Source of the DNA: Candidatus Omnitrophota bacterium
Lineage (GTDB): Bacteria > Omnitrophota > Gorgyraeia > Duberdicusellales > 4484-171
NCBI GenBank assembly: GCA_003154195.1
Contig: PMCS01000024.1
Location: forward strand, 28-64,027
DNA length: 64,000 bases
Direction of reading: 5' to 3'
This document shows positions 1 through 64,000 of this stretch, one piece after another. Both the position numbers and the translations under genes were made by a program. Within the stretch, counting starts at the first letter, position 1. Each line of letters opens with the position of its first letter. The notes below the pieces were generated by a model that saw nothing but the letters and a program-made list of their open reading frames with translations, ran no database searches and was not told where the DNA came from.

Positions 1-9
1 TTTTTGGTT

Positions 10-879
10 CTATGCTTTTTCAGGTTTTACGCTATTCAACTTGCATTGATGTTTTTCAAATTTCTCCAGCGCGCGCTTCTCCTCAGGGATGAACCGTTTT
101 AAGCGGCCGGCCAAGTCATCAAAATCTACCAGATGGCCGTCGAAATCCGGTCCGTCGACGCAGCAAAGCCTTATTCTGCCGTTTTCCAGCAGGCGGCAGC
201 AGCCGCACATGCCGGTTCCGTCGAGCATTATCGCGTTCAGGCATACCAGCGTTTTTATCTTGAAAGGTTTTGTAATGTCGGCGATTGCTTTCATCATCGG
301 CACGGGGCCGACGCAATAACAAAGCGCGAAATCCGTCTCTTCCCTGAGAATTTCTTCCAGGATATTACTGACAAATCCTTTTTGACCGAGCGAGCCGTCG
401 TCGGTGGCGATAAATAATTTATCGCAATATCGTTCGATTTCGTTTTTAAGAATAAGCAATTCTTCGGTGCGGGAGCCTAAAATCGAATACACCATATTTC
501 CCGCTTGCTTTAACACACGCGCGATGGGAAATAGTTCGGCGATGCCGACGCCGCCGGCGATCAGTAAAATTTTTCCGTAATTTTTTATCAACGTGGGATG
601 ACCCAGGGGTCCGGTCAGCGAATAAAGCGAGTCGCCGGCACTTAGCTTAGCCAGCAGTTTTGTCGAATACCCCGCTTCCTGGACAATCAGAGTAATCGAT
701 CCTTCCTTTTTATCGGAATCGACGATGGTAAGGGGTATCTTTTCCCCTTCTTCGTTTACAATCAAAATAATAAATTGTCCGGGTTGGGCGTTAGCGGCAA
801 TAACCGGCGAGTGAATTACGTATTTGGTGATTCGGCTGCCCGGGATATCGGCGATGACTTCCTTGGCGAGTATTTTCAT
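10..879 (-). CDS. FAD/NAD(P)-binding oxidoreductase with C-terminal Cys cluster (PyrK / NfnA / sulfide-dehydrogenase small-subunit-like)
   Basis: FAD/NAD-binding fold motifs (QPGQF, IPLTI, LIAGGVGIAE); C-terminal CxxC...C cluster typical of the 2Fe-2S ferredoxin-reductase-like subunit; 4-nt ATGA overlap with the upstream ANTAR gene. Confidence 0.6.
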   Translation of the reverse strand: MKILAKEVIADIPGSRITKYVIHSPVIAANAQPGQFIILIVNEEGEKIPLTIVDSDKKEGSITLIVQEAGYSTKLLAKLSAGDSLYSLTGPLGHPTLIKNYGKILLIAGGVGIAELFPIARVLKQAGNMVYSILGSRTEELLILKNEIERYCDKLFIATDDGSLGQKGFVSNILEEILREETDFALCYCVGPVPMMKAIADITKPFKIKTLVCLNAIMLDGTGMCGCCRLLENGRIRLCCVDGPDFDGHLVDFDDLAGRLKRFIPEEKRALEKFEKHQCKLNSVKPEKA

Positions 880-1589
880 TTATTATGAAAATCCTGCGCG
901 AGGATTATCGCTTCGGCAATTTCGCGCATCGTTTTACGCATATTCATACTGCACTTACGCAATCTCGTGTAGGCCTCTTCTTCGGAAATCTTTTCCTGTT
1001 TCATTAAGATTCCTTTCGCCCGTTCGATTTTTTTACGCGCTTCAAGCTCTTCCTGAATAACCCGGCTTTGCATCATCAGCTGAGCGTTTTCGATGGCGAT
1101 TGCCCCCTGGTTGGCGACAGTAGTCAACATATTAACTTCGGTTTCGCTGAAATCGTGCGGAGATGTCGTATAGCAATTAAGGACGCCGATTACTTTACCT
1201 TTAACCGCCAGGGGAACGCAAAGAAGCGAACAAAGTTTTTCTTTTTTAGCGATTGAACTGTATTTATATTCTTTTTCTTTTTTTACATCCTTGATGATGA
1301 TCGGCTGGTTGGTCTGCGCCGCCTTTCCGGCAATGCCTTCGCCTGATTTTAACGGGGGCTTTTTGTTGTATTCTTCGCTGATACTTTGAGTGGCGCGAAT
1401 GATCAGCTCATTATTTTCATTGAGGAGCATCAGGGAGCATATTTTTGAATTCATCATTTCCGCCGTGACGGTGACGATGAGACGCAGGATGTCGTCGAGG
1501 TAAAAATCAGAAACGATTGCCTTGCTGATTTTCGATAACGCTTTTATTTGTTCGTCGAAAGGCATGTTATTCATTATTCGCTGCCCCAC
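876..1589 (-). CDS. GAF-ANTAR RNA-binding antitermination regulator
   Basis: N-terminal GAF-like region; C-terminal ANTAR signature (RKKIERAKGILM...AYTRLRK...MNMRKTMREIAEAII). Confidence 0.65.
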   Translation of the reverse strand: MGQRIMNNMPFDEQIKALSKISKAIVSDFYLDDILRLIVTVTAEMMNSKICSLMLLNENNELIIRATQSISEEYNKKPPLKSGEGIAGKAAQTNQPIIIKDVKKEKEYKYSSIAKKEKLCSLLCVPLAVKGKVIGVLNCYTTSPHDFSETEVNMLTTVANQGAIAIENAQLMMQSRVIQEELEARKKIERAKGILMKQEKISEEEAYTRLRKCSMNMRKTMREIAEAIILAQDFHNK

Positions 1590-1730
1590 AGTAACGGTAT
1601 GTGTAAAACGCGGTGGCCGTTAAAAACAACCCGGGTAAAACATTATTGTAATTACCTGAAAGCTAATGTCAATCCTTTTTTGCATCCTTTTCTTAGCGAT
1701 TTTATCCCGGCGTCGGAAGGTAGTAAAGCT

Positions 1731-2639
1731 TCATAGAATCTTAGCGTCTTTAAGGGTTTGGATAAAGGCGTCAGCTAACGCGGGGTCGAATTGTTTCCCT
1801 TTATTTTTTTCAATTTCTCCGACCGCGTCGGGGATGGGAAAAGCATTTTTATAATCCCTTCCCGTAACCAGCGCGTCAAAGACATCGGCGAGAGAGATGA
1901 TGCGCGCGCCTAAGGGGATCATCGTTCCCGCCAGGCCGTGCGGGTAGCCGGTCCCGTCGAATCTTTCGTGGTGGTGAAGGATATCGGGAATGATATCCTT
2001 AAATTCTTCGAGCGGCTCCAGTATCTTGGCGCTGATTACCTCATGCTCTTTTATTATGCTAAATTCGTCATCATTCAGCTTACCTTTTTTATGCAGGATC
2101 CCGTCCGGTATGCCGATTTTTCCCAAATCGTGCAATAACGCGGCTTTCCGTATCCGTTCGATTTCCCCGGCGCTCAAGTTTAATTTTTCCGCCAGGGCTA
2201 CGGCGTATTTGCAAACCCGCTGGGAATGGCCGGTAGTATACGGATCCTTCGATTCCAGCGCCGCGACCAGAGAATTGATGAGCTCAAAGTAGACATTTTT
2301 TATTTTTTGTTCCTGGTTCTTAAGTTTTTCCATTGCCGTAAGCAATTCGCAGATTCTGTCTTCAGCGTCAAGATATAAGGAAGATATCCCGTTTTCGGCA
2401 CTCTTTGTTTTTTGTCCGGAGAGGTAAATGGTATCGCTGGGAAAAAAAGATATTTCCTCCGGCATTTTTTCCATAGTCTCCACAAAAAAAGGCAGGATGC
2501 TGTTGATATCAGCACCGTATTTTAATTCCATCGCCCCGGTTTTTATCTTTAATTTCATCTTTTTTTCAAAAAGAAGCGTTTTGACGGCCTGGTGTATTCT
2601 GATCACGTCGTCTTTATGTGCCAGCAGCCCCAGGATCAA
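1731..2639 (-). CDS. HD-GYP domain phosphodiesterase (c-di-GMP)
   Basis: HD motif (LLHDLGKIGIPD) and HHHERFDGTGYP motif; start overlaps the upstream CHASE2 gene by 4 nt. Confidence 0.75.
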   Translation of the reverse strand: MILGLLAHKDDVIRIHQAVKTLLFEKKMKLKIKTGAMELKYGADINSILPFFVETMEKMPEEISFFPSDTIYLSGQKTKSAENGISSLYLDAEDRICELLTAMEKLKNQEQKIKNVYFELINSLVAALESKDPYTTGHSQRVCKYAVALAEKLNLSAGEIERIRKAALLHDLGKIGIPDGILHKKGKLNDDEFSIIKEHEVISAKILEPLEEFKDIIPDILHHHERFDGTGYPHGLAGTMIPLGARIISLADVFDALVTGRDYKNAFPIPDAVGEIEKNKGKQFDPALADAFIQTLKDAKIL

Positions 2640-4003
2640 GTCTTCTCCCGCGTTTGACCATGTTTAGCGTAAGCGAATAAGGTTTGGGAAACGCTTTGCC
2701 AGAAATCTTTTATTTGCGAAAAGGCGGCTTCTTCCAACAGGGCGCCGCTTCCTTTAATGGTAACCGCGATTAAGTATTTTTCCCGGCGGGGAATCGCTTT
2801 GGCCGCGAAATTCACCCGTTCGCAAAAATAACGTACATTGGCTAAATTGGTCAACGGGTCGGTAAACATTTTATTTTTTATTTTATCAAGATAGGCGCGG
2901 AAACTGAAATATAATAAGATATTGCCGGCGATTAAGTAAAGAGCAAGCAGGGCGATCAGTTTATCTACGGGAAAGCTCCACCCGGCGAATTTTAGCAACA
3001 CGTGAAGCCCCAGGAGAGATGCCGTTATTCCCACTAAGCCGAACCAGGCGCTTTCTAAAAATGAAAAATTTACCATGGCGGTTCCCGCGGCAAATAACGC
3101 CACGGCAAAAATTATAAAGGTAAGGTAATCCGGCAAGGGCTTTACAAACTTATCTTCCAGGATATCGACAATGCCGTTGATGTGGACAAAAACGCCGGGA
3201 GTTCTTCCCAGCGGGGTCAGCATGATGTCATGGATTATTTCCGAAGTGGCGGCCATTAGAACGATTTTTCCTTCAAACGTATTTTTGGGAAAATTACGCG
3301 ATAGCAAATCGGTGAACGATATTGCGGCAATATCCGCTGGTTTTACCAGATAGAGTATGTCCATTGCCCTATTTTTATCGACCGGTAGCTTCTTGTCGGC
3401 GAGCGCGATATGGTTTTCGCCTTCCGCAGGAGATGAATCGTAAAATTGCGCGGCGAGTTTTACCGCGAAAGAAAAATCGGCAAAGTTTCGAAGTTGGATA
3501 TCGGCGTATAGCCGGCGGACGACATTATCATTATCGGCAGGAGCATTAATAAATCCGTTGACGGCATTCGATTTAAATTTTTCGCTGGGATACGCTGGAG
3601 CGCTAACCCCATCGATGTTATCAATACGGTAAGCAAGGATTACTTTGCCGTAGAAGCGCTTAAGGGTTTCGGCTAGTTTTATGTCGTCGTCGCCTGAGCC
3701 GCTTTCTCCGGCCAAGATCAGGTCGATGCCGACGACCTTGGCTTTTTCTTCATCCAGGATATTGAGCGCTTGGGCATATAGCGAACGTAAAAACGGCCAT
3801 TTTTGGTTTATTTTTTGCAGGGAGCGGTCGTCAATTGCGACTAAAACTATATTTTTTGCCGCGGCGGTATTTTTTTTATTGAGCCGATAAAAGATGTTGG
3901 CGGAAAGATTATCGCAAAACCAGCCGTAGCGCGTAAAGGGCAGGGGAAAAATCAATAAAAACAAGCAGCCGGTAATAATGAGGCGGGAGTATTTTTTTAT
4001 CAC
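2636..4003 (-). CDS. CHASE2 extracytoplasmic sensor protein with a truncated (about 75 aa) GGDEF-like C-terminal stub
   Basis: N-terminal TM, about 300-aa CHASE2-like periplasmic region, three C-terminal TMs, then FTDPLTNLANVRYF (GGDEF N-terminal signature) but a stop before any GGDEF catalytic motif. Confidence 0.6.
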   Translation of the reverse strand: MIKKYSRLIITGCLFLLIFPLPFTRYGWFCDNLSANIFYRLNKKNTAAAKNIVLVAIDDRSLQKINQKWPFLRSLYAQALNILDEEKAKVVGIDLILAGESGSGDDDIKLAETLKRFYGKVILAYRIDNIDGVSAPAYPSEKFKSNAVNGFINAPADNDNVVRRLYADIQLRNFADFSFAVKLAAQFYDSSPAEGENHIALADKKLPVDKNRAMDILYLVKPADIAAISFTDLLSRNFPKNTFEGKIVLMAATSEIIHDIMLTPLGRTPGVFVHINGIVDILEDKFVKPLPDYLTFIIFAVALFAAGTAMVNFSFLESAWFGLVGITASLLGLHVLLKFAGWSFPVDKLIALLALYLIAGNILLYFSFRAYLDKIKNKMFTDPLTNLANVRYFCERVNFAAKAIPRREKYLIAVTIKGSGALLEEAAFSQIKDFWQSVSQTLFAYAKHGQTREKT

Positions 4004-4092
4004 AGCAATTGCGTTGATTTCAATCCGTTTGCTGACAGTGTTAATTTAAGAAAACCGGTTTTTTTCTTACAGTATGCCGCGTATTACGGAAA

Positions 4093-4773
4093 TTAATTTA
4101 CAGGATAAGGGGAACAGTAGGAAACTTTCCCACCGGAATCAGCAGCGGTACAATTAAGCTGTTGGTTACCCGGCAATAAGCCTATCGCGTATGGCTTGAC
4201 TGCTCCAGTACCATAGTGTTTATGCCGGTCGGTTAGTTCATCTACTGCGCTAAAAGTAGTACCGGCCGCGTTGCAATCAGCAACCACAGGCACATTGAGG
4301 CCGGGGCTAGCGGCCCAGCTGCGGTATTGAGCGAGAGTAAGCGGGCCGCCAGCTGGCTTGTATACCCCATAGGAGTTTTCTCCCGCCGCCGCCTTCGGGC
4401 ACTTTAGATTTTGCCACCGCGCTCCGGCAAATTTACTTAGCCAGGTCTGGGCATAGGCAAGGCCGCTTTCCTGGATATCTACAATAAAATAAGCCAATTT
4501 AACCTGCCAGCCGGCTTTTTTCATGACTCTGTCCCAGGCGTAGCGGATATCTTTATCGGGAAGCTCACTCAAAGTAGCGGGCATCAGGTTTTTTTCCAGG
4601 GTATAAGCATCTACCGCTCCCGTAAGCACTTCCAGGTTGGTTTTGCAGACTTTGCTCTTGGAATCCTCCAGGACGTTCTGGTAGGTCGGATAAGCGATGG
4701 TAGCCAGCACTCCGACGATGATAAGCGAGATGACTATCTCGACAAGGGTAAAATTATTTCTTTTTTTTCTCAT
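4093..4773 (-). CDS. prepilin-type N-terminal cleavage/methylation domain protein (type IV pilin / pseudopilin-like)
   Basis: N-terminus MRKKRNNFTLVEIVISLIIVGVLATIA (class III signal: FTLVE plus hydrophobic helix). Confidence 0.7.
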   Translation of the reverse strand: MRKKRNNFTLVEIVISLIIVGVLATIAYPTYQNVLEDSKSKVCKTNLEVLTGAVDAYTLEKNLMPATLSELPDKDIRYAWDRVMKKAGWQVKLAYFIVDIQESGLAYAQTWLSKFAGARWQNLKCPKAAAGENSYGVYKPAGGPLTLAQYRSWAASPGLNVPVVADCNAAGTTFSAVDELTDRHKHYGTGAVKPYAIGLLPGNQQLNCTAADSGGKVSYCSPYPVN

Positions 4774-4835
4774 TTTTGCCTCCGTGGTAGAAATAGCTTA
4801 AGATACTTTTGATACTACTTTTTGTTATCACTACC

Positions 4836-4873
4836 CCTGATTAATTATACCATTTATCCGCAAAAGAAACCAA
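4836..4873 (-). promoter_or_regulatory. candidate sigma70 promoter (extended -10 TGgTATAAT) for the pseudopilin gene
   Basis: minus strand reads ggataaaTGgTATAATtaatc; a weak -35-like TTGGTT lies 17-18 nt upstream; SD GGAGG lies just before the ATG at 4773. Confidence 0.3.
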
Positions 4874-4880
4874 AGGATAT

Positions 4881-5633
4881 TTAAGTAATTTGGTTTTCCA
4901 ATTCACCGATGCCTTCAATTTCTACTTTCGCATGGTCTCCTCTTTTCATCGGCCCTACACCGGGCGGCGTTCCGGTGGCGATAACGTCGCCGGGCAGGAT
5001 GGTCATTATTTTCGAAATAAAGGAAATAATGAACGGCGCAGAAAAGATGAAATTTTTCGTAGAAGAGTCTTGTTTGATTTCTTCATTAAGATAAAGGCGG
5101 ATATTCAAATCAGCAGGGTTAATCTTTGTTTCCAACCACGGCCCCAGCGGGCAAAATGTATCGAAGGATTTGGCTCTTGTCCACTGGCCGTCTTTTCTTT
5201 GTAAATCGCGCGCGGTTACGTCATTAAGGCAAGTATAGCCCAGGACATATCCGGCGTAATCTTTTTCTTTTATCTTCCGGCCTTTCTTTTTTATAACGAT
5301 GCCCAGCTCCGCTTCGTAGTCGAGCTGTCCGACGCCGCCAGGGTAAACGATTTTTTCTTCCGGCCCGATCATGGCCGTCGGCGGTTTTAAAAAAATAATC
5401 GGTTCGTCCGGTATTTTCATGCCCAATTCCGCGGCGTGGTCTTTATAATTTAACCCTACGCAGATTATCTTGGAGGGCGTTGCCGGGGCGAGAAGTTTTA
5501 CTTTATCCCGTGGTATTTCTGTTGAGGTCAATATTATCTTTTTATATGGTTCCCCCGTAATCAGGGTGATAGTTTCCTTTTTGACAATCCCCCAATTTAT
5601 TTGTTTTTTATATAGGAACCTGGCGATTTTCAT
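4881..5633 (-). CDS. fumarylacetoacetate hydrolase (FAH) family protein
   Basis: FAH-family motifs (LNYKDHAAELG, YEAELGIVI, TPPGVGP). Confidence 0.7.
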   Translation of the reverse strand: MKIARFLYKKQINWGIVKKETITLITGEPYKKIILTSTEIPRDKVKLLAPATPSKIICVGLNYKDHAAELGMKIPDEPIIFLKPPTAMIGPEEKIVYPGGVGQLDYEAELGIVIKKKGRKIKEKDYAGYVLGYTCLNDVTARDLQRKDGQWTRAKSFDTFCPLGPWLETKINPADLNIRLYLNEEIKQDSSTKNFIFSAPFIISFISKIMTILPGDVIATGTPPGVGPMKRGDHAKVEIEGIGELENQIT

Positions 5634-5732
5634 TTTTATATAATTTATCGAATTGCGCTGTAGGGGCGAGGCACGCCCCGCCCTCTACGATTTATGATTT
5701 GTTTAATTTTTTTACCCAATTAGGGATATCGA

Positions 5733-7145
5733 TTATTTTTTAGAGGGTCGGGCATGCCCGACCCCTACAGGATTGCGCAAGGTATACAAATTACTTACCG
5801 TTGCCACGAATTCGGGAAATGATTTATCGATACAGCTCAAGTCGTCAATCGATGAACCGGATCCGCAGGCCATGGCGAAAACAATCATGCTCATCGCAGT
5901 GCGATGGTCATGATGGCTGACGAAATGAGCCCCGTCATAGCTCTCTTTACCTTTAACAATCATCATCCAATCGTCTTTACCGTCCGGTTTATCGGCAATA
6001 TCCACGCCGGCGCCTCGCAAATTAGAGACCATTGACGCGATACGGTCGGTTTCTTTAATCCGCAGTTCTTTTATCCCCTCGATCCGGGTTATCCCCTGGG
6101 CGAACGCCGCGGCGACGCAAAGAATGGGAATTTCATCAATCATCAGAGGAATCTCCTCCCGCTTAACCGTCGCCCCTTTAAGCCGGGAAGCTTCCGCGAT
6201 AATGTCGGCATACGGTTCGTAGGCCGCTCGTTTATTGACAATTTTTATTTTTGCGCCCATGCGTTTTAAAACATTAAGCAAACCGCAGCGTGTAGGATTA
6301 ATGTTGACATTTTTAATTGTGACCGCTGATTTTTTTAGAATCAGCGCCAGAACAATTAAAAATGCCGCCGAGGAAAAATCCGCCGGGATAAATATCTTAC
6401 CGGGTGTACACAGTTTTTTTACCGGCCGGCAGGTTACCTTACGCCCGGCGATTTTTATTTTAGCTTTAAAAAGTTTCAGCATCCGCTCAGTATGGTCACG
6501 CGAATGGAATGGCTCGATGACTGTTGTTTTTTTATCGGCATAGAGCGACGCGAATAGGATTGCCGATTTTACCTGGGCGCTGGCTATTTCGAGTTTAAAT
6601 GTTTTTCCTTTCAAGTGTTTAACCGGCCGTATTACCAGCGGCGGAAAAATATTATCTTTAAACGGCTCGCCTCGCGGCGTCCGCCTCGGCGAGCCTTCGG
6701 CGAGACGGGAAGCCGAGGGCGAGCCGGAGATATTGGCTCCCATCTTGCGCAGTGGTTCGACAATTCGTTTCATCGGCCGCCGCGCCAGTGACGGCTCGGC
6801 ATCAAAAAGAACGTCGAATTTTTGTCCGGCGAGTATTCCGCTTAAAATTCTCATTGTCGTGCCGGATTCCCTGGCGTAAAGATTTACCGTAGGAACGGGG
6901 GGCAAATAGAGCATCCCCTTTCCTTCGACGATAAGCGTATTGTCGTCGCGCAACTCTGCTGAAATGCCCAGGCGTTTCATGCAATCAAGGGTAGCCAGGG
7001 TGTCGTTGCTGCGTAAAAATGGCTTGATCACGGTTTTGCCCTTGCACAAGGATGCCATGAGCAGAGCCCGGTGGGAGATGGATTTATCCGGGGGTATTGT
7101 AACCGTTGTTTTTATTCCTGAGAGGGGTTTGATTATAAAGGCCAT
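5733..7145 (-). CDS. aroA: 3-phosphoshikimate 1-carboxyvinyltransferase (EPSP synthase) with a 22-aa in-frame GC-rich insertion
   Basis: N-terminal KSISHRALLMASL and overall AroA architecture; about 470 aa; extra segment GSPSASRLAEGSPRRTPRGEPF at nt 6659-6725. Confidence 0.8.
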   Translation of the reverse strand: MAFIIKPLSGIKTTVTIPPDKSISHRALLMASLCKGKTVIKPFLRSNDTLATLDCMKRLGISAELRDDNTLIVEGKGMLYLPPVPTVNLYARESGTTMRILSGILAGQKFDVLFDAEPSLARRPMKRIVEPLRKMGANISGSPSASRLAEGSPRRTPRGEPFKDNIFPPLVIRPVKHLKGKTFKLEIASAQVKSAILFASLYADKKTTVIEPFHSRDHTERMLKLFKAKIKIAGRKVTCRPVKKLCTPGKIFIPADFSSAAFLIVLALILKKSAVTIKNVNINPTRCGLLNVLKRMGAKIKIVNKRAAYEPYADIIAEASRLKGATVKREEIPLMIDEIPILCVAAAFAQGITRIEGIKELRIKETDRIASMVSNLRGAGVDIADKPDGKDDWMMIVKGKESYDGAHFVSHHDHRTAMSMIVFAMACGSGSSIDDLSCIDKSFPEFVATVSNLYTLRNPVGVGHARPSKK

Positions 7146-7461
7146 GGAAGCTATTTTACAGGAAGTAGTGAAATTTGGGAAGGGAAAAATAAAACCAAAA
7201 GCTTTACCACTAAGTCACTAAAACACGAAGACACGAATAATATAAAAACTCATTTTATATTGTTCATTGACCATTTAACGTTTTAAATTTTTAAAAATGA
7301 TAAATGACCAACGTCCAATGATATTTTTAAAATGAATTTGTTGTTTTTCTTTGTGTACCTTGTGTCTTGGTGGTACGATTTAGGTTTTAATTTTTTAGTT
7401 TTTAAAATCCTTTTCTTTACCTGTGATCATCGGCATCATCTAATCAGCGATCATCCGCGTT

Positions 7462-10400
7462 TTACGGTAATGACGCAAACTGTGCTAACGATATAATCTG
7501 CTTCATCGAAACAATCCGAAACGTCAGCCGGTCGAAGAAATCCGGCCCGACTGCCGCAAATTCCATCTTCTGCGATGTGGGGCTGGAGGCCACCTGAATA
7601 CCGGACATCTTGATACCGCCGGGGGAACTGGTAACTTCCACAGGTTTTTCTGCTCCGGCGTTGCTGCCTGCAGCCGTAATCACAAACTTCGGCTGAGTGC
7701 CTGAAGCATCAAGAGTTATCTCCGAGCCGGGATACTCTCCCTTAAGCTGCGCGATATATTCCTGAGCCTTAACTAAATCAAATGTAGACACTCCTCCTTT
7801 AAGAGTAACAGCAATCTCGTAACGGCCGGCAAGGGCCTCTTCAAACTCCTGGTTGGGACCGAAAACGCTCGTTGCGCCGTTAGCTCCGATGATACCTAAA
7901 AAAGTATGGATTGCATCATTTATCCTAATCGCATCAAGAACCGTCAACTTTTGAGCGGGGCTGGCAGCTGAGGTTTCTTCAACTATATTGATTATTCCTT
8001 GCCAATTACCCGCGGTAAGATGCTGAGCGTCTAAGGAATCTATCCTTACTTCTCTTGACTCTTTGCCTGCCGTCAAAGCTTCAAGATTGTTTCGATTGAT
8101 GATTAACGTCCGGTTGCCACCGATGCGCAAAACGTCAATTTCCTGCGGTAGGTCAGCTAAACGCATAATCCACGCGCCATAGCGCATAGCGTTAGAAAGC
8201 CCCTGATAAATTGTTTTCGCCGCGGCGGCAGAAATATCTTTTTCCACATATAAGGTCTTACCGTCTCTTTGTGCATCAACATTTTTATATTCCACTTGGT
8301 TATCGCGGGAGTTTTCAACAATAAGAACTATCTCTCGCCAATTACCCGCGTCAAGATACTGAGCGGATAAGGAATCTATCCTTACCTCTCTCGACTCTTT
8401 GCTTGTCGCCAAAACTTCGAGATTGTTTCGATTGATGATTAACGTCCGGTTGTCACCGATGCGCAAAACGTCAATTTCCTGCGGTAGGTCAGCTAAACGC
8501 ATAATCCACGCGCCATAGCGCATAGCGTTAGAAAGCCCCTGATAAATTGTTTTCGCCGCTTCGCCGGCAATAGCACTTTCGACACCTAAAGTCTTTCCGT
8601 CTTTTTCGACATCAACATCTCGATAGTGAACCGGGCTGGCGGCGCCGGCTGCGGTTTTTGTTTTTCCTGCCGTCAGTTGTCTTATGCCCGATTTTCCCTG
8701 TCCGGCACTGGCCGAACGGGAAACTCTCTTCCCAATCGCATTAATCCGCCAGAGTTCGCCTTCTACCGCAATAGACCATCCCCGCGCTTCAAGAGCTTGG
8801 CGGAAAGGCTCGAGGTCACTCAGTGAATTCATCCTAAAGCCTTCGTCGTTATAGACCACATCCCGGCTATCCGTGATAATAAAACTACTTCTATGGAGAC
8901 GGATAAAACTCACCAGACGCGCAAAGGTAAGATCCTTTCCTACGCCGAGCGCGTTTATCGCCTCGGCTAAGACGCTAAGAAACCTGGCAAAATACTTAAA
9001 TTCGTTGATACGCACTATACTTGGTGAACCTCTCCTGGCGTCGGCGCCGGAAAAAGAACGACCGCGCTTAGCTGCTACCCCGGTCGTAAAAAGTATCTCC
9101 CTGGGAGTGGCGCGATCCCCCGTCCCAAGGTTATGGATATCATCCACCGGGCTGGCGCTGGAGACGGATGCAAGGTCTTCACGTGCTTCTCGGGAAGGTT
9201 GCCATACGTCAATCGCTCTAATGGCATCAGCCAATTGCTTTTGGTAAGTTGTTGTTCCTACTGTTTTGAATATGGCGGCGTTGGCTAAAATTCTTGCCTC
9301 GTCCTGGTATAGTCGGCGTATCAAAGAAAGCCGCGACTGGAATTCTAAAACCAGTGGTCGATGCTGCGTCGCATATTCTCCCGCGGATAAGGCAGTTATT
9401 TTACCAAGCGGCATTATCACAAAAGAGCTCGGGACGCCTTTGTAGTATTCACTTTCTATCGTTGCCATATCCTCTGAGGCCATTCTTCTAACCATCTCAA
9501 TGCCTGCAGTCAAAGCCTTTTCTGGCATAATTCCCCTGGGTAAAACTACATCTACCGGCTGGCCAAAATAAGCCGCAAGGCTTTGGGTATCATAATCTTG
9601 CGCTGATTCTAAAACCGTTATTCTGTCCCCTGATGCTAAAAAAGCAAAGCGCGGCAAGCCGACCGATAACGCTGCGGCTATGCCAAATTTAAAAAGGTCG
9701 GGCCGGTTGGCAAGAAACTCTTCTTTGCTGGAGGCACCTATCCCAGCAACGATCTGCGAAACGGCTGCTTCTTTTATCGTATCGATGGCACTCTCGGAAT
9801 ATCGTCCATCAGCGCGTATCATTTCCCCTGAAGCAGCGATTTGTTCTTGTATTGCTGCTCCGATATTTTCAAAAAGTTTTTTACGGCTGGGAAGATCTGT
9901 TTTGTCTATTCTTGAAGTCGTGTTGACCGGGCTGGCGTTGGTCGAATCCCATAATTTCTTGATAATCATCGCGGCAAGCGTAACTGTGTCTTTTTTATCG
10001 CTATTGACTACCCCGTTCATGGTCAAGCGTTTTAACCATTTAAACATTGGCTCTTTAAATTGGTCTAAGCCTAAAACCATCACCCAGGTAACGGGATTGC
10101 TTTCTAAAAAAGCGGTAGGAACAGCATCGCTCCAATGACGGGGGACTCCTATAGTCCAGCCGCCTCGATGTAACGACATAATCAAATCCCTGCCAAAGGT
10201 TTGTTCTAAAAGGTCGTCCTTTTGGTCTTGTCGCAAAGCAAACCTTAACGCGTACTCGGAAATAAAGACTTTTTTCACTCTTGATGTTGCAATCGGCGGC
10301 AGGAGCTTTACCATTTCCCCGGCCGCGTCATAATTAGCACCCTGGGTTTCTCTCATTGCCGTCTTTATCGCTCTAAGTTCGTCTTTTATTTCTCTCAAGG

Positions 10401-12753
10401 AAGAGCTGTTGGTTATTGCCGGGCTGGGAGAAGACGCCACATAAAAATCATCGATTGGCTCAATTTCGCGGGTTTCTGTTGGGAATAGAGTTACTCTGGC
10501 GACCAGGTTGTAGGCCCCGACTGTATGGGTAAGGGACAAGCTAACTTTTTTTTCCTCGCCGTCAACTATAGCGTCAACCCTCTTCGACCAGGCTATATCC
10601 AACCCAACGGGTTTACTTCCCGTACCGGGTATCAACGCGTTAGCAGCATCGGCAACCAATTCGGGCCGCAGCAAATCAACCCCCTTCGCTCTCAATGCTT
10701 CCAAAAGCTGGGCGGGTTTATTTTTGTTTATCGTGAGAGAGTAGCGAGCAGGTGACGTTTGCTTCTCATCGCCCTCGCCGACCGGGCTGGAAATTGCTTC
10801 GACCCCGATATTCTTTACGCGGCCATTCTGGTAAAGCGCTAAAAGAAATGTAATATACGGTTTGCTCGAGAAAGACCTTCCAAGGCTACCATCACTGCTA
10901 TCAATCGATACCCGTAAATCAAACTCTCCCCTGCGAGTTTGCTCACGAGAAACCGCGATAGAGAGATAACCTGTTTTACCAATTTGTGGTGTATAATCAT
11001 CCACCGGGAGCTGGAGAACTCGGGAAATTAATTCTTCCAATTGAAATTCTGCTGAACCATGCAACGACGAAGCATTAGCCCGCCACCATGTAGGCGTTTT
11101 AACCGTACCCCTATCAATCACGTTTACCGTATCGCGATGCGTTTCCGCAAACCCTAAAATCGCTCCTGTCGCGATTTTTCCGACAGCATCGGCCTCAGCC
11201 GGCGCCATGCGTTGCAAAGGGCTGGCGGCGCGCTGATATGCCGCAAGCCAGTCGTTACCACTTGGCTTCGAAGTCTCGACGGTTAACGTGTAGGTATTAG
11301 TATCATAAGTAAGGGTAGTCGTGCCGCTATGTGAACGCAGTATTATTTTTCCGGGAGTATTTTTATCCGCTGACAGAAAAGACCAGGGAGTAATACCGGC
11401 CGCGGACGATTCGCCGTTTCGAATCGAAAAATTGGCCACTGAGCCGCTATCCGATCCATTCGCAATCCATATGCTGATTACTTTTTTGCCTTCCCTGACT
11501 TCCAGCGATACAGGAATCTCAACTTTTAATTTACCGGGATCGGCGGGAATGTCTTTCGCGATATCATCAGGTCCCCTTTGCCGCGCGGCCGGCGCTGTTG
11601 GCAACGGACTCGCGCCTACCCCTGCTACTGCCAAAGTACTCACATTGACCAGCTTGCCGTTGTGGGCTACGCTATCCAGAGAAGAGCTTATGGCCAGCTT
11701 AGTGACCAGGGGGCTGTTGGCGATAAGGGATTCGATACCGCCGGAGAAGTAACGCCGGCGGACTTGGTGTTTGGTAGAAGGGTCCTGTTCTTTTTTAATG
11801 TAGTTATAGATGCCTTTCTTGAAGGCCTGGGTATAGAGAGAATAGATTTTTTCTTTGGCCTGGGGGTCGTTGATGTCTATGCCTTTGATATTCTTCTGGT
11901 TGATGTAGTGCTTATAGAATGATTCTTTGAATTTATCCTTGAACCACTTGGCCAGGATCAGGGAGTAGTAGATCTGGCGTAACGTAGCAAAATTCTTGCC
12001 GGAATTAATATCATCGGTGATTTTTGGTACTACGACTTCGCGCATTACATCCGAAGCCACCTTGTTGGTTTGCCCTGCTTTTTCATCCTTCGTTCCTTTC
12101 TGCAATGCGAGAAAGTCTTGTTCGAGCATTGCCTTAAGCGTAGCCTGGTTTATCACTACGGTGTTCTTGTATTCATAGACCTCTGACTTATCGGGAGTGA
12201 TCCAAATCTTGTTGAAGGTATTTATCGGTAAATTATCGGTTCCCGCTAATTTACCGATTTGAGAGTAAACCGATTGCCAGTAATTCCTTCCGATAGAATT
12301 TTCCGGATGGGTGAGGCTGGAGACTAATTGCTTTAAGATATAGTCCTGGGCTAACATATCTCTCCCTACATCGGTATGTATCGCTTCATTGGTGATTACC
12401 CGGTCTTTTTCATAAACGGATAAGTTGACCCAGAGGTCGTTTTCCGGGATGGTTAATCCTGCTAAAAAATACCTGATCAATTTATCGGCCTCTTCCTTGT
12501 CTACCGTGTCTTTGCTGGCAGTATCGATGATAAATTCTATCTGCAGGGGGTTAGCCGGGTTAAGTTTTAATCCCTTTAATATAGGAAAGGAGTAGGTTGC
12601 TGAGAGATTCAGTAGCTGGGTCGGTTCGGGCAGGGCCATGGCGGCGTGGGCGTAATTCACGCCTACGCTTGTGCCCAGGAACGAAGACAAAACAAGAATG
12701 AAAACGAGTTTCGAAAATAATTTCTGCTGGGGTTTGGCGAGAAAAATAAACAT
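7462..12753 (-). CDS. giant secreted hypothetical protein (1763 aa) with an internal tandem duplication
   Basis: N-terminal signal peptide; no recognisable catalytic motifs; 2 x about 112-aa near-identical repeat (AAKTIYQGLSNAMRYGAWIMRLADLPQEIDVLRIG.NRTLIINRNNLE). Confidence 0.6.
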   Translation of the reverse strand: MFIFLAKPQQKLFSKLVFILVLSSFLGTSVGVNYAHAAMALPEPTQLLNLSATYSFPILKGLKLNPANPLQIEFIIDTASKDTVDKEEADKLIRYFLAGLTIPENDLWVNLSVYEKDRVITNEAIHTDVGRDMLAQDYILKQLVSSLTHPENSIGRNYWQSVYSQIGKLAGTDNLPINTFNKIWITPDKSEVYEYKNTVVINQATLKAMLEQDFLALQKGTKDEKAGQTNKVASDVMREVVVPKITDDINSGKNFATLRQIYYSLILAKWFKDKFKESFYKHYINQKNIKGIDINDPQAKEKIYSLYTQAFKKGIYNYIKKEQDPSTKHQVRRRYFSGGIESLIANSPLVTKLAISSSLDSVAHNGKLVNVSTLAVAGVGASPLPTAPAARQRGPDDIAKDIPADPGKLKVEIPVSLEVREGKKVISIWIANGSDSGSVANFSIRNGESSAAGITPWSFLSADKNTPGKIILRSHSGTTTLTYDTNTYTLTVETSKPSGNDWLAAYQRAASPLQRMAPAEADAVGKIATGAILGFAETHRDTVNVIDRGTVKTPTWWRANASSLHGSAEFQLEELISRVLQLPVDDYTPQIGKTGYLSIAVSREQTRRGEFDLRVSIDSSDGSLGRSFSSKPYITFLLALYQNGRVKNIGVEAISSPVGEGDEKQTSPARYSLTINKNKPAQLLEALRAKGVDLLRPELVADAANALIPGTGSKPVGLDIAWSKRVDAIVDGEEKKVSLSLTHTVGAYNLVARVTLFPTETREIEPIDDFYVASSPSPAITNSSSLREIKDELRAIKTAMRETQGANYDAAGEMVKLLPPIATSRVKKVFISEYALRFALRQDQKDDLLEQTFGRDLIMSLHRGGWTIGVPRHWSDAVPTAFLESNPVTWVMVLGLDQFKEPMFKWLKRLTMNGVVNSDKKDTVTLAAMIIKKLWDSTNASPVNTTSRIDKTDLPSRKKLFENIGAAIQEQIAASGEMIRADGRYSESAIDTIKEAAVSQIVAGIGASSKEEFLANRPDLFKFGIAAALSVGLPRFAFLASGDRITVLESAQDYDTQSLAAYFGQPVDVVLPRGIMPEKALTAGIEMVRRMASEDMATIESEYYKGVPSSFVIMPLGKITALSAGEYATQHRPLVLEFQSRLSLIRRLYQDEARILANAAIFKTVGTTTYQKQLADAIRAIDVWQPSREAREDLASVSSASPVDDIHNLGTGDRATPREILFTTGVAAKRGRSFSGADARRGSPSIVRINEFKYFARFLSVLAEAINALGVGKDLTFARLVSFIRLHRSSFIITDSRDVVYNDEGFRMNSLSDLEPFRQALEARGWSIAVEGELWRINAIGKRVSRSASAGQGKSGIRQLTAGKTKTAAGAASPVHYRDVDVEKDGKTLGVESAIAGEAAKTIYQGLSNAMRYGAWIMRLADLPQEIDVLRIGDNRTLIINRNNLEVLATSKESREVRIDSLSAQYLDAGNWREIVLIVENSRDNQVEYKNVDAQRDGKTLYVEKDISAAAAKTIYQGLSNAMRYGAWIMRLADLPQEIDVLRIGGNRTLIINRNNLEALTAGKESREVRIDSLDAQHLTAGNWQGIINIVEETSAASPAQKLTVLDAIRINDAIHTFLGIIGANGATSVFGPNQEFEEALAGRYEIAVTLKGGVSTFDLVKAQEYIAQLKGEYPGSEITLDASGTQPKFVITAAGSNAGAEKPVEVTSSPGGIKMSGIQVASSPTSQKMEFAAVGPDFFDRLTFRIVSMKQIISLAQFASLP
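7965..8636 (-). repeat. tandem 2 x about 336-bp in-frame duplication inside the giant gene
   Basis: nt 8001-8200 nearly identical to nt 8338-8535. Confidence 0.8.
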
Positions 12754-12916
12754 TGGGTCAATCCTCCGTTATTTGTGAAAATCTTGTTTTTATTGAGCGA
12801 ACAGGCTTGCCGGTATGACAAGGTAGGAAGATATAACATATTTTTGCGGGAAAAACAAGAGCAGACAGAAATTTTTTTGAAAAGGCTTTCAGCTGTGTAT
12901 TCAATTATTTATAAGG

Positions 12917-13063
12917 GTCTAGGGAGAATAAAGTTTGCGGGTAAAAAATCCGGAAAACTATATGACGCGATGAGTAAGAATCGGTGGGGTATGGATTTAT
13001 CCGCGGGTATTTCGATTGTAGCCTTTATTCCCGACAGCGGCTTAATCGTATATAGCATTTCAA
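12917..13063 (-). pseudogene. duplicated 5' fragment of aroA (promoter region plus first about 30 codons), truncated
   Basis: nt 12975-13105 is about 75% identical to nt 7065-7195; minus-strand translation MLYTIKPLSGIKATIEIPADKSIPHRFLL matches the AroA N-terminus MAFIIKPLSGIKTTVTIPPDKSISHRALL and stops after 49 aa. Confidence 0.7.
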
Positions 13064-13377
13064 GTTACTTTACAGGAAGTTAGGAAGTTTGGGGAGGAAA
13101 ATAAGAAGAAAATTTCTCTCGCTAAAGTCGCAAAAAACAATAATATTTTCACATGCAGAGCACGCAGGGTGTTTCATTGCTGTCCAAATTATAGAAACAA
13201 TAAAACATCTCACATGTAGAGCTTGTAGGGCATGTAGAAAAAAGCATACAAACCCTTTATCTATTTTCTACATTTTCTACATGTCCTACATGTAAAATTT
13301 ATTTTAATCTTCGATTTCTTTAGTTATTTTTGTGCGTGTTGTTGGGGAAAATGTTTGTTTTTATCTGCTTTCTGCTA

Positions 13378-14283
13378 TTATTTTATTTTTCCGGCCCGGC
13401 TGGTGAGGAATTTCGTAAATCGTTCCGGGAGGGGTGCCTGGAATTCAAGCCATTTTTCGGTTACGGGGTGGTTTAAGCCTAAGGAGTACGCGTGCAGGAA
13501 TAATTCGTTATATTCGTCTTTTATACCGTATTTTTTATCGCCGATAATCGGACATTCTAAGAATTTCATATGCACCCTGATTTGGTGCATCCGGCCGGTA
13601 TGGATGTTAATTCCGATATAGGTAGAATCACTGAAATAGTTAAGGACGCGGGCGGTAGTCAACGCGTTCTTGGAATTCAGGAAGCTTATCTTCATCCTAA
13701 GCCGGTTTTTTTCATCGCGGGCTACGGGCATGTCGATTGTTATCTCGTCTTTGGCGATTTTTCCCCAGACAATCGCCCGGTATTCTTTTTTAATCAGGCG
13801 GCGGCGGAATTGGCCGGTAAGATGCAGGTAGGCTCTATTGGTTTTAGCGATTACCATTACTCCGCTGGTTTCCCGGTCCAGGCGATGGACTATCCCCGGC
13901 CGCAGGGGATTGATCGGAGCAAGTTCTTTTTTCATATAAACCAGGGCGTTTACCAGGGTATCGGTCGCGCCGGCCTGGGGCGGATGAGTTGTTATCCCCT
14001 GTGGCTTGTCGATAATCAGTATATCTTCGTCTTCGTAGATAATCGGGATATCGTATTCGAACGGCGGGAGCTCGATCGCCGCCGGTTCGGGTATGTCGAC
14101 GGTTATGGACGAACCGGCGTGGAGACGAAAACTGGCTTTTTTATCTTTGCCGTCTACTTTAACTTTTCCTTCAACGATAAGACGGCTGATTCTTGTCCGC
14201 GAGACCGAATCGAGCGCAGCGCTTAAAAATTGGTCGAGGCGTTTTTTATCGCCTTCGGGAGGGACTCTGATAGTTTGAAGCAT
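13378..14283 (-). CDS. rluD: 23S rRNA pseudouridine synthase, RluA/RluD family
   Basis: N-terminal S4-like region (RLDQFLS); catalytic motif HRLDRETSGVMVIAKT. Confidence 0.8.
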   Translation of the reverse strand: MLQTIRVPPEGDKKRLDQFLSAALDSVSRTRISRLIVEGKVKVDGKDKKASFRLHAGSSITVDIPEPAAIELPPFEYDIPIIYEDEDILIIDKPQGITTHPPQAGATDTLVNALVYMKKELAPINPLRPGIVHRLDRETSGVMVIAKTNRAYLHLTGQFRRRLIKKEYRAIVWGKIAKDEITIDMPVARDEKNRLRMKISFLNSKNALTTARVLNYFSDSTYIGINIHTGRMHQIRVHMKFLECPIIGDKKYGIKDEYNELFLHAYSLGLNHPVTEKWLEFQAPLPERFTKFLTSRAGKIK

Positions 14284-14406
14284 GGCAAGTTGGTTTGGTC
14301 CACAGATTTCTCAGATTTATCGGATTGAAGATTGGATAGATTAATGCAATATTTTAAAAAAATTAATCTTTTTTTTGAATCCGCAGAAATCTGCGTAATC
14401 TGTGGA

Positions 14407-14934
14407 CTAATTGTTTTTTGTTTTTTTAAAGGAATCTATCAGCAGCAATCCTGTTCCGGTGGTAATGCACGAATCCGAAATATTAAACACCGGCCAGACG
14501 CGGAAATCGAAATAATCCACGACGTATCCTAAGGTTATCCGGTCGCATAGGTTGGATATTGCGCCGCCCAGGATCAGGCCGCAGGATACCATAAAAAGGG
14601 CATCGCGCCGCTTTTCGCTTTTCAGGAATAGTAGAAAAAGCAAAATAAAGATAACACCGGTATAAATTAAAAAGTTGGTTTTTCCCGATAGGAGGCTGAA
14701 GGCGGCGCCTTTGTTAAAAACTACGGTTATGTGGAAAATATTTTTTATTACCGGGGTAGAGGTAAACGCGAAGTATTCACGCAGGTAGGTTTTGACAACG
14801 AAGTCTACGACAAAGACAATCGCTGCCGTAAAGAATACCGTTCTATTATTTTTTGCTTTGCTAATTGAACAAAATGAGCTTGCCTCATTTTGTTCAATTA
14901 GACTTTGTTTTCTTTCTCTATCTCTTCCTGGCAT
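14407..14934 (-). CDS. lspA: lipoprotein signal peptidase (signal peptidase II); start codon uncertain
   Basis: NKGAAFS and FNISD/VDYFDF motifs match the LspA family; four TM segments. Confidence 0.75.
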   Translation of the reverse strand: MPGRDRERKQSLIEQNEASSFCSISKAKNNRTVFFTAAIVFVVDFVVKTYLREYFAFTSTPVIKNIFHITVVFNKGAAFSLLSGKTNFLIYTGVIFILLFLLFLKSEKRRDALFMVSCGLILGGAISNLCDRITLGYVVDYFDFRVWPVFNISDSCITTGTGLLLIDSFKKTKNN

Positions 14935-15290
14935 TTTTTGCAGTATTGCACGTAAGGGATGGCATTAAGCCTGGTTGCGTTAATAATTTTTTCGCATTTG
15001 TGGCATATACCGTATTCTTTATCTTCGATGCGTTTCAGCGCTTCTTCTATCTCCAGAAGCATCTTCCTTTCGTCAGATACGATGCCGATATTGAATTCTC
15101 TTTCGTAATTATCGGTAGCGACGTCCGCCATGTGGATGCTGTAGCCGGACATATCTCCGGACATATCTTTCTGTGATTTCATCAGCGTATCCTCAGATAT
15201 GTCTTTTATCTGCTCAAGCATCTCTTCCTTGAGGTTGAGCAATTTTTCTTTATATTCTTTTAGTTTTTTTCTATCCAGACCTTTTTTCAT
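14898..15290 (-). CDS. DksA/TraR-family C4 zinc-finger protein
   Basis: C-terminal CHKCEKII...CKKC zinc-finger and coiled-coil N-terminus. Confidence 0.65.
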   Translation of the reverse strand: MKKGLDRKKLKEYKEKLLNLKEEMLEQIKDISEDTLMKSQKDMSGDMSGYSIHMADVATDNYEREFNIGIVSDERKMLLEIEEALKRIEDKEYGICHKCEKIINATRLNAIPYVQYCKKCQEEIEKENKV

Positions 15291-15569
15291 TTTTTTGAGC
15301 CTCCTTTAATGAGCAGACGATTTACAAATTTTGGTAAAAATTTGTAAATCGTAGGGCGAAGCCCGTCTGCGAATTAAACCCCGCCCTTTTGGCGTTATCG
15401 ATAAATTAAAACATTCTTTTTAGCAACCGCTTTAACCCCGCTTTTTTACCTAAACACTCAGCCAAAAGGGCGGGGCAATAAAACTTGGCCCGGTTTACCG
15501 GGACTTAGTTTTATTGATCCGACTACCGATTTTTTCTGCGCCCCTTTAGGACTTAGAAAAATCGAAGTC

Positions 15570-18326
15570 TCATTTGACCTCCCTTAAAGCGTCGCTGCAT
15601 CGTTTGCAGACGCCGACAAACTCCTTATCGCGGTCAATATCGTTTTTCCAATTCCAGCAGCGCAGGCATTTTTGCCCCCGCGCTTTTTCTATTCTGATTG
15701 AGGGTTCCCCTTCTTCAATGGTTACCCCGGAAACAATAAATACTTCCCTTAAGGCATCGGCGCAATTCTTATAAAAATCCAGCGGCGCGCCATTAAACTT
15801 TAAAAATACTTCCGCTTCAAGAGAACTTCCGATAACCGCTTTTTCCCGCTGATTTTCTATTTCTTTTAGTACCGGCGGCCGCAATTCGAATATTTTTTTC
15901 CATCGTTCGATTACGCTGTTATCAATCCAGTCCTTCCGGTAATCTTCGTCAATCGTGGTCTTAAAAATCGAATCTTTTTTATTCTTTAAATTATCCCACG
16001 CTAAATACCCTTCTTCGCTCGTGTAGGATAATATCGGCGCCGAAAGTTTCAGAAGTATTTTTAATATCTGAAAAAGAACGAACTGGCAGCTTCTTCTTCC
16101 CTGCGAGTTAGGCGAGAAAGTATATAGCCTATCCTTTAAAATGTCAAGATAAAAAGAACTCAAGGAAAGGTTACAGAAGTTAAAAATCGCTTGCCCCGCT
16201 TTGTAAAAACTGAATTCTTCATAGCAGGAATTAACTTCTTCGACCAGCAGCATTGCCTTAGAAAGCATATATTTATCGACATCGCACAGATCTTTATATT
16301 CAAAATTATTTTTTTCGATATCGAAATCATTGATGTTGCCCATGACAAACCGGATGGTGTTGCGGATCTTCCGGTAGATGTCTACCAGTTGCTTGATGAT
16401 GCCGTCGGAGATCTTCACGTCTTCGCTGTAGTCGCTGGACGCTGCCCAGAGGCGTAAAATTTCCGCACCGTAATTTTTGGATATTTCCTGCGGGGCGATG
16501 ACGTTGCCCATCGATTTCGACATCTTGCGGCCTTCGCCGTCGACGACAAATCCATGGGTAAGGATTATTTTAAACGGGGCCCGCTTTTCGATCGCGACCG
16601 ACGGTATCAGCGACACCTGAAACCAGCCGCGGTGCTGGTCGCTTCCTTCTAAATACATATCCGCGGGAAAATTCAGGCCGGGGTTTTGCTTGACCACCGC
16701 TTCAAAGCTCGCTCCCGATTCGAACCATACATCGAGAATATCGAATTCTTTGGCAAATTCTTTTGCCGCGCATTTCGGGCAGGTTAATTCCGGGGGCAGG
16801 AATTCTTTCAAATCAAGAATAAACCACGAGTCCGAACCTCTTTGCTTAAAGATTTCCGAAGCCTTTTCTAAAACGGCGGAATCAAGAGTCACTTCGCCGC
16901 ACTGTTTGCACTTTAGCGCCGGGATAGGTACACCCCATAGCCTCTGGCGCGATAAACACCAGTCCGGCCTGGTCTCCAGCATCCCGGTCATCCGTTCTTT
17001 GCCCGAACCGGGCACCCATTTGACCTTATTCGTTTCCTCTATCGCCAGTTTACGTAAATCCTTATGGTCGATTTTTAGAAACCACTGGAAAGTCGCGCGA
17101 AAGATTATTGGATTTTTACAGCGCCAGCAATGCGGGTAAGAATGCTGTATTTTTTCCGCTTTTATTAGAGCCTGCTTTGCTTGTAAGGTTTCGATGACGG
17201 CGGTATTGGCGTCTTTGATGTTTTTGCCTTTAAATTCTTCCGGCGTGTCAAAAATGCCTTTTTCGTTGACCGGCATAACCATTGGAAGGTCTTTATACTT
17301 ACGCGTCAGCGAAAAGTCTTCTTCGCCGTGCCCCGGCGCGATATGCACGCAGCCCGAACCGTCTTCGTGTGACACAAAGTCACCCAATAAGACTTTACGT
17401 TCGGTATTATCATTTAAGAAAGGGTGTTGCAGGATTACTCCCTCAAGCTCCCGGCCTTCTATTCCTTGTTTGACTACCGAAATATCCCATCCTAATTTTT
17501 CTTTTAACACCGACAGGCGGTCTTCAGCCAAAATAAAACGTTTTTCACCGACCTGCACGATTGCGTATTTTAACGAAGGATTTACCGCGACCGCGACGTT
17601 AGAGATTAATGTCCACGGTGTAGTCGTCCATACTAAAAAATATGTATTTTTAATGTCGGATATTTTATTTTTGGCGTCCAGGACGGCAAAAATAAAATAT
17701 ATTGAATGAGATTCTTTATCGGCATATTCCACTTCCGCTTCGGCTAAGGCCGTTTCGCAGGCCGCGCACCAGTTTACCGGTTTGCGTCCGCGGTAAATAT
17801 AGCCTTCTTTATTAAGCCGCCCCAGCACCTTCATGATCGAATATTCGTATTCCGGATTTAAGGTTAAATAAGGCGCGGCCCAGTCGCCAAAGACGCCCAG
17901 CTTTTCGAATTCTGCGCTTTGCAGCTTGACGTACTTGAGGGCGAATTTTTTCGCCTGCCGCCGGAAATCGACAATTTCCACGTCATGCTTGGTTTTATTC
18001 AGTTCTTTGAACAGCTGATGTTCTACCGGCAGGCCGTGGCAGTCCCATCCGGGAATATAGGGCGTGTAAAACCCGCGCATCGCTTTATATTTGATAATAA
18101 TGTCTTTGAGGATTTTATTCAGGGCGTGGCCGATATGGATCGAGCCGTTGGCATAAGGCGGCCCGTCGTGGAGTAAAAATTGCGGCGCGTCCTTGCGCTC
18201 CGCGAGGAGGCTTTTATAGATATCGATTTGCTTCCAATGGGCCAATATCCTCGGCTCAAGCTGATTGAGGTTGGCTTTCATGGGGAAGTTGGTTTTGGGT
18301 AGATTCAGGGTAGTTTTATATTCCAT
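15570..18326 (-). CDS. ileS: isoleucine--tRNA ligase
   Basis: HIGH (PYANGSIHIGHA) and KMSKS motifs; C-terminal zinc-finger CxxC...CxxC; 918 aa. Confidence 0.9.
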   Translation of the reverse strand: MEYKTTLNLPKTNFPMKANLNQLEPRILAHWKQIDIYKSLLAERKDAPQFLLHDGPPYANGSIHIGHALNKILKDIIIKYKAMRGFYTPYIPGWDCHGLPVEHQLFKELNKTKHDVEIVDFRRQAKKFALKYVKLQSAEFEKLGVFGDWAAPYLTLNPEYEYSIMKVLGRLNKEGYIYRGRKPVNWCAACETALAEAEVEYADKESHSIYFIFAVLDAKNKISDIKNTYFLVWTTTPWTLISNVAVAVNPSLKYAIVQVGEKRFILAEDRLSVLKEKLGWDISVVKQGIEGRELEGVILQHPFLNDNTERKVLLGDFVSHEDGSGCVHIAPGHGEEDFSLTRKYKDLPMVMPVNEKGIFDTPEEFKGKNIKDANTAVIETLQAKQALIKAEKIQHSYPHCWRCKNPIIFRATFQWFLKIDHKDLRKLAIEETNKVKWVPGSGKERMTGMLETRPDWCLSRQRLWGVPIPALKCKQCGEVTLDSAVLEKASEIFKQRGSDSWFILDLKEFLPPELTCPKCAAKEFAKEFDILDVWFESGASFEAVVKQNPGLNFPADMYLEGSDQHRGWFQVSLIPSVAIEKRAPFKIILTHGFVVDGEGRKMSKSMGNVIAPQEISKNYGAEILRLWAASSDYSEDVKISDGIIKQLVDIYRKIRNTIRFVMGNINDFDIEKNNFEYKDLCDVDKYMLSKAMLLVEEVNSCYEEFSFYKAGQAIFNFCNLSLSSFYLDILKDRLYTFSPNSQGRRSCQFVLFQILKILLKLSAPILSYTSEEGYLAWDNLKNKKDSIFKTTIDEDYRKDWIDNSVIERWKKIFELRPPVLKEIENQREKAVIGSSLEAEVFLKFNGAPLDFYKNCADALREVFIVSGVTIEEGEPSIRIEKARGQKCLRCWNWKNDIDRDKEFVGVCKRCSDALREVK

Positions 18327-18385
18327 ATAATTTTTTACTCCGTAAAAAATTATCCGTCATCCGCTTCGCGTGAGTATTTACGGTA

Positions 18386-19288
18386 TCAAAAACAAGTTAG
18401 TTTTTTATATTCGTCAAATCTTTTCTCTATGTCCTTTTTTGTTACTTTCGCCAGCCGGCGCAAACTAAAATCCTCCACGGCAAAAGTTGCCATAATATTG
18501 CCGTAGATGATTGCCCGGCGTAGATTTTCTTCGGTTACCTTGCCGCATTTGGCCAGATACCCGATAAATCCGCCGGCAAAGGTATCGCCCGCGCCGGTAG
18601 GGTCGTAAACTGATTCCAGCAGGTATGCCGGGGCGCAAAATACATGGGCTTTCGAGAATAGCATCGCCCCGTGTTCGCCTTTTTTAACGATCAGCCGCTT
18701 TGCCCCCATTTTAAAGATGGCTCTTACTGCTTTGACCACTCCGGCTTCCCCGGATAATTGTTTGGCTTCTGATTCGTTCAGAAGAAAAATATCGACTTTT
18801 TTGAGCAGTTTGATCAACTCGGCGCGTTTGCTGGAAATCCAATAATTCATCGTATCGCACAGGATAAGTTTAGGTTTATTCACCTGGCTTAAGACTTTAG
18901 TCTGGATCACCGGGTCGATATTGGCTAAAAATAAAAATTCGCTGTCGCGATATTGCGCCGGGATCACCGGGTCGAAACTCGCGAAAACGTTGAGATGCGT
19001 GGCTAAGGTCTTCGGGTCGGCGAAATCCCACCCGTATTCCCCTTCCCAGCGGAAAGTCTTGCCGTTTTTGACGATTTCCATCCCCTTCAGATTAATGCCT
19101 TTAGCCATCAGGAATTCGATATGTTTTTTAGGAAAGTCTTCACCGACTACCGCGACCAGGTTGACCGGCGCGAAATTCGAAGCGCTCGTCGACGAATAAA
19201 CCGCCGACCCGCCGAGGATATCCTTCACTTTGCCGAAAGGCGTTTTTATCGTATCCAGGGCCACCGAACCTACTATCAATACCTTCAT
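18386..19288 (-). CDS. PfkB-family carbohydrate/nucleoside kinase
   Basis: DPTGAGDTFAGGF ribokinase-family motif; ATG at 19288 is preceded by AAGGAG. Confidence 0.7.
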   Translation of the reverse strand: MKVLIVGSVALDTIKTPFGKVKDILGGSAVYSSTSASNFAPVNLVAVVGEDFPKKHIEFLMAKGINLKGMEIVKNGKTFRWEGEYGWDFADPKTLATHLNVFASFDPVIPAQYRDSEFLFLANIDPVIQTKVLSQVNKPKLILCDTMNYWISSKRAELIKLLKKVDIFLLNESEAKQLSGEAGVVKAVRAIFKMGAKRLIVKKGEHGAMLFSKAHVFCAPAYLLESVYDPTGAGDTFAGGFIGYLAKCGKVTEENLRRAIIYGNIMATFAVEDFSLRRLAKVTKKDIEKRFDEYKKLTCF

Positions 19289-19437
19289 GCTATCTCCTTG
19301 CTTCTTTTTTGGCCACAAATTAATCAATGTGTTTAGCCACTGATGCGCACGGATCGAACACGGATATTTTTTGTTTCATTGAAATCCGTGTTTATCCTTG
19401 ATAATCCGTGGCTAAATAAAACCAATGGCGTCGTTTG

Positions 19438-20304
19438 CTATTTAATATACTTTCCGATGATTATTTTCAACTTCTTTTTTGTTTCCACCGGGATGATTTT
19501 GCGATCGGTGATAATTGCGTACTTCAGCGCTTCATGACAGCTGCAAATTTTATCTTTTTCGATTAAAGGGATCGTTTCCTTGATGATTTGCTTGGCGTTG
19601 GCCACGTTTTTATTGAGATTGGCGATAATCATCTCCACGGTCACGGTTTCGTGGGACTGGTGCCAGCAGTCGTAGTCGGTAACCGCGGCAATGGTAACGT
19701 AGCATATCTCCGCTTCTCTCGCCAACCGCGCCTCGCTCATATTGGTCATGCCGATGATATCCATCCCCCAGGAACGGTAAAGCTTTGATTCGGCCAGGGT
19801 AGAAAATTGCGGCCCTTCCATATTGACGTAAGTCCCGCCGAAATGCATGCGAGCCCCGGTCTTTTGCCCTGCCGCGTAAACTTTTTTCATCAAGCAACCG
19901 CAGGTCGGTTGGGCAAAGCCGATATGCGCCACAATACCTTCCTCAAAAAATGTCTGTTTCCTGCCCTGGTTGGTGCGGTCTAAAAATTGGTCAGGCAGGA
20001 CAAAATCCATCGGAGCTAAATCTTCTTTCAACGAGCCGCAGGCCGATACCGAAATTATATGGGTAACGCCTAATTTTTTCATCCCGTAGATGTTGGCGCG
20101 ATAGTTTATTTGCGACGGGTTAATCCGATGGCCTACACCGTGGCGCGGTAAAAATACGACATCACTACCGGCGAGCTTGCCGGTGATATATTTATCGGAT
20201 GGTTTGCCGAAGGGAGTTGTCAGGGTTATTTTTTTTACTTTAGTTATCCCTTCGATATTATATAACCCGCTCCCGCCAATGATCCCTATTTTTGTTTTAT
20301 TCAT
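19438..20304 (-). CDS. mtnP: S-methyl-5'-thioadenosine phosphorylase / purine nucleoside phosphorylase (PNP family 2)
   Basis: N-terminus KIGIIGGSGLY and overall MTAP-like sequence. Confidence 0.75.
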   Translation of the reverse strand: MNKTKIGIIGGSGLYNIEGITKVKKITLTTPFGKPSDKYITGKLAGSDVVFLPRHGVGHRINPSQINYRANIYGMKKLGVTHIISVSACGSLKEDLAPMDFVLPDQFLDRTNQGRKQTFFEEGIVAHIGFAQPTCGCLMKKVYAAGQKTGARMHFGGTYVNMEGPQFSTLAESKLYRSWGMDIIGMTNMSEARLAREAEICYVTIAAVTDYDCWHQSHETVTVEMIIANLNKNVANAKQIIKETIPLIEKDKICSCHEALKYAIITDRKIIPVETKKKLKIIIGKYIK

Positions 20305-20490
20305 ACTTAGCTCCTGGGTAATGGTAAGGGTAACGATGCCCGTATAGGCTAAAGACTTGGTCAGGGTAAAGGTAAGGATGCCAGTATAGGTTAGGGTTAA
20401 GGTAAAGGTTTTAAGATTAGTATCAGCCCTAACCCTTGCCGTAACCCAAACTGGCTTCGTTACCCTAGCCCTAGCCTTAACCGATTTTTA
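20305..20490. repeat. about 170-bp imperfect palindromic repeat (GGTAAGG/GGTTAGG-rich arm versus CCCTAACC/CCTTAACC-rich arm), copy 1
   Basis: reverse complement of 20400-20490 matches 33440-33530 almost base for base. Confidence 0.8.
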
Positions 20491-21285
20491 CTAAGAATAT
20501 ATTTTAGCTATCTCGTCGCCGCGTTTGCGCGCTGCGTCGATTGCCGCGGCGATTATTTTATCCAAATGTTTCGCTTTGAACACTTTGCGGCCGGCTTCGG
20601 TCATCCCTTTTCTGGAGGTCACCTCATCGGCTAAAACGCCAAAATCTTTGCCGCTGATCACGGAAAGTTTCGCCGCGCCAAGAAACACTTGGTTTATCAT
20701 TGCCTTAGCGGTTTCCCGATCAAAGCCCGCCTTCACGGCGCCCTGGTAGATACTGTTCATGATATGGTAAACAAAACCCGGACCACATCCGGCGATTGCC
20801 GTAGCCTTGTTAATCGAGCGCTCATCGATTAATGCGGTTTTTCCTACAGTATTAAATATTTCCCGCGCCAGGCCGATGTCGTTGGCTGAGGCTAACCTGC
20901 CCTTACAGATAAACGATATAGATTCGCCGACACGCGCGGCAAGGTTCGGCATTACCCGTATCACTTTAACCCCGGTTAAATGTTTCTCAAAAAATTTTAT
21001 GTTTAACCCGGCGGCGATGGTGATGAACAAGGGTTTTTTGGCGATAAAAGCATTCTTATGGGTTTCGATAAAAGTCTTAATGTCTTGCGGCTTGATCGCT
21101 AATATCGTAACGTCGCTGTTTTTAATGAGTTCAGCGGGATTTTTTACCTGGTAGAGGTTTCTTTGCGTTTCGGTTTTCGGCGCGATATCGTAGAAACAAA
21201 CTTTACCCTTGTTTAATGCGGCCAGAGCCGTACCAATCGCTTTACCCATATTACCGAACCCGATAATTCCTATATTCTCAATCAT
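20491..21285 (-). CDS. proC: pyrroline-5-carboxylate reductase
   Basis: N-terminus IGIIGFGNMGKAI plus the ProC family C-terminal domain. Confidence 0.85.
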   Translation of the reverse strand: MIENIGIIGFGNMGKAIGTALAALNKGKVCFYDIAPKTETQRNLYQVKNPAELIKNSDVTILAIKPQDIKTFIETHKNAFIAKKPLFITIAAGLNIKFFEKHLTGVKVIRVMPNLAARVGESISFICKGRLASANDIGLAREIFNTVGKTALIDERSINKATAIAGCGPGFVYHIMNSIYQGAVKAGFDRETAKAMINQVFLGAAKLSVISGKDFGVLADEVTSRKGMTEAGRKVFKAKHLDKIIAAAIDAARKRGDEIAKIYS

Positions 21286-21412
21286 ATTTAAGGTGGTGAA
21301 GCCTTATAGTTTTCTGTAATAGTTGGGGCTTCACCCTGAGACAGAAATCATTCATCCACCGCATCACCTTTTGACTACGCGCAGCGCAGGCGTGAATTTC
21401 TGTCGAATGGGT

Positions 21413-21441
21413 AAGATAGCATAAAATATTCGGGGTGTCAA
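21413..21441 (-). promoter_or_regulatory. sigma70-like promoter TTGACA-N17-TATCTT upstream of proC
   Basis: minus strand reads cTTGACAccccgaatattttatgcTATCTTAc; 24 of 31 nt identical to the element at 26026-26054. Confidence 0.45.
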
Positions 21442-21463
21442 GAATTAGCGGGAAAAGAGGGTT

Positions 21464-23251
21464 TTAGGAAGGTTTTATCGTTACCGGGCCGCCTACGGCT
21501 TGCAGCTTCATGGCTTTATTGATTCTCAATGGTTTGTTTTCTCCGGCGCCGTAGACACCGGTTTTTATCGCTACCGTGCCGTAGCTGTTGACTTGGGTTA
21601 CTCCCTGGCTGACCTTGGATAAGGGGTGCTCAGGGGAACCGTCAGCGGTTCCGGAATTGGCTTTATCTACGAATATTTTATTATAGTTTACTCCTGACGA
21701 ATATACTGTTCCTTGATAAGAAAGGAATTCGCTTTTTGTCACTACGATATCATAATCGTCGGATTGAGTTATGATAAGGGAAAATACAGCGTTGCCGGAC
21801 GCGTCGGTAGTAGCCCGCCAGTAATCGCTTGGTGCGTTAACGGTAGAAATGGTAACCATCGCTTCTTCGATGGGGTTATTTTGTTCATCGGTGACGCTAA
21901 TGGTGATGTTTTCATTGGTGTTTATCTTTAAGGAATCAGGCTGCGAGACTTTCAGGTTTTTGGGTACCCCGGTCCAGAATCGGGTAGCGGGATCGCCGAA
22001 CCAGTGCCACTCTTCGAAAGTTATGTTTCCGCCATTCCACAGGCGCGATTTTCCATATAATTTTGCGTAGTTTAGCGCATCTCCCATCCCCCGCGGTGTT
22101 TCAGGGCGGGGATATAACGTATATTCCGAATATTCCGGCCAGAGGTAGTTCATCAAACCCCAGGTTAGAAAGCCGCAGTCAAAAGTTACCGCTACGCGTG
22201 AAGAGGCTACAATGCCGATTGCCCCGCCGTGGGGATTCCTTTCCAGGGCTTCACTAAAACAAGTATCGGCCGGGGTACCGGGGGGATCCATTCCATTGGG
22301 AGTATGAATTAAATCGAAAGCGCCGGTTAAACAAGTCATGCTCCATATCATCGGAAGTTTGTTCCCGTTGGTTAAATTGACGACATCGCTGGTGGAATAA
22401 GGTAGCGAAATAAGCCCCATGGTGCTGCCATGGCCGCTAACGTAGGTCAGCAGGGAACAGCCGGAGTTTATCGCCGATTGGATATCCGTGTTCTTACCGT
22501 CCCAGGCAAATTGGGGTTTTTTAAGGAAGTCCGGGATAGTACCGTTCATACTTCCTGCGGGGCCGGTGTCATTACCCATGTAAATTGGAAAAATGGTTTT
22601 CCATGTCTGGGGTGTAAGAGCTGGGTCGCAGTAATAAATACGCTTAAGGGAATAATTTTTCCGATTTTGCAAAAAGATTGCCACTTCTTCGCTGGTAAGG
22701 GCGCGCAAGTCGTCGAGATTGTCATGATCTTCATCCAGATAGGTCGAAACACAAGCGGCAGTAGTATAGAATGAATCGTCGTTTATTTTTTTAGTTTCAT
22801 AATCAATGATATCATTGACTCTTTTTACGGCCTGTTCGGGGGTGACAATGGAAATCCTGCCGTAAGCCAGGTCAGGGAAATAATCTTGACCGTCGAGGGT
22901 TGCGTAATAGAGATCGGTGGCTACTTGATCAGCCATATAATTAGTGGGGACAAACTGGGTGTCCCCGATGATTAAAAGATAGGCTGGTGCTGGATCCCAG
23001 GTATCATAGGCGTTTTGAACGTAGGCTTTTATCGCATCAGTGGTAGTACCGGTTTCTTCGGTGGTAGCGACTTTACTGATAAGACCGGTTTTTTTTCTCC
23101 AAGCGGCCAGAGTATCCGCTGCGGGCTTAAACTGTTTGTCGCAGACAATCAGATAGTCCGCGCCTTGCGCCAGCACACTGGGCGTAAATAAAGCGGAAAA
23201 TAAAATTATAAGCGGTAAAAATAAAATATTTTTTGGGAACGCTATCTTCAT
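21464..23251 (-). CDS. secreted C25 (gingipain-like) cysteine peptidase family protein
   Basis: signal peptide; YLLIIGDTQFVPT motif; GHGS catalytic-His context and a conserved Cys (SMTCLTGAFD); C-terminal beta-rich domains. Confidence 0.5.
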   Translation of the reverse strand: MKIAFPKNILFLPLIILFSALFTPSVLAQGADYLIVCDKQFKPAADTLAAWRKKTGLISKVATTEETGTTTDAIKAYVQNAYDTWDPAPAYLLIIGDTQFVPTNYMADQVATDLYYATLDGQDYFPDLAYGRISIVTPEQAVKRVNDIIDYETKKINDDSFYTTAACVSTYLDEDHDNLDDLRALTSEEVAIFLQNRKNYSLKRIYYCDPALTPQTWKTIFPIYMGNDTGPAGSMNGTIPDFLKKPQFAWDGKNTDIQSAINSGCSLLTYVSGHGSTMGLISLPYSTSDVVNLTNGNKLPMIWSMTCLTGAFDLIHTPNGMDPPGTPADTCFSEALERNPHGGAIGIVASSRVAVTFDCGFLTWGLMNYLWPEYSEYTLYPRPETPRGMGDALNYAKLYGKSRLWNGGNITFEEWHWFGDPATRFWTGVPKNLKVSQPDSLKINTNENITISVTDEQNNPIEEAMVTISTVNAPSDYWRATTDASGNAVFSLIITQSDDYDIVVTKSEFLSYQGTVYSSGVNYNKIFVDKANSGTADGSPEHPLSKVSQGVTQVNSYGTVAIKTGVYGAGENKPLRINKAMKLQAVGGPVTIKPS

Positions 23252-24027
23252 CCTCCGGTTTCTCCTTGTTTTTCCCGGTCTTTAAGGATAACTTCACCGT
23301 TAATCGCCATGCGGCGCATGGTTTCGTCGGTTTGTTTATTTTTTAATCGCCGTGGTATGCCTTGATGCTTGCCTGAAAAAGACACTCTTACCGTAAGGTC
23401 GGGATAGACCGACAATATCCGCTGTTTGGGATTGTAACGATAAGGGAAAAGCCAGACAAATGTGCATTCCTGCCCGCGGATTTTAGCCGGCGGATCAACT
23501 ACGACAAAGCTATCCGGATAGTCGGCGTCCCGGGAATAGGTTTCCGCGTGTTTAACGAATTTTTGTTTCGATTCTTTGCCGTCGGCCAACGGCGGTGGCT
23601 GGAGGGGCGAGATATCGATGTTATCGTAGGCCAAGGGCTTCCCCGGATCGATCTCTAATTTTATTTTTGTGCCGTTGGGAATGAGGATGAAATTACCGAA
23701 TACCGGTAAATTCGGTTTGCTTATTTCCAGCATCCCGGAGTCCGGAGCGGTGATGGTCGTATAAATTAGGCCATCGTCCATGATTTGGTTTTCTAAATAC
23801 ATTCCCGGAAGAGACACTCTAAGGGTAATCCCGTCGGCGGAAGAATCAAGGATAGTCGCGCCTTTGCCTTCAGGTTTATCTTTATTGCTGTTATCGGCCG
23901 ATTCATCCAAGGGCCTTAATTGTACCCAACGACGGTTATTTTCGGCATGGGCCGAAGAAATCAATAAGATCGTTGAGGCAATACCAACGACAGCAATCAG
24001 GGTTGTTTTTAAGTTCATGTTTTTCAT
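23248..24027 (-). CDS. secreted hypothetical protein (possible propeptide/accessory partner of the C25 peptidase)
   Basis: signal peptide; 4-nt overlap with the downstream peptidase gene. Confidence 0.4.
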   Translation of the reverse strand: MKNMNLKTTLIAVVGIASTILLISSAHAENNRRWVQLRPLDESADNSNKDKPEGKGATILDSSADGITLRVSLPGMYLENQIMDDGLIYTTITAPDSGMLEISKPNLPVFGNFILIPNGTKIKLEIDPGKPLAYDNIDISPLQPPPLADGKESKQKFVKHAETYSRDADYPDSFVVVDPPAKIRGQECTFVWLFPYRYNPKQRILSVYPDLTVRVSFSGKHQGIPRRLKNKQTDETMRRMAINGEVILKDREKQGETGG

Positions 24028-24039
24028 TAAACCGCCGGC

Positions 24040-25881
24040 TTATTGCAGGGTTACCAGTATTTTAACCAGCCCCTTGCCTTTGGCTAAACCGGTTAGCGCT
24101 TTGCCCAATATCGCCCCCCGGGCTTTGTTGTGGTTGGTGACTTTACGGGCGTGACCAGCCGTATTGGATGTAGTCAATAAATCACCCGGCTCGATCGCTC
24201 CGTAATCGGCATCGGCGTAGCAAAATACTCTTCCCACCAGGGCCACGGGTTCTCCGGCGTCACCCCTGTCTTTCTGGGACATTTGCAGTCCGGGTTTGAT
24301 TCCGCCCGCGCCGCTTAAAACGCCGGCAACAGTTTTATCGTATTCCTTAGCGCAAAGTTTTAGATTTTCGCTGTTTGCCGGGTCTATACAGACAACCATG
24401 CCGGGCTCAGCCTTGGGGCCTTCGATTTTGAATGGCTCGGCAACATCCGCTCCGCCGGTAATAGTGATTACCGAAGTTTTAGTCTCGCCGCTGACCTCCA
24501 GGGCGACAGAAGGCTGGCTTGTGCCGATTCCTACTTTGCCGCTGGCGATATAAACATTTGAGCCGGATTGCTTCCATGCTCCCCCGGCAGTGGTTTGTAT
24601 CGAGCCGTCGGGAAATTTAATTCCTCCATTTCCAACATCATTTGATATTATGATTTGCCCTCTCATCGTAAGCGGAGCGCTGATCGTGACACCGGCGTAG
24701 GTAAAGACTGTGCCGGTTGGTTTATCGACCGCCCAACCACATAAGATACTGGGATCGCCGGTAGTAAGTACTGAACCATCGGGGAATTTTACCCCTCCGT
24801 TGGTGGTTTCAATAACGCCGTTAACGGTGAGCTTAGAAGAAGGGTTGACTGTCCCGATCCCGACATTGCCGCCGGCCTGGATAGCAAGGACATCACTCCC
24901 CGCAGCGGTTTTAAATCTTAAATCATTGCCGCTTAAATATTCATACCACTTCAGCGCGTTGGCGGCATTGGCAAAAGCGAGGTTATTGGCATCCGCCCTA
25001 AGCTTCAGACTACCGACAACGTCCAGCCTTGTATCCGGGGTTGTCGTTCCGATACCGATATTTCCGCCTTTTTTTAATATTAGCCCTTGTCCTGAGATGC
25101 CGGAATCGCCGTAATGATATAAACCAAGAATAGAATTGCCACCGGTAAAGTATTGGTAGAAGATCCCCCCGGTTTCATTAACGGCTTCAGCTCTCCCAAG
25201 GTCTATTGTCAAATAATTCGCGTTCGCCAATGAAGGCTTGAAAAGTCTGATCATCCCCGCTGAACTATCTGCTCCCGGTTGCGAAACTTCCAGCGCACCC
25301 CCCGGCGTCGCCGTACCAATACCGACGTTACCGCCGCGGTAAGAAATATTACCCGAAGAGATGGCCCAGGGATTATTGTTGCTCGCCGCCGTAGCCTGGG
25401 TTGTGCCGTCGGGGAATTTAATCCCGCCGTTGGTAGTTTCGATTATGCCCGCTACGGTAAGTTTCGAAGTCGGGGCTGTTGTCCCGATACCGACATTACC
25501 GGAGAAATCCGCGTTGCCGCCAACGGATAATTTGTTCGTCGGAGCGGTTTCCCCAATCCCGACATTGCCGCTCGACTTTAGAGTGATTGCGTAAATATTT
25601 GACGGAGATAAAAACAGCAAGTCATTATTGCTGAAATACTCCCGCCACATTATATTGTTGGCGGCATTAGCAAAAATAATTCCTTGCGAATCGGAGCGTA
25701 GTTTAATACCGCCGGCAATATCCAGCTTTGCCTCCGGAGTGGTTGTTCCTATGCCGACATTGCCGCCGGTATAATAAATCTTACCGGTTTGTTCCAGCCA
25801 TCCGGCCCAGGCATAGGTGCTGATCGTTGTGGAGAAAGCCGCCGTTATTGCCAATCGTGTCAGCCAAATATTTTTTTTCAT
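24040..25881 (-). CDS. secreted Gly-rich repeat protein (GNVGIGTTxPxxKLxV repeats; tail-fibre-like) with a distinct C-terminal domain
   Basis: signal peptide; at least 8 repeats of the GGNVGIGTTTP motif; the C-terminal 150 aa are non-repetitive. Confidence 0.55.
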   Translation of the reverse strand: MKKNIWLTRLAITAAFSTTISTYAWAGWLEQTGKIYYTGGNVGIGTTTPEAKLDIAGGIKLRSDSQGIIFANAANNIMWREYFSNNDLLFLSPSNIYAITLKSSGNVGIGETAPTNKLSVGGNADFSGNVGIGTTAPTSKLTVAGIIETTNGGIKFPDGTTQATAASNNNPWAISSGNISYRGGNVGIGTATPGGALEVSQPGADSSAGMIRLFKPSLANANYLTIDLGRAEAVNETGGIFYQYFTGGNSILGLYHYGDSGISGQGLILKKGGNIGIGTTTPDTRLDVVGSLKLRADANNLAFANAANALKWYEYLSGNDLRFKTAAGSDVLAIQAGGNVGIGTVNPSSKLTVNGVIETTNGGVKFPDGSVLTTGDPSILCGWAVDKPTGTVFTYAGVTISAPLTMRGQIIISNDVGNGGIKFPDGSIQTTAGGAWKQSGSNVYIASGKVGIGTSQPSVALEVSGETKTSVITITGGADVAEPFKIEGPKAEPGMVVCIDPANSENLKLCAKEYDKTVAGVLSGAGGIKPGLQMSQKDRGDAGEPVALVGRVFCYADADYGAIEPGDLLTTSNTAGHARKVTNHNKARGAILGKALTGLAKGKGLVKILVTLQ

Positions 25882-26025
25882 AGCCCCTCCTTGTGCGGTT
25901 TAACCGGAAAACTTTTTATAGTGTTCGAGTATTAATATATAACATGCCAAGTTGTTGGGAACAAGGGGTAGGCATTAGGTAACTGAAAACGATTACAGCT
26001 GCCGGTCAATAAATTCCTTGCTCAT

Positions 26026-26054
26026 AAGATAGTATGAAATATTTGGGGTTCAAG
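26026..26054 (-). promoter_or_regulatory. sigma70-like promoter TTGAAC-N17-TATCTT upstream of the secreted-protein cluster
   Basis: minus strand reads cTTGAACcccaaatatttcatacTATCTTAt; paralogous to the element at 21413-21441. Confidence 0.4.
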
Positions 26055-26090
26055 AATTAGGAGGGTTGATGGAGTATACGAAAAACCAGG

Positions 26091-26591
26091 TCAGTATAGT
26101 TTTTTGCCCGGCAACTTATTCCAGTCACTGAACAACTGGTTACATTCACCAAGCAATAATCCGGGGACGATTTTTATCTTTATTTTTGCCAGCACCTTTA
26201 AACGGACATTACTGATCTTCATCTCATTAAAACCGATTTTACCGGCATCGGCAATACCGGTTCCATAAACAATAGTTCCTATCCTCGCCCAGTGGATTGC
26301 GCTAAAGCACATCGGACAAGGCTCGGTAGTAGAATAGATTATCGAACCGGAAAGGTCGAAGGTTTTGTTTTTGCGCGAAGCGATACGAATGGCATTTATC
26401 TCCGCGTGGCAGGTGGCGTCGTTTTTTAATACTGTATTGCGCGCCAGGGCAATGATTTTTCCGTCCTTGACAACGCAGGCGCCAAAAGGGCCGCCGTCCA
26501 TGCGCTTAAGGTTTTTCCTTGCTTCCTCAATCGCCCGGCGCATGTATTCGGGGTTTAATATATTCTTGCCGAGATTAGACTTGTATTTCAT
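26091..26591 (-). CDS. CMP/dCMP-type zinc deaminase (TadA / guanine deaminase-like)
   Basis: CHAEINAI and PCPMC zinc-binding motifs. Confidence 0.75.
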   Translation of the reverse strand: MKYKSNLGKNILNPEYMRRAIEEARKNLKRMDGGPFGACVVKDGKIIALARNTVLKNDATCHAEINAIRIASRKNKTFDLSGSIIYSTTEPCPMCFSAIHWARIGTIVYGTGIADAGKIGFNEMKISNVRLKVLAKIKIKIVPGLLLGECNQLFSDWNKLPGKKLY

Positions 26592-26630
26592 GCAGTAACC
26601 ACGCTAAAAAATTATACTATAAAGATAAAA

Positions 26631-26850
26631 AAATAAAACCTAAACCTACCACTAAAGCACCAAAATAAAAACAAAACCAAAATATTTACCACCAAGGCAC
26701 CAAGAGCACCAAGAAGATTAGTAGTTGCATTCTTTTCTTTGTGCCCTTTGTGGTAAGTTTTAGGTTTTATTTATATTCTATAGTTTTGACCTATAGTTTT
26801 TACTTTATATTTTTGTGTTTTGGTGGTAAATTTTTAAGTTTTTTTTAGTC
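26631..26850. repeat. four copies of the CTTGGTGGTAAAnTTTTGGTTTT intergenic element arranged as two nested inverted pairs
   Basis: reverse-complement-form copies at 26631-26665 and 26668-26718; plus-form copies at 26735-26775 and 26800-26848. Confidence 0.8.
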
Positions 26851-27837
26851 TTAATACTTCGGTTTATTTCGCCCTGATTTTTTGTAACCTTTGGCGAAAG
26901 GTTTTGGCGGCCGGGTGCTTGTTTTGTCCCAGGTTCTGGGTTTTCCTTTGCCTCTTTGGCCAAAGCCTTGTTTTTCCGCCGGTTTTTCCCAGGGACGGGT
27001 TTTGTGGCCGGCTTTTTTCCATGGCCTTGTCTCCTCCCGGTCTTTTACCCATGGCCGGGAACCATCACCGCTCTTTTTCCATAGCGCGGGGTCAGCGTCG
27101 AATTTTTTTCGCGGCCTTATTCCTTGCTCATCTTTTTCCCAAGGCTTAAAGCCGCCGCCGCTTTTCTTTCGCGGTTCAGCCGGAGCAAATTTTTTCCAGG
27201 GTTCGGTTGATTCCTCTTTTTTCCTCCATGGCTTGAAACCGCCGCCGGTTTTTTTCCACGGCGTGGACGCAGCCGTAAATTTTTTCCAAGGCTGAGATTT
27301 CCCTTTATCTTTACCCCAGGAATCGCGCTGCCCATCTTTTTTATGCCCTTGTTTGGGGCGGCCAGAGCTTTTATGGACAGGCGCGTTAGCGCTACCGCCG
27401 GCGCCTGAGGGGCCGCGGCCGTTCCAGGAATTACGCCGTCGCCGGCTGGTGTCCCATTGTTCATCCTTTTTCACCAAAGCCGAATCGCGGGAAAATTTTA
27501 TCCGGCGCGGCTCCGGCGCGGGACGGGAAATATTTTCAATCGGTGCGCTCCACGACAAAAACGCGTCTTTTTTTACGCTCGCGCGAGGTGCTTTAGGCTT
27601 AGACTGCGCTTTAGCCACATTAAGCGGCCGGTCAATAAATTCTTTGCCGTTTAGCGATGCGATTGCGGCGAGAGCCTGCTGATTATCAGGCATGGTAACA
27701 AAGCCAAAACCGCGCGATTTATCCGTATTCTTTTCCGTAACGATTACGGCGGAAGAAACGTCGCCAAAGTTTTCGAAAAGTTGCTTAAGGTCGTCCTTAG
27801 CCGCGCTGAATGATAAATTACCTACAAAAATTTCCAT
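26851..27837 (-). CDS. RRM-domain RNA-binding protein with a long basic PW[KE]K-repeat C-terminal tail
   Basis: N-terminal RNP-type RRM (IFVGNLSF...RGFGFVTM); about 240-aa low-complexity tail with more than 10 PWKK/PWEK repeats; SD AAGGAG. Confidence 0.75.
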   Translation of the reverse strand: MEIFVGNLSFSAAKDDLKQLFENFGDVSSAVIVTEKNTDKSRGFGFVTMPDNQQALAAIASLNGKEFIDRPLNVAKAQSKPKAPRASVKKDAFLSWSAPIENISRPAPEPRRIKFSRDSALVKKDEQWDTSRRRRNSWNGRGPSGAGGSANAPVHKSSGRPKQGHKKDGQRDSWGKDKGKSQPWKKFTAASTPWKKTGGGFKPWRKKEESTEPWKKFAPAEPRKKSGGGFKPWEKDEQGIRPRKKFDADPALWKKSGDGSRPWVKDREETRPWKKAGHKTRPWEKPAEKQGFGQRGKGKPRTWDKTSTRPPKPFAKGYKKSGRNKPKY

Positions 27838-28046
27838 ATATCTCCTTTAGGCTGGTTGGAATAATTCTACCATAGAAACTTATTTTAGCCACGGATTAAC
27901 ACTGATTTTCACGGATAAATGATGTATTCGTTAAGTTTTTGATAAAAATTCAATAACCAATAATGGTAATTTTTTAAATTTTATAATATTGTTTATCCAA
28001 ATCCGTGTTCCATCTGTGAAAATCAGTGGCTAAATAAACGCATTGG

Positions 28047-29936
28047 CTACTCAGGGAGATTTTCAAGATATTCCCATCGCTCATAAGCGGCGTGAAGCTC
28101 GTCTTCCAAAGTTGTCAGCCGGTTTTTGGCTTTCGCTATGTCTTTGGGATCTTTTTGATAAAAATTAGTATCGGTAAGAGCAGCGTACAGTTCTTTTTGC
28201 TCCGCTTCCAGCTTTTCGATTTTTCCCGGAAACGCCTCAAGCTCGTGTTTTTCTTTAAAGGTGATTTTTCGGCCGGGCAGCTCCGGTTTAGTAATCTTAT
28301 TTTCGGTTTTAGGTTTAGGCGTTACCGGTTTTGGTGCGGCGATTTTTCGCTGGTTAAGCCAGTCGTCGTAGCCGCCGGGATATTCGTTAATCTCCCCTTC
28401 GCCTTCGAAGACCAGGGTAGAAGTCACCACATTGTTTAGAAATGCCCGGTCATGGCTGACTAAAAGAAGAGTTCCCGGATATTCGAGCAGCATCTCTTCC
28501 AGAAGCTCCAGCGTTTCGATATCCAGATCGTTGGTGGGTTCGTCCATTACCAGAAGGTTGAACGGTTTAGTAAAGAGCCGGGCAAGTAATAGCCGGTTGC
28601 GTTCGCCGCCGGAAAGAATTTTAGCCGGGCTTTCCGCCCGGTCCGGAGAAAAAAGAAAATCCCGCAGGTATCCGATGATATTGCGGGGCTTACCGTTGAT
28701 CATTATCGTGTCGCCGCCATCGCATATATTCTGGGCAACGGTTTTTTCGTTGTCTAATTGCTCGCGCAGCTGGTCATAGTAGGCGATTTGAAGATTGGGG
28801 CCCAACCGGGCTTTTCCTTTGGTGGGCTCAAGCTTTTCCAAAAGGATGCGTATCAGGGTGGTTTTCCCGCAGCCGTTGGGGCCGATAATGCCGATTTTGT
28901 CCCCGCGCATGATTTTAGCGCTAAAATCGCGGATCAGGCAGTTATCTCTATAGTTAAATCCCAGGTTGGAAACTTTCATAATCAAATGCCCGGCAACATC
29001 GGCTTTTTGCTGTTTCAGATGGACATTGCCGATAGCTTTGCGCTGGGCCTTCTTTTCTTCCCTTAAGCGCTCCAGGGCTTTAACCCGGCCTTCGCTGCGG
29101 CAGCGCCGGGCTTTTACACCCTGGCGAATCCAGATTTCTTCCTGGGCTAATTTTTTATCAAAAGTATCCCAGTATGATTCTTCCATGTTTAAGGCGGTCT
29201 CCTTGCGTTTCAGGAAAGTTTCGTAATCGCAGGACCAGCTGAAGATTTTTCCGCGGTCCAGTTCGATGATCCGGGTAGCTAAATGCGTCATGAACATCCG
29301 GTCATGGGTGACGAAAAAAACTGTGCCGTGGTAAGATTTTAAAAACTTTTCCAGCCAATCAATTGAGTCTATGTCTAAATGGTTTGTCGGTTCATCTAAG
29401 AGTATAATGTCAGGCTTTAGCACCAGAGCCCGGGCAAGTAAAACTCTGCGCTTCTGTCCGCCGGATAATTTTTCAAAGTCGCTTTCCGGATCGAGTTTCA
29501 TCCGGGAGATGACTTCTTCGACCTGGCCGTTGAGGTCCCAGGATTTAGTGTGGTCAAGCTCCGACTGGACATTACCAAGCCGGCGCATCAGGTCGGGATT
29601 ATTGTCGGCGTGCATCTGGTTAGTAAGGTGGTGGTAATCAACTAAGAGCTGTCCGCGTTTGCCCAGGCCTGATGAGACGATATCAAATACGTTTCCCGTG
29701 ATATCGGTTGCGACTTCCTGGGGTAAATGAGCTACTTGGATATTCTTCTGACAAAATACTTCTCCATCATCAATGCTGGCTTGTCCGGCAATGACTTTCA
29801 TCAGCGTGGTTTTACCTGCGCCATTGCGCCCCAGGAGGGCAATCCGTTCCCCGGCTTCTATATGCAGGGTTAAGCGGTCAAAAATGAGCGGCCCACCGAA
29901 AGCAAGATTTATTTCTTTTAAGCTGATTAGTGCCAT
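28047..29936 (-). CDS. ABC-F family ATPase (Uup/EttA-like, two ABC domains plus C-terminal coiled coil)
   Basis: two Walker A/B sets and signatures LSGGQKRRVLLA and LSGGERNRLLLA; the likely start is MALISLKEINLAFGG rather than the upstream ATG at 29981. Confidence 0.8.
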   Translation of the reverse strand: MALISLKEINLAFGGPLIFDRLTLHIEAGERIALLGRNGAGKTTLMKVIAGQASIDDGEVFCQKNIQVAHLPQEVATDITGNVFDIVSSGLGKRGQLLVDYHHLTNQMHADNNPDLMRRLGNVQSELDHTKSWDLNGQVEEVISRMKLDPESDFEKLSGGQKRRVLLARALVLKPDIILLDEPTNHLDIDSIDWLEKFLKSYHGTVFFVTHDRMFMTHLATRIIELDRGKIFSWSCDYETFLKRKETALNMEESYWDTFDKKLAQEEIWIRQGVKARRCRSEGRVKALERLREEKKAQRKAIGNVHLKQQKADVAGHLIMKVSNLGFNYRDNCLIRDFSAKIMRGDKIGIIGPNGCGKTTLIRILLEKLEPTKGKARLGPNLQIAYYDQLREQLDNEKTVAQNICDGGDTIMINGKPRNIIGYLRDFLFSPDRAESPAKILSGGERNRLLLARLFTKPFNLLVMDEPTNDLDIETLELLEEMLLEYPGTLLLVSHDRAFLNNVVTSTLVFEGEGEINEYPGGYDDWLNQRKIAAPKPVTPKPKTENKITKPELPGRKITFKEKHELEAFPGKIEKLEAEQKELYAALTDTNFYQKDPKDIAKAKNRLTTLEDELHAAYERWEYLENLPE

Positions 29937-29952
29937 AAGGAGAAACAGTATA

Positions 29953-29988
29953 ACCCATAAAATGCATTTGGTAAAATGCATTTTATGG
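29953..29988. promoter_or_regulatory. perfect 15-bp inverted repeat (cccataaaatgcatt-N6-aatgcattttatggg) in the ABC-F leader
   Basis: seen in sequence; lies 16 nt upstream of the proposed start codon. Confidence 0.5.
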
Positions 29989-30046
29989 GTGGATTTGCCG
30001 GGTTAATGTGGGCACGACCGTAAGGTATGGAGTTTCAGAAGAAAAA

Positions 30047-30260
30047 TGCTATAATACCTTGTCAGCATATTTATTGAATTATTTTATTTTCATCCGCGAA
30101 ACGGATGTCTTTTATTTTTTACCCATTCGGCAGAAAGCCGCGTCCGTGAGGGCGCGGATGAATGCTTTCTGCCTCAGGGTGAAGCTCCAGGGGAGCTGAA
30201 TCCTGAATAACAAGAAACCACCACCGTAAGGTGGTGGAGCTTCACGAAGTAAAAAATAAT
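30047..30260 (+). promoter_or_regulatory. extended -10 promoter (TGcTATAAT) plus an about 200-nt highly structured leader of the ROK kinase gene (candidate cis-regulatory RNA)
   Basis: TGCTATAAT at 30047-30055; small hairpin plus U-tract at 30100-30130; nested 10-bp stems at 30139-30170 and 30176-30245, the latter with a competing local pairing and overlapping the only GGAG before the ATG. Confidence 0.35.
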
Positions 30261-31586
30261 ATGAAATCAAGATTATTCATCGGTATCGACATCGGGGGAA
30301 CGAAGATTTCCGGGGGACTGGCCGACGAAACAGGCAAGATTATCGTACGGGATAAGATTGCTACGCCGCTCGATGCTAAACCGTCGGAGATTCTTTTTAT
30401 CGTAACTAAATTAATCAATAGCCTCTCTTCCGGCAGTAAAATTGTGGCGAAAAACATTGCCGGAATCGGCATCGGCGTGCCCGGCATTGTCAATACAAAA
30501 AAAGGTAAAATCGTCGCCACCCCGAATGTCGACCTCGCCGGGTTTGATCTCGTCAAAAAAATAACGAAAAAATTCCGAACCAGGGTATCTATCGGTAACG
30601 ATGTTAACCTGGGGCTGCTTGGCGAATATTGGTTCGGCGCCGGCCGCCGGGTAAAAAATATTATTGGATTATTTCCCGGTACCGGAGTGGGCGGCGCGGC
30701 CATTGTTGACGGCAAGCTTTTGCTGGGCGCCAAAGGCGCGGCAACAGAATTCGGGCATTTAATTATCGATACTCATGGCCCGGAATGCAGCTGCGGCAAC
30801 CGGGGATGCCTGGAAGCGATTGCCGGCCGATGGGCAATCGAACGCGATATTCGCGCCGCGGTTAAAGCGGGCCGGGAATCGGCGCTTATTGACATTTGCA
30901 AAAGCGATTTAGCCGTAATAAAAAGCAAAGCGCTCAAGGAAGCTCTGGCGCGAAAAGATGAATTAACCACGGAGGTCATGGAAAAAGCGGCGGACGCGTT
31001 AGGGTTTGCCTGCGTCAGCCTGCGCCACGCCTTCGACCCGGCGTTGATTATTTTCGGCGGCGGTATCATTGAGGCATGCGCCGGTTTTATTTTGCCGATG
31101 GTCAGGAAAATTGTCGATGACGACCCGTTTTTTGCTAAAGTTTCCCGTTGTAAAATTGTGGAGTCGGAGCTGAAAGACGACGCGGTGATTTTAGGGGCGG
31201 TTGCCCTGGCCCAGGAAGGCTTAGGGATAAAAGCCGGCGAGATAAAAGCCAACCCGTCGGTTTGTATGGTTTTAAAAGACGATAGTGTGCTTATTGATGG
31301 GAAAACTTACAATCGGGGTGTTTGTATCCGGGTCAACTGTAAGGTTAAAAAACGTCCTAAAAAATTCAGCGAAGAAAAAGAAATAAGCGAGCAAGAATTA
31401 AGAAAGTTTTGCAAAAAGAAGCCGGAAGTATTTATCATCGCTTATCGCGACGCATTGCCGGTGTTAAGCGAACAAGCGCAAATATTCCTGAAAGAAAAGA
31501 AAATCAACGCAAAAATCCTGCCGCTATCCCCCGCAATCGATCTATACAACGAAACTACGTCAAAAAAAGCGATTCTTGTGATTTAA
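30261..31586 (+). CDS. ROK-family sugar kinase (glucokinase-like) with an about 130-aa C-terminal extension of unknown function
   Basis: IGIDIGGTK ATP-binding motif and the CSCGNRGCLEA zinc motif; the ORF track begins at GTG 30231; ATG at 30261 (MKSRLFIGID) is more plausible. Confidence 0.7.
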   Translation: MKSRLFIGIDIGGTKISGGLADETGKIIVRDKIATPLDAKPSEILFIVTKLINSLSSGSKIVAKNIAGIGIGVPGIVNTKKGKIVATPNVDLAGFDLVKKITKKFRTRVSIGNDVNLGLLGEYWFGAGRRVKNIIGLFPGTGVGGAAIVDGKLLLGAKGAATEFGHLIIDTHGPECSCGNRGCLEAIAGRWAIERDIRAAVKAGRESALIDICKSDLAVIKSKALKEALARKDELTTEVMEKAADALGFACVSLRHAFDPALIIFGGGIIEACAGFILPMVRKIVDDDPFFAKVSRCKIVESELKDDAVILGAVALAQEGLGIKAGEIKANPSVCMVLKDDSVLIDGKTYNRGVCIRVNCKVKKRPKKFSEEKEISEQELRKFCKKKPEVFIIAYRDALPVLSEQAQIFLKEKKINAKILPLSPAIDLYNETTSKKAILVI

Positions 31587-31620
31587 TAATAAGAAAGTAA
31601 AATGAAATACAAAAACTTTT

Positions 31621-31798
31621 GTCCACAGATTGCTCAGATTTTTATGGCTTAAGAAAAAGATTGGGATATTTATAGATATAAAATAATCCCGCCGTATTTT
31701 GGCGGGATTATCCCGGTAGGCCACCGGCGTGAGCCGGTGGTAGTTCACTTTTTAAATCTGTTTAATCCCAATCCTATTAATCTGAGAAATCTGTGGAA
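31621..31798. repeat. inverted pair of GTCCACAGATT-nCnCAGATTT elements flanking two GC-rich hairpins
   Basis: left copy at 31621-31650; right reverse-complement copy at 31755-31798; internal hairpins atcccgccgtattttggcgggat and ccaccggcgtgagccggtgg. Confidence 0.75.
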
Positions 31799-31820
31799 AA
31801 ATTTTTTGGTTGGTTTTTAA

Positions 31821-32399
31821 TTAAAGATTTTCAATTATTACTTTTCTGTTGGATATCTTCTCGAAAAGGTCGGCTTTATTTTGTGCCGCTTCGCGATCCT
31901 CCGGCGATTCCGATTGGGCATCAACTCGTATGATCACCTGTTCCGGTTTAATGTCACATTCGACATCCTTAACCATTCCGCGATGCGTCCGGTCTAAACC
32001 GTCGGCGATGCGCAGAATAGCCGAGAGTTTATTTACGATATCTTTATTCTTTACGTCCAGATCGCAATAATATTTATGGGACTTTTTGGGCAAGGATTTA
32101 CGGTGATAGCGGGCGATAAGCGCAATGATGGCCCGCGGGATTGGGCCGATAGCTAATTCTTTCGCGTCCACGATGATATCGCGGGATAGTTTATGATGAG
32201 ATTTTTCGTTTTGGCTGAAACCGATATCGTGCAAAATAGCCCCCGCTTCGAGTGATATCCGTTCCTCATCGCCTAAATTGTGCAACGGTTTTAGTTGATC
32301 GAATAACTGAAGGGACAATTTTGTGACTTGCCGGCTATGCCCTTCTTCCCATTTACAGCGCCGGGCCAATTCCAGTGATTGAGTAATTATTTGTTCCAT
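31821..32399 (-). CDS. stand-alone HD-domain protein resembling the C-terminal domain of Ppx/GppA
   Basis: HDIG...H...D motifs; alignable to the C-terminal about 180 aa of the Ppx at 35865-37397. Confidence 0.55.
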   Translation of the reverse strand: MEQIITQSLELARRCKWEEGHSRQVTKLSLQLFDQLKPLHNLGDEERISLEAGAILHDIGFSQNEKSHHKLSRDIIVDAKELAIGPIPRAIIALIARYHRKSLPKKSHKYYCDLDVKNKDIVNKLSAILRIADGLDRTHRGMVKDVECDIKPEQVIIRVDAQSESPEDREAAQNKADLFEKISNRKVIIENL

Positions 32400-32476
32400 G
32401 TATTTGTCTTTATCCTTATGCTCCGCGAAGCGGAGCCGGATAAAGAAACCCTGCGGTAAACCGCAGGGTTTCTTTA

Positions 32477-33343
32477 TTAGGAGACCATTTCGTATATCTT
32501 CTGCCAGGTTTTGGCATGTTTATGCTTTTTCCACAAATGGACAAATTTTTCATACCAGGTTTTGCGGCATTTCTCGCATTCATGGTGATAGTATTTCAGA
32601 AATCCGGATAGCTGCCGGTTATTTTTAAGCGCGCGCGCCTGCTCAAGCCAAACGTCAAATTCGTGGACACTGCCCAGCGCGCGCTGTATTTCAACCAAGT
32701 TTCTGAGGTATTCTTCCGATTCCCCCGGATAAATGGCTTGGAAAAGTTCTAAGGTATAGCGTAAGTGTTTCGCTTCGATACGCATCCGGTGAAGTTTTTT
32801 CCGGGCGTGCGGCTTTTTAACGTAAGGTTCGTAGGCAAGAAGATTTTTAAGGCACCGGGTAACTTTCTTACGCGCGAGAGCGCGCAATCCATGATCATCG
32901 CGCCCGTTATCTTGAGCGACGGCACGCCCAATTTGATCGGGTATCTTTGTTTTATTAAAGCGCTTTACTTCCGCGAGGGCTTTTGTCTGAGCGTCACGTC
33001 GGCGGATTTTATAGATTGTGGCCAGCTCATTAAGCCCCTGCGCTTGTTTTTTTGACAACGCGGCGCCAGGAAAATTTTTCAGGAATTCGATATGGACATC
33101 GAGGTCGCGCGTTTCGCTTAACACGTCAGAAAGGCGGCTCAGGGTTTTTCCCCATTTTTTGCGCTCTTTTTTCGAAAACTGCTTTTTTAAGACCCATAAC
33201 GCGGCGCGCAAACGTCGGGTCGCCACCCGCGCCTCGTGGACATGCTCGATGCTATGGGATTTGGGGATATTATCCAGATGCGCAGCCAGGGCGGTAAGGT
33301 AGCGGAAGATGGTTTGGTTTAAGCGATTATCGATAGTTTCCAT
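32477..33343 (-). CDS. CHAD-domain protein (polyphosphate-granule-associated)
   Basis: conserved His/Arg-rich helical pattern (HEARVATRRLRAAL, KKLHRMRIEAKHLRY). Confidence 0.6.
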   Translation of the reverse strand: METIDNRLNQTIFRYLTALAAHLDNIPKSHSIEHVHEARVATRRLRAALWVLKKQFSKKERKKWGKTLSRLSDVLSETRDLDVHIEFLKNFPGAALSKKQAQGLNELATIYKIRRRDAQTKALAEVKRFNKTKIPDQIGRAVAQDNGRDDHGLRALARKKVTRCLKNLLAYEPYVKKPHARKKLHRMRIEAKHLRYTLELFQAIYPGESEEYLRNLVEIQRALGSVHEFDVWLEQARALKNNRQLSGFLKYYHHECEKCRKTWYEKFVHLWKKHKHAKTWQKIYEMVS

Positions 33344-33349
33344 AAAAAT

Positions 33350-33612
33350 TGGTTAGGGCTATGGCTAGGCTCTCCTTCGCCCTTCGAGCTTTGGAAAAGT
33401 CTCGCCGAAGCCATAGCGAAGGCGGAAAGCCGGTAATAATAATCAGCTAGGGCTAGGGTAACGAAGCCAGTTTGGGTTACGGTAAAGGTTAGGGCTGATA
33501 CTAATCTTAAAACCTTTACCTTTACCTTAACCTATACTGGCATCCTTACCTTTACCCTGACCAAGTCTTTAACCGATACCGGCATCGTTACCCTTACCCT
33601 AGCCGTTTTTAA
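33350..33612. repeat. about 170-bp imperfect palindromic repeat (copy 2, inverted relative to copy 1) plus additional flanking hairpins
   Basis: 33440-33612 matches the reverse complement of 20305-20490. Confidence 0.8.
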
Positions 33613-33613
33613 T

Positions 33614-35617
33614 TTACGTATAGTGCTGGATAAAAAACTCCTGGGCGTTGAATTTATCGCCGGTAATATCAGGTTTAGCGTATTTTTTATCATCCGATAA
33701 AACCCAGGATTTTACATTGTCCTTCCAGCAATTATCCAGGATAAAACGCAGGTGTTCTTTCAGCTCGTCTTTGTATATCTCAAACAAAAGTTCGATGCGC
33801 CGGTCGAAATTACGCGTCATCCAGTCGCTGGAAGCCATGAATATCCGGGGGCCGGCGTTATTATTGAACATATAAATCCGCGAATGTTCGAGGAACCGGC
33901 CGACGATACTTTTTATTTCGATATTTTCGCTTAAGTTTTTAACACCGGGGATAATCACGCATATACCCCGGACAATCAATCTTATTCTCACCCCCGCGTT
34001 CGATGCTTCGTACAGCTTTTCCGCAATTTGCGGGTCTTCCAGGGAGTTCATCTTGGCAAAAATAAAACCATTTTTATATTTCTTATGGTACTCAATTTCC
34101 TTGTCGATCATTTCGAAAAAATATTGGCGTAAATCGTAAGGCGACGAGACAATCCGGTTCCATCTTCCCGGTACGGAATAGCCGGTAATGGCGTTAAAAA
34201 CTTCGGAGATATCTTTGGCGAAATCGTCGTTGGCGGTAAAGTACCCGGCATCAGTGTAAGCGGAAGCGGTTTTTTCGTTATAATTGCCGGTTGACACATG
34301 GACATACCGGCGTATCCTTCCCTCTTCCTTGCGCACTACCAGCGTTATCTTGGAATGAATCTTCATCCCGGCGATACCGTACATCACATGGCACCCCGCC
34401 GCTTCTAAATCCTTTGCCCAATCGATATTGCGCTCTTCGTCGAAGCGCGCCTTGATTTCTACAAGAATCGTTACCTGCTTCTTGTTTTTTGCCGCCTCTT
34501 TCAGGGATTTAATTATGGCGGAATTTTCATCGGTACGGTAGAGGGTCATTTTGATGGCCAGGACGTTTTCGTCTCTGGCCGCGGTTCTGATAAGGTCGAC
34601 GGTCGGCTGGAACGATTGATAGGGAAGGTGGATTAAGAAGTCGCCTTCTTTTATTTTGTCAAAAATATTCTCGTATTCGATTTTTTGAGGAACAAAACTT
34701 TTATAGAGCAATTGCGGCTTATTGAGCTGCGCCGCTAATTCAAATAAATAACTTAATCCCAGCTCGCCGTCAATACCGGTGATCTCTTCCTGGGGAAAAT
34801 CGATACTGGCAAAAAGCGTTTCCAGTATTTCCGCCGGGCAGGATTTTTCTACCTGGGCGCATACGATTTTTGCCTGAGGCCGTTTTTTGACTTCGTTTTC
34901 GATAGCTTTTAAAAGATTGGGCGCGTATTCTTCGTCAACCGACAATTCACTGTCCCGGACTACGCGAAAAAGAGAATTCCCCGCCACTTTATACCCCTTA
35001 AAAAAACCGTCGATATTCTGGCGGATGATTTCATCAATTAAAATAAAATCAAGTTCGTCTCCGGCGGAGGGCAATTTTAAAATTCGCGGCGCAGCTTTGG
35101 GTATCGGCATAACCGCGAGGTGGTTGACATTGTATCGTGACAGCATCACGGCAAAGGCAATGGTTTTTGACGGCAGGACCGGAAATGGCCGGCCCTGGTC
35201 AATCGCCATCGGCGTAATGATGGGAAAAAGCGTTGTTTCAAAATAGGCCCGGCTGTATTTTTTTTGCTCCGCGCTCAACTCCTCGTATTTCCGGATAAAA
35301 ATCTTATTTTTTTCCAGTTCCTTGGCGATTTTATCTTTATAGGAATAAAGTTTTTTATTTAAAAGCTGCACCGTCCCTTTGATTTCCAGGGCGATATCGG
35401 TCGGGAAATAGCCGAAGTTATCTTTTTGGTTATACCCGGAATCAATCAGGCGTTTCAGGCCGGCCACGCGAACCATAAAAAACTCGTCCATGTTATTGGC
35501 GAAAATCGCCAGGAAGCGTAAGCGTTCCGCCAGGGGATTGGACGAGTCAACGGCTTCTTCCAGCACTCGTTCGTTAAACGCCAACCAGCTCAGATCACGA
35601 TGAATAAATTTTTCCAT
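33614..35617 (-). CDS. ppk: polyphosphate kinase 1
   Basis: 667 aa with PPK1 N-terminal, catalytic and two PLD-like C-terminal domains; N-terminus MEKFIHRDLSWLAFNERVLEEA. Confidence 0.85.
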   Translation of the reverse strand: MEKFIHRDLSWLAFNERVLEEAVDSSNPLAERLRFLAIFANNMDEFFMVRVAGLKRLIDSGYNQKDNFGYFPTDIALEIKGTVQLLNKKLYSYKDKIAKELEKNKIFIRKYEELSAEQKKYSRAYFETTLFPIITPMAIDQGRPFPVLPSKTIAFAVMLSRYNVNHLAVMPIPKAAPRILKLPSAGDELDFILIDEIIRQNIDGFFKGYKVAGNSLFRVVRDSELSVDEEYAPNLLKAIENEVKKRPQAKIVCAQVEKSCPAEILETLFASIDFPQEEITGIDGELGLSYLFELAAQLNKPQLLYKSFVPQKIEYENIFDKIKEGDFLIHLPYQSFQPTVDLIRTAARDENVLAIKMTLYRTDENSAIIKSLKEAAKNKKQVTILVEIKARFDEERNIDWAKDLEAAGCHVMYGIAGMKIHSKITLVVRKEEGRIRRYVHVSTGNYNEKTASAYTDAGYFTANDDFAKDISEVFNAITGYSVPGRWNRIVSSPYDLRQYFFEMIDKEIEYHKKYKNGFIFAKMNSLEDPQIAEKLYEASNAGVRIRLIVRGICVIIPGVKNLSENIEIKSIVGRFLEHSRIYMFNNNAGPRIFMASSDWMTRNFDRRIELLFEIYKDELKEHLRFILDNCWKDNVKSWVLSDDKKYAKPDITGDKFNAQEFFIQHYT

Positions 35618-35864
35618 ATTTTTCTTTTTTCCTTCGGAAAAAATAAAAATCGCCTAACCGGAAAATTCGCAAACTCATTTTCCGGTTAGAGAAATAAAAA
35701 ACATAAAATTATTAATATAATGTTAATAATATTCTTTTTTGCTAAGGGGAAGTTTGCTCGCCAAAAGTTGGAAACTTTTGGCGATGTCTCGCTTGCCTCT
35801 CGGCAAAACCGAGGGCCTTCGGCGGAAAAACCGTAGGTTTTCATATATCTAAACCGGCATAGTT

Positions 35865-37397
35865 TTATGCCGGTTTAGGAATGAAACTTATCTTGTTTCC
35901 CGTTATTTCTTCAAAAAAATCTTTCTTCGATGAAAAATCAAGTTTTTCCAGGAGGCAATTATTGTTACTGTAGCCGTAAATCGCAATGTTACCTTTGCTG
36001 AATTTTATCTCCAGCTTTTTCAGTTTTTGCTTGTGGGAACTATCCAGGGAATTGGCGATACGTAAAATCGCGCTCAACTTCTGTACCAATATCTGCTTAT
36101 CGAGGTTAAGCGAGTTATAGAGTAAATGCGTGGCAGCGGGGGGAGCTTTCCGGTGGTAGCGGGCAATGCAGGCGATGACATTTATCTCTTCTTCGGTGAG
36201 GCGAAAAAGATTGAGGCTGTTGATGATGTATTCCGAGTGTTTATGGTGGGAGCGGTTGTGGATAAACGAACCGATATCGTGCAGATACGCGGCTAAGGTT
36301 AAATAAAGCAAATCCTCCGGTTTTAAGCCGAGCATCTCTTTGAAATTTTCAAAGAGCGTTTTCGACAACTCGGCTACGTGTTTTACGTGATTGAGGTCGG
36401 CGTTGAATTTACGGCAGAGAAATGTCGCCACCGAAACGAGCTGATTGGTTTTGTTATACTTTTTCGCCAACTCGATACCTAAGATTACATTGGCTAAAAT
36501 CGCTTCCGCCAGGGACGCTTCAAGGATGTAGATATACTTGATTTCCGCTACGCTAAACAAGCTGTTTAAAAGAAGCGCGTAGGCGGTGATGGTTTCGGCG
36601 ATTTCCGAGGGTATTTTATAGGTCCGGACGATTTCGTCGGTATTTTTATCGCCTAAGCTTTCCAGGATTTTCGCGATGTCTTCCCGGTTAATGCGCCAGA
36701 ACCCGGCTTCTTTATTTTTGTCGGCCAGGATTGCCGCCAGGTACGCGGAGTATTTTTCGTCGATAAGAATAATGTCGTCGATCTGGGTACGCGGCGAGAT
36801 ATTGTCTTTCAGATAGGCCAATTCATGGGTGATAAATTCCTGGACCGCTTCGCAGGTTTCCGAGGAACTTCCCTCGAGCTTGCTCATGAGCTGGCGTATA
36901 CGTAAAGTCCCGATAGGCAGGCCAAGATTGAGCTGGGTAAAGCCTTTGTCCATCAGCGAAACATCGAGGCTTCCTGAGCCAAGCTCCGCGATAAGTACGG
37001 TTTTTTCATGAATGGGATAGGTATTTTTTAGTTTATGATGCAGATAGGAGTCGATGTAGTAGACGACATCGCCGGCGGTCAATATTTCCGCGTTAAGGCC
37101 GGTTTTGCGGGAAATCGTGTCGATAAAAATATCGCGGTTGCGCGCTTCGCGTACGGCGGTAGTGGCAATGAGCATGACGTTGGCGACATCGTATTCCTTG
37201 AGGGCTTGCTGGTATTTTTCTAAAATCGATAATATCTGGTGTATCGTTTCCGGGGTGATGCTTCCGCGGTAGAAGGTATAGTTGCCGATGGGAACGGTAT
37301 TCTTGAGATGTTCTAAAATCTTTATCTCCTCGCCCTCCCCTTCCCCGATAATCAATTTTATGGAACTGGATCCGATGTCAATAACTCCCGCGCGCAT
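35865..37397 (-). CDS. ppx: exopolyphosphatase / guanosine pentaphosphate phosphohydrolase (Ppx/GppA family)
   Basis: N-terminal actin-like ATPase motif AGVIDIGSSSIKL; C-terminal HD domain; the ATG at 37397 is preceded by AGGAGG. Confidence 0.8.
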   Translation of the reverse strand: MRAGVIDIGSSSIKLIIGEGEGEEIKILEHLKNTVPIGNYTFYRGSITPETIHQILSILEKYQQALKEYDVANVMLIATTAVREARNRDIFIDTISRKTGLNAEILTAGDVVYYIDSYLHHKLKNTYPIHEKTVLIAELGSGSLDVSLMDKGFTQLNLGLPIGTLRIRQLMSKLEGSSSETCEAVQEFITHELAYLKDNISPRTQIDDIILIDEKYSAYLAAILADKNKEAGFWRINREDIAKILESLGDKNTDEIVRTYKIPSEIAETITAYALLLNSLFSVAEIKYIYILEASLAEAILANVILGIELAKKYNKTNQLVSVATFLCRKFNADLNHVKHVAELSKTLFENFKEMLGLKPEDLLYLTLAAYLHDIGSFIHNRSHHKHSEYIINSLNLFRLTEEEINVIACIARYHRKAPPAATHLLYNSLNLDKQILVQKLSAILRIANSLDSSHKQKLKKLEIKFSKGNIAIYGYSNNNCLLEKLDFSSKKDFFEEITGNKISFIPKPA

Positions 37398-37596
37398 GAT
37401 CCCTCCTGATTTTCTTTGGTTAATACCAAAAACCAAATACTTTTGTCCACAGATTTCAAGGATTTTGTAGAAAAAACATGGCCCAAACCCATTAATTTTT
37501 TATACAATGGCTTGATATATGCTATTTTGACCGGAGTTAATTATACCGCTATCCCCGTTTTCGGCAAGAATAAAGAAAAATTGTTATTTTTATTGG

Positions 37597-38367
37597 TTAT
37601 TTGGGGTTTACGGTGTTGGCTAAGGTAATATATTGTTTCAGGGAGATATTCTCCGGACGCAGATTGGGGTCGATGCCGCAGGATAACAGGATATCCTTTT
37701 TATCCTCCAGACGGAGAGCATTGATGATTTTTTTCCGGCGGTTGGCGAAGGCTTTCTTGATCAGTCCAAAGAGGAAATCCTCGTTTTCGGCCTTAACTGT
37801 AGGCGCAATCGAGAAATCCAGCATAGCAAAAGTAGAACTGACCTTAGGAATCGGCGAAAAGGCGTTAGCCGGGATATCAAAAATTTTAGTGATTTTAGCA
37901 TAATATTGTAAATAGCAGCTTAAAAAAACGTAATCATCAGTTGAGGGTTTAGCGATAAGCTTATCGATGAATTCTTTCTGGCAAGTCAAGTAAGCGTGTT
38001 TGATAAATGACCGATTTTCAATCAGACATTTAATGATCGGACTACTGATGCAGTAAGGGATATTGCCAAACACAATCACCTTATCCTTGAGACAGGAAAA
38101 ATCAAAAGTAAGAATATTTTTATTCACCAACTCGATATTTTTATAATTAATGAATTGGATAACCAGTAATTCATGTAATTTTGGGTCGACTTCTACGGCA
38201 TAGAGTTTTTTGGCTTCCTGCGCCAGGTATTTAGTTATCGCGCCCTTCCCCGGCCCGATCTCGAGCACAGTCTCCCCGGTAACGTTGATCGAATTTTTGA
38301 TTTTTTCGATATAACTTAAGTTGGTGAGAAATACCTGGCCGAGAGTTTTGCGATTTAGATAGCTCAT
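37597..38367 (-). CDS. rsmA: 16S rRNA (adenine1518/1519-N6)-dimethyltransferase
   Basis: KsgA/Dim1-family N-terminus (LGQVFL...LEIGPGKGAIT). Confidence 0.85.
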   Translation of the reverse strand: MSYLNRKTLGQVFLTNLSYIEKIKNSINVTGETVLEIGPGKGAITKYLAQEAKKLYAVEVDPKLHELLVIQFINYKNIELVNKNILTFDFSCLKDKVIVFGNIPYCISSPIIKCLIENRSFIKHAYLTCQKEFIDKLIAKPSTDDYVFLSCYLQYYAKITKIFDIPANAFSPIPKVSSTFAMLDFSIAPTVKAENEDFLFGLIKKAFANRRKKIINALRLEDKKDILLSCGIDPNLRPENISLKQYITLANTVNPK

Positions 38368-39581
38368 ATTAAAACCTGAATATAAACCAAAAACCTACCA
38401 CCAAGACACTAAGGCACAAAAAACAAAGACTAAAAATAAATTTTCACCACAGAGAACACAGAGCGCACAGAGAAAACAGAACCAAGAAACTTTTCCCCAC
38501 CCGCTCGCTTCGCTCGCTGGAGAGCACGAAGCCCACGAAGGGAAAACAAATTTTTACCGCAAAGGCGGTGTGTAGCGGAGCGAAGCGTAACCTCCCCAAA
38601 AGGGGACAAAGTGCGCAAGGTAAATAATTAAGTACGTGTCCCCGGAACTTCGAACTTAAAATAAGTTTTAATGGTTTTTCATGGAATCTCTTCCGAATAT
38701 TAAAAAAAAGGGATAGTTAAATTGTCTTGTCAAAATTATGAATTTTCCATCCTGAACGGACGGCCCAGACATTAGTTCAATTTCATCTTTATCTTCGATA
38801 TAATAAAAAGCCATACCGAAGATGTCATTCCTATTGGCAAGTTCTTCGGGTATAGGAATTTTTATTTTTATTATATCGTCAGCATATCCGGATTGGCTTG
38901 TGTCTTTACTTATGGGGGAAACTTTAATTACACTGACTTTTCCCCCGTAAGTAACTTTAACTTTAGGATGCTCGAAATAAGCCGCCGCTACGCTTACACT
39001 TATTTTTTGTTCTGTTTTTAATGCATTTTGAGGAAATTCTATTTCTACGCCGTCAAGAGGGTAGTCGGAATTCGGAACAGTTATGAGACCGCCTTTAGGG
39101 CCTATTGTTTGTGAGCATATTTCAACAAAATTAGATTCATACGTTATAATTTTAGCTTGAGCGCAAAATGTTGATCCGGGAAGCATTAATGTAATAAGCC
39201 CAAGATAAAAGATATTAAGGAATTTTTTCACGAAAACATCCTTTTTTATTTTCCTCTGACAAAAAAATCATACGACAATCCTATTTTTTAATATTAGTTG
39301 AAAGTCTTTAGCGGCCGGGGTGTCTTCTAGTTAATAATAACGCGAAAAAGTATTTGTCTTTATCTTTGGAAATCTGCGTAATCTGTGGACAAAAATATTT
39401 TGTATTTCTTTGTACCTTAGCAGTCAGAAATCATTCTTCCAGTTTTTTCATTCCTCTTCCTTATCTCTTGTTTTTTGCTCTTTTTCTTTTGGTATCTCTC
39501 TGCGAACTCTGTGCGCTCTGTGGTGAAAATTTTATTTTTTGTGCCTTGGTAGTAAATTTTTTGGTTTATCTTCTTTTGTTT
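38368..39581. mobile_element. 1.2-kb cassette with about 100-bp imperfect terminal inverted repeats inserted between pdxA and rsmA/ksgA (MITE-like; carries one secreted-protein gene)
   Basis: left inverted repeat 38372-38492 and right inverted repeat 39460-39581 are reverse complements (shared ...attttcaccacagag...cgcacagag... and ttaccaccaaggcacaaaaaa cores); both abut the flanking genes directly. Confidence 0.55.
38668..39231 (-). CDS. hypothetical secreted protein (cassette passenger gene)
   Basis: N-terminal signal peptide MKKFLNIFYLGLITLMLPGSTFCAQA; no recognisable domain. Confidence 0.5.
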   Translation of the reverse strand: MKKFLNIFYLGLITLMLPGSTFCAQAKIITYESNFVEICSQTIGPKGGLITVPNSDYPLDGVEIEFPQNALKTEQKISVSVAAAYFEHPKVKVTYGGKVSVIKVSPISKDTSQSGYADDIIKIKIPIPEELANRNDIFGMAFYYIEDKDEIELMSGPSVQDGKFIILTRQFNYPFFLIFGRDSMKNH

Positions 39582-40520
39582 TTATTTGTTTGAAAGCTTC
39601 ACCGCTAACTTTATGGCTTCAATCATCGACGAAATAAACGGCTTCTTCCCCTGCCGCATCAGGCCGAACGCCGTGCCATGGTCCGGCGAAGTACGGATAA
39701 CCGGAAGGCCGATAGTCAGGTTTACCGCGGTTTCGAAGGCGAGCAGTTTTAAGGGAATCATCCCCTGGTCGTGATAGCTGCAGATGACACAATCGTATTT
39801 TTTTAACGCGTCTTCGGTGAATAATGTATCGCAAGGATATGGCCCAAAAACGCCTTCTTTGAATAAACGCGCCGCGGCCAGAAGTTCTTTTTCTTCTTTG
39901 CCTAAAAACGTATCGACACCGGCATGGGGATTAAAGGAGGCCATGACGAGGCGCGGTTTTTTTATTTTAAATAATTTTTTTAAGGCAGCGCGGGTAAGGT
40001 TTATTGTCTTGGCAATTTTTTGTCGTTCCAGAAGAGCCGGGACTTTTACCAGCGGTACATGGCGCGTCATCAGGACGACTTTCAGTTTTTCCGAGACCAT
40101 CATCATCTCATAGTTCTTTACCTTAAAATAATCGGCAAGGTACTCGGTGTGGCCGCAAAATCCCGGCAAAGTTAAGGCGACGGCTTCTTTGGATACCGGC
40201 GCGGTTACGATGGTGATTTTTTTGTCGCTCGCTATTCCCAGGGCTTTATTGATGTAATCAAGCGAAGCTCTTCCGGTTATCCTTGACGGCTTACCGGGCT
40301 TTACTTTATCGATGCCGGAAGTATTGTTGTCGATAAATGTTAATCGGCCGGATATTTTTTTGAATGTCGCCAGGCGGGTAAGTATCTTTTCGTCGCCGAT
40401 TACGATAAATTTTACGTTTTTAAAGGTTTTCTGTCTCAGCAGGAATTCAATAGCGCGGACAGTAATGTCGGGGCCGCATCCAGCCGGATCACCGGTGGTT
40501 ATGATTACTTTAGCGGGCAT
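39582..40520 (-). CDS. pdxA: 4-hydroxythreonine-4-phosphate dehydrogenase
   Basis: PdxA-family N-terminus (ITTGDPAGCGPDI) and metal-binding His residues. Confidence 0.85.
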   Translation of the reverse strand: MPAKVIITTGDPAGCGPDITVRAIEFLLRQKTFKNVKFIVIGDEKILTRLATFKKISGRLTFIDNNTSGIDKVKPGKPSRITGRASLDYINKALGIASDKKITIVTAPVSKEAVALTLPGFCGHTEYLADYFKVKNYEMMMVSEKLKVVLMTRHVPLVKVPALLERQKIAKTINLTRAALKKLFKIKKPRLVMASFNPHAGVDTFLGKEEKELLAAARLFKEGVFGPYPCDTLFTEDALKKYDCVICSYHDQGMIPLKLLAFETAVNLTIGLPVIRTSPDHGTAFGLMRQGKKPFISSMIEAIKLAVKLSNK

Positions 40521-40692
40521 ATATGTAGTAAGTAGAGGGATGAAAAGAAAATTGTTTTCCGTTGAAAGGTTGCGTAGCTCGTCACGGCGTTCGGCAAAAA
40601 AGACGGTAACCGTATGACGATAAACAATTCGAGTTACGCAACCGATAACCGATTGACGTATTTTTTCTCTTTACTTTTCGCTCTCTACTTCC

Positions 40693-41682
40693 TTAACGGT
40701 ATTCGTCATCCAGTATGTTGATTACGGCGTTTTCTTTTAGTTCCTTAAGCCACGCGTCGAGTTTTTCGACGTATTCTCTTTGCCATAACATGTTGGCTAT
40801 TTTTTCTCTGGCTTCTTCAAGAGGGACCACGCGTTCGGGTATTATTTTTGATAAATAAATCAAATAATCGATACCTTCTATTTTTTGTATCGCCAATTCC
40901 CCTTCCTTGAGTTTTACCAGCATACCACTAATGCCCTCTTTTAATTCATTCGCCGGCGATTCCAGTTTTACCAGCTCGTTTTTATATTTGTCGATACTTT
41001 TTTCTTCGCCGTTTTCTTTTAGAAACGCGGCAATCGCCGTCAGGATATTTTTGTCGGCGTTCTTCGCGAGCAGGAATACATATTTAAGCGGGGCAATCAT
41101 TTCTTTTAAATTGGCATTGTACGCATCGATAATTTTTTGAGGAGAAATATTGATGTTGTACCGGACATGCATGTCGATGGCATCCCTGACGAGTAGTTGT
41201 TCTTTTATACGCTCTCTCAATATTGTCAGGCTTATCCCCTTATCGACCAGGGATTTTTCGAATTCGACTCTTGAAGGGTACCCCGCGGTTATTTCGTCGA
41301 TGCGTTTTTCGATTTCCTCCGGCGGTATCTCCAGCGACTTTTTTCTCTTTTCATCTTTTTCATTCTTTATCGCTTCTTCCCGTTCCCTTTTCGCCGCGTC
41401 AATCGTAAGCTGGTCGTCAACTATATGGCTAAGAATATATTTTTTTAATTCTTTTTCATCTTTAGGCAATTGGTCCTTAACTTCAGGGGGTTGATATTCA
41501 AGAATGATCCGGTAATCCCGGGCATCTTGCGATGTTATCGCCCGGTCGTTTACTTTGGCGATTATTTTTGCAATCGCGTCAGCGTATACCCGGCAAGGCA
41601 TAAATAATAAAACCAGCCCGAGTACCCTAAAGAATACCGTTAAATAACGTTTTATTTGTAACCTTTTTTTTGCATTTACCAT
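40693..41682 (-). CDS. SurA N-terminal-domain-like periplasmic chaperone (no obvious PPIase domain)
   Basis: signal peptide and helical SurA-N-like region; synteny with pdxA-ksgA. Confidence 0.5.
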   Translation of the reverse strand: MVNAKKRLQIKRYLTVFFRVLGLVLLFMPCRVYADAIAKIIAKVNDRAITSQDARDYRIILEYQPPEVKDQLPKDEKELKKYILSHIVDDQLTIDAAKREREEAIKNEKDEKRKKSLEIPPEEIEKRIDEITAGYPSRVEFEKSLVDKGISLTILRERIKEQLLVRDAIDMHVRYNINISPQKIIDAYNANLKEMIAPLKYVFLLAKNADKNILTAIAAFLKENGEEKSIDKYKNELVKLESPANELKEGISGMLVKLKEGELAIQKIEGIDYLIYLSKIIPERVVPLEEAREKIANMLWQREYVEKLDAWLKELKENAVINILDDEYR

Positions 41683-41874
41683 TTTCAATCTTTCTAAATC
41701 CGCTGCGGGCGGATTTACCGATAAGCCTACCATGCGGTTCAGCAGTAGGGTAGGCTTATTCTCCTTCGCCGAATACCCTGTGGTCTTGCCACAGGGATGA
41801 AGGCTATGATCTTCGGCTTCGGAGAAATGAAGCTGGATACCCCGCGGTCTTGCCGCGGGGAGAACATTGGTGCT

Positions 41875-42192
41875 TCATTTTTTAATTTTTAATTGTACCC
41901 GGCTCCAGCCGATGGTGCAATAAAATATTCCTGCCAGAAAAATTGCGGCGACGATTATTATGGAAACAACCGCCGGCGAAACAGAATAGTTAATTATTAA
42001 TTTCACAATCACGCAGAGCAGAATGGTTATCGTGTAGCCGGCGCCCAGAGAAATCATCGGCCAGAATAAAAAATCTCTTGTCCGTACCACCGATTTCGTT
42101 CCGCAGTTGGAACATTCAAATCCGGTCAGCATCGTATGCGTGGATAACCGGTACCACGGGATCGGTTTATTACATTTGGGACATTCCGCCAT
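41875..42192 (-). CDS. small zinc-ribbon membrane protein
   Basis: CPKC...CSNC pairs followed by two TM helices. Confidence 0.5.
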   Translation of the reverse strand: MAECPKCNKPIPWYRLSTHTMLTGFECSNCGTKSVVRTRDFLFWPMISLGAGYTITILLCVIVKLIINYSVSPAVVSIIIVAAIFLAGIFYCTIGWSRVQLKIKK

Positions 42193-42214
42193 GTTGTATA
42201 TTTTTTTAGCACAG

Positions 42215-42390
42215 ATGATCGCTGATTAGAAGATGCAGATTACCGCAGACAGGAACCAAATTAGAATACTCCGCAAATTTTAATTAAGCAAAATTAGTGA
42301 GTATTATAAAGACGAATAGCTTGCAACCGGTTCTTCTAATCTATCATCGCCAATCTTTTTATCAGCGGCCATCAGCATCTTCTAATCAGC
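42215..42390. repeat. inverted pair of GATGATCGCTGATTAGA(A/T)GATGCAGAT elements (family C)
   Basis: 42222-42238 cgctgattagaagatgc and 42368-42384 gcatcttctaatcagcg form a perfect 17-bp inverted repeat; homologous copies at 7421-7465 and 54640-54790. Confidence 0.8.
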
Positions 42391-42394
42391 GATT

Positions 42395-44287
42395 CTAACC
42401 GACTTCTATTTTAAACGCTTCCTTCAAATATTCAACCTCTTTCTTCAGCAGGCGGCAATAAAGGTCAAAGCCGACCATCCAGATGAAACCGTGCTGCTCT
42501 TTACCCAGGACATTCCCCGCCCCGCGTAATTCAAGGTCGCTCATGGCGATATCGAAGCCGGCGCCCAGATGCGAAAACTCCGTTATCAACTCCAGCCTTT
42601 TTCTCGCTTCTCCGGGGATTTCCGCTAACCGGGGGATTACCAGGTAGGCGTACGCCTGGAGATTGAAACGGCCCACCCGGCCGCGTAATTGATGGAGGTC
42701 GGCGAAACCAATTTGATGGGCGTTGTTGATAATGATGGTGTTGGCGCTGGGTATATCGATTCCCGATTCGACAATGGCAGTAGAAATCAGGCAATCGATT
42801 CGTTTTTCGATAAAGGAAAGCATGACTTTTTCTATCTCATGGGAAGGAAGCCGCCCGTGCACGACTCCGATTTTCACTTCCGGCGGCAGGACTCTTCTTA
42901 ATGTCTTTTCCAGCTCATATATTGTTTCAATGCGGTTATGGACGATAAATACTTCGCCGCCGCGATTAATTTCTTTTACGACCGCTTCTTTCAGGAGTGC
43001 CGGCGAGAATTCAGCGATTCTTGTCTTCACCGCGAGCCTTTCCTGCGGCGGCGTCTGAATCAGGGATATATTTTTCATTCCAATCAGTCCCATATAGAGA
43101 GTGCGCGGTATCGGCGTCGCGGTGAGTGTTAAAATATCGATGCCGATTTTCACTTTTTTTAATATTTCTTTATGTTCGACGCCGAATTTATGCTCTTCAT
43201 CGATAATCAGCAGGCCTAAATCCTTAAAGGCAATATCCTGCGAAAGAAGCCGGTGGGTGCCGATGACAATGTCGATTTTTCCTTCGCTTACTTCCCGGAC
43301 AATTCTTTCCTGCTGCGCGGTAGAGCGAAAACGTGACAGCATCTCCACTTTTACGGGAAAATTTTCCAGGCGTTTGCATAGGTTGGTATAGTGCTGGTAG
43401 GCCAGGATTGTCGTGGGAACGAGGAAAGCTACTTGTTTGGAATCCATGACCGCCTTAAACGCCGCGCGCATCGCCACTTCGGTTTTCCCATAACCGACGT
43501 CGCCGCAGATTATCCGATCCATGCAGATATCCGATTCCATATCGTGTTTTACGTCGCGGACAGCATTAGCCTGGTCCGGCGTCTCGGTATAGGGAAAAGT
43601 CAGTTCAAAATCTTTCTGCCAGGGGGTATCGGCCGAATATTTAAAACCGCCGATGATTTTACGCTGCGCCTGCATCCGTAAAAGTTCCAGGGCGAATTCT
43701 TTTATCCCCCGGCCCACTTTCTCTTTCAGCCTGGTCCATTCCTTTGAGCCCAGGCGGCTTAATTTTGGATGTTTCGATGTGAAATTTACGTATTTCTGGA
43801 TCAGGTGGGCGTCTTCTTTGGAAACGTAAAGCTTATCGCCTTTTTCATAATGCAGCTCAAGGTAACTGCCCTCTATTCCTTTAACCGTTAATTTTTTAAC
43901 GCCGGAGAATTTTCCGATGCCATAGCGGTTATGCACCACATAATCGCCGGCTTTTATGCGCAATACCGCGTCGAGCGGAAGGTCTTCGTTGGCGTACTTC
44001 CTGGCTTTTTTGAAATGCGGGATAATAATAAGAAAATCGTAATCGATGATTTTCTTATTCATTATTTTGTCGAAGCTGTAAATTTTTCTGACGGTGTCGA
44101 GCTCCCATTCCAATCGGAGAGGAAAATTGAAATTGACGGGGAAAATCTGCAGAGTATCGCCCCGGACCGAAAAATCGCCTTCTTCGGCGATTTCGTCGCA
44201 GCGACGGTAGCCTAAATCACAAAGAGCTTTCTCGGTATTTACCAGAGAAAGCTCTTTGTTAAGATAAAGTTTTAAAGTATTAAACAT
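42395..44287 (-). CDS. mfd: transcription-repair coupling factor Mfd, short form lacking the N-terminal UvrB-homology domains
   Basis: RNAP-interaction domain (IGKFSGV...), SF2 helicase motifs (DEEH, TATPIPRT, QLRGRVGR) and C-terminal TRCF domain; only 630 aa. Confidence 0.7.
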   Translation of the reverse strand: MFNTLKLYLNKELSLVNTEKALCDLGYRRCDEIAEEGDFSVRGDTLQIFPVNFNFPLRLEWELDTVRKIYSFDKIMNKKIIDYDFLIIIPHFKKARKYANEDLPLDAVLRIKAGDYVVHNRYGIGKFSGVKKLTVKGIEGSYLELHYEKGDKLYVSKEDAHLIQKYVNFTSKHPKLSRLGSKEWTRLKEKVGRGIKEFALELLRMQAQRKIIGGFKYSADTPWQKDFELTFPYTETPDQANAVRDVKHDMESDICMDRIICGDVGYGKTEVAMRAAFKAVMDSKQVAFLVPTTILAYQHYTNLCKRLENFPVKVEMLSRFRSTAQQERIVREVSEGKIDIVIGTHRLLSQDIAFKDLGLLIIDEEHKFGVEHKEILKKVKIGIDILTLTATPIPRTLYMGLIGMKNISLIQTPPQERLAVKTRIAEFSPALLKEAVVKEINRGGEVFIVHNRIETIYELEKTLRRVLPPEVKIGVVHGRLPSHEIEKVMLSFIEKRIDCLISTAIVESGIDIPSANTIIINNAHQIGFADLHQLRGRVGRFNLQAYAYLVIPRLAEIPGEARKRLELITEFSHLGAGFDIAMSDLELRGAGNVLGKEQHGFIWMVGFDLYCRLLKKEVEYLKEAFKIEVG

Positions 44288-44301
44288 CTATGCGGATGTT
44301 A

Positions 44302-46464
44302 CTATACACGGGTCTTGCGCACAAAAAGCACTAGGACCGAACTTACGTAAATCGTAGAATAGATTCCCGATAGAAACCCTATAAGTAATACGAAAGAAAA
44401 ACTGCTCAAGCCTTCTCCGCCCAAAAAATACATCGACGAAGTAACCATTAAAACGGTAAGAGTGGTTATGACTGTTCGGCCAAAAACTTCGTTCATGGCG
44501 GTATTCATGAGTTGAGCGATATTAGCTTTAGGTATACGCGGAGCCAGTTCCCGGATGCGGTCATAGAGAACGATGGTGTCACTGACCGAATAACCGGCGA
44601 TGGTCAGAAGCGCGGTGATGGTGAGAAGGTCGATTTCATAACCCTTGATACAGGTAATGCCAAGCGCGATAAGGACGTCGTAGAGCAGCCCGAGCACCGC
44701 GGCCATGGCGAAATCCCAGTGCCGAAAACGAAATACGATATAAATCAGGATGCCCAGCAGGGAAAAGAGAACTGCCAGGACGGCTTTTTGTTTCAACTGG
44801 GCGCCGGCCGCCGGCCCGACTTTGGTCACTTTCAGGCGTTCGTAATCTTTAAAGTTTTTCTTTAACGAACGTTCGACCGTGGCGGTAATATCCTCCCGGC
44901 TTTTGATGATGACTCCTCCGGGGATACTTTCGATTTCCTGGATCGCTTCGGTGGTAATGCCGTCTTGCTTAAGAGCTCCCCGGACATTTTCTATTTTCGG
45001 TAACGAAGGTATTTTATACTCCAGGACTAAACCGCCGCGGAAATCTACGCCATAGGCTTTTTCACCCCGCGAATGGAAACTGAACAGGCCGACGATTACC
45101 AAGATCATCGATGCCGTGAACATCACGTTTTTAATCTTAAAGAAATTAATCTGCATTTTGGGGAAAAGATGCAGCATGGGAAACTTTTGCATTTTGATGG
45201 TATTAAGCAGGTAAGACAGCATAGTCTTGGAGACGTAAATCGAAGTAAACATACTCACGGCCAAACCCAGGATGAGTGTTGTCGCAAAACCTTTGATCGG
45301 ACCGGTTCCGAAAGTAAAAAGGAAAATTGCGGCGATAACGTTGGTCAAATGAGTATCGAGAATCGTGATAAAGGTGCGGTCATAGCTGTTTTTCATGGCC
45401 GAGCCCAGAGATTTTTTAAGGTTTAGCTCATCCCTCAAACGCTCATAGATCAACACGTTGGCGTCGACGGCCATCGCCAGAGATAAGATTAAGCCGGCGA
45501 TACCCGGTAGGGTCAGGGTAGCATGCATGAGGCTTAAACCGGCTAAGGTAAGCAAAAGGTTCAGGACAAGGCAAAGGCAAGCGACGATACCGCCGATGGT
45601 GTAGTAGATCATCATGAAAAGGAAGACCACACCTACGCCTACCAGCGATGAGATAATGCCGTGTTTGATGGAATCCGAACCAAGCAGGGGGCCTACGGTA
45701 CGTTCCTCTTCGACGGTTAACGGCACAGGTAGGGCACCCGAATTAAGAATCGATACCAGGAGTTTGGCTTCGTCAATAGGGAAGTCTCCGGTGATTTCCG
45801 CGCCGCCGCTTAAAATTGCTTCTTTTATCATCGGAGCGCTCATCACCTTGTTGTCCAGGATGATGGCCAGGCGTTTGCCGACGTTTTCTTCGGTAACCCG
45901 GGCAAATTGTTTCATCCCCTGGGAAGTAAACTGCAATTTTACGTCCGCCGCGCCGTAATTGTCGAATCCGACATAGCTTTCCGCCAAGTCCGCGCCGGTG
46001 AGCGAAGCTTTTTGGCCGACCAGGAGCCAGGAGTTTTGATATTCGAGAAAATCGCAACCCGCGGTCACATTCCCTTTTATCGCCGCCTCGAATTTATCTT
46101 TATCTTCATCGACGATTTTAAATTCGAGTTTCCCCGCTTCTTTCAGCTTATCGATTATGCTCCGGTCGACGACGCCGGGAAGCTGTGCCAGGATCGAATC
46201 GACGCCCTGGACCTGTATCGTTGTTTCTTTAACGCCGTAAGCGTCGATGCGGGTGCGGATTTTTTCGATGGCGCCGCTGATCGCGTCGCCTAATTTGTCG
46301 CTTTTGATACCGCTGGTATCGGCGTGCAGCAACACATACGTTCCGCCTTTAAGGTCGAGGCCCTGGTTTATTTTTTTATCCAGCGGCCAGATTAAATAAG
46401 CGCTGGCGATAGTGAGAGCCAATATTATAACGACCCTTACTTTTAGATTAGCTGTACTGACCAT
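44302..46464 (-). CDS. secDF: protein translocase subunit SecDF (fused)
   Basis: SecD N-terminal periplasmic domain plus two 6-TM bundles. Confidence 0.85.
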   Translation of the reverse strand: MVSTANLKVRVVIILALTIASAYLIWPLDKKINQGLDLKGGTYVLLHADTSGIKSDKLGDAISGAIEKIRTRIDAYGVKETTIQVQGVDSILAQLPGVVDRSIIDKLKEAGKLEFKIVDEDKDKFEAAIKGNVTAGCDFLEYQNSWLLVGQKASLTGADLAESYVGFDNYGAADVKLQFTSQGMKQFARVTEENVGKRLAIILDNKVMSAPMIKEAILSGGAEITGDFPIDEAKLLVSILNSGALPVPLTVEEERTVGPLLGSDSIKHGIISSLVGVGVVFLFMMIYYTIGGIVACLCLVLNLLLTLAGLSLMHATLTLPGIAGLILSLAMAVDANVLIYERLRDELNLKKSLGSAMKNSYDRTFITILDTHLTNVIAAIFLFTFGTGPIKGFATTLILGLAVSMFTSIYVSKTMLSYLLNTIKMQKFPMLHLFPKMQINFFKIKNVMFTASMILVIVGLFSFHSRGEKAYGVDFRGGLVLEYKIPSLPKIENVRGALKQDGITTEAIQEIESIPGGVIIKSREDITATVERSLKKNFKDYERLKVTKVGPAAGAQLKQKAVLAVLFSLLGILIYIVFRFRHWDFAMAAVLGLLYDVLIALGITCIKGYEIDLLTITALLTIAGYSVSDTIVLYDRIRELAPRIPKANIAQLMNTAMNEVFGRTVITTLTVLMVTSSMYFLGGEGLSSFSFVLLIGFLSGIYSTIYVSSVLVLFVRKTRV

Positions 46465-46485
46465 TTTGTTTACCTCCCTGCGAAT

Positions 46486-46770
46486 TTACGATTTTACCAC
46501 TACGTGGCCAACGGCATTTTTGTCGATTTCTATTTTTACGTTATCATCAATGCGTAAAGTAAAAGTTTTATCCTTGATGTTTACGATTGTCCCATAGATG
46601 CCTCCCGATGTTACCACTTCGTCGTTTTTCTTGATGCCATCGAGCATTGCCTGGCGTTTTTTTTGTTCGGTTGACTGCGGCCTGATGAAGAAAAAATAAA
46701 ACATAATAAAAATAAATATTATCGGTAAAAACTGGTAAATCGCTGCGGCAGAGCCGGTATTTGGCTGCAT
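46486..46770 (-). CDS. yajC: preprotein translocase subunit YajC
   Basis: single TM plus a conserved C-terminus; SD AAGGAG before the ATG at 46770; the longer ORF upstream is repeat-derived. Confidence 0.75.
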   Translation of the reverse strand: MQPNTGSAAAIYQFLPIIFIFIMFYFFFIRPQSTEQKKRQAMLDGIKKNDEVVTSGGIYGTIVNIKDKTFTLRIDDNVKIEIDKNAVGHVVVKS

Positions 46771-46925
46771 TACATATCTCCTTTTTATTTGAACCGCAAA
46801 AAAACCGCCGAATTTATTCGGCGGATTGCCTGCCGGTAAGGCAGGCATGCGGGGCAAATAATCCCGCCGCATTTTGGCGGGATTATTTGGGTGAAGCCAC
46901 CGGCGAAGTCGCCGTTGATACACTA
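46771..46925. repeat. cluster of four GC-rich hairpins (REP-like), including an ATAATCCCGCCGcATTTTGGCGGGATTAT unit shared with 31681-31712
   Basis: hairpins ccgccgaatttattcggcgg, gcctgccggtaaggcaggc, atcccgccgcattttggcgggat and cggcgaagtcgccg. Confidence 0.7.
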
Positions 46926-47158
46926 TTCCGATATTTTTTCGCCAGGGACGCCACTGTGTCTGTGGGTATTGCGCCTTTTTTTACCCATGCGTCATACTTT
47001 ACGAGTTCCATCTTTAATATTTTGCTGGCGGGATCATAATGCCCTAAATAATCGACAAATTTACCGTCGCGCGCTTTGCATTTTTCGATAACCACAATTT
47101 TGCTTGCGACCCTGCCCTTAGCTACTTTGCCGGGCCGGCGTAATCTGATTCTTAACAT
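46883..47158 (-). CDS. rpsP: 30S ribosomal protein S16
   Basis: MLRIRLRRPGKV... S16 signature; SD AAGGAGG. Confidence 0.85.
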   Translation of the reverse strand: MLRIRLRRPGKVAKGRVASKIVVIEKCKARDGKFVDYLGHYDPASKILKMELVKYDAWVKKGAIPTDTVASLAKKYRNSVSTATSPVASPK

Positions 47159-47210
47159 GTTTTTCCTCCTTAGCTGAATTCCAGTATATAAAACTAAAAC
47201 AAAAAACTTA

Positions 47211-47338
47211 GTCCACAGATCTCTCAGATTTATTCGGATCCAAAAATTAGTAGATAAATAAAAAAATAAAAGAACTATTTTTCTTACATTTGCTTTATCA
47301 TTTCCGGAAATCCATGAAAATCTGCGTAATCTGTGGAC
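47211..47338. repeat. inverted pair of GTCCACAGATT-nCnCAGATTT elements upstream of rpsP
   Basis: 47211-47241 gtccacagatctctcagatttattcggatcc; 47304-47338 is its reverse complement. Confidence 0.8.
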
Positions 47339-47346
47339 AAAAAGTT

Positions 47347-48819
47347 TTAACCCTGCGCGTATTGCAGCGCTAAAATCTGCGCCCGGGCTTTGTTGACAGT
47401 TTCTTTATATTCTTTTTCGGGGCGGGAATCGTTGACAATGCCCGCTCCGGCCTGGATATAAGCTTTACCATTATTAAAAAGAATAGTGCGAATTATTATA
47501 CACGTATCCATGCTGTTTGTGAAGGAAAAATATCCAATACTGCCTCCGTACAGGCCGCGCGCTTGCGGTTCGATATCGTTGATAATCTGCATTGCCCGCA
47601 CTTTCGGCGCGCCGCTTAACGTCCCGGCGGGAAAACAACTTATGAAGGCGGAAAAAATATCTTTGTTTTTAGCTAATTTTGCCCGCACTTCGCTTACGAT
47701 ATGCATGACATGCGAAAATCGTTCGACATATTTAAACCGCGGCGCAATGACTGTAGCTTTTTCCGCCACCCGGCCGAGGTCGTTGCGCGCCAGGTCTACC
47801 AGCATGATGTGTTCGGCAATTTCCTTGGTGTCGGTGAGTAAATCCTTTTCCAGGGCAATATCTTCGGCTTCGTTAGCCCCGCGGGGACGCGTGCCGGCAA
47901 TGGGATGAGTAACCAGTTCATTCTTTTCGCAGCGCAGGAGCATTTCCGGCGAAGACCCGGCCACGGTTACGCCTTTAAAATCAAGGAAAAACATATAAGG
48001 CGAAGGGTTCAGGATACGCAGGTACCGGTATACTTCGAACGGTTCGGCGTCAAAATCAGCGCTGAATTGCTGGGAAGGCACCGCCTGGATAATATCGCCG
48101 CGCCGGATGTGGCTTTTTATTTTTTCGACGGCGCGCATAAATTCTTTCTTACGGAAATTAGAACGGATGCCGATTTTTTTTAAACAAAACTTAAGCGGCG
48201 GCAATCCCGGCGATGCAGCAATATCTTCGAACAGTTTTATCAGATTTTGTTTTTCTCGCGCGTAGATTCTCCTGATATTTTTCTTTTCCCCGATCGCCGC
48301 AAAGGAAAGTATCTCGATCTGACGCTTGACATGGTCGAAAATAATGAGAAATTTCGGCAGGATGAAATAAGTATCCGCCAGGCCGGCTTTATCCGGTAGC
48401 TCTTTTCCGATCGGTTCATAAAAACGCGCGATATCATATCCGGCATACCCCACAAACCCGCCAAAAAACCGCAAGTTTTCCAGCGGCGCCACGCTGAAAC
48501 GCGACATTAGTTCTTTTAATTCATAGATAGGATCTTGGGCGGTCTGGAAAATACGCGTATGCACGCCGGATAAATTAATCGTCCGGCCTTTACTGCGAAA
48601 AGTCTGGAGCGGCGAGAATCCCAGAAACGAAAAGCGAGAAACCTTTTCTTCCCCCTCTACCGACTCCAAAAGAAAACTTTCGCCCTTAAAACGTTTACGC
48701 AGCCGCGCGTAAATCGACACCGGCGTCAACCAATCGCAGTAGAATTTATGCGACAGGACGATCAGGTTATGCTTTTTGGCTAGTTTTATAAATTGGTTTA
48801 TGTTGGGATTAATGTCCAT
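47347..48819 (-). CDS. chorismate-binding enzyme, anthranilate synthase / aminodeoxychorismate synthase component I family
   Basis: TrpE/PabB C-terminal catalytic domain motifs (GAGIV, PKVRAMQII). Confidence 0.7.
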   Translation of the reverse strand: MDINPNINQFIKLAKKHNLIVLSHKFYCDWLTPVSIYARLRKRFKGESFLLESVEGEEKVSRFSFLGFSPLQTFRSKGRTINLSGVHTRIFQTAQDPIYELKELMSRFSVAPLENLRFFGGFVGYAGYDIARFYEPIGKELPDKAGLADTYFILPKFLIIFDHVKRQIEILSFAAIGEKKNIRRIYAREKQNLIKLFEDIAASPGLPPLKFCLKKIGIRSNFRKKEFMRAVEKIKSHIRRGDIIQAVPSQQFSADFDAEPFEVYRYLRILNPSPYMFFLDFKGVTVAGSSPEMLLRCEKNELVTHPIAGTRPRGANEAEDIALEKDLLTDTKEIAEHIMLVDLARNDLGRVAEKATVIAPRFKYVERFSHVMHIVSEVRAKLAKNKDIFSAFISCFPAGTLSGAPKVRAMQIINDIEPQARGLYGGSIGYFSFTNSMDTCIIIRTILFNNGKAYIQAGAGIVNDSRPEKEYKETVNKARAQILALQYAQG

Positions 48820-49176
48820 TTAAATTATCTTTCTAAAAAAACAACTCCGTTCTCCCGTGTGACAGGCTTTGCCCCCGATTTGCTCGACTTCAACAAGCAA
48901 AACGTCGGCGTCGCAATCATAATGAATATGTTTCACTTTCTGGACATTTCCCGACGTATCGCCTTTGCGCCATAATTCCTTGCGCGAGCGCGACCAAAAA
49001 CAGGTGCGGCCTTCCGCTAAGGTTATCCCCAGCGATTCTTTATTCATCCAGGCGACCATCAGGACGTCTTTCTTTTTATAATCCTGGATGATCGCGGGAA
49101 TCAATCCCCGGTCGTCAAACTTCAACTCCGGTGTCGCAATTTTTGCGGTATTTTTCTTCTTCTTCACGTCTTTCAT
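48820..49176 (-). CDS. hisI: phosphoribosyl-AMP cyclohydrolase
   Basis: GLIPAIIQD ... CDADVLL ... CHTGERSCF motifs. Confidence 0.8.
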
Positions 49177-49292
49177 GCTTTTTCCCCTCGTTTTTTCAAG
49201 TTTTGTCAAAACCAACCACAAAATCCTTATCGATTACTAATGCGAGCAATCCCGGCTACTGCCGGAATTCTAAATAAAAGTTTCTTAGTTTT

Positions 49293-50135
49293 TTATATCC
49301 TAACCCCTATTCCCTTTTTAGCCAGATAGTCTTTTATTTCTCTGATTTTAATTTCCCGGTAATGGAATATTGAAGCCGCCAGGGCCGCCGTAGCTTTTGT
49401 CTCGGTGAAAACATCGTAAAAATCAACGATGCTCCCCGCGCCGCCGGAAGCAATCACGGGGATTTTTACCGCGTTCGAAACCGCTCCGGTAAGGCCAATA
49501 TCAAAACCATTTTTTGTGCCGTCGGAATCCATACTGGTCAAAAGTATTTCTCCCGCTCCCAGCTTTTCCGCTTTCTTCGCCCACTCGACCACGTCGATCC
49601 CCGTAGGGGTTCTGCCGCCGTTGACATAAACTTCCCATTTGTCAGAAGACGCTATGGGTGATTGATGAAGGATGATGGATGAGGGATGATAAAAATATTT
49701 TTTTCGTCCTTCGTCCTTCATCCTTCGTCCTTCGCGCTTCTTCGCGTCGATTGCTACTACGATACACTGGCTGCCGAAAATCCTGCTTGCCTGAGTAATC
49801 AATCCGGGGTGATTTACCGCGGCGGTATTAATCGACACCTTATCGGCGCCGGCAATCAGTAATTGGCGTATATCCCCGGCGGTACGTACGCCGCCGCCTA
49901 CGGTAAACGGCATAAATACTACGTTGGCAACCTTTTTTACCAATTCCACGGTTGTGGCGCGCCGCTCGTGGCTGGCGGTGATATCCAGAAAAACCAGTTC
50001 ATCCGCTCCCTCTTTTTCATAAATCAGGGCGTTTTCCACCGCGTCGCCGGCGTCGCGCAGGTTAACAAAATTAACCCCTTTTACGACTCGGCCATTATTG
50101 ATATCTAGGCAGGGAATAATCCGCTTTGCCAACAT
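49293..50135 (-). CDS. hisF: imidazole glycerol phosphate synthase cyclase subunit, with an about 28-aa in-frame palindromic insertion
   Basis: HisF (beta/alpha)8 motifs ([31 protein letters not shown]); the extra segment [28 protein letters not shown] is encoded by the dyad-symmetric stretch 49655-49745. Confidence 0.8.
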
Positions 50136-50233
50136 AAGGCAAAATTATACCACATTATTTTTTGCGAAGCAACAAATAGCGGCCTTACGGAGATAACACG
50201 CGGGCAGGCATCGATTGATGAAAACGTTCAAGA

Positions 50234-51016
50234 TTATTTCGTTGTGTTGCCGATTTCGACAGCGGCCGGAGATTTAGTTTTGATCATAGACACAAAGTCC
50301 ACCGGTATAACGTCTTTGGTTTGGACTTTGCCATTTTTCTTTAGAACCATTTTAAGTTTTTGTCCGCCGGAGGCGTTTTCGACTGGAATTACCAGCCTAC
50401 CGCCTTCTTTGAGTTGTTTGATTAGTTCTGGTATTATGGAGTCGGCGGCAAACCCTACGATTATCGCGTCAAAAGGAGCCTCTTCCGGCCAGCCGAGTGT
50501 CCCTTCCCCTAAACGGAAGTGAATGTTGGGGTATTTCAGGCGCCCAATCCGCTCTTCAGCCTTGGCTTTCATCTCTTCCTGGATGTCCACCGTATAAACG
50601 TCTTTGCATAGCAAGCTTAAAATCGCGGCGTGGTAACCGCTGCCCGTGCCCAATTCCAGCACTTTTTCCTGTCCTTCCAGTTTAAGAAGTTCGGTCATCA
50701 TCGCCAATACGTACGGCCTGGCCGTAGTCTGGTTCTGTCCGATAGGAAGCGTTTTGTCTTCGTAGGCCTGCGCTTTGTACTCGGGTAGTACGAACTCATG
50801 GCGCGGCACGGACAAAAACGCCCGGATGACTTTTTTATCGTGCATCCCATACCCGATGATATACTGTTCAACCATATTCCGGCGTTTTACGGCATACGCC
50901 GTGTCGACGGCAATATTTTTCTGAGCGGCAGTATCCTTATTTTGTTCTTGAGCGTAGGAAAATAAACTTAATATGAAACAAAACAAAACCAGCAAAAATA
51001 TGATTTTATTATTCAT
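50234..51016 (-). CDS. pcm: protein-L-isoaspartate O-methyltransferase with an N-terminal signal peptide
   Basis: SAM-binding motif VLELGTGSGY; PCMT-family pre- and post-motifs; hydrophobic N-terminus. Confidence 0.75.
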   Translation of the reverse strand: MNNKIIFLLVLFCFILSLFSYAQEQNKDTAAQKNIAVDTAYAVKRRNMVEQYIIGYGMHDKKVIRAFLSVPRHEFVLPEYKAQAYEDKTLPIGQNQTTARPYVLAMMTELLKLEGQEKVLELGTGSGYHAAILSLLCKDVYTVDIQEEMKAKAEERIGRLKYPNIHFRLGEGTLGWPEEAPFDAIIVGFAADSIIPELIKQLKEGGRLVIPVENASGGQKLKMVLKKNGKVQTKDVIPVDFVSMIKTKSPAAVEIGNTTK

Positions 51017-51282
51017 AATTTTTCCCCTATTCCCCGATGGTTGGCGATTGCGCGAAAAATAAGCATTGTTTGCTTATCCCGCAAATCGCATTCTGTTACA
51101 TTGTATTATTTGCATTATATCATTTATGTAATTATTTGCTAACAAATTATTTCGCGCAAAAATTGCGAAACGATCCGCGCAAAATTTTCCTTGTCGGCAC
51201 AGCGCATTGTTGATAGACTATGCCCAGGTGATTAAAAAAGAATAAAACTGTAACCACATGATTACAGTGCGTAGCGAAGCAT

Positions 51283-51335
51283 TGAATTTCTTTGTGACTT
51301 AGTGCCTTGGTGGTAAAGTTTTTGGTTTTTACCTT
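51283..51335 (+). repeat. solo copy of the CTTGGTGGTAAAgTTTTTGGTTTT element ending at the TPR-gene start codon
   Basis: tttctttgtgacttagtgccttggtggtaaagtttttggtttttacc. Confidence 0.75.
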
Positions 51336-51908
51336 ATGAAAAATAAATTATCAGCGGGATTGATGGGCTTATTGATTATTACCGCGGTTTGCCCGGCCGG
51401 CAAAGCTTTTGGCCAGTCATCCCTGGATTATTATAATCAGGGAATCGAATATTTAAGGCGGGGATTTGTTCAGGAAGCCGCGAATAACTTCGAAAAAGCC
51501 GTTTATCTCAATCCTCAATATGCCGCCGCTTTCGCCGCTTTAGGAACGGCTTATCACGCCATGGAAAGATATGAAGAAGCGGTTAACGCCTGTAAGAAAG
51601 CGATTGAGCTCCAGCCCGGCATGGTCGACCCATATATCACCATGGGTTCTTCTCATTTTCTGCTGGGGAATCCGGACGAAGCCATGACTGCCTACAAAAA
51701 AGCGATAGACCTTAATCCCAATATCCCCGAAGCATACTATGGTTTGGCGCAAATCTACCAATTATTCGGTAACCCCAAACAGGCTAAGGAAAACGGGGCT
51801 AAAGCGATAGATTTGTTCGCCAAACGAGGCAATAAAGCAGGGGCAGAAGAAGTGGAAAATTTCCTGCAGACGATCCGCGGAAGCGGTGCAACCTCGACCA
51901 CGGAATAG
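51336..51908 (+). CDS. secreted TPR-repeat protein
   Basis: signal peptide plus about 4 TPR units. Confidence 0.7.
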   Translation: MKNKLSAGLMGLLIITAVCPAGKAFGQSSLDYYNQGIEYLRRGFVQEAANNFEKAVYLNPQYAAAFAALGTAYHAMERYEEAVNACKKAIELQPGMVDPYITMGSSHFLLGNPDEAMTAYKKAIDLNPNIPEAYYGLAQIYQLFGNPKQAKENGAKAIDLFAKRGNKAGAEEVENFLQTIRGSGATSTTE

Positions 51909-52017
51909 CCCGCTCGGCTTCGCCAGGGATGTTCGATGGATAGTGAGTCCCTGCCGCTGAATAAATGGTAAGTTAAATCAATCTATGGCAGTTATATTAG
52001 ACCCGGGATATCTTTTG

Positions 52018-52395
52018 CTATTTCGTTCCTAAAATCCTTTTTGCGGTTTCGATCACCCTTGAAGGTTCGAGGGGCTTGGTGATAAAATCTTTCGCGCCGT
52101 TCTTGATCGCGTCAACGACCAGGGCATTCTGGGTCATCGCGGAAATCATAATTATTTTTGCCTTAGGGTCAATTTTTATTATTTCTTTTACTGCTCCGAT
52201 ACCGTCAACTTCCCTCATGCTGGGCATAATAATATCCATGGTAACCAGGTCGGGTTTTAATTTCTTATACTTCTCGATAGCTTCTTCGCTGTTTCCTGCT
52301 TCACCGCAAATTTCAAAACCCTCCTCCTTGAAGATATCAATAAGATTCTTGCGGGCAAAAGACGAATCGTCGACGATTAAAATCCTTATTGGCAT
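52018..52395 (-). CDS. single-domain response regulator (CheY-like receiver)
   Basis: DD...D...K receiver motifs (LIVDDS, DLVTMD, KPL). Confidence 0.8.
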   Translation of the reverse strand: MPIRILIVDDSSFARKNLIDIFKEEGFEICGEAGNSEEAIEKYKKLKPDLVTMDIIMPSMREVDGIGAVKEIIKIDPKAKIIMISAMTQNALVVDAIKNGAKDFITKPLEPSRVIETAKRILGTK

Positions 52396-52486
52396 ATTAT
52401 CTCCTTATATTGATGGAAATATCTTATACCTTTTAATAAATTTGACAAGGAAGACTAATCCAATATGCTTTGAAAACCTTTTTAGC

Positions 52487-53311
52487 TCATTCCTTAGCCC
52501 CCGCCTGCTTCAGTAAAGTGGCAATTTCTGCATGCCCGCTCTGCTCTGCCCACGCCAAGGCTGTCCTGCCACCGTTATCTTTCACATCGGTGCTAGCGCC
52601 ATTGCTCAATAAAAGCCCGACGGTTTTAGCATGTTCACTCTCATACTTCTGCGGCGAGGAAATGTAATAGCTCACCGCCCACATTAAAACTGTCTTACCA
52701 TTGTTATCTTTCGCGTTGATGTCAGCGCCGTTGGCCAACAAAACCGTGACGGTTTCTGCATGCCCCCCTTGAGCTGTCATCATCAAGGCAGTCCGGCCGT
52801 TATGACCCCTGGTATTGACCTCGGCGCCCTTAGCCAGCAAAAGTTTGACGATTTCAGTATGTCCGATACCTGCTGCCGACATCAAAGCGGACTGGCCGTT
52901 GTAAGCTTTAGCATTAACCTCGGCGCCGTGGGCTAACAAAATAGTAATAATTTCAATATTTCCCGTGTTCGCCGCCAAAAGCAAGGCCGTAAAATTATAG
53001 TTATCTCTGGCATTGACGTCGGCACCGAGAGCCAATAAGACCTTGACGATTCCGGCGTGTTCCTTTTCACGCCCATCTTCTACATACCATAATTGCGAGA
53101 AGGAATATACCTCACGCATCAAGACCGTCTTGCCATTACGATCTTTCGCGTTGATACCGCCGGCCTTGGCCAAAAGGGCCGTGGTGGCTTCAGCATTTCC
53201 GGCCTCTACTGCCTCAAGCAACTGCCGGCCCAAATCCTGCGCGAAAATGGTAGCGGAAATCAATGACACAAACAATACAATTCCACTGCCTATTTTTATT
53301 ATCCGCGGCAT
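52487..53311 (-). CDS. secreted ankyrin-repeat protein
   Basis: signal peptide; about 6 ANK repeats (TALMxAAxxGHxEIVKLLLAKGAEVN). Confidence 0.8.
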   Translation of the reverse strand: MPRIIKIGSGIVLFVSLISATIFAQDLGRQLLEAVEAGNAEATTALLAKAGGINAKDRNGKTVLMREVYSFSQLWYVEDGREKEHAGIVKVLLALGADVNARDNYNFTALLLAANTGNIEIITILLAHGAEVNAKAYNGQSALMSAAGIGHTEIVKLLLAKGAEVNTRGHNGRTALMMTAQGGHAETVTVLLANGADINAKDNNGKTVLMWAVSYYISSPQKYESEHAKTVGLLLSNGASTDVKDNGGRTALAWAEQSGHAEIATLLKQAGAKE

Positions 53312-53629
53312 TCCTTCATCTCCTTATTTTTCCCCTGCCCGCAAGAGTACTTGTTTTCAAACTTTTATATATTTATTTTTATGGGTAAAACTCAGTAAAA
53401 GTAATGTCTTTTTTTACTTAATGATTTTATTTTACAACTTTTTGTCAATCCAACAATAGAAATAAAACCTTAAGACTTTATACTATAAAACTGTCATACT
53501 TTTGGCAATTTCTTCGGGAAAATACGGACGTATAGGGAAAATTGTATAAAGAGGTATAAACGGCAAAGACGGCTTTTTAGATAAATTTAATGCGGGATTT
53601 TTCGAGGATTGGAAAAGAGTAAGAAAAAG

Positions 53630-53704
53630 CAGCCCCAAGGGGATTCGAACCCCTGTTACCTGGTTGAGAACCAGGCGTCCTAGGCCAGGCTAGACGATGG
53701 GGCC
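53630..53704 (-). tRNA. tRNA-Glu (anticodon CUC); 3' CCA not encoded
   Basis: cloverleaf GGCCCCA-TC-GTCT..GGAC-G-CCTGG-TTCTCAA-CCAGG-TAAC-AGGGGTTCGAATCCCCT-TGGGGCT-G; closely resembles bacterial tRNA-Glu; followed by a T-tract. Confidence 0.8.
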
Positions 53705-53867
53705 ATATAAAGTAGCGAGTAGAAAGGAAAAAGTAGAAACGAAAAGTATATTAAGGAATAATCGTTTATGATTTTAAAGGATAAAGCAGTTTTGTCAATA
53801 ACCATCGTTTTTATCTTTTGTTTTTGTATTTTCTTTCTACTTTCTCATCGCTACTTTATACTTTTTT

Positions 53868-54632
53868 TTAGATTTCCACGCTCATCCCGTCCCGCGCGCA
53901 GACAATATCCATTTTCAGTTCTTCTTTTAATTTTTCTTCCAGGATGTGTGGTTTGGCTTTAAGCATTGACATGCCGAAATGCGTGAGGATAGTTTTTCCG
54001 GGTTTAATTTTTTTTATAAGCTGGATTGCTTCTTGGAGGCAGAGATGGTCAATGCCCGGCCTTTTCTCAAGAAACACCACGTTCAGGACAAGAATATCCG
54101 CTCCCTTATGCGCTTTGGCCAAACCGTCGAAATATTTGCTGTCCCCGGCAAAAGAGACGATCTTGCCGTCGAAATCAAATCTCAATCCATAAGTCTCGAC
54201 CTGTGTATGGATATTCTTTACGGGTACAGTAAAATTGATATCGCCGATGCTGAATTGGCCGGGGCTCAGGAGAGTTATTTTTTCGGGAAAATTCCCGGCA
54301 TACTTAAATACAACATTATTCTCGCCGAACGCGTCCGAAGGCACGAATAATGTCCCTCTTTTTTTAAAACCACCTTCGGTCATCGCTTCAATCATTACAT
54401 TGATGTCACCGGAGTGGTCAAGGTGTTTATGGGTCAGGATGATGGCGTCTAATTTAGAAGGGTCAAGCTTGGGCCGACTGCTGTTTACCCGCACGATCGC
54501 GCCCGGGCCGGGGTCGATAAGGATGTTGGTAGATTTCCAATTCAACCAGATACCGCCGGATGAACGCAGTTGCCTGATCATCACAAAACGAGCGCCGGCG
54601 GTGCCTAAAAATTTTATAAATCCCATGCTCAC
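53868..54632 (-). CDS. MBL-fold metallo-hydrolase
   Basis: HKHLDHSGD (HxHxDH) motif. Confidence 0.65.
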   Translation of the reverse strand: MSMGFIKFLGTAGARFVMIRQLRSSGGIWLNWKSTNILIDPGPGAIVRVNSSRPKLDPSKLDAIILTHKHLDHSGDINVMIEAMTEGGFKKRGTLFVPSDAFGENNVVFKYAGNFPEKITLLSPGQFSIGDINFTVPVKNIHTQVETYGLRFDFDGKIVSFAGDSKYFDGLAKAHKGADILVLNVVFLEKRPGIDHLCLQEAIQLIKKIKPGKTILTHFGMSMLKAKPHILEEKLKEELKMDIVCARDGMSVEI

Positions 54633-54639
54633 TCCGTTC

Positions 54640-54790
54640 GCCGCAGATAATCGCTGATTAGATGATGCAGATGATCACCGATAAATACTATAAACCTCGA
54701 TAAAAAACGGAAATCGTAATTTATTATTTTGAATTTAAACGTTATATTAATATCTGTGATCATCTGCTTCTTCTCATCAGCGATCATCGG
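54640..54790. repeat. inverted pair of family-C elements (ATCGCTGATTAGATGATGCAGATGATCAC and its reverse complement)
   Basis: 54648-54680 and 54750-54790 are reverse-complementary; related to 7421-7465 and 42215-42390. Confidence 0.8.
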
Positions 54791-55298
54791 CGCCGGCGAG
54801 CCAAATCTTGCGCATTTCTTCGGTTATTTCCTGTTGTAAAGGATAGCTTATCTCTTTTTCGTTGCCGTTGCCGACAATATTTTTATTTTTAACGGCGTCT
54901 TCCTTAAGAAATTCTTTTATGTGCGCGCAGGGCACGCCATTAGTTTTGGCATAATCGCGGATGCTGCGGTCATCGGTTACGACAATTGCTTCGGAGGCAG
55001 CGCATGGTTTTTTAGTAGTCTTTATCTGGTAAACAATATTTTTTATGATATCGTCCGCGCTTTTATCGGAACTGAAAAGTACCTGGAATTGCGACTCTTT
55101 TTTTACCTCGGGATTAAAATTTCCGTCAAAAACTATAATCGCTTTATTATTTTTACTTCCCGTAAGGGAATAGCGGTGTATATAATTTATCAGGTCGGTA
55201 TGGATGGAACTCGAATTATTAAGCTGGGGGATTTTGTGGGCCAGATTGAAAGCATCGATTATATAGACCAACATAGGTAATTCCTCCCAGGATACCAA
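54777..55298 (-). CDS. NYN-domain (YacP/Rae1-like) putative ribonuclease
   Basis: LVYIIDAFNL ... IIVFDGN ... AIVVTDD pattern of PIN-like NYN domains. Confidence 0.45.
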   Translation of the reverse strand: MVSWEELPMLVYIIDAFNLAHKIPQLNNSSSIHTDLINYIHRYSLTGSKNNKAIIVFDGNFNPEVKKESQFQVLFSSDKSADDIIKNIVYQIKTTKKPCAASEAIVVTDDRSIRDYAKTNGVPCAHIKEFLKEDAVKNKNIVGNGNEKEISYPLQQEITEEMRKIWLAGADDR

Positions 55299-56184
55299 GG
55301 CTTATGAGAAAAACTAAATTTATTAAAGATAAATTGAGCCCGATTGCCTTATTGATCCCTACCAGGGAAAAAAAATAAACCGCCGCGCCTTCGCGTAATC
55401 CCGCTCCGGCAATCGTGATCGGGACAAGAGCAATCGACATGATGATCGGCACAAGGATCAAAAAATAAAAAATGCTTACGTTTATGTTAAAAGCTTTTGA
55501 GCAGACGAAGAACCCGAAGGAACTGAAAAACTGGACCAAAAACGAAAAAATCATCGTCGTTAAAAATGCTTTCGGATTCTTTTTAAAAAAATATAACTGG
55601 TCATGGAAATCGACGATCTTAACCCGCAACGGCGAGCCTTCCTTCAGTACGCCGACACAAAACGTGAATACTTTTTTGCTGAAAATCAGAAGCGCGGCGC
55701 AAAAATAAATCGAAAACATGATGAGCAGGGAAACGAAAATCTGCGGCTGGGGGAAAAGTTTTCTTCCCAGCAGGTAAAAAAATACCGCCAAGATGATTAA
55801 CGCCATTCCCCCGCTGAAGCGATCCATCACGACGCTTGCCGCAACTTTTTTTGCGTTACCGTAATGGCCGGTTATGCTTACCGCCCGGAAAACATCGCCG
55901 GCGACGAAGGAGGGAAAAAAAAGATTGAGAAAATAACTGGAAGTATAAACGCCGAAAAGGGCGCACGCGGTAACGTTTATACCGACGGCAGCCAGGACGT
56001 ATTTCCAGCGCAACGCGCAGATAACAAAGGTCAGGTAAAACACCCCCAGTCCCAACAAGATGTAAATTTTATGAGAATTTCGATAAACTGCGGCTAAATC
56101 TTTATAGGGAACAAATTTAAACAGCGCGAAGATCAACCCGGCCGTCGCCAGAAGCTTTAAGACGTAGGAGAGTTTATTTTTCAT
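55219..56184 (-). CDS. polytopic membrane protein, lysylphosphatidylglycerol-synthase-TM / flippase-like (UPF0104) family
   Basis: about 8 TM helices; N-terminal pattern typical of the family. Confidence 0.45.
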   Translation of the reverse strand: MKNKLSYVLKLLATAGLIFALFKFVPYKDLAAVYRNSHKIYILLGLGVFYLTFVICALRWKYVLAAVGINVTACALFGVYTSSYFLNLFFPSFVAGDVFRAVSITGHYGNAKKVAASVVMDRFSGGMALIILAVFFYLLGRKLFPQPQIFVSLLIMFSIYFCAALLIFSKKVFTFCVGVLKEGSPLRVKIVDFHDQLYFFKKNPKAFLTTMIFSFLVQFFSSFGFFVCSKAFNINVSIFYFLILVPIIMSIALVPITIAGAGLREGAAVYFFSLVGINKAIGLNLSLINLVFLISLGILGGITYVGLYNRCFQSGPQNPPA

Positions 56185-56204
56185 ATTTTTTATTTTTCGC
56201 TTCG

Positions 56205-56375
56205 CGAAAATAAATTAAGGAAATTGGGGTATCGGAAAATCATGATTTGGTGATTTGGGTATTGGGATACTCGGCCATCGGTTATCGCCTCTTTGCCGTT
56301 TCCCCTAATTTCCCAGTCTCCCAATCCCCGAATCCTGATCCCCTAATCCCCTGATATCCCAATTTAAAATTACCC
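56205..56375. repeat. 165-bp internally palindromic repeat (GGGATA/TTGGG-rich arm versus TATCCC/CCCAA-rich arm), copy 1, immediately 3' of trxB
   Basis: direct repeat of 57306-57480 (about 85% identity). Confidence 0.8.
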
Positions 56376-57305
56376 TTAAACACTAATATAGCCGCCCTTC
56401 AGATATTTATAGGCGCTTAGCGCGGCAACCGCGCCCTCGGCGGCGGCGGTGATCAATTGCCGCAATGGCCGTTTTCGGCAATCGCCGCAGGCCCAGATAA
56501 ACGGCTGCGATGTAGTCAAATATTCATCAGTGACGATAAATCCCCCTTCGTCCAGATTCACACAATCCCTAAAGACTTCCGTAGCGGGCTTTACACCGAC
56601 CGCGACAAATAAGCCTTGGACATCGCGGGTATGGGTTTCTTTTGTCTTTAAGTTTTCAACAATAAGGCGTTGGAGCGATTGTTCCCCTTTTAATTCCCTG
56701 ATCGCGCTGTCGTAAATGACCTCGATGTTATTTTTTCCCGATACTTCTTTTCGCAGGTATTCCATGGCCCGGAAGCTGTTCCGGCGGTGGATAAGATAAA
56801 CCTTACGGCAAATACTTGCCAGGTACAAGGCTTCTTCGAGGGCAGTGTTGCCTCCGCCGGCCACAGCGACATCTTTATTCTTAAAGAAAAACCCGTCGCA
56901 TACCGCGCAGTAAGAAACGCCCTTGCCGAGAAATTCTTCCTCGCCCGGGGCGCCGAGTTTTTTGAATGAAGCGCCGGTAGCGAGGATCGCGCTTTTAGCG
57001 CGGTAGGTTGTGTTTTCCGAGTGAAGGGCCAGCGCTTTATCTTCGACGCGAACCTTAGTGATTTCTTCCTGTGTAATTTCGATATCCAGGTCCTGCAAAG
57101 TTTTTGCCAATTCGGCGGCAAGTTCCCGGCCTTTTGTCCCTAATTTTGTCCCGATGTAATTATCGACGGTTTCCATGAAGAAAAGCTGCCCGCCCACGCC
57201 TTTTGATTCGAAAAGAATAAAATCAAGACCGGAGCGTTTAGCGTAAACCGCCGCGCTTATTCCGGCTATCCCTCCTCCGATAATCGCAAGGTCTGTATTT
57301 GTCAT
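56376..57305 (-). CDS. trxB: thioredoxin-disulfide reductase
   Basis: FAD motif GGGIAGISAA, redox-active CAVCDG and NADPH motif GGGNTALEEA. Confidence 0.85.
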   Translation of the reverse strand: MTNTDLAIIGGGIAGISAAVYAKRSGLDFILFESKGVGGQLFFMETVDNYIGTKLGTKGRELAAELAKTLQDLDIEITQEEITKVRVEDKALALHSENTTYRAKSAILATGASFKKLGAPGEEEFLGKGVSYCAVCDGFFFKNKDVAVAGGGNTALEEALYLASICRKVYLIHRRNSFRAMEYLRKEVSGKNNIEVIYDSAIRELKGEQSLQRLIVENLKTKETHTRDVQGLFVAVGVKPATEVFRDCVNLDEGGFIVTDEYLTTSQPFIWACGDCRKRPLRQLITAAAEGAVAALSAYKYLKGGYISV

Positions 57306-57480
57306 AATGATTTTTAATTAAGGAGATTGGGGTATTGGGAAATTAGGATTTGGATATTAGGATACTGGGATATTTGCCTATCGGTTATCGCCTCTTTGCC
57401 GATCCCCCTAATTCCCTAATTTCCCAATCCCCAAATCCCGATATCCTGATCCCCTGATATCCTAAAAGGAGATCCCGATA
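57306..57480. repeat. 165-bp internally palindromic repeat, copy 2, immediately 5' of trxB
   Basis: aattaaggagattggggtattggg...gatatcctgatcccctgatatcc. Confidence 0.8.
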
Positions 57481-57517
57481 CTTTTAAATTAAGTCGCCAT
57501 AATATTACAGGCAGCCT

Positions 57518-57760
57518 TTAGTTCTTGGTTGTTTTTATAAAATATTCGACGGAACGGTCGTAAGTTTTTTCTGCTTGCGGCGTAAAAAAGCAACCGGGTA
57601 GTTCGCCGCTGCGGCGATGATATTCAACGCACTGGCAGCATACACCTTTACGGGGACATGGACTATAGGTACATGTGCAGTTTTTTATATTCTGCGGTTT
57701 ATTAAGGCAAGCCATTTTATCCCGCACCCTATCAGGAAAACCGCCGGCTTCCGTCGACAA
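57518..57760 (-). CDS. small Cys-rich hypothetical protein (9 Cys in 80 aa)
   Basis: CTCTYSPCPRKGVCCQCVEYH pattern. Confidence 0.4.
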   Translation of the reverse strand: MSTEAGGFPDRVRDKMACLNKPQNIKNCTCTYSPCPRKGVCCQCVEYHRRSGELPGCFFTPQAEKTYDRSVEYFIKTTKN

Positions 57761-57764
57761 AGCT

Positions 57765-58259
57765 TCACTTTTTCACCAGTTGTTTTAATTGATTTCTGAG
57801 CTTTATCTTTTGAAAGAAACGCACCCGGTCGGTAAAAACAATCCCGTTGATATGGTCTATTTCGTGTTGAAAAATGACTGCCAGTGTATCATCAGCTTCA
57901 AGCTCTATCGGTTCGCCTTTTTCGTCAAGCGCGGAAAGCCAAACCTTTTTCGCGCGTTTTATTTCCAATTCGATTTCGGGAAAGCTGAGGCAGCCTTCAT
58001 TAAAAATTGTCCTGCCTTCCTTTTTAACGATAACCGGATTTATCAGCTTGAAGACACGGTCTTTTCCGTCTACGACAATCAGGCTTAAATCCACGCCGAC
58101 TTGATTTGCCGCTAAGCCAACGCCCTTGTTGATAACCATTACCGACCGCATTTCGTCAAGCAACTGTCTTATCCGGTCGTCGATTACCGTAACTTTCCGG
58201 CATTTTTTCTTTAAAATCTTTTCAGGCCAGGTGTGTAGTTTTAATTTTGTTTTCTCCAT
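57765..58259 (-). CDS. def: peptide deformylase
   Basis: GVGLAANQVG, EGCLS and HEIDHINGI motifs. Confidence 0.85.
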   Translation of the reverse strand: MEKTKLKLHTWPEKILKKKCRKVTVIDDRIRQLLDEMRSVMVINKGVGLAANQVGVDLSLIVVDGKDRVFKLINPVIVKKEGRTIFNEGCLSFPEIELEIKRAKKVWLSALDEKGEPIELEADDTLAVIFQHEIDHINGIVFTDRVRFFQKIKLRNQLKQLVKK

Positions 58260-58584
58260 CGAGTTCGATGATTTTAGGTTTTAATTTTTTTATTTCTTTT
58301 TTAGAATAAAGGCCGTAAGAAATTATGATTATTTTATCACCTTTGTGGCCCAGCCGCGCGGAAGGCCCGTTCAAGCATATCACGCCGCTGTTTTTTTTAC
58401 CTTTTATCGCATAAGTTTGCAGCCGCGCGCCGTTATTGATATTCAATACGTCTACCCTTTCGTCTTCGGCCAAATCGGCGGATTTCATTATTGCTTCATC
58501 AATCGTTATACTACCGCGGTAATAAAGCTGGGCATCGGTTATCACCGCCGAGTGTATTTTTGATTTAAGCATTATCCGCAACAT
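58222..58584 (-). CDS. panD: aspartate 1-decarboxylase (pyruvoyl-dependent)
   Basis: MLRIMLKSKIHSAVITDAQLYYRGSITID with the GSIT self-cleavage site. Confidence 0.85.
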   Translation of the reverse strand: MLRIMLKSKIHSAVITDAQLYYRGSITIDEAIMKSADLAEDERVDVLNINNGARLQTYAIKGKKNSGVICLNGPSARLGHKGDKIIIISYGLYSKKEIKKLKPKIIELDGENKIKTTHLA

Positions 58585-58609
58585 GCGTACCTCCTAAAAA
58601 CGAAAATAA

Positions 58610-58805
58610 TTAACCACGAGATTCTATTTAAAAACCTAATCTAATACAATTTTAACCACGAGATTACACTGATTACACTGAAAAATACAAATTCCGATGC
58701 TCAAAAACCATCTGGAAACCAGTGAAATCTGTGTAATCATGTGGTTGCAGTTTTATTGTTTTTTTCAACCGCAAAATTATATCTAGAAAATCTGTGGTTG
58801 ATTCT
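58610..58805. repeat. variant copies of the CCAC(A/G)GATT element: two direct AACCACGAGATT copies and two reverse-complement copies
   Basis: 58625 and 58668 aaccacgagatt; 58725-58750 aaatctgtgtaatcatgtggttg; 58785-58805 aaaatctgtggttga. Confidence 0.6.
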
Positions 58806-58841
58806 CTATTTTTCCTTATTTTATTTAACAGTACCAATTTT

Positions 58842-59921
58842 TTACTTATTAATTAACGCGTGCGTCAACGACGCAATCATCAGTTCTTCATCGGTAGGGA
58901 CAACCATGACTTTGGTTTTGGGCGCTATTTTACGTATATCTTTTTTAAATCGCTGGATCAGCCAGGGATTATTCTCCCCCACCCCGGCAGTAAAGCAAAC
59001 CGCGTCCGCTCCACCTAAGATAAGAAGATACGCTCCGATGTATTTTTTTATGCGGTATACATACATATCGATCGCGAGTTTCGCTCTAATATTACCGTTG
59101 GCCATTTCTTTGGTTATGGCGCGCACATCATTACTTACCCCTGATATGGCCAACAAACCGCTTTTACGATTGAGAATCTCATCCATCTGGCTTACGGATA
59201 ATTTATTCTTTTCCATGATGTGGAATACCGCCGCGGGATCGATATCGCCGCAGCGCGTCCCCATAATCAGCCCTTCCAGGGGCGTAAAACCCATTGAGGT
59301 GTCGATAGATTTTCCTTTATTGACCGCGGCAATACTGCAGCCATTTCCCAGGTGGCAGGTAATAATTTTAAGTTTATTCAAAGGTTTTTTGAGCCGTCTG
59401 GCCGCGGCATGCGCGACAAATTGGTGTGAAGTTCCATGGAAACCATACTTGCGGATACAATATTCCTGGTAATATTTCAGCGGTATCGCGTAAAGATAAG
59501 CATACTCCGGGATATTGTGGTGGAATGCCGTGTCGAAAATCGCAACCTGGGGCGTATTGGGCAAAGCTTCTTTGCAGGCGACGATCCCCGCTAAATTTGC
59601 GGGGTTATGCAGCGGCGCCAGATCCGAACATTCTTTGATCTTAGCAATGACCTCATCGTCGATCAAGTGAGGTTTTCTAAAGAATTCCGCTCCGTGCACG
59701 ACGCGATGGCCGATGGCGGAAATTTCCTGCAGGCTTAGAATTATTTTTTCGTTGACCAGCCGGAAAAGTAATTCGTTTATGCCGTCTCGGTGGTTGGCGA
59801 TGGGAGAATCTTTTTCGCCGATTTTTTCGATGACGCCTTTAAAAATAAATTTTTCCCTGGGGAATTCGTAGATTTTATATTTTATCGAGGAACTGCCGCA
59901 GTTGATGACTAATATTTTCAT
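58842..59921 (-). CDS. ackA: acetate/propionate kinase
   Basis: N-terminus MKILVINCGSSSIKY and acetokinase family motifs. Confidence 0.8.
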   Translation of the reverse strand: MKILVINCGSSSIKYKIYEFPREKFIFKGVIEKIGEKDSPIANHRDGINELLFRLVNEKIILSLQEISAIGHRVVHGAEFFRKPHLIDDEVIAKIKECSDLAPLHNPANLAGIVACKEALPNTPQVAIFDTAFHHNIPEYAYLYAIPLKYYQEYCIRKYGFHGTSHQFVAHAAARRLKKPLNKLKIITCHLGNGCSIAAVNKGKSIDTSMGFTPLEGLIMGTRCGDIDPAAVFHIMEKNKLSVSQMDEILNRKSGLLAISGVSNDVRAITKEMANGNIRAKLAIDMYVYRIKKYIGAYLLILGGADAVCFTAGVGENNPWLIQRFKKDIRKIAPKTKVMVVPTDEELMIASLTHALINK

Positions 59922-60016
59922 ATATTTTTTTACTCCGTAAAAAAAATATCCATATCCGCTTCGCGGATAAGAATTAAACTTTTAAAAATTTACATCTTTG
60001 AGGTAAAAAACAAAGT

Positions 60017-60979
60017 TTAAGAAACTTTTTTTTCTTGGGATTTTTTCTGGGCGCGGATTACTGTTATCGCGGTGCAATCAATTACGTCGTCGACGTCGCA
60101 ACCGCGCGAAAGGTCGCTGCAGGGCTGCACTGTGCCCAAGACTATCGGGCCGATTGCCCGGGCGTTAGCGAGACGCTGAGTTAACTTATAACAAATATTG
60201 CCGGCGTCAAGATTAGGGAAAATCAAAACATTCGCTTTACCCGCTACCGGGCTGTCACCCAATTTCTTTTTCGCGACGTCCGCCACCAGGGCCGCGTCGG
60301 CTTGTAATTCGCCGTCGATGGGAAATTCGTCGGTTTTCGATTTAGCGATGTCGACGGCTTCCTTTATTTTGTCCACCCACCTTCCTTCGGCGCTGCCTTT
60401 AGTGGAGAAACTTAACAGGGCGACGCGCGGCGGGTTAAACCCAAGGACATCCCTTCCAAAACGGGCGCTGGATATGGCGATGCCGGCCAGTTGCTCGCTG
60501 GTGGGATAAGGAATCACGCCGCAGTCGGCGTAGATAAAAACACCTTTTTCGCCGTAAGGGCAATTGGGAACGGCCATTATAAAGCAGCTTGAAATAAGGC
60601 CGACCGAGCGGTCGATTTCCAGGCAATTAATTGCCGCCTTAATGACCGCGGAGCTAGTCGCCACGGCGCCGGCGACGAAACCGTCGGCATAGCCGTAACG
60701 CGTCATCATCGAAGCGTAGTACAGAGGGTTTTCCATCAATTCTCGTGATTCTTCGATGGTCACGCCCTTCACCTGCTTGCGCTCGTAAAAGATATGGGCG
60801 AATTCGTCCTGTTTTTTCGGGTCAAGATTATCGTGGGAAAGGACAAGCGGTTGGGCGATTTTTTCTTTTTCGATGTATTTTATTGCCTGAAGGACCCGTT
60901 CGTCGCCGGCTTCAGGAAAAACTATTATTTTAGGATTTTTTTTTGCCGCCTCGCGTAAATTTATTGCAATCTCGTCCAT
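60017..60979 (-). CDS. pta: phosphate acetyl/butyryl transferase (Pta short form)
   Basis: PTA_PTB family sequence; adjacent to ackA. Confidence 0.75.
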   Translation of the reverse strand: MDEIAINLREAAKKNPKIIVFPEAGDERVLQAIKYIEKEKIAQPLVLSHDNLDPKKQDEFAHIFYERKQVKGVTIEESRELMENPLYYASMMTRYGYADGFVAGAVATSSAVIKAAINCLEIDRSVGLISSCFIMAVPNCPYGEKGVFIYADCGVIPYPTSEQLAGIAISSARFGRDVLGFNPPRVALLSFSTKGSAEGRWVDKIKEAVDIAKSKTDEFPIDGELQADAALVADVAKKKLGDSPVAGKANVLIFPNLDAGNICYKLTQRLANARAIGPIVLGTVQPCSDLSRGCDVDDVIDCTAITVIRAQKKSQEKKVS

Positions 60980-61050
60980 GATACCTCCTTATAGCGAACA
61001 TTGGGAAAATTTCTGCTTATTATATCACCGGAAAATAAAAAATCCAAAGC

Positions 61051-62472
61051 TTATATTGAAAGCGCCGCCAAAATCGCTTTGTCTTTGATGGTTAAATAGG
61101 TGGCCCGGCTTATTAATTTTAAAATTTTTATGTTTTCGTGAAGCCTTTCCGGCATTATTCCGGATATATTTTCCCGGTATGCCGGTGACAACAAGAGAAG
61201 AAAAAACGTGTTTTTATCGCCGAACGCTGCCTGATAGGAATGATGATTCCAGTCGCTGCCGATAAAAACAAATATTTTTTTATCTTTAAACGCTTCTTGA
61301 AAAGAATCCCTGATTGATTTTATGACTCGGGCGTCGGGATAAAAATATAGTACGATCTCGATGAACAATGTGTCTTTTTTAATTTTTTGTTTTACCCGGT
61401 TTATCGTATCACTTAAGCTTAATGTTTCAAGCGCGGTTCCTTCTTCATTTTCCAATTTTTTCATTTCTTCTTTATATTTTTCCACAAAATCCTGCGTAAC
61501 AAAATTTATCCTGCGGAAAACCGAATAAAAAACTAAGAAAGACTGGAAAAAATACATTTGCGCCATGAGTTCGCTGACCGGGCTGGAAAAACGCATCCCC
61601 AGTTCAAGGGGCAAAAATAACGGCTCTTTTTTTTCGAACGGCTCCAGCGTCTTAACCGCCAGATTGCTTTTTGAGCCGAGCGATTCCTGAAATAGTTGCA
61701 CCACCCACGTGGTGAAATCCTCGGCGATTTTTTTGTTGACGAGCGGGTGGACAAACGCCCTATCCTGCTCATCGCATTTTTTTGCGAACTCGTATCCTTT
61801 TTCCCGAATGGCTTTTTGATTTTTAAAATAATTTTCGTATATCGCCTGCATTTTTTTTATATTTTTATTTAAGAGCAAATATAACGGGAGGTAAAATATC
61901 AAGGTATGCGGGCAGGAGAATCTTCCGCCAATATCACTTTCGCCATCCAGCTGGATGGGGTACTTCGCGGCTTCTTTCCAACCCAGGGAATCCAATTTTT
62001 CGAAAGCCTGCGGATCGGACAACCACAGGTAATGACTGTGCCAGTCCCGGCCGAAGAGTTCCTTAAGGGTGAGCGCGATAAGCTGGGTTTCTCTGGTTGT
62101 GCCTGATTTCGAGATGGGAATAACCAGGGTTCGTTCCCGGTCTTTTACTTTTCCCAGTAATTCTTCCAAGGCCTTAGGATCGAGGCTGTCGAGGGTATAT
62201 AACGAATGTTTTCCGAACAGTGGGAATAACGATTTTATCCCGTTAATCGAACCGCCGATTCCCACAAAGATAAAATTCGTTTTTCCTTCCAGGATGGGGT
62301 CGAGTTTTTTCAGGGCATTAACAATCGTCCCGAACATCACCCGCTTTGCCCATCCCAGCCGTTTCTTTTCGCCGTCAAACCCGATTATTTTATAAGGGTT
62401 GTCGATAGAAAGGTCGTTTTTTTCCTTTCCAATCGCGTCGCCGAGATATTTGTCTAAGATTTTGAATTCCAC
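61051..62472 (-). CDS. glucose-6-phosphate isomerase-like SIS protein
   Basis: GIGGSINGIKSL and ISKSGTTRET PGI motifs; GGRFS motif in the C-terminal half. Confidence 0.55.
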   Translation of the reverse strand: MEFKILDKYLGDAIGKEKNDLSIDNPYKIIGFDGEKKRLGWAKRVMFGTIVNALKKLDPILEGKTNFIFVGIGGSINGIKSLFPLFGKHSLYTLDSLDPKALEELLGKVKDRERTLVIPISKSGTTRETQLIALTLKELFGRDWHSHYLWLSDPQAFEKLDSLGWKEAAKYPIQLDGESDIGGRFSCPHTLIFYLPLYLLLNKNIKKMQAIYENYFKNQKAIREKGYEFAKKCDEQDRAFVHPLVNKKIAEDFTTWVVQLFQESLGSKSNLAVKTLEPFEKKEPLFLPLELGMRFSSPVSELMAQMYFFQSFLVFYSVFRRINFVTQDFVEKYKEEMKKLENEEGTALETLSLSDTINRVKQKIKKDTLFIEIVLYFYPDARVIKSIRDSFQEAFKDKKIFVFIGSDWNHHSYQAAFGDKNTFFLLLLSPAYRENISGIMPERLHENIKILKLISRATYLTIKDKAILAALSI

Positions 62473-63030
62473 TGGAGCCCCACGGGATTACCCGTGGTAC
62501 CTCTAAATGCGCCCCCGTGGGGCGACGTCCCGTTCCGCTTTCCTGCCTCGCCGATGGCTCGGCAAGGCGGGCATCCCCCGCCTACCGGCGGGGGATGCCC
62601 GCTACGGGATAATAATTATTTTCCCCGCAAAGTTTCGCGGGGAAAATAATTATACCGCAAAAAACAAACCGCGCAAGATATAGATTAACTTTTGACAAAA
62701 TTGAAACTGTACCCTTGCGCTATGTTTTTACCCCTTCGCTATCGCTTCAGGGGTTCACCGCCTCCCGGGATAATTATATCAAGGAAGCGGGATCCCGCCG
62801 AATCCGACGAAGTCGGATGCAGGCGGGAAATTCGACTACCGCCTCACCATTCGCCCCCGCCATCCCATAGATGGCGAGGTCTCGTCAATTCGTTTAACGA
62901 ATTGACGGACTTCGCGCTTTGGCTCGGCGAAGTCTCATTATAAAAACATGGGGAATCCCGGTAACAATTTTTTGCCAAAGAGCGGTTTACCGTATTGCCG
63001 GGATTCCCCCACCGGCAGGGAGACTTCAAG

Positions 63031-63948
63031 CTAATATTCGATACCATAACGAGCCGCCTCGGTTTTGATTGTTTCGCCGACCACGCTCTCGAAAGAAGCG
63101 ACGGCAGTATTTTCCGCCGGTTTTTCTTTCAGGTAGAGATTACGTTGCGCGCTGAGTTTATCGATTTCCTTTTTAATTGTTTCGCGCTGCTCTTGCTTTT
63201 TTTCCAGATATTGCTTCAGTTCCCAAGCGTCCATACCGCGTAAATCCTCTGGAAGCTCGGAAACCCCTAATGTTTCAACTTCAACCGCGTTAGTATGATG
63301 CTTATCCACGAGGTCGTAATCGGCCGTTATTTCGCTGTCCGCCTTATATAATGCCCGTTCCGCGGCAGAGGATGCCTCCATCTTGCTTGCGAGTTCGGTC
63401 CGAGCCGCGGCTTTACTGCGTACCGACGCAGAACCGTAGGCGACAATCGTTCCCTCCAATTCCCGGTTGAGCCGGGCCAAGCCAGTATCGAACGGCGTAG
63501 CAACAACGCGCATGCCCCCGTCTTGCTGAATACAGGCATACCGGCCTTCGCTTAATTTAGCGATTTCCTGCCAGAACGGCGTTGTTTCCGGGACACTGCC
63601 GCATTGGACAGTGTTGATAACGATGTTATCTGTCGCGGCCTCGCGGCATATTGCTTTATAATCGTAACCGTCACTGTAATCGGTATGCGGCGGACAATCT
63701 CCCACCAGAAAAATTATTTTAAGCGTCGTACGATCGTTACTCCACCTCATGCTATGCACCGCTTCATCCAGCGCCTTATTGACATGTTCCGGACTGTCTC
63801 CTCCGCCCTCGGCTTTAAACGACACCAGGTTTCCGTATACGGCGTCAATATCGTCGGTCAAAGGGAAAGTTTTGGTAACATAGGCATCTCCTTTATCCCG
63901 GTAGCCTACCAAGCCGATACTTATCCGTGGCGCTGGCTTTCCTTTCAT
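63031..63948 (-). CDS. vWA-domain protein with a C-terminal coiled coil; N-terminus extends past the window edge
   Basis: vWA fold pattern (IIFLVGDCPPH..., TVQCG); the reading frame is open to nt 64000. Confidence 0.5.
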   Translation of the reverse strand: MKGKPAPRISIGLVGYRDKGDAYVTKTFPLTDDIDAVYGNLVSFKAEGGGDSPEHVNKALDEAVHSMRWSNDRTTLKIIFLVGDCPPHTDYSDGYDYKAICREAATDNIVINTVQCGSVPETTPFWQEIAKLSEGRYACIQQDGGMRVVATPFDTGLARLNRELEGTIVAYGSASVRSKAAARTELASKMEASSAAERALYKADSEITADYDLVDKHHTNAVEVETLGVSELPEDLRGMDAWELKQYLEKKQEQRETIKKEIDKLSAQRNLYLKEKPAENTAVASFESVVGETIKTEAARYGIEY

Positions 63949-64000
63949 AATCTGGTTGGCAATTGACCATATTTTTTGCTTGGCGCCTTCAATGAGCCCG

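Follow-up and report, generated by a model that had tools for sequence, protein, structure and literature searches.

Two inverted intergenic palindromes in an Omnitrophota genome are gene-less members of a hairpin-element family found across bacterial phyla

Helices 25 and 45 of the 23S rRNA are the places where intervening sequences with a four-helix-bundle (4HB) gene insert. In Salmonella and Yersinia the intervening-sequence hairpins have no ORF. How rRNA intervening sequences spread has, to our knowledge, never been explained. Intervening sequences of the 23S rRNA that carry a PF05635 ("S23p") ORF are found in Leptospira and Coxiella burnetii (PMC4990558). In Coxiella the intervening sequence is a selfish hairpin, which RNase III excises, and its S23p ORF is reported to be decaying (PMC4990558).

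Small palindromic repeats also occur between protein-coding genes. ERIC or IRU (127 bp, enterobacteria) and Correia or NEMIS (Neisseria) are intergenic and are co-transcribed with operons (PMC2229807, PMC3184786). They resemble the elements described here in being imperfect palindromes of 100–170 bp that lie between operon genes in either orientation, occur in multiple copies and form long stems in mRNA. In contrast to our hairpin family, which is found in many phyla and has a gene-carrying relative, ERIC and Correia are each confined to one lineage, and Correia has terminal inverted repeats with a TA duplication. Correia hairpins are processed by RNase III.

REP and REPIN elements with their RAYT transposases are another comparable system (PMC3116915). 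Like our family, they are extragenic palindromes that multiply in genomes and depend on a single-copy gene for a trans-acting protein. REPs are 20–40 nt long, have a GTAG head and are partnered with an IS200-like Y1 transposase, whereas the partner gene of the hairpin family lies inside the palindrome. The Avd protein of diversity-generating retroelements binds nucleic acid and reverse transcriptase. We know of no function for PF05635 and TIGR02436 proteins outside the Avd of these retroelements. Avd itself is described as their accessory protein (NF033474; PMC10053308).

Here we analyse a 64,000-nt stretch of an Omnitrophota contig, which we call the window. Same-species contigs place this uncultivated bacterium in Stordalen Mire, and the nearest named homologues of its proC gene come from Omnitrophota. 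A repeat search of the window returns an inverted pair at 20323–20475 and 33446–33598, 153 nt long, 95% complementary and 12,970 nt apart. Pairwise alignment agrees with the repeat search and places the borders at about 20313–20482 (copy 1) and 33441–33604 (copy 2). Each copy is an imperfect palindrome of about 165–170 nt with a GC content of 40–45%, centred on ttttaagattagtatca. A 23-nt unit (GGTAASGAWGCCNGTWTNGGYTA; search pattern GGTAASGAWGCCNGTWTRGGYTA) occurs three times per copy, and thus six times in the window against zero times in shuffles. The two arms differ in length, with two direct units in the long one (about 95 nt) and one inverted unit in the short one (about 57 nt). The features of the locus are:

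19438–20304, minus strand: mtnP-like PNP_UDP_1 phosphorylase gene (Pfam); its AGGAG and ATG come directly after copy 1
20313–20482, plus strand: copy 1 of the hairpin element; model-forward on the plus strand, antisense to its minus-strand neighbours
20329–20351, plus strand: unit A1 of copy 1, GGTAACGATGCCCGTATAGGCTA, the outer direct copy in the long arm; exact match to GGTAASGAWGCCNGTWTRGGYTA
20371–20393, plus strand: unit A2 of copy 1, GGTAAGGATGCCAGTATAGGTTA, the inner direct copy in the long arm
20409–20425, no strand: central loop of copy 1, ttttaagattagtatca, the palindrome centre; no trace of a 4HB ORF
20442–20464, minus strand: inverted unit of copy 1 in the short arm, GGTAACGAAGCCAGTTTGGGTTA on the minus strand; can pair with either A1 or A2
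20491–21285, minus strand: proC, P5C reductase (Pfam); stop codon and copy 1 lie 8 nt apart
32477–33343, minus strand: CHAD-domain gene (Pfam), downstream of copy 2
33441–33604, minus strand: copy 2 of the hairpin element; model-forward on the minus strand, sense to its neighbours
33457–33479, plus strand: inverted unit of copy 2
33528–33550, minus strand: unit A2 of copy 2
33570–33592, minus strand: unit A1 of copy 2; differs from the pattern at one position
33614–35617, minus strand: ppk1 (Pfam); stop codon and copy 2 lie 9 nt apart
40545–40666, plus strand: possible third family member, decayed and inside another hairpin; tentative, from a weak match to covariance model R1 (18.8 bits, E 0.009)

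On either strand the predicted folds have 51–56 base pairs and -60 to -71 kcal/mol. The copy 1 fold has 56 pairs (-64.7 kcal/mol) and so does the copy 2 fold (-71.5 kcal/mol). With flanks included, the fold z-scores against shuffles are -2.5 and -3.4.

A sequence-only reading of this DNA had described two near-identical copies in opposite orientation, each an imperfect palindrome without coding potential, between the minus-strand genes mtnP and proC and between CHAD and ppk1. This description holds. Pfam agrees on the neighbours, both copies fold around the centre given above, and in-frame stop codons leave no ORF of note. Two further proposals need correction. The hairpin was thought to span about 70 bp; because the arms are unequal, the stem has about 50 interrupted pairs. 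A heptad periodicity had been likened to telomere or satellite sequence; there is no regular array, since Tandem Repeats Finder detects nothing of the kind in copy 1 and, in copy 2, no more than ACCTTT x4.3. The apparent heptads are loose words of 6–7 nt (GGTAAC/GGTTAG).

The part of the source genome covered here offers little more of this sequence. In about 74 kb of it there are only two good copies, and the 10 kb beyond the contig window add none. A metagenome scan with a 24-mer specific to the window found two copies only, both in another organism, and did not recover the source contigs. Similar DNA was absent from the viral-contig, phage and plasmid collections that we searched.

The 23-nt unit leads to a much larger set of elements. 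We scanned 185,579 species-representative genomes and obtained 94 loci, where about 4 are expected by our own arithmetic (38 bits of pattern, 1.2e12 positions). Four of the 94 (L015, L045, L070 and L091) resemble unrelated coding sequence. The remaining loci mostly share one hairpin architecture. The canonical 5' arm reads ..GGTAACGGTTAGGGTAACGAAGCCCGTATCGGTTA..GGTAACGT; it is followed by an A-rich loop and then by the 3' arm, ACGTAACCG-aaaGACGAA-ACGGGCATCGTAACC-nTAACC. The conserved core of the arm is GGTAACGAAGCCCGTATCGGTTA, although the conservation of this 5' core is partly by construction since the family was ascertained with a pattern derived from the window. An imperfect inverted partner, ACGAAACGGGCATCGTAACC, lies 30–110 nt downstream in about 60 loci and about 430 nt downstream in 7 loci.

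Most of the records are labelled Omnitrophota. Other labels are Desulfobacteraceae, Syntrophaceae, Thermodesulfobacteriota, Planctomycetia, Roizmanbacteria, Saccharibacteria, Levybacteria, WOR-3, Nitrospiraceae, Ratteibacteria and Tritonobacter. The family loci thereby span Omnitrophota, Desulfobacterota, Planctomycetota, Patescibacteria, WOR-3 and Nitrospirota. Among the hosts are a complete WOR-3 chromosome of 1.9 Mb and Levybacteria- and Planctomycetia-labelled contigs of at least about 200 kb. Hence, mis-binning does not explain the spread.

From 35 family elements of other genomes, and no window sequence, we built the covariance model R1 (A3, R1). It matches copy 2 at 33435–33572 on the minus strand (70.1 bits, E 7e-17; other strand 63.6 bits) and copy 1 at 20349–20486 on the plus strand (64.7 bits, E 2e-15; other strand 61.2 bits). 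Both window copies are therefore members of the GGTAACG-core hairpin family (R1). Over 630 kb of loci the model gives 157 strand-hits, which include extra copies inside single 8-kb loci. The window repeats are paralogues of each other and belong, as gene-less members, to a family of hairpin elements that occurs across bacterial phyla.

The core helix of the family is 96.6% paired and its sequence is conserved. Because the helix sequence itself is conserved, the 35-member model alignment shows no covariation in the helices. Three A.A mismatches stand at fixed positions, in 31/35, 24/35 and 33/35 sequences. Mismatches of the G.U type (16) and of the A.C type (19) are balanced, and thus neither RNA strand is singled out. 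We also considered an apparent A/T covariation (GTATC...GAAAC versus GTTTC...GATAC) and rejected it, as most of it comes from reading the one core helix on opposite strands and is not compensatory change.

Within the family the window copies form a divergent subtype. They lack the asymmetric GACGAA internal loop that canonical members have in the 3' arm, and the 23-nt unit is duplicated on one arm. They read CCCAAACTGGC where canonical members have CCGAAAGACGAAACGGGC, and of the three core A.A mismatches they keep only the central one. The copies nearest to this subtype carry Saccharibacteria labels (L018, L049 and L072).

In the seven loci of the pattern scan with arms about 430 nt apart, an ORF of about 130 codons lies between the arms and starts with M..KKRI.SFRDLEVYQ. 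The ORF belongs to PF05635 (E 1e-16 to 1e-17) and TIGR02436 and resembles PDB 2gsc. A tblastn and jackhmmer search of all fetched loci identifies full cassettes, in which a PF05635/TIGR02436 ORF lies between the arms, at L025, L036, L052, L074, L075, L081, L083, L097, L099 and L117. Another locus, L120 (IMPDH-like, 4HB, dnaE), was found independently through the protein and has the same arms and the same 4HB subfamily. In total there are full cassettes at at least 11 loci. Two of the ORFs are decaying, one with an in-frame stop (L074) and one with a frameshift (L099).

The 4HB proteins are 80–93% identical between contigs labelled Desulfobacteraceae, Omnitrophota and Planctomycetia. The subfamily holds 2,724 protein clusters, and the best 120 of the 2,724 are all at least 80% identical. 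Sixteen contigs of P0159 looked like multi-locus copies of one 4HB protein; they are one locus in many samples. The 4HB gene is co-oriented with both neighbours in 10 of 12 callable cassettes (9/11 with these arms, 1/2 divergent), which suggests that it is expressed by read-through from the host operon. ORF clustering of 96 loci found no transposase, integrase or reverse transcriptase that recurs near the elements. Only the 4HB gene recurs.

The loop-gene protein belongs to the same four-helix-bundle superfamily as Avd. Unlike in Avd systems, the cassettes have neither a reverse transcriptase nor a template or variable repeat beside them. A divergent 4HB protein (L039) scores 43 bits on the Avd model NF033474, which is below the cut-off of 80.

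The closest match is with the intervening sequences of 23S rRNA. Both are extended imperfect hairpins whose full forms carry the same Pfam/TIGRFAM 4HB gene in the loop, and both have ORF-less forms and forms with decaying ORFs. Intervening sequences are also part of a host transcript, as is probable for the hairpin family. Intervening sequences, too, are regarded as selfish and horizontally acquired. The differences lie in location and in multiplication. In contrast to intervening sequences, both window copies lie between protein-coding genes and not in helix 25 or 45; an Rfam search finds no rRNA in the window. Furthermore, the hairpin family has conserved arms of its own, and its gene-less form multiplies within genomes. 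Our literature search, with most subscription journals outside its scope, turned up no paper with the core sequence, no hairpin-flanked 4HB cassettes in operon spacers or otherwise outside rRNA, and no miniature derivatives of them.

We think it probable that the window palindromes are selfish, horizontally spread, MITE-like gene-less hairpins that are co-transcribed with host operons. The full cassette would be a selfish, horizontally transmitted element that enters intergenic spacers or hairpin loops. The decaying ORFs, the 80–93% identity of 4HB proteins between differently labelled contigs, the large and closely similar set of subfamily clusters, and the divergent 4HB genes in other hairpins are consistent with this. 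The gene-less forms would be non-autonomous and MITE-like, propagated in trans, possibly by an activity that involves the 4HB protein.

Multiplication after gene loss is visible in relatives of the window copies. Contig Ga0074195_1000135 carries one full cassette and two gene-less copies that are about 97% identical; the cassette lies 3 kb from one of them. Both gene-less copies share the junction GTATGAAAAATC/TTTTAAACGAAC. Gene-less members of the family keep the start-proximal and the terminal codons of the 4HB ORF. Since the first and last codons remain, these members are internal-deletion derivatives and were copied as such. The window copies are gene-less as well: tblastn and jackhmmer find no 4HB gene or remnant in the window, and none in the 10 kb beyond it. 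As the loops of the window copies retain nothing of the ORF, it is only from the relatives that we infer that the window copies, too, may descend from a gene-carrying copy.

Alternatively, the hairpin could be primary and the 4HB gene a passenger that enters hairpin loops. The window copies would then never have carried a gene and would not be deletion derivatives. The loops without an ORF remnant fit this scenario. So do the nested hairpins that are common in the loops of family members (L053, L063, L047, L065 and L058), and the cassettes of L075 and L083, which themselves lie within an outer CACAGAT-type hairpin. Divergent 4HB genes (L039 and L032) sit in hairpins of quite different sequence, built of other short words. 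However, gene-less copies retain ATG-proximal and C-terminal codons of the ORF at the loop, which speaks against a passenger gene. The 3' arm also overlaps the last codons of the 4HB ORF; as the end of the ORF runs into the arm, arm and gene are one unit. Finally, the same arms enclose the same 4HB subfamily at L120, the independently found locus. We therefore judge a passenger gene unlikely. The nested and outer hairpins still carry a message of their own: loops may be tolerated or even preferred landing sites, comparable to helices 25 and 45.

The position of the elements could also point to a function for the host. Family members lie in intergenic spacers, usually within a few tens of nucleotides of the upstream stop codon. 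If hosts had selected the hairpins, they would be functional, non-mobile cis-acting RNAs, such as mRNA stabilisers, processing sites or attenuators. The window copies start 8–9 nt past stop codons inside operons and their stems are very stable. Gene-less members are more often in the same orientation as transcription than opposite to it (32:11 by model strand, 30:14 by core mismatch), so that the orientation is biased but not fixed. Yet the two window copies are opposite to each other relative to the minus-strand transcripts, one sense and one antisense. Neither covariation nor a G.U asymmetry favours a selected RNA, and neither does the sequence at the ends, which has no U-tract and no terminator consensus. 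An intrinsic terminator was considered and rejected, as neither copy contains or ends in a terminator-like site (GC-rich stem plus U-tract) and AGGAG and ATG follow directly beyond copy 1.

A relative also does without the element. Copy 1 fills the entire 186-nt spacer between proC and mtnP, up to the ribosome-binding site of the next gene. A second, unrelated hairpin lies between copy 2 and CHAD. In the syntenic relative L115, the gaps along proC-PNP-PfkB-aaRS are 2, -4 and 1 nt, compared to 186, 110 and 59 nt in the window. As only 2 nt separate proC from the gene after it in L115, copy 1 is an insertion, with the qualification that L115 is the only empty site found and a distant relative (proC 45% identical). 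By the same comparison the operon was compact at first, and the window spacers were added later, together with the hairpins that occupy them. For copy 2 we found no empty site; all CHAD homologues were non-syntenic, with an identity of about 30%. Nor is there strain-level presence or absence among same-species contigs (including GCA_003154645.1 and the WOOD18 scaffolds), every one of which has both copies. An operon that runs with a 2-nt spacer argues against a required RNA, and near-identical cores across phyla are incompatible with vertical inheritance. Hence, we consider a host-selected cis-acting RNA quite improbable.

A classical MITE was among the proposals of the sequence-only reading and comes closest to what we find. 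The elements are gene-less and multiply, they are intergenic, and they have a longer, gene-carrying relative. In its strict form, the proposal is that a transposase, DDE or other, whose gene lies elsewhere in the genome moves a non-autonomous element by its terminal inverted repeats. The elements are indeed short, palindromic over their whole length and thus equipped with terminal inverted repeats, multi-copy, intergenic and present in both orientations. As is usual at repeats, assemblies are interrupted within copy 2, where several same-species contigs end. The borders, however, do not behave as those of a MITE. The suggested check for target-site duplications reveals none, neither at the two window copies nor at eight flank-aligned copies from one genome. 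No transposase recurs near members, and the longer form encodes PF05635 rather than a transposase. A transposase-driven MITE is thus very unlikely. REP or BIME elements are no better match, as the window copies are 165–170 nt long with 40–45% GC and no Y1 transposase recurs near family members.

Could the two copies be a pair of inverted recombination sites, with the 13-kb segment from proC through CHAD between them invertible? They are inverted, 95% identical and 13 kb apart. The short contig L113 joins copy-1-type sequence to the right flank of copy 2, and in L002 there are copy-2-type bases within copy 1. The junction in L113 could be an assembly chimera or a real exchange between the copies. 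But L113 begins exactly at the element edge, which is expected of an assembly chimera at a repeat, and all longer same-species contigs show one arrangement. There is no recombinase nearby, and elsewhere members occur singly. We consider an invertible segment highly improbable.

An independently transcribed small structured RNA gene, also suggested by the sequence-only reading, fits the stable predicted structure but can be set aside as extremely improbable: the copies lie in both orientations, there is no covariation and no G.U/A.C asymmetry, scans find no promoter or terminator consensus inside either element and no terminator-like site at the element ends, copy 1 fills its spacer up to the next ribosome-binding site, and Rfam 15 has no family for the hairpin (only tRNA in the window, and nothing over the hairpins of six canonical loci, at gathering score or E <= 1).

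If the palindromes are selfish, MITE-like hairpins, as we favour, their consequences for the host would arise at the level of mRNA. Read-through transcription would place an element in the operon mRNA, where it would form a long double-stranded stem with interruptions. As the rRNA intervening sequences that carry PF05635 and the Correia and ERIC repeats suggest by analogy, RNase III or another double-strand-specific activity would most likely cut the proC-mtnP and ppk1-CHAD transcripts at the stem. Such excision is known from the rRNA intervening sequences and would extend to the hairpin family. Cleavage at the stem would uncouple the stability of the two flanking cistrons. This would be a side effect and not a regulator designed for the host. 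The two window copies themselves are probably inert passengers.

More broadly, PF05635 genes and conserved hairpin arms may together form an undescribed class of mobile elements, operon-borne and phylum-crossing, with gene-less miniatures. Such a class would move without a canonical transposase, perhaps because it targets the loops of hairpins, or by means of an RNA intermediate and a nucleic-acid-binding protein like Avd. The 23S rRNA intervening sequence would then be only its best-known landing site. We offer this wider proposal tentatively, as a possibility that we hold with less than even confidence.

A very large family of 4HB proteins is now tied to a sequence-conserved hairpin in ordinary operon spacers. 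The idea of a selfish hairpin becomes testable through the 4HB gene inside the hairpin, the multiplication after gene loss and the near-identical cores across phyla. Elements of this kind inflate intergenic spacers and break metagenome assemblies, and they may alter the processing of operon mRNA in uncultivated lineages.

A repeat search of the window returned a second family of long imperfect intergenic hairpins, with four to five copies in its 64 kb, whose arms are made up of CAGATT-type words. The same search found a third hairpin family, further sets of hairpins, and direct repeats within ORFs.

Repeats found by the repeat search of the window
14284-14406, 31587-31820, 37437-37596, 39346-39400, 47159-47346: second hairpin family, termini GTCCACAGATT...AATCTGTGGAC
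7146-7461, 26592-26850, 38368-38667, 39232-39581, 51017-51335: third hairpin family, composed of ACCACCAAGGCAC and GTGCCTTGGTGGT words
19328-19437, 27838-28046: two hairpins of CACGGAT/CACAGAT words, ends TTTAGCCACGGAT...ATCCGTGGCTAAA
7416-7459, 42193-42394, 54639-54795: hairpin family of GATGATCGCTGATTAGATGATGC words
56185-56375, 57306-57517: two hairpins with a GGGATATCAGGGGATTAGGGGATC-type G-rich arm, 83% identical to each other (150 nt each)
7978-8613: direct-repeat pair (300 nt, 87% identical) in a 1,763-aa ORF
24776-25766: several direct repeats of 32-96 nt in a 613-aa ORF
52545-53196: six direct repeats with 99-nt spacing in an ORF annotated as ankyrin repeats

Some hairpins lie beside or within called genes. 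The first CACGGAT/CACAGAT-word hairpin occupies the whole mtnP|pfkB spacer, and this spacer is absent from L115, a distant syntenic relative. Copy 2 of the element under study (ppk1|CHAD spacer) is separated from the CHAD start codon by a distinct hairpin, GCTATGGCTTCGGCGAG...GCCTAGCCATAGC, at 33352-33425. A hairpin of GTAGCGA/GTAGAAA words (53706-53860) directly adjoins the only tRNA gene of the window (53630-53704, minus strand). A palindrome of GATGAAG/GATGATG words at 49664-49729 falls within a heuristic ORF call (49293-50135, minus strand); either the hairpin is intragenic or the ORF call is wrong.

Two GC-rich spacers contain multiple hairpins and are predicted to fold very stably: 62473-62691 (-125 kcal/mol over 219 nt) and 15291-15569 (-108 kcal/mol over 279 nt). 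By blastn, the latter is similar to two loci from other contigs (L097:2394-2479 and L040:4330-4360), and a further spacer, 41734-41874, resembles L039:5595-5671.

Nested arrangements are also found. In two loci (L075 and L083) the 4HB cassette, a family hairpin with a four-helix-bundle gene in its loop, lies within an outer hairpin of CACAGATGATCGCAGATGG words, which are akin to the GATGATCGCTGATTAGATGATGC words of the window. In a Roizmanbacteria MAG, arms of the copy 1/copy 2 hairpin family enclose another repeated module, GTCATTCCCAACTTGATTGGGAATCCAGA...GGATCCCCGC...GCGGGGATGAC, on at least five contigs of this one genome (L014, L058, L059, L088 and L090). Within the window, a weak match to the family covariance model R1 (40545-40666, E 0.009) sits inside an outer hairpin, GGAAGTAGAGAG...CTCTACTTAC, and this match may be a decayed third copy of the element.

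Two same-species contigs carry sequence that mixes copy 1 (proC|mtnP spacer) and copy 2. In L113 (1-262), copy-1-type bases run from the element edge, which is the start of the contig, and are followed by the copy-2 flank. In L002 (10786-10991), copy 1 contains the copy-2-type bases GGTAAAGG. Either these mixed bases are assembly chimeras at the repeat, or copy 1 and copy 2 have exchanged sequence.

Follow-up and report, generated by a model that had tools for sequence, protein, structure and literature searches.

A three-gene operon appears to have been inserted between a tadA-like deaminase gene and proC in an uncultured bacterium from peat soil, probably one of the Planctomycetota. It would encode a Sec-exported fibre, prodomain and C25 peptidase and be transcribed from a promoter of the sigma-70 type, a near duplicate of the one that serves proC just downstream. 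We assign a probability of roughly 0.55 to the whole reading, in which promoter reuse, an autochaperoned fibre, a split C25 zymogen and a tail-coupled peptidase are combined. One core promoter (about -45 to -5) would serve two unrelated transcription units, the operon having most likely come to lie between proC and the original promoter, whether through duplication or through one crossover at the promoter, a scenario that we draw from the arrangement alone. The fibre would be helped to fold by a C-terminal autochaperone that resembles domain D4 of phi29 gp12 and probably cuts itself off between GGA and DVAE, and the prodomain, secreted separately, would work in trans, both assisting folding and inhibiting the enzyme. 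The peptidase would be a cargo or partner of the fibre rather than its maturase; its tail is, at a guess, most likely what ties it to the fibre or to some shared route of export or attachment. The features are listed in Table 1 with their positions in the window, by which we mean the whole 64,000-nucleotide stretch of DNA that was analysed.

Table 1. Coordinates of the operon, its promoter copies and its neighbours in the window.
Feature	Position	Strand	Description
proC (pyrroline-5-carboxylate reductase)	20491..21285	-	downstream of promoter copy 1
proC 5' leader	21286..21411	-	two hairpins; begins where the promoter-module likeness ends
Promoter copy 1	21412..21448	-	CTAATTCTTGACACCCCGAATATTTTATGCTATCTTA; TTGACA-17-TATCTT with TG before the -10 box
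C25 cysteine peptidase without prodomain, 595 aa	21464..23251	-	signal peptide 1-29; Ig-like domain ~445-520
Peptidase C-terminal tail, ~70 aa, residues 521-595	21467..21691	-	same tail on unrelated fibre-adjacent peptidases
Stand-alone C25 prodomain protein, 259 aa	23248..24027	-	own signal peptide; PF08126
Fibre gene, 613 aa	24040..25881	-	signal peptide; seven GNVGIGT-type repeats
Fibre C-terminal domain, residues 456-613	24043..24516	-	predicted beta-tulip-type autochaperone
Promoter copy 2	26025..26060	-	CTAATTCTTGAACCCCAAATATTTCATACTATCTTA; TTGAAC-16-TATCTT
tadA-like deaminase gene	26091..26591	-	upstream neighbour of promoter copy 2

The gene order is tadA, the three-gene cluster and proC, with the fibre, small-protein and peptidase genes on one strand, separated by gaps of 12 nt and -4 nt, and all three products carrying signal peptides. 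The composition of the cluster is not anomalous. The two promoter sites lie on the minus strand where an earlier note on this DNA had placed them and, as it had claimed, are paralogous. They form direct repeats that bracket the cluster exactly, copy 1 starting 15 nt past the peptidase stop codon (127-163 nt upstream of the proC ATG) and copy 2 starting 30 nt past the tadA stop codon (144-179 nt upstream of the fibre ATG). When aligned with one gap they are identical at 33 of 37 positions (CTAATTCTTGA(C)ACCCCRAATATTTYATRCTATCTTA), the changes comprising three transitions and one 1-nt indel, and over an extended block at 35 of 42. The identity of 24/31 given in the note was not reproduced, as the ungapped count is 23/31 when the copies are anchored on the -10 box and only 12/31 when they are anchored at the left end; the 17-nt spacer given there for both copies holds for the proC copy, whereas that of the fibre copy is 16 nt.

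The likeness of the copies spans the spacer and the CTAATTC flank and stops sharply on both sides, the outer flanks being unrelated; the likeness of the fibre locus to the proC locus stops at TATCTTA. Right after this motif, the proC leader opens (with ACCCATTC) a second, independent likeness, to the leader of a ROK-family gene at 30121-30230 on the plus strand. Because the promoter likeness ends where the leader likeness starts, the two paralogies abut at the expected transcription start.

The 31-bp motif is not the generic promoter that it might have been, having two copies in 64 kb and chance matches only in the sequence collections. A mismatch-tolerant scan of the 64 kb found no third copy, and 100 shuffles of the window yielded 0 matches to the module. 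The core pattern, with 19 specified bases, matched only 3 times in the reference genomes (596 Gb) and 10 times in JGI metagenomes, neither scan having returned contigs of the source organism itself; since the -35 part is missing from every one of these 3 and 10 matches, we take them to be chance matches. Copy 1 is the top sigma-70 match of the region (10/12, with TG). Copy 2 agrees with the sigma-70 consensus at just 8/12 and was not listed by the sigma-70 promoter scan, and a second promoter-like site lies closer to the fibre gene (25934-25961). Elsewhere in the window, promoter-like sites are TTGACA/TATAAT pairs of the ordinary type that lack the spacer and flanks of the module, and the presence of these canonical hexamers in other intergenic regions indicates that the organism uses sigma-70-type promoters. 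No terminator-like site was found on the coding strand in either the tadA-operon or the operon-proC gap, and read-through could therefore make either promoter copy dispensable.

The arrangement resembles the putative mobile promoters, or promoter reuse, described by Nijveen, Matus-Garcia and van Passel (2012; PMC3575422), in which near-identical upstream sequences (89% identity here) precede unrelated genes of one genome whose coding regions have no homology. The block here measures 37-42 nt, compared with the 50-nt criterion for putative mobile promoters, and its copies lie next to each other on either side of one insertion, whereas putative mobile promoters are dispersed.

Selection rather than descent could have kept the two copies alike if, much as the earlier note had proposed, the spacer and upstream flank were the site of a specific regulator or alternative sigma factor that co-regulates proC and the operon. 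The sharply bounded conservation beyond the hexamers speaks for such a site, as do the substitutions, all three of which are transitions, and a palindrome in the spacer (AATATT or AAATATTT); moreover, fibre-peptidase pairs elsewhere often adjoin an ECF sigma factor and a Ser/Thr kinase, implying that the module is under dedicated control there. However, the window has no ECF sigma factor or kinase homologue, the hexamers look like those of an ordinary sigma-70 promoter, the site lacks extended dyad symmetry, and common descent explains two copies in 64 kb, arranged as direct repeats around one insertion, without any factor, all of which leaves a dedicated regulator possible but unlikely. We also doubt that the repeats are insertion scars akin to attL and attR, produced by a single crossover or by site-specific recombination at ~40 bp with a circular or linear fragment and leaving perhaps one working copy or neither. 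Exact bracketing of three genes by direct repeats so near the two stop codons would fit such an event, recombination between the copies would give back tadA-promoter-proC, and members of the family to which the cluster belongs have quite different neighbours in other genomes. Against this, neither an integrase nor a transposase nor any other mobility gene was found in or beside the segment, its composition is not atypical, and the edges of the repeat fall at those of a core promoter and at the point where the proC leader, conserved in its own right, begins, which would be unexpected for a random recombination site; the four changes between the copies imply that the event was not recent. No empty site, in the form of a relative without the cluster, was found, all related contigs being at least 99.7% identical to the window.

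Within the cluster, we found the three ORFs as the earlier note had described them, together with the YLLIIGD, GHGS and SMTC motifs of the peptidase and the 4-nt overlap (ATGA) of the small-protein and peptidase genes. The peptidase belongs, as had been proposed, to family C25 (PF01364, Pfam E 1.6e-65) and has the catalytic dyad, its His274 and Cys307 aligning with His211 and Cys244 of RgpB in an alignment that did not extend to the specificity-pocket residues. The small secreted protein, for which a propeptide or inhibitor role had been suggested, is a C25 propeptide homologue (PF08126, E 1.1e-15; RgpB pro-domain 4IEF_A, E 1.5e-4) that ends in KQGETGG, where fused homologues have their interdomain linker. 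PF08126 and PF01364 are fused in 55 of the 64 listed relatives of the peptidase. Among the best matches to the small protein, most have lengths of 800-3000 aa with the domain near the N-terminus, and the short relatives that were inspected are truncated or anomalous ends of fused proteins rather than clear stand-alone genes. One relative, P0203 (893 aa), is colinear with the small protein and peptidase, and its linker passes from GETGG directly into CDNLIICD, at the place where the window has GETGG, a stop codon, a new signal peptide and GADYLIVCD. The sequence recurs unchanged in at least 7 independent assemblies. Judged from the homologies, the second and third genes together encode a C25 zymogen of the gingipain family that is divided at the linker joining prodomain to catalytic domain.

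The catalytic domain with an Ig-like domain after it is homologous to that of RgpB and Kgp of Porphyromonas gingivalis (C25; PDB 4IEF, 1CVR, 4RBM, 5MUN), whose inhibitory pro-domain has its homologue in the small protein. Here, unlike in the gingipains, pro-domain and peptidase are separate genes, each with its signal peptide, and the cluster peptidase lacks the T9SS C-terminal domain and the haemagglutinin/adhesin domains, ending in an unrelated tail of ~70 aa. In streptococci, Spi, which is homologous to the SpeB prosegment and has a gene of its own, offers another comparison, as do the staphostatins and potempins, all being small proteins that are propeptide- or inhibitor-like or -related and that lie, as here, beside a cysteine peptidase. 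Spi and the staphostatins act as safeguards in the cytoplasm, and their peptidase retains its own prodomain, unlike the cluster peptidase, which has none and whose small partner would be exported alongside it.

The first gene encodes a fibre-like repeat protein, in agreement with the earlier note: it matches the Bdellovibrio Bd2133 fibre 8OND (E 1.3e-11) and PHROG tail-fibre families, and has at least 3258 relatives. Its repeats start at residues 40, 105, 128, 184, 273, 338 and 448, and two super-repeats of ~210 aa can be made out in it. On sequence grounds, we classify it as a trimeric fibre of the kind found in phage tail fibres and in the MATs, the mosaic adhesive trimeric fibres of Bdellovibrio bacteriovorus, for example Bd2133 (PMC10769870). 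Like Bd2133 (PDB 8OND), it is a Sec-exported bacterial fibre rather than a phage fibre and has the GNVGIGTxxPxxKLxV repeats of the stalk, and like the MATs it joins a variable body to a distinct C-terminal module. It differs in its length (613 aa versus ~1000 for MATs), in lacking their conserved N-terminal domain of ~130 aa, as its repeats begin at residue 40, in having a C-terminus that is neither S74 nor any described MAT tip fold, and in being paired with a peptidase gene.

One and the same domain of 158 aa forms the C-terminus of all 119 fibre relatives examined, with 40-60% identity. The idea that this C-terminus is a Peptidase_S74 did not hold, as the fibre has no Pfam match to that family and its C-terminal domain resembles the phi29 gp12 autochaperone. 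Foldseek with the AF2 model of the domain (pLDDT 92) retrieved phage decoration proteins and phi29 gp12 (3suc, TMq 0.55; 3gqh), structures with the beta-tulip fold that characterizes the D4 autochaperone of gp12 (bioRxiv 10.1101/216911). In hhalign, A-D479-V-A-E482-P-F of the fibre fell on S691-D692-F-A-E695-Y-F of gp12 (E 1e-4, probability 57%), the mature form of which has 691 as its last residue (PMC6542822), and both the Asp and the Glu of this D-x-x-E are invariant in an alignment of 23 C-terminal domains. Peptidase_G2 matched the domain at E 0.02, just for one divergent family member, and a PDB profile search with the domain found nothing. The predicted structure looks like the self-cleaving autochaperone of gp12, with a weak link at the sequence level, and analogy places a putative self-cleavage site between A478 and D479, with Glu482, in ITGG-A-D-V-A-E-P-F. 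As in phi29 gp12 (D4; MEROPS G2 / PF11962; 3SUC, 3GQH), the domain occupies the extreme C-terminus of a fibre that would be trimeric and beta-helical, the predicted fold agrees, and the motif TGG...(S/A)-D-x-A-E-x-F around the gp12 cleavage site (between S691 and D692) aligns with the fibre; the sequence likeness is under family thresholds, and cleavage of the fibre is putative. ATP-dependent release has been described for gp12. The cluster fibre, unlike gp12, is bacterial and extracytoplasmic, and release of that kind could therefore not apply to it.

In a gene-context sample of seven fibre loci, a peptidase gene follows the fibre gene within two genes and on the same strand at six, with a different catalytic family at each (C25, C1, S8, astacin, reprolysin and trypsin-like). 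Where fibre and peptidase genes are direct neighbours, 6-21 nt separate them; one gene stands between the two in the window and in L038. At L037, beta-helix and RHS proteins are encoded downstream of the fibre, with no peptidase. The same uncurated tail of ~70 residues ends the peptidase in 5/5 peptidase-bearing loci with DNA and, among 1064 ORFs in 158 kb of fibre loci, is present only in genes directly after the fibre gene. The model of this tail has pLDDT <50; comparison with the T9SS CTD gave no likeness and no PF18962 match, and the PorU scores of the peptidase fall well short of the cut-offs. These observations argue for a fibre paired with interchangeable peptidases that have one tail in common.

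The earlier note had proposed a surface fibre with its processing protease. Both the fibre and the C25 peptidase stand, but the processing role is weakened, because the fibre appears to carry a self-cleaving domain and because six unrelated catalytic families are paired with such fibres. A maturation protease, acting as Arg-gingipain does on the fimbrilin precursors of Porphyromonas, would suit three tightly linked genes of one orientation whose products all have signal peptides, and gingipain-dependent processing of type V pilins provides a precedent. We nonetheless find a maturase improbable, as the fibre family has its own conserved C-terminal domain with a gp12-like D-x-x-E, six catalytic types (reprolysin, subtilisin, astacin, papain-like or trypsin-like enzymes elsewhere) are unlikely for one task, and the feature that the paired peptidases have in common is the non-catalytic tail. 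It is equally hard to credit that the neighbouring fibre and peptidase have no functional relation and that the tail is just a common tag for the secretion or anchoring of exoproteins in these bacteria. The sample of seven loci and the replacement of the peptidase by beta-helix and RHS proteins at L037 leave some room for this, as does the fact that Planctomycetota encode many secreted hydrolases, but mere proximity fits poorly with six of seven same-strand peptidases and with a tail confined to genes directly after the fibre gene. The varied families and shared tail count against a protease devoted to processing the fibre and favour a fibre with an interchangeable enzyme module, as in the tail-coupled reading that we prefer. 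The T9SS cargo of Bacteroidota, which includes diverse proteases with a conserved C-terminal domain, provides an analogy only, in that one non-catalytic C-terminal module is likewise common to unrelated catalytic families; here, by comparison, the conserved partner is a fibre gene and the organisms are Planctomycetota-like.

The genes between 20.4 and 26.6 kb all lie on the minus strand, where a fibre gene, a small prodomain gene and a C25 peptidase gene stand between tadA and proC, with the last two genes of the cluster overlapping at an ATGA. We found no terminator-like site on the coding strand between tadA, the cluster and proC. Because the window sequence recurs at 99.7% identity or more in a Stordalen Mire MAG (GCA_003154645.1) and in several independent assemblies from ENA, JGI and Logan, its gene structure is not an assembly artefact. 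No foreign composition of the fibre–peptidase cluster was evident, and no empty tadA–proC junction was found among the contigs carrying the peptidase or proC, all of which were at least 99.7% identical to the window; clustering of proteins at 90% identity likewise returned just fragments of the same proteins. Where relatives of the fibre or of the small protein are named, they come chiefly from Phycisphaerae or Planctomycetota, and the source probably belongs to that phylum too. As detailed below, the cluster is a variant on known themes, pairing a C25 zymogen split in two with a MAT-like fibre that bears a putative gp12-type autochaperone, and it matters more than the pair of promoters that accompanies it.

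Features of the fibre–peptidase region and of related or repeated elements elsewhere in the window
Feature	Position	Strand	Product
153-nt element downstream of proC	~20322-20474
proC	20491-21285	-	264 aa
proC leader	21286-21412	-
Promoter copy 1, upstream of proC	21412-21448	-
C25 peptidase	21464-23251	-	595 aa
Small protein (prodomain)	23248-24027	-	259 aa
Gly-rich repeat (fibre) protein	24040-25881	-	613 aa
Further promoter-like site	25934-25961
Promoter copy 2, upstream of fibre gene	26025-26060	-
tadA-like deaminase	26091-26591	-	166 aa
Terminator-like hairpin	30086-30120	+
ROK-family gene leader	30121-30230	+
153-nt element, inverted copy	33446-33598
Repeat-protein ORF	52487-53311	-	274 aa
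tRNA gene	53630-53704

The peptidase matched PF01364 over profile positions 1–373 of 374 (E = 1.6e-65, 222 bits, cut-off 23), and its His274 (in GHGS) and Cys307 (in SMTC) aligned with His211 and Cys244 of RgpB, so that the earlier note's assignment to the C25 peptidases is borne out by both the family match and the catalytic dyad. Across 51 homologues the Cys was invariant and the His at least 90% conserved. An AF2 model was confident for the catalytic and Ig-like domains; the ~70-residue C-terminal tail (residues 521–595) was left unmodelled for want of aligned homologues. A PorU-type T9SS sortase was rejected on its scores (70.7 bits to NF033707, with a cut-off of 420, and 35 bits to NF052324, with a cut-off of 450), and none of the three proteins gave a match to the T9SS CTD (PF18962).

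The peptidase polypeptide carries no N-terminal Propeptide_C25 domain; the domain sits on the separate small protein, which matched PF08126 (E = 1.1e-15) as well as 4IEF_A, the pro-domain chain of RgpB (E = 1.5e-4). Homology upholds the proposal that the small protein is a propeptide partner of the enzyme, and the natural reading is a prodomain that would act in trans, in the periplasm or beyond. Such a split is unusual: the two domains share a single chain in 55 of the 64 listed peptidase relatives, and a full HMMER search seeded with the small protein returned 2263 relatives, the best of them mostly 800–3000 amino acids long with the domain near the N terminus. One fused homologue (P0203, 893 amino acids) is colinear with both window proteins, its residues 72–265 being 39% identical to the small protein and its residues 289–891 being 33% identical to the peptidase. 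Its linker, in which ...GNGETGG runs straight into CDNLIICD, corresponds to the ...KQGETGG-stop of the small protein followed by MKIAFPKNILFLPLIILFSALFTPSVLAQ-GADYLIVCD of the peptidase. The colinearity and the linker match together indicate that the zymogen was split exactly at the interdomain linker, the catalytic part having acquired a predicted signal peptide of its own. Among other candidates for naturally split prodomains, P0002 and P0210 were ended by contig ends or continued into a catalytic domain, and the remaining short prodomain matches that we inspected appear truncated or frameshifted. At this locus a gingipain-family zymogen has split naturally into two secreted products, prodomain and enzyme, which makes trans prodomain function directly testable. 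C25 genes can also duplicate locally: a metagenome contig (L032, positions 3061–8923) holds two tandem C25 genes with fused prodomains, of 1322 and 640 amino acids, that overlap by 29 nt.

The fibre protein has a signal peptide followed by seven GNVGIGT-type repeats and belongs to no Pfam family. It matched the stalk of Bd2133, a Bdellovibrio MAT fibre (8OND_A, E = 1.3e-11, aligning GNVGIGTTAPTSKLTVAG...GGIKFPDG) as well as PHROG tail-fibre families, matches that confirm its earlier description as fibre-like; its PDB matches were confined to the repeats. MAT fibres have a conserved beta-rich N-terminal domain of ~130 amino acids after the signal peptide (PMC10769870). The window protein shares homologous stalk repeats with these fibres but lacks their N-terminal domain, for which there is no room because the repeats begin at residue 40, with only the signal peptide before them. 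At the DNA level, Tandem Repeats Finder reported no tandem repeats in the fibre gene. The family is large (at least 3258 relatives), and all 119 of the 119 relatives examined end in the same ~158-amino-acid domain, at 40–60% identity. None was found in viral contigs, which argues that the family is chromosomal, not prophage-borne.

For this C-terminal domain (residues 456–613), the earlier note had named Peptidase_S74 as a profile to search. We found no match to PF13884 in the C-terminal 165 amino acids even at E ≤ 10, and no SDxxxK motif, and reject S74 on these grounds. Nor did a profile of the domain give anything significant when compared with PDB sequences. Its AF2 model (pLDDT 92) was matched by Foldseek, at moderate TM-scores, to phage capsid decoration proteins, many of them beta-tulip proteins, and to the C-terminal fragment of phi29 gp12 (3suc, TMq 0.55, rmsd 4.5; 3gqh_A, TMq 0.44), and the beta-tulip fold has been described for the D4 autochaperone of gp12 (bioRxiv 10.1101/216911). 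Comparison with gp12 residues 660–854 by hhalign gave a probability of 57% (E = 1.1e-4), with ITGG-A478-D479-V-A-E482-P-F of the window protein aligned to TVTGGNTW-S691-D692-F-A-E695-Y-F of gp12, in which residue 691 is the end of the mature protein (PMC6542822). Neither the aligned Asp nor the aligned Glu varies among 23 aligned sequences of the domain. A match to Peptidase_G2 (PF11962; E = 0.02, 14.7 bits, cut-off 25) was reached solely by a divergent family member; the window protein matched XM1_gp53_minor_capsid instead (E = 0.0035), likewise under the cut-off. With moderate confidence, we regard the domain as a putative gp12-type self-cleaving autochaperone, judging from its modelled fold and this alignment; such an assignment would mean that the phi29-type autochaperone is not confined to phage appendages but occurs also in a large family of bacterial fibres encoded on chromosomes.

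The association of fibre and peptidase recurs in other genomes, and is the part of this work most worth pursuing. We took six further fibre-family loci, picked solely by how long the contig was, and found a peptidase downstream of the fibre in six of the seven loci, the C25 enzyme of the window included; the enzymes belong to six unrelated catalytic families.

Genes downstream of the fibre gene in the six further loci
Locus	Downstream gene(s)	Gap	Strand
L034	Reprolysin_5	17 nt	same as fibre
L035	Peptidase_S8	21 nt	same as fibre
L036	Astacin	6 nt	same as fibre
L037	NosD/beta-helix protein, then RHS protein	93 nt	same as fibre
L038	unknown 433-aa protein, then Peptidase_C1	51 nt	same as fibre
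P0067 place	Trypsin_2-like protein, then S74 fibre	6 nt	same as fibre

These enzymes have their C-terminal tail in common, as seen in all five peptidase-bearing loci with DNA sequence. The ~70-residue tail of the window peptidase matched that of the C1 enzyme of L038 (E = 2e-9), and the tail of the L034 reprolysin matched L038 proteins at E = 6e-8 and 3e-6. A tail HMM built without the astacin and S8 tails detected both (E = 9e-6 and 1.4e-4, respectively) as its sole other matches among 1064 ORFs in 158 kb. The tail, which has no curated family, resembles at below-threshold scores the first ~40 residues of DUF1565/NosD beta-helix proteins; it is also present on the fused homologue P0203 and was not detected on any other C25 relative that we retrieved. 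The earlier note had cast the peptidase as the protease that processes the fibre. The finding of six unrelated peptidase families, five of them with a common tail, argues against a specific maturase of the fibre, and the pattern in the seven loci suggests a fibre accompanied by an interchangeable, tail-tagged enzyme module.

A divergent ECF sigma factor gene and a Ser/Thr kinase gene lie directly upstream of the fibre gene in L036, L038 and the P0067 place, and kinase and ECF sigma genes lie nearby in L035; the window encodes no homologue of either protein. The fibre loci also have a third recurrent part (L035 9212–9661, L036 11018–11452, L038 9342–11141), consisting of small secreted proteins or N-terminal domains that have the motif Y-x-(I/V)-D-W-x-T-(I/V/L)-D-G-G-G in common (E = 1e-11 to 1e-16 by blastp), of which we found no counterpart in the window's cluster.

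A bolder reading, to which we give a probability of only about 0.3, is that these loci encode a previously undescribed two-part surface module of Planctomycetota-like bacteria, a self-maturing trimeric fibre with an interchangeable, tailed secreted enzyme, of which the window would hold a rewired and split variant. The fibre part would consist of phage-type stalk repeats and the gp12-like autochaperone, and the enzyme part of a C25, C1, S8, astacin, reprolysin or trypsin-like peptidase, all ending in the same tail. This tail, which is similar to the opening rung of a beta-helix, might dock the enzyme on the fibre, or might act as a sorting signal that sends both to one export and attachment pathway, and the outcome would be enzyme-armed fibres directed against prey or polymeric substrates. 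Elsewhere the module would be under the control of the ECF sigma factor and Ser/Thr kinase encoded beside it; here it would instead have been rewired to a copied housekeeping-type promoter, with the C25 zymogen split into two genes. Protein export and surface biology are little understood in the Planctomycetota, and a docking or sorting role of the tail, if correct, would define a new means by which hydrolases are displayed or exported in that group.

The copied promoter is one of two sites that the earlier note had pointed out. Both sites are real, and two of the accompanying figures need correction: the ungapped, -10-anchored count is 23 of 31 positions, not 24, and the spacer of the fibre copy is 16 nt, not 17. 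Aligned with one gap, as CTAATTCTTGA(C)ACCCCRAATATTTYATRCTATCTTA, the two copies are identical at 33 of 37 positions (89% identity over 37 nt), and an extended block at 35 of 42. Copy 1 has a TG and matches sigma-70 at 10 of 12 positions, making it the top-ranked site of the region, in which a sigma-70 scan found 16 sites when 10.8 were expected by chance. Copy 2 (TTGAAC-16-TATCTT) matches at 8 of 12, under the scan threshold, and a further promoter-like site lies between it and the fibre gene. As direct repeats, the copies enclose exactly the three genes of the cluster: copy 2 starts 30 nt past the tadA stop codon and copy 1 starts 15 nt past that of the peptidase gene, such that recombination between them would restore a tadA–promoter–proC arrangement.

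If the shared block were a generic promoter, its sequence should recur, and this explanation is ruled out by what the rest of the window contains. A mismatch-tolerant scan, permitting 12–13 mismatches, found no third copy in the 64 kb, and shuffles of the window gave 0 matches. The other intergenic regions of the window have plain TTGACA/TATAAT-type sites, frequently GGTATAAT, without the spacer, the CTAATTC flank or the unusual TATCTT -10 box of the module. A core pattern of 19 specified bases gave only chance matches, none with the -35 part, in the reference-genome and JGI metagenome collections, where contigs of the source species itself were not among the results. From the window and these collections, we therefore consider the module neither generic nor widespread. 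Nor did we see a promoter motif common to the upstream regions of fibre homologues in other genomes. The spacer may have been retained by a binding factor, or merely by recent common descent, with two copies being compared. Promoter reuse linked to the operon's insertion is the best reading of the pair; such events are known, and have been described as promoter reuse or putative mobile promoters (PMC3575422). Putative mobile promoters are defined by an identity of 80% or more across 50 nt or more in front of non-paralogous genes (PMC3575422); the module is 89% identical and its downstream genes are unrelated, but at 37 nt it is shorter than this definition. As promoter reuse, the duplication is a small, clean example that is unsurprising in itself and helps promoter annotation in an uncultured lineage.

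The proC upstream region is a mosaic of two blocks: the promoter block occurs again at the fibre operon, and the leader block at a ROK-family gene. The bases right after TATCTTA (ACCCATTCGACAGAAA ... GGATGAATGATTTCTGTCTCAGGGTGAAGC ...) recur upstream of the ROK-family gene, and the two paralogous leaders have a 30-nt identical stretch in common, plus conserved ends. The promoter and leader blocks abut where transcription should start, which lends indirect support to the 37-nt block as the predicted core promoter, spanning about -45 to -5. The mosaic suggests that regulatory blocks have been reused in this genome. Both leaders fold better than their shuffles in RNAfold (z = -3.0 and -5.8), and the closing stem of a long hairpin carries two compensatory changes (GACAGAAAU/AUUUCUGUC versus GGCAGAAAG/CUUUCUGCC), making the leader a candidate cis-regulatory RNA common to two unrelated genes. 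The leaders had no Rfam match, no known RNA family was found in either intergenic region or elsewhere in the window save one tRNA, and the fibre leader was not unusually structured (z = +0.5). A terminator-like hairpin (CATCCGCGAAACGGATG, then a T-run) lies directly upstream of the ROK leader on the same strand, an order that would be odd if the leader were an attenuator.

Other repeats are scattered through the window. The 153-nt element directly downstream of proC has an inverted copy 13 kb off at 95% identity, and both copies sit within long imperfect palindromes of GGGTTA/GGCTAG-like words. Several families of long intergenic inverted repeats, made up of short recurring words (GTCCACAGATTACGCAGATT and TTACCACCAAGGCAC among them), occur at 4–6 sites each, typically around AT-rich cores (for example, at 14284–14406, 26592–26850, 31587–31820, 39232–39581 and 46924–47346), and may be terminators or REP-like elements. 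Finally, the repeat-protein ORF, which contains six tandem repeats of ~99 nt (33 amino acids), adjoins the tRNA gene.

Follow-up and report, generated by a model that had tools for sequence, protein, structure and literature searches.

In Xanthomonas, GGGAATC arrays form 70-75 convergent inverted pairs, located between aligned ORFs and in the vicinity of stop codons (Rehm et al. 2015, PMC4692102), and in Nostoc the heptamer unit that occurs in inverted pairs is GGGGA(C/T)T (PMC4692102). Cyanobacteria also carry STRR hairpins, for example between hupS and hupL, for which roles in transcript stability, translational coupling or termination have been proposed (PMC2670836). The Xanthomonas pairs of inverted heptamer arrays and the cyanobacterial STRR hairpins are the closest precedents for the element described here as Family A. 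The general kind of element is thus already described, and Family A is a variant with its own unit, cap and tail.

Family A is a dispersed repeat whose copy number is far above chance. A profile search of the window, by which we mean the whole 64-kb stretch of Omnitrophota DNA that was analysed, located nine arms in five intergenic regions. They are listed below, with the limits of the nhmmer match in brackets where these differ.

7184-7240 (nhmmer 7184-7233), minus strand: Family A arm with four units, TTCGTG, TTCGTG, TTAGTG and TTAGTGG; cap GTGGTAAAGC, tail TTTTGGTTTTATTTTT; TRF period 8
7346-7402 (nhmmer 7346-7394), plus strand: Family A arm, partner of 7184-7240
26630-26670, minus strand: outer left Family A arm with two units
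26667-26718 (nhmmer 26667-26717), minus strand: inner left Family A arm with three CTTGGTG units, the closest to the consensus; TRF period 9
26730-26775, plus strand: inner right Family A arm with two CTTTGTG units
26801-26849, plus strand: outer right Family A arm, adjoining the stop codon (26851) of an RRM/Rbp-type gene
38372-38425 (nhmmer 38376-38421), minus strand: Family A arm ending 5 nt before the ATG of ksgA/rsmA (gene 37597-38367, minus strand)
39535-39580 (nhmmer 39536-39574), plus strand: Family A arm adjoining the pdxA stop (39582)
51283-51335 (nhmmer 51286-51334), plus strand: Family A arm without a partner, located in a divergent spacer; it has the sense orientation relative to a TPR gene, whose first ATG follows directly

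The core GTGCCTTGGTGGTAAA, with up to three mismatches allowed, occurs eight times where 0.34 occurrences are expected, a count that none of 100 shuffles reached, and GGTGGTAAANTTTTGGTTTT occurs seven times in the window against an expectation of 0.06. An earlier note on this DNA had listed the same copies; its list is borne out by the nhmmer profile, which was built from an alignment of these same nine copies and recovers exactly nine arms in the window and no extra ones. No further copy was found in the 7 kb of the source contig that lie beyond the window. According to the ORF map all nine arms are intergenic, and eight of them stand in inverted pairs. In each of the four pairs the left arm is the reverse-complement form and the right arm the plus form, as the note had described, and the cap is outermost. 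Its loop range likewise held, from ~15 nt (the inner pair at 26.7 kb) to ~1.1 kb (the pdxA-ksgA block). The interiors of ~15 nt, 115 nt and ~1,100 nt have no sequence in common between copies.

Four of the five loci lie between co-oriented genes and the fifth (51283-51335) occupies a divergent spacer; the gene-proximal arms are all oriented toward the downstream gene. The arm at 7184-7240 lies ~45 nt upstream of the ATG of an EPSP-synthase gene (5733-7145, minus strand), and that at 26630-26670 lies ~40 nt upstream of the annotated ATG of a TadA-like deaminase gene (26091-26591, minus strand). For the TPR gene, the gene caller run on the source contig favours an ATG 27 nt downstream of the first one. 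The claim that plus-form copies sit directly 3' of minus-strand stop codons stands for the RRM gene and pdxA, at distances of 1-8 nt, but not for a gene of 1,763 aa (7462-12753, minus strand), past whose stop the arm at 7346-7402 follows only after ~60 nt, with an arm of another family in between.

Each arm consists of one to four degenerate 8-9 nt units, YTT-N-GTG-N, to which a fixed cap, GTGGTAAA, and a U-rich tail, TTTTnGGTTTTATTTTT, are joined. All nine copies show the units, and TRF reports a period of 8 at 7208-7237 and of 9 at 26690-26714. Roughly half of each arm, the cap and tail, is non-periodic and always forms the outer end, with the units turned inward. The consensus extends over 45-50 nt across the nine arms. 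Since they share this consensus, non-periodic tail included, the arms are copies of one source and not independent products of local slippage. The consensus has GTGGTAAA…TTTTGGTTTT as its two ends, of which GTGG pairs with the CCAC of the partner, and the A-rich/U-rich flanks AAAACCAAAA…TTTTGGTTTTATTTTT belong to the window consensus as well. Paired arms are 73-80% complementary, and terminal inverted repeats are present.

Pairs of Family A arms fold into long imperfect hairpins, whereas lone arms do not. The spacer 26592-26860 folds better than every shuffle on both strands (z = -4.0 and -4.7), and the spacer 7146-7461 reaches z = -2.8. In contrast, five single arms folded as DNA gave MFE values of 0 to -2.8 kcal/mol, with z between -0.4 and +0.7 relative to shuffles. 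The pairs at 26.6 kb had been described as nested. The minimum-energy fold is indeed nested, but by best match the arms pair in an interleaved order (26631-26670 with 26733-26772, and 26669-26703 with 26812-26846). At the first locus, the 115-nt loop between 7184-7240 and 7346-7402 contains another, unrelated palindrome.

With the heptamer pairs of Xanthomonas and Nostoc, Family A has in common tandem degenerate units of 7-9 nt, convergent arrays able to form a stem-loop or cruciform, enrichment between aligned ORFs and near stops, and a variable number of units (PMC4692102); a GGGATT-like family in the window (56221-56365 and 57319-57443) resembles the heptamer units themselves. Unlike the heptamer pairs, Family A has a YTT-N-GTG-N unit of 8-9 nt in one to four copies and a fixed cap and tail, and it cannot form a G-quadruplex. 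STRRs offer a parallel as intergenic hairpins made of tandem short units between co-transcribed genes (PMC2670836). They differ from Family A in unit sequence and host phylum, are mostly described as direct arrays, and have no described cap-plus-tail module. The Family A unit matches none of the described units (STRR1-3, GGGNATC, TAACTGA), and literature searches by arm sequence and keyword found no description of the family. In Rfam scans the gathering score was reached in the window by tRNA-Glu only, with no Family A match, and E-value scans of the focal spacer, at the RRM-tadA junction, and of eight loci from other phyla returned weak generic miRNA-hairpin matches alone.

A REP unit is a palindrome of 20-40 bp with an unpaired GTAG or CGTC tag (PMC3733652). 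The likeness to REP/BIME elements that had been suggested for Family A is sound as regards distribution, in intergenic inverted pairs after the stops of co-oriented genes: REP, BIME and REPIN sequences are high-copy and extragenic, are frequently arranged as inverted pairs that can build larger structures, and lie mainly 3' of coding regions and where neighbouring genes are unidirectional or convergent, with an occasional copy within a gene (PMC3733652). Membership itself is not supported. A single Family A arm is not a palindrome, and the spacing of partners is not fixed. The consensus contains no unpaired GTAG/CGTC tag, GTAG occurring in one mutated copy only (39548). No transposase or HUH/Y1 (RAYT) domain was found by Pfam in 49 of the ~51 window ORFs, 42 of which carry ordinary cellular domains and 7 of which have no match, and none is annotated in 7 further kb. 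Membership among classical MITEs is not supported either: no target-site duplication was seen at the pdxA/ksgA boundaries, which were inspected by eye and not systematically, and the interiors, from 15 nt to 1.1 kb, are unrelated. Around elements of other phyla, flanking sequence frequently continues the palindrome instead of forming direct repeats. The Rickettsia palindromic elements (RPE), reportedly described by Ogata and colleagues in 2000, are said to be 100-150 bp long, conserved in sequence over their full length, and both intergenic and in frame within genes. The in-frame insertion of a sister family in hisF, described below, recalls them; unlike RPE, the elements have short-repeat arms, and no Family A copy is intragenic.

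The pdxA-ksgA block, where Family A arms form the outermost left and right boundaries, holds three further features.

38432-38473, no strand assigned: left arm of a family with CACAGAG units and cap CCACAGAG/…CTCTGTGGTGAAAA; nested, immediately inward of the left Family A arm
39497-39538, no strand assigned: CACAGAG right arm, nested inside its Family A counterpart
38668-39231, minus strand: 187-aa ORF with an N-terminal signal peptide, inside the block

The two CACAGAG arms are 42 nt long and 83% complementary. The 187-aa ORF represents a real but unnamed protein family with 87 distant homologues and has no Pfam or NCBIfam match. In the window pdxA and ksgA are 1,214 nt apart, whereas in two syntenic Omnitrophota relatives, L206 and L207, they overlap by 4 nt and no element is present. 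The elements at this junction are therefore secondary insertions. In the closest relative, with 74% identity in KsgA, the ksgA junction has a spacer of 37 nt that holds a solo arm of a different family. The earlier note had held that presence at orthologous sites in all relatives, with no sign of mobility, would make the elements conserved regulatory structures; the absence seen here favours gain or mobility, in a comparison that for Family A itself covers the one junction. Family A was not found in ~1.15 Mb of relatives' sequence.

Along the L207 gene run hisF-hisI-trpE-S16-yajC-secDF-mfd-surA-pdxA-ksgA the spacers measure -4, 21, 14, 14, -1, -8, 197, -8 and -4 nt. Five of these junctions are expanded in the window, and each of the five holds periodic palindromes. 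At the focal RRM-tadA junction no synteny was found in any relative, TadA relatives included, and none of 80 metagenomic loci with ABC-F relatives (50-73% identity) was syntenic with the focal spacer. A neighbouring gene of 613 aa belongs to a large paralogous family without a close orthologue. The focal spacer is identical in sequence in all of the 16 or more metagenomic contigs of the same organism, and there is therefore no within-population insertion polymorphism at this site.

The earlier note was right that Family A is real, but it missed that this architecture, with arms of degenerate short tandem repeats, recurs in many families of the window, of which Family A is one. At least 17 other intergenic regions of the window carry palindromes of this build with other units, among them GGGATT, GTAGAAA, CATGTAG and GAAGGAC, which are unrelated to the Family A unit. 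About half of the larger spacers in the 64 kb hold a palindrome with short-repeat arms. Pairing of arrays on the basis of TRF is too strict for such degenerate units, and a comparison of array density did not discriminate. One sister palindrome lies in frame within hisF and adds 28 aa that are lacking in L207, a finding more in keeping with selfish DNA than with a dedicated signal for regulation. On the transcribed strand, 19 window hairpins contain 24 mismatches of the A·C type, 29 of the G·T type and 116 others. The absence of a G·U bias is as expected for decaying copies, and not for stems kept by selection at the RNA level.

Related arms occur well outside this lineage. We scanned 596 Gb of genome contigs with GTGNCTTGGTGGTAAA, a pattern so short that ~1,100 chance matches are expected; about half of the matches listed are true elements. 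Among these matches, CAC-N-AAG units with a GGTGGT cap appear in Proteobacteria, Acidobacteriota, Chloroflexota, Cyanobacteria, Bacteroidota, Planctomycetota and others, with Azospirillum canadense DS2, Geothrix paludis SG195, Pedobacter psychrodurus and Fischerella thermalis PCC 7521 as cultured carriers. The distribution is patchy, with absence from relatives and related arms in many phyla; two IMG/VR contigs carry the element, and BLAST found no match in plasmid and phage collections, to which low-complexity filtering may contribute. The hairpin geometry with the cap outermost prevails by 36:1 among the matches listed. The two arms show no covariation, N and spacer positions being free, and complementarity between the arms of one locus (0.73) is barely higher than the similarity of arms across genomes (0.65). 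TTTT within 12 nt was found for 11 of 63 related elements against 7 of 56 controls among the matches listed, so that the U-tract is mostly absent, and several elements lie so near a Shine-Dalgarno sequence and start codon (ATG) that the cap could not serve as a -10. Gene context, read crudely from ORFs, was co-directional in 28, convergent in 12 and divergent in 7 cases among the matches listed, counts on which we place little weight because ORF calls are unreliable in high-GC loci.

We favour, with moderate confidence, the reading that Family A is a non-coding, non-autonomous palindromic repeat that belongs to a broader class of palindromes with short-tandem-repeat arms, made of inverted arrays of degenerate 7-9 nt units, and that has spread as selfish or near-neutral DNA. 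In this Omnitrophota lineage the elements are later additions to the spacers of housekeeping operons that are compact apart from them; they would have spread through some copy mechanism, and their arms would lengthen and shorten by replication slippage, for which unit numbers of one to four are as expected. Copies may persist where the transcript folds back, which would bring the upstream stop and the downstream start together at the base of a single hairpin and leave both cistrons functional. The Family A hairpin and its U-rich tail probably also serve, incidentally, as a leaky bidirectional terminator-like structure or one that protects mRNA 3' ends; a terminator or mRNA-stabiliser role is plausible but unproven. 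Against selfish spread we count that the 71 kb contain neither a transposase or RAYT nor any other gene for mobility, that no target-site duplication was seen, and that the focal spacer shows no insertion polymorphism among the metagenomic contigs. Moreover, the recurrence of units and cap across phyla, the 36:1 geometry and the lack of covariation between arms point to a constraint on specific sequence, for which a purely selfish model based on structure only gives no explanation.

The alternative that each pair is a dedicated transcription signal appears unlikely. Promoter-coupled terminators between tandem genes are reported to be common (preprint 10.64898/2026.08.19.745784), and each Family A pair could be a bidirectional intrinsic terminator, with an A-rich run, long stem and U-rich tail, perhaps coupled to a promoter that re-initiates transcription of the downstream gene. 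Like the bidirectional or promoter-coupled intrinsic terminators, it offers an A-tract, stem and T-tract between tandem genes, and its 3' arm and T-tract could double as promoter parts (preprint 10.64898/2026.08.19.745784). The 3' arm would then supply a -35-like TTG, while an extended -10-like TGgTAAAnT would come from the cap, or a TATTTT-like -10 from the tail; as read from the sequence, with 8-nt units the third TTGGTG falls exactly 17 nt upstream of TAAAnT, with TG before it. The position directly past the stops of co-oriented genes, the A-rich and U-rich flanks of the window consensus, the significant fold on both strands and the direction of the gene-proximal arms all agree with such a role. 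However, the stems are AU-rich, imperfect and much longer than in those terminators, their loops run from 15 to 1,100 nt where an intrinsic terminator has a short GC-rich stem, a loop of 3-8 nt and an immediate U-tract, and a terminator scan does not call Family A, while ordinary GC-rich hairpin/U-tract terminators exist elsewhere in the genome (for example at 32436-32481). The hexamers match at 8 of 12 positions only and are not called by a promoter scan. The scarcity of U-tracts and the crowding of caps against start sites in other phyla also tell against the signal, as do the lack of wobble bias and covariation and the sister palindrome within hisF. Genes that follow Family A arms have no strong Shine-Dalgarno sequence, as is true of about half of the window genes, and the difference is not significant.

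We advance only tentatively, and think it unlikely, that CAC-N-AAG/CTT-N-GTG palindromes with the outer cap ACCACC…GGTGGT(AAA) form one widespread, unnamed superfamily maintained by a sequence-specific partner and not by hairpin stability. The proposal is based on the outermost cap, on the absence of covariation at free positions, and on arm similarity, which between unrelated genomes comes close to that between the two arms within an element. The partner may be a dedicated nuclease or transposase, an RNA-binding protein of the RRM/Csp type, or RNA polymerase or Rho.

It is distinctly improbable, in our judgement, that Family A is a MITE-like element whose arms are terminal inverted repeats, whose units bind a transposase encoded elsewhere and whose cap is the cleaved terminus, the 1.1-kb version carrying the 187-aa ORF as cargo. 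The conserved cap is always outermost, in all four pairs here and by 36:1 across phyla among the matches listed, and the units are conserved without covariation, as expected of protein-binding sites; the variable interiors, one with a gene, the absence at the orthologous site in relatives, the patchy phyletic distribution and the two IMG/VR contigs are consistent with it as well. But by eye no target-site duplication is seen and flanks often extend the palindrome, the copies lack a common interior, the 71 kb contain no transposase, and plasmid and phage collections gave no match. Nor does simple cut-and-paste readily explain why, at either end of the pdxA-ksgA block, arms of two families are nested in register, or why the arms at 26.6 kb are interleaved.

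Very unlikely, finally, is a conserved cellular machine or RNA-binding protein that reads the arrays. The GU-rich 3' arm (CUUGGUG, 8-nt period) would be a run of RNA-polymerase pauses (G-10 Y-1 G+1, the motif specificity reportedly established by Larson and by Vvedenskaya in 2014) or a set of sites for a G/U-preferring protein, such as an RRM-type Rbp or a cold-shock protein, and the C-rich, G-poor 5' arm would be a Rho loading site or an anti-sequence. The cyanobacterial Rbp binds poly(U) and poly(G). The recurrence of unit and cap across many phyla, the free N and spacer positions and the barely raised complementarity agree with a reader, and an Rbp-type RRM gene flanks the focal spacer. That gene, however, adjoins only one of the five loci, and the case consists of pattern matching. 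Sister families of the window have the same architecture with unrelated units, so that no single motif reader accounts for the whole class. Resemblances to the DnaA box, Chi (GCTGGTGG), the IS608 TTAC target and DNA-uptake sequences are partial matches that fail across families.

If selfish or near-neutral spread is the correct account, a considerable part of this Omnitrophota genome's non-coding DNA would be a recent overlay of palindromes with short-repeat arms, elements that separate formerly overlapping genes and even lengthen a protein (HisF). Annotation and assembly are affected as well, with contigs breaking at the elements and the starts of adjoining genes made uncertain. The finding bears on operon evolution in uncultured phyla and on the old question of the role of heptamer and STRR-type repeats, a question that the presence of the cross-phylum CAC-N-AAG family in cultivable carriers would make accessible to experiment.

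Two minus-strand genes, encoding an RRM protein (26851-27837) and a TadA-like deaminase (26091-26591), flank the focal spacer (26592-26850), which carries two reverse-complement-form and two plus-form copies of Family A. We aligned nine candidate arms (alignment A1; consensus TTCTTTGTGTCTTnGTGCCTTGGTGGTAAAnTTTTnGGTTTTATTTTT), and an nhmmer profile built on this alignment returned the same nine arms only from the window (E-values from 3e-9 to 8e-3), all of them intergenic; 7 more kb of the same contig held no further copy. In the window the 16-mer core of the family is found 8 times (0.34 expected) and the cap-plus-tail 20-mer 7 times (0.06 expected). Family A is therefore a real feature, and the earlier note listed and described its copies correctly, small corrections aside. 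This includes the orientation of the pairs, since in all four the left arm has the reverse-complement form and the right arm the plus form.

The inner part of an arm consists of one to four degenerate units of 8-9 nt, YTT-N-GTG-N, in which N is unconstrained (C, A, G and T are each found); TRF assigned a period of 8 to 7208-7237 and of 9 to 26690-26714. The terminal unit invariably ends in GTGG and, together with the TA(A/G)(A/G) next to it, makes up the cap; a U-rich, non-periodic tail, TTTTnGGTTTTATTTTT, comes after the cap. In every pair the cap and tail are outermost and the unit array points toward the loop. Single arms were unstructured (folding z -0.4 to +0.7), and paired spacers folded better than shuffles: z was -4.0 and -4.7 on the two strands of 26592-26860 and -2.8 for 7146-7461. 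The long hairpins proposed for these loci can thus form, with arm-to-arm complementarity of just 73-80%. The non-Watson-Crick positions of 19 window hairpins comprised 29 of G·T type, 24 of A·C type and 116 others; wobble pairs were not in excess on either strand, the transcribed (minus) strand included.

Several observations concern the neighborhood of the arms. The RRM gene encodes an Rbp-type RNA-binding regulator (NF058537) with a basic tail of roughly 240 residues containing repeated (K/R)PW(K/E)K motifs. Cyanobacterial Rbp proteins favor G/U-rich RNA; the 3' arms of Family A are G/U-rich in composition. Gene starts beside the arms are uncertain at 26543-26591 (TadA; database versions are 150-159 aa long and begin about 16 codons downstream) and 51336-51362 (a TPR gene whose source-contig call has 181 aa and begins 9 codons downstream). 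Breaks within the arms occur in metagenome assemblies: contig L003 begins at window position 26687, and a truncated KsgA (P0122) is on record. A 336-nt tandem duplication (8001-8618; 1.8 copies, 89% identical) lies within the gene for a 1,763-aa protein.

A spacer survey and inverted-repeat listing revealed at least 17 other spacers with long imperfect palindromes of the same build and different units. They form at least nine sister families, and such palindromes occur in about half of the window's larger spacers.

Palindromes of the sister families in the window
19328-19420, 27880-28038: CACGGAT units
14295-14410, 31609-31810, 47201-47348, solo arms at 37437 and 39360: CCACAGAT units
38432/39538: CACAGAG units
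42215-42396, 54639-54795, solo arm at 7418-7461: GAT-rich units
20321-20472, 33438-33614: TAGGG/TAAGG units
56221-56365, 57319-57443: GGGATT units
13200-13305: CATGTAG units
53706-53860: GTAGAAA units
58643-58757: CCACGAGAT units
40521-40692: palindrome with short-repeat arms

Families with CAC/GTG units share a common foot: a T-run, 1-3 nt, CCAC … GTGG, 1-3 nt and an A-run. The GGGATT-family arms (TTGGGGTATTGGGAAATTAGGA… / …CCCTAATTTCCCAATCCCC) resemble GGGNATC/GGGGATT heptamers of Xanthomonas and Nostoc reported to form G-quadruplexes. The GTAGAAA-type palindrome (53706-53750 / 53816-53860) adjoins a tRNA-Glu (CTC) in 53629-53860, and the 558-nt spacer 62473-63030 holds many GC-rich palindromes of another style, such as GGCGGGCATCCCCCGCC…GGCGGGGGATGCCCGC. 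Ordinary GC-rich hairpin/U-tract terminators are present in the window too (for example 32436-32481), and the periodic palindromes therefore constitute an additional layer. That the palindromes are dedicated terminators, possibly coupled to promoters, we consider unlikely; among the listed matches from other phyla described below, TTTT followed the cap within 12 nt in 11 of 63 elements and in 7 of 56 chance matches.

Family A matched no Rfam family, and its arm sequence was not found in the searchable literature. The earlier note likened it to REP/BIME or MITE elements. Its distribution is indeed REP/BIME-like, but it is not a member, for the arm is not a palindrome and lacks the GTAG/CGTC tag of the REP definition (PMC3733652). 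Nor is it a typical MITE, as inspection by eye showed no target-site duplication and the interiors are unrelated. Of the roughly 51 ORFs in the window, 49 were scanned against Pfam: 42 gave ordinary cellular domains and 7 no match, with no transposase or HUH/Y1 domain among them. A transposon-type element, with the units as putative transposase-binding sites, seems improbable.

Closer counterparts exist among heptamer repeats. GGGAATC arrays of Xanthomonas form 70-75 convergent inverted pairs that favor spacers between aligned ORFs, near stop codons, with variable unit number and a pair type conserved between species (Rehm et al. 2015, PMC4692102). In cyanobacteria, hairpins of STRR heptamers separate hupS from hupL and have been suggested to stabilize the transcript, couple translation or cause termination (PMC2670836), and TAACTGA heptamers directly precede start codons in Beggiatoaceae, cyanobacteria and Bacteroidetes (PMC4679880). 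In architecture and position Family A is like all three. It differs in its unit, which is another and longer one, in having few units, and in a cap-plus-tail module that is fixed, occupies half of every arm and gives the element a strict polarity.

The KsgA and TadA homologues are annotated as Candidatus Omnitrophota/Omnitrophica. An identical focal spacer occurs in at least 16 metagenomic contigs of the same strain; as the RRM-tadA gene pair is kept in no relative found, this junction falls outside the orthologous-site comparison. The gene order at 37.6-50.1 kb of the window (hisF-hisI-trpE-S16-yajC-secDF-mfd-surA-pdxA-ksgA) is shared by two Omnitrophota MAGs, L206 (GCA_048635565.1) and L207 (GCA_021735655.1), each with a 4-nt overlap of pdxA and ksgA. 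The alignments of the window PdxA and KsgA stop no more than 2-5 residues short of the protein ends, yet 1,214 nt separate stop from start.

Features of the pdxA-ksgA gap (38368-39581)
38372-38425, 39535-39580: Family A arms, outer bounds of the gap
immediately inside these arms: CACAGAG-family pair
inside the gap: more solo arms
inside the gap: 187-aa signal-peptide ORF, member of a real protein family

This ORF has 87 distant homologues, in some of which it is the N-terminal domain of a larger protein. Neither Pfam nor NCBIfam has a name for it, and it is followed by a GC-rich hairpin with a T-run (about 38600-38650). From hisF to ksgA the L207 spacers measure -4, 21, 14, 14, -1, -8, 197, -8 and -4 nt. 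Five junctions (71, 188, about 660, 172 and 1,214 nt) are expanded in the window, and periodic palindromes are present in every one. The roughly 660 nt between mfd and surA (41734-42394; 13-197 nt in relatives) are filled by flanking palindromes and a 105-aa ORF (41875-42192) with a weak CxxC zinc-finger match (TIGR04104, E 5e-4). In L205, the nearest relative found (KsgA 74% identical), the pdxA-ksgA spacer is 37 nt and consists of a solo 3'-type arm of a different family (…CTTATCCGTGACTAAATT-ATG), with other periodic hairpins downstream. Family A is thus missing from the orthologous position in all three relatives, the comparison that the earlier note had proposed. It was also absent from about 1.15 Mb of related-genome sequence, some loci of which carry periodic inverted arrays of other units, including CGCAAAG, CGCCAAG and CACGAAG. 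The overlap in L206 and L207 and the different-family arm in L205 mark the elements as gains, whose turnover is fast relative to protein divergence.

Insertion is not confined to spacers. HisF (49293-50135, minus strand) has 28 residues more than its L207 counterpart, encoded by an in-frame 87-nt heptamer palindrome (GAAGGAC/GTCCTTC, 49650-49737; fold z -4.8), and the same loop in L206 holds a different insertion of CGCGATA direct repeats. The palindrome recalls the Rickettsia palindromic elements and is an argument for regarding the whole class as insertional DNA and not as a dedicated signal between genes.

A loosely specified short-pattern scan of a genome collection extended the class to other phyla; all figures are among the matches listed. 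Of 108 matches with full flanks, 58 had a further unit just upstream, compared with 1 of 108 for a control window; those 58 are true elements, such as TTTACCACCAAGACACCAAGGCACCAAG-loop-CTTGGTGCCTTGGTGTCTTGGTGGT. They combine CAC-N-AAG units with an ACCACC…GGTGGT(AAA) cap as in Family A. Carriers include Alpha-, Beta- and Deltaproteobacteria, Acidobacteriota, Chloroflexota, Cyanobacteria, Bacteroidota, Planctomycetota, Verrucomicrobiota and others (loci L015, L032, L051, L049, L017/L021, L083, L119, L115 and others), the cultured Azospirillum canadense, Geothrix paludis, Pedobacter psychrodurus and Fischerella thermalis, and two viral (IMG/VR) contigs, L216 and L217. Other window families adjoin the elements in some of these genomes, and at locus L085 a palindrome separates the end of a gene from a SAM riboswitch. 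Partner arms showed hairpin geometry, cap outermost, in 36 cases against 1 of the opposite geometry. Own-arm complementarity averaged 73% and arms across unrelated genomes were 65% alike; at free positions (the N and the spacers) the two arms of an element agreed no more often than shuffled pairs, with a weak exception at the third unit.

This cross-phylum constraint without arm covariation suggests, albeit doubtfully, that CAC-N-AAG palindromes are one widespread superfamily kept by a putative sequence-specific partner and not by hairpin stability. That the arrays are read by RNA polymerase, Rho or a G/U-binding protein, all putative readers, we hold to be very unlikely. We give roughly an even chance to Family A-type palindromes being non-autonomous, selfish or near-neutral repeats, a model that fits least well with that same constraint.

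In conclusion, Family A is a variant of an already known, poorly understood kind of repeat. Under the selfish or near-neutral model, palindromic repeats would be copied into new spacers and resized by slippage, and would be tolerated where the transcript folds back and brings the neighboring stop and start together at the hairpin foot. In the window's Family A, the hairpin with its U-rich tail would probably also provide partial termination or 3'-end protection in both directions.
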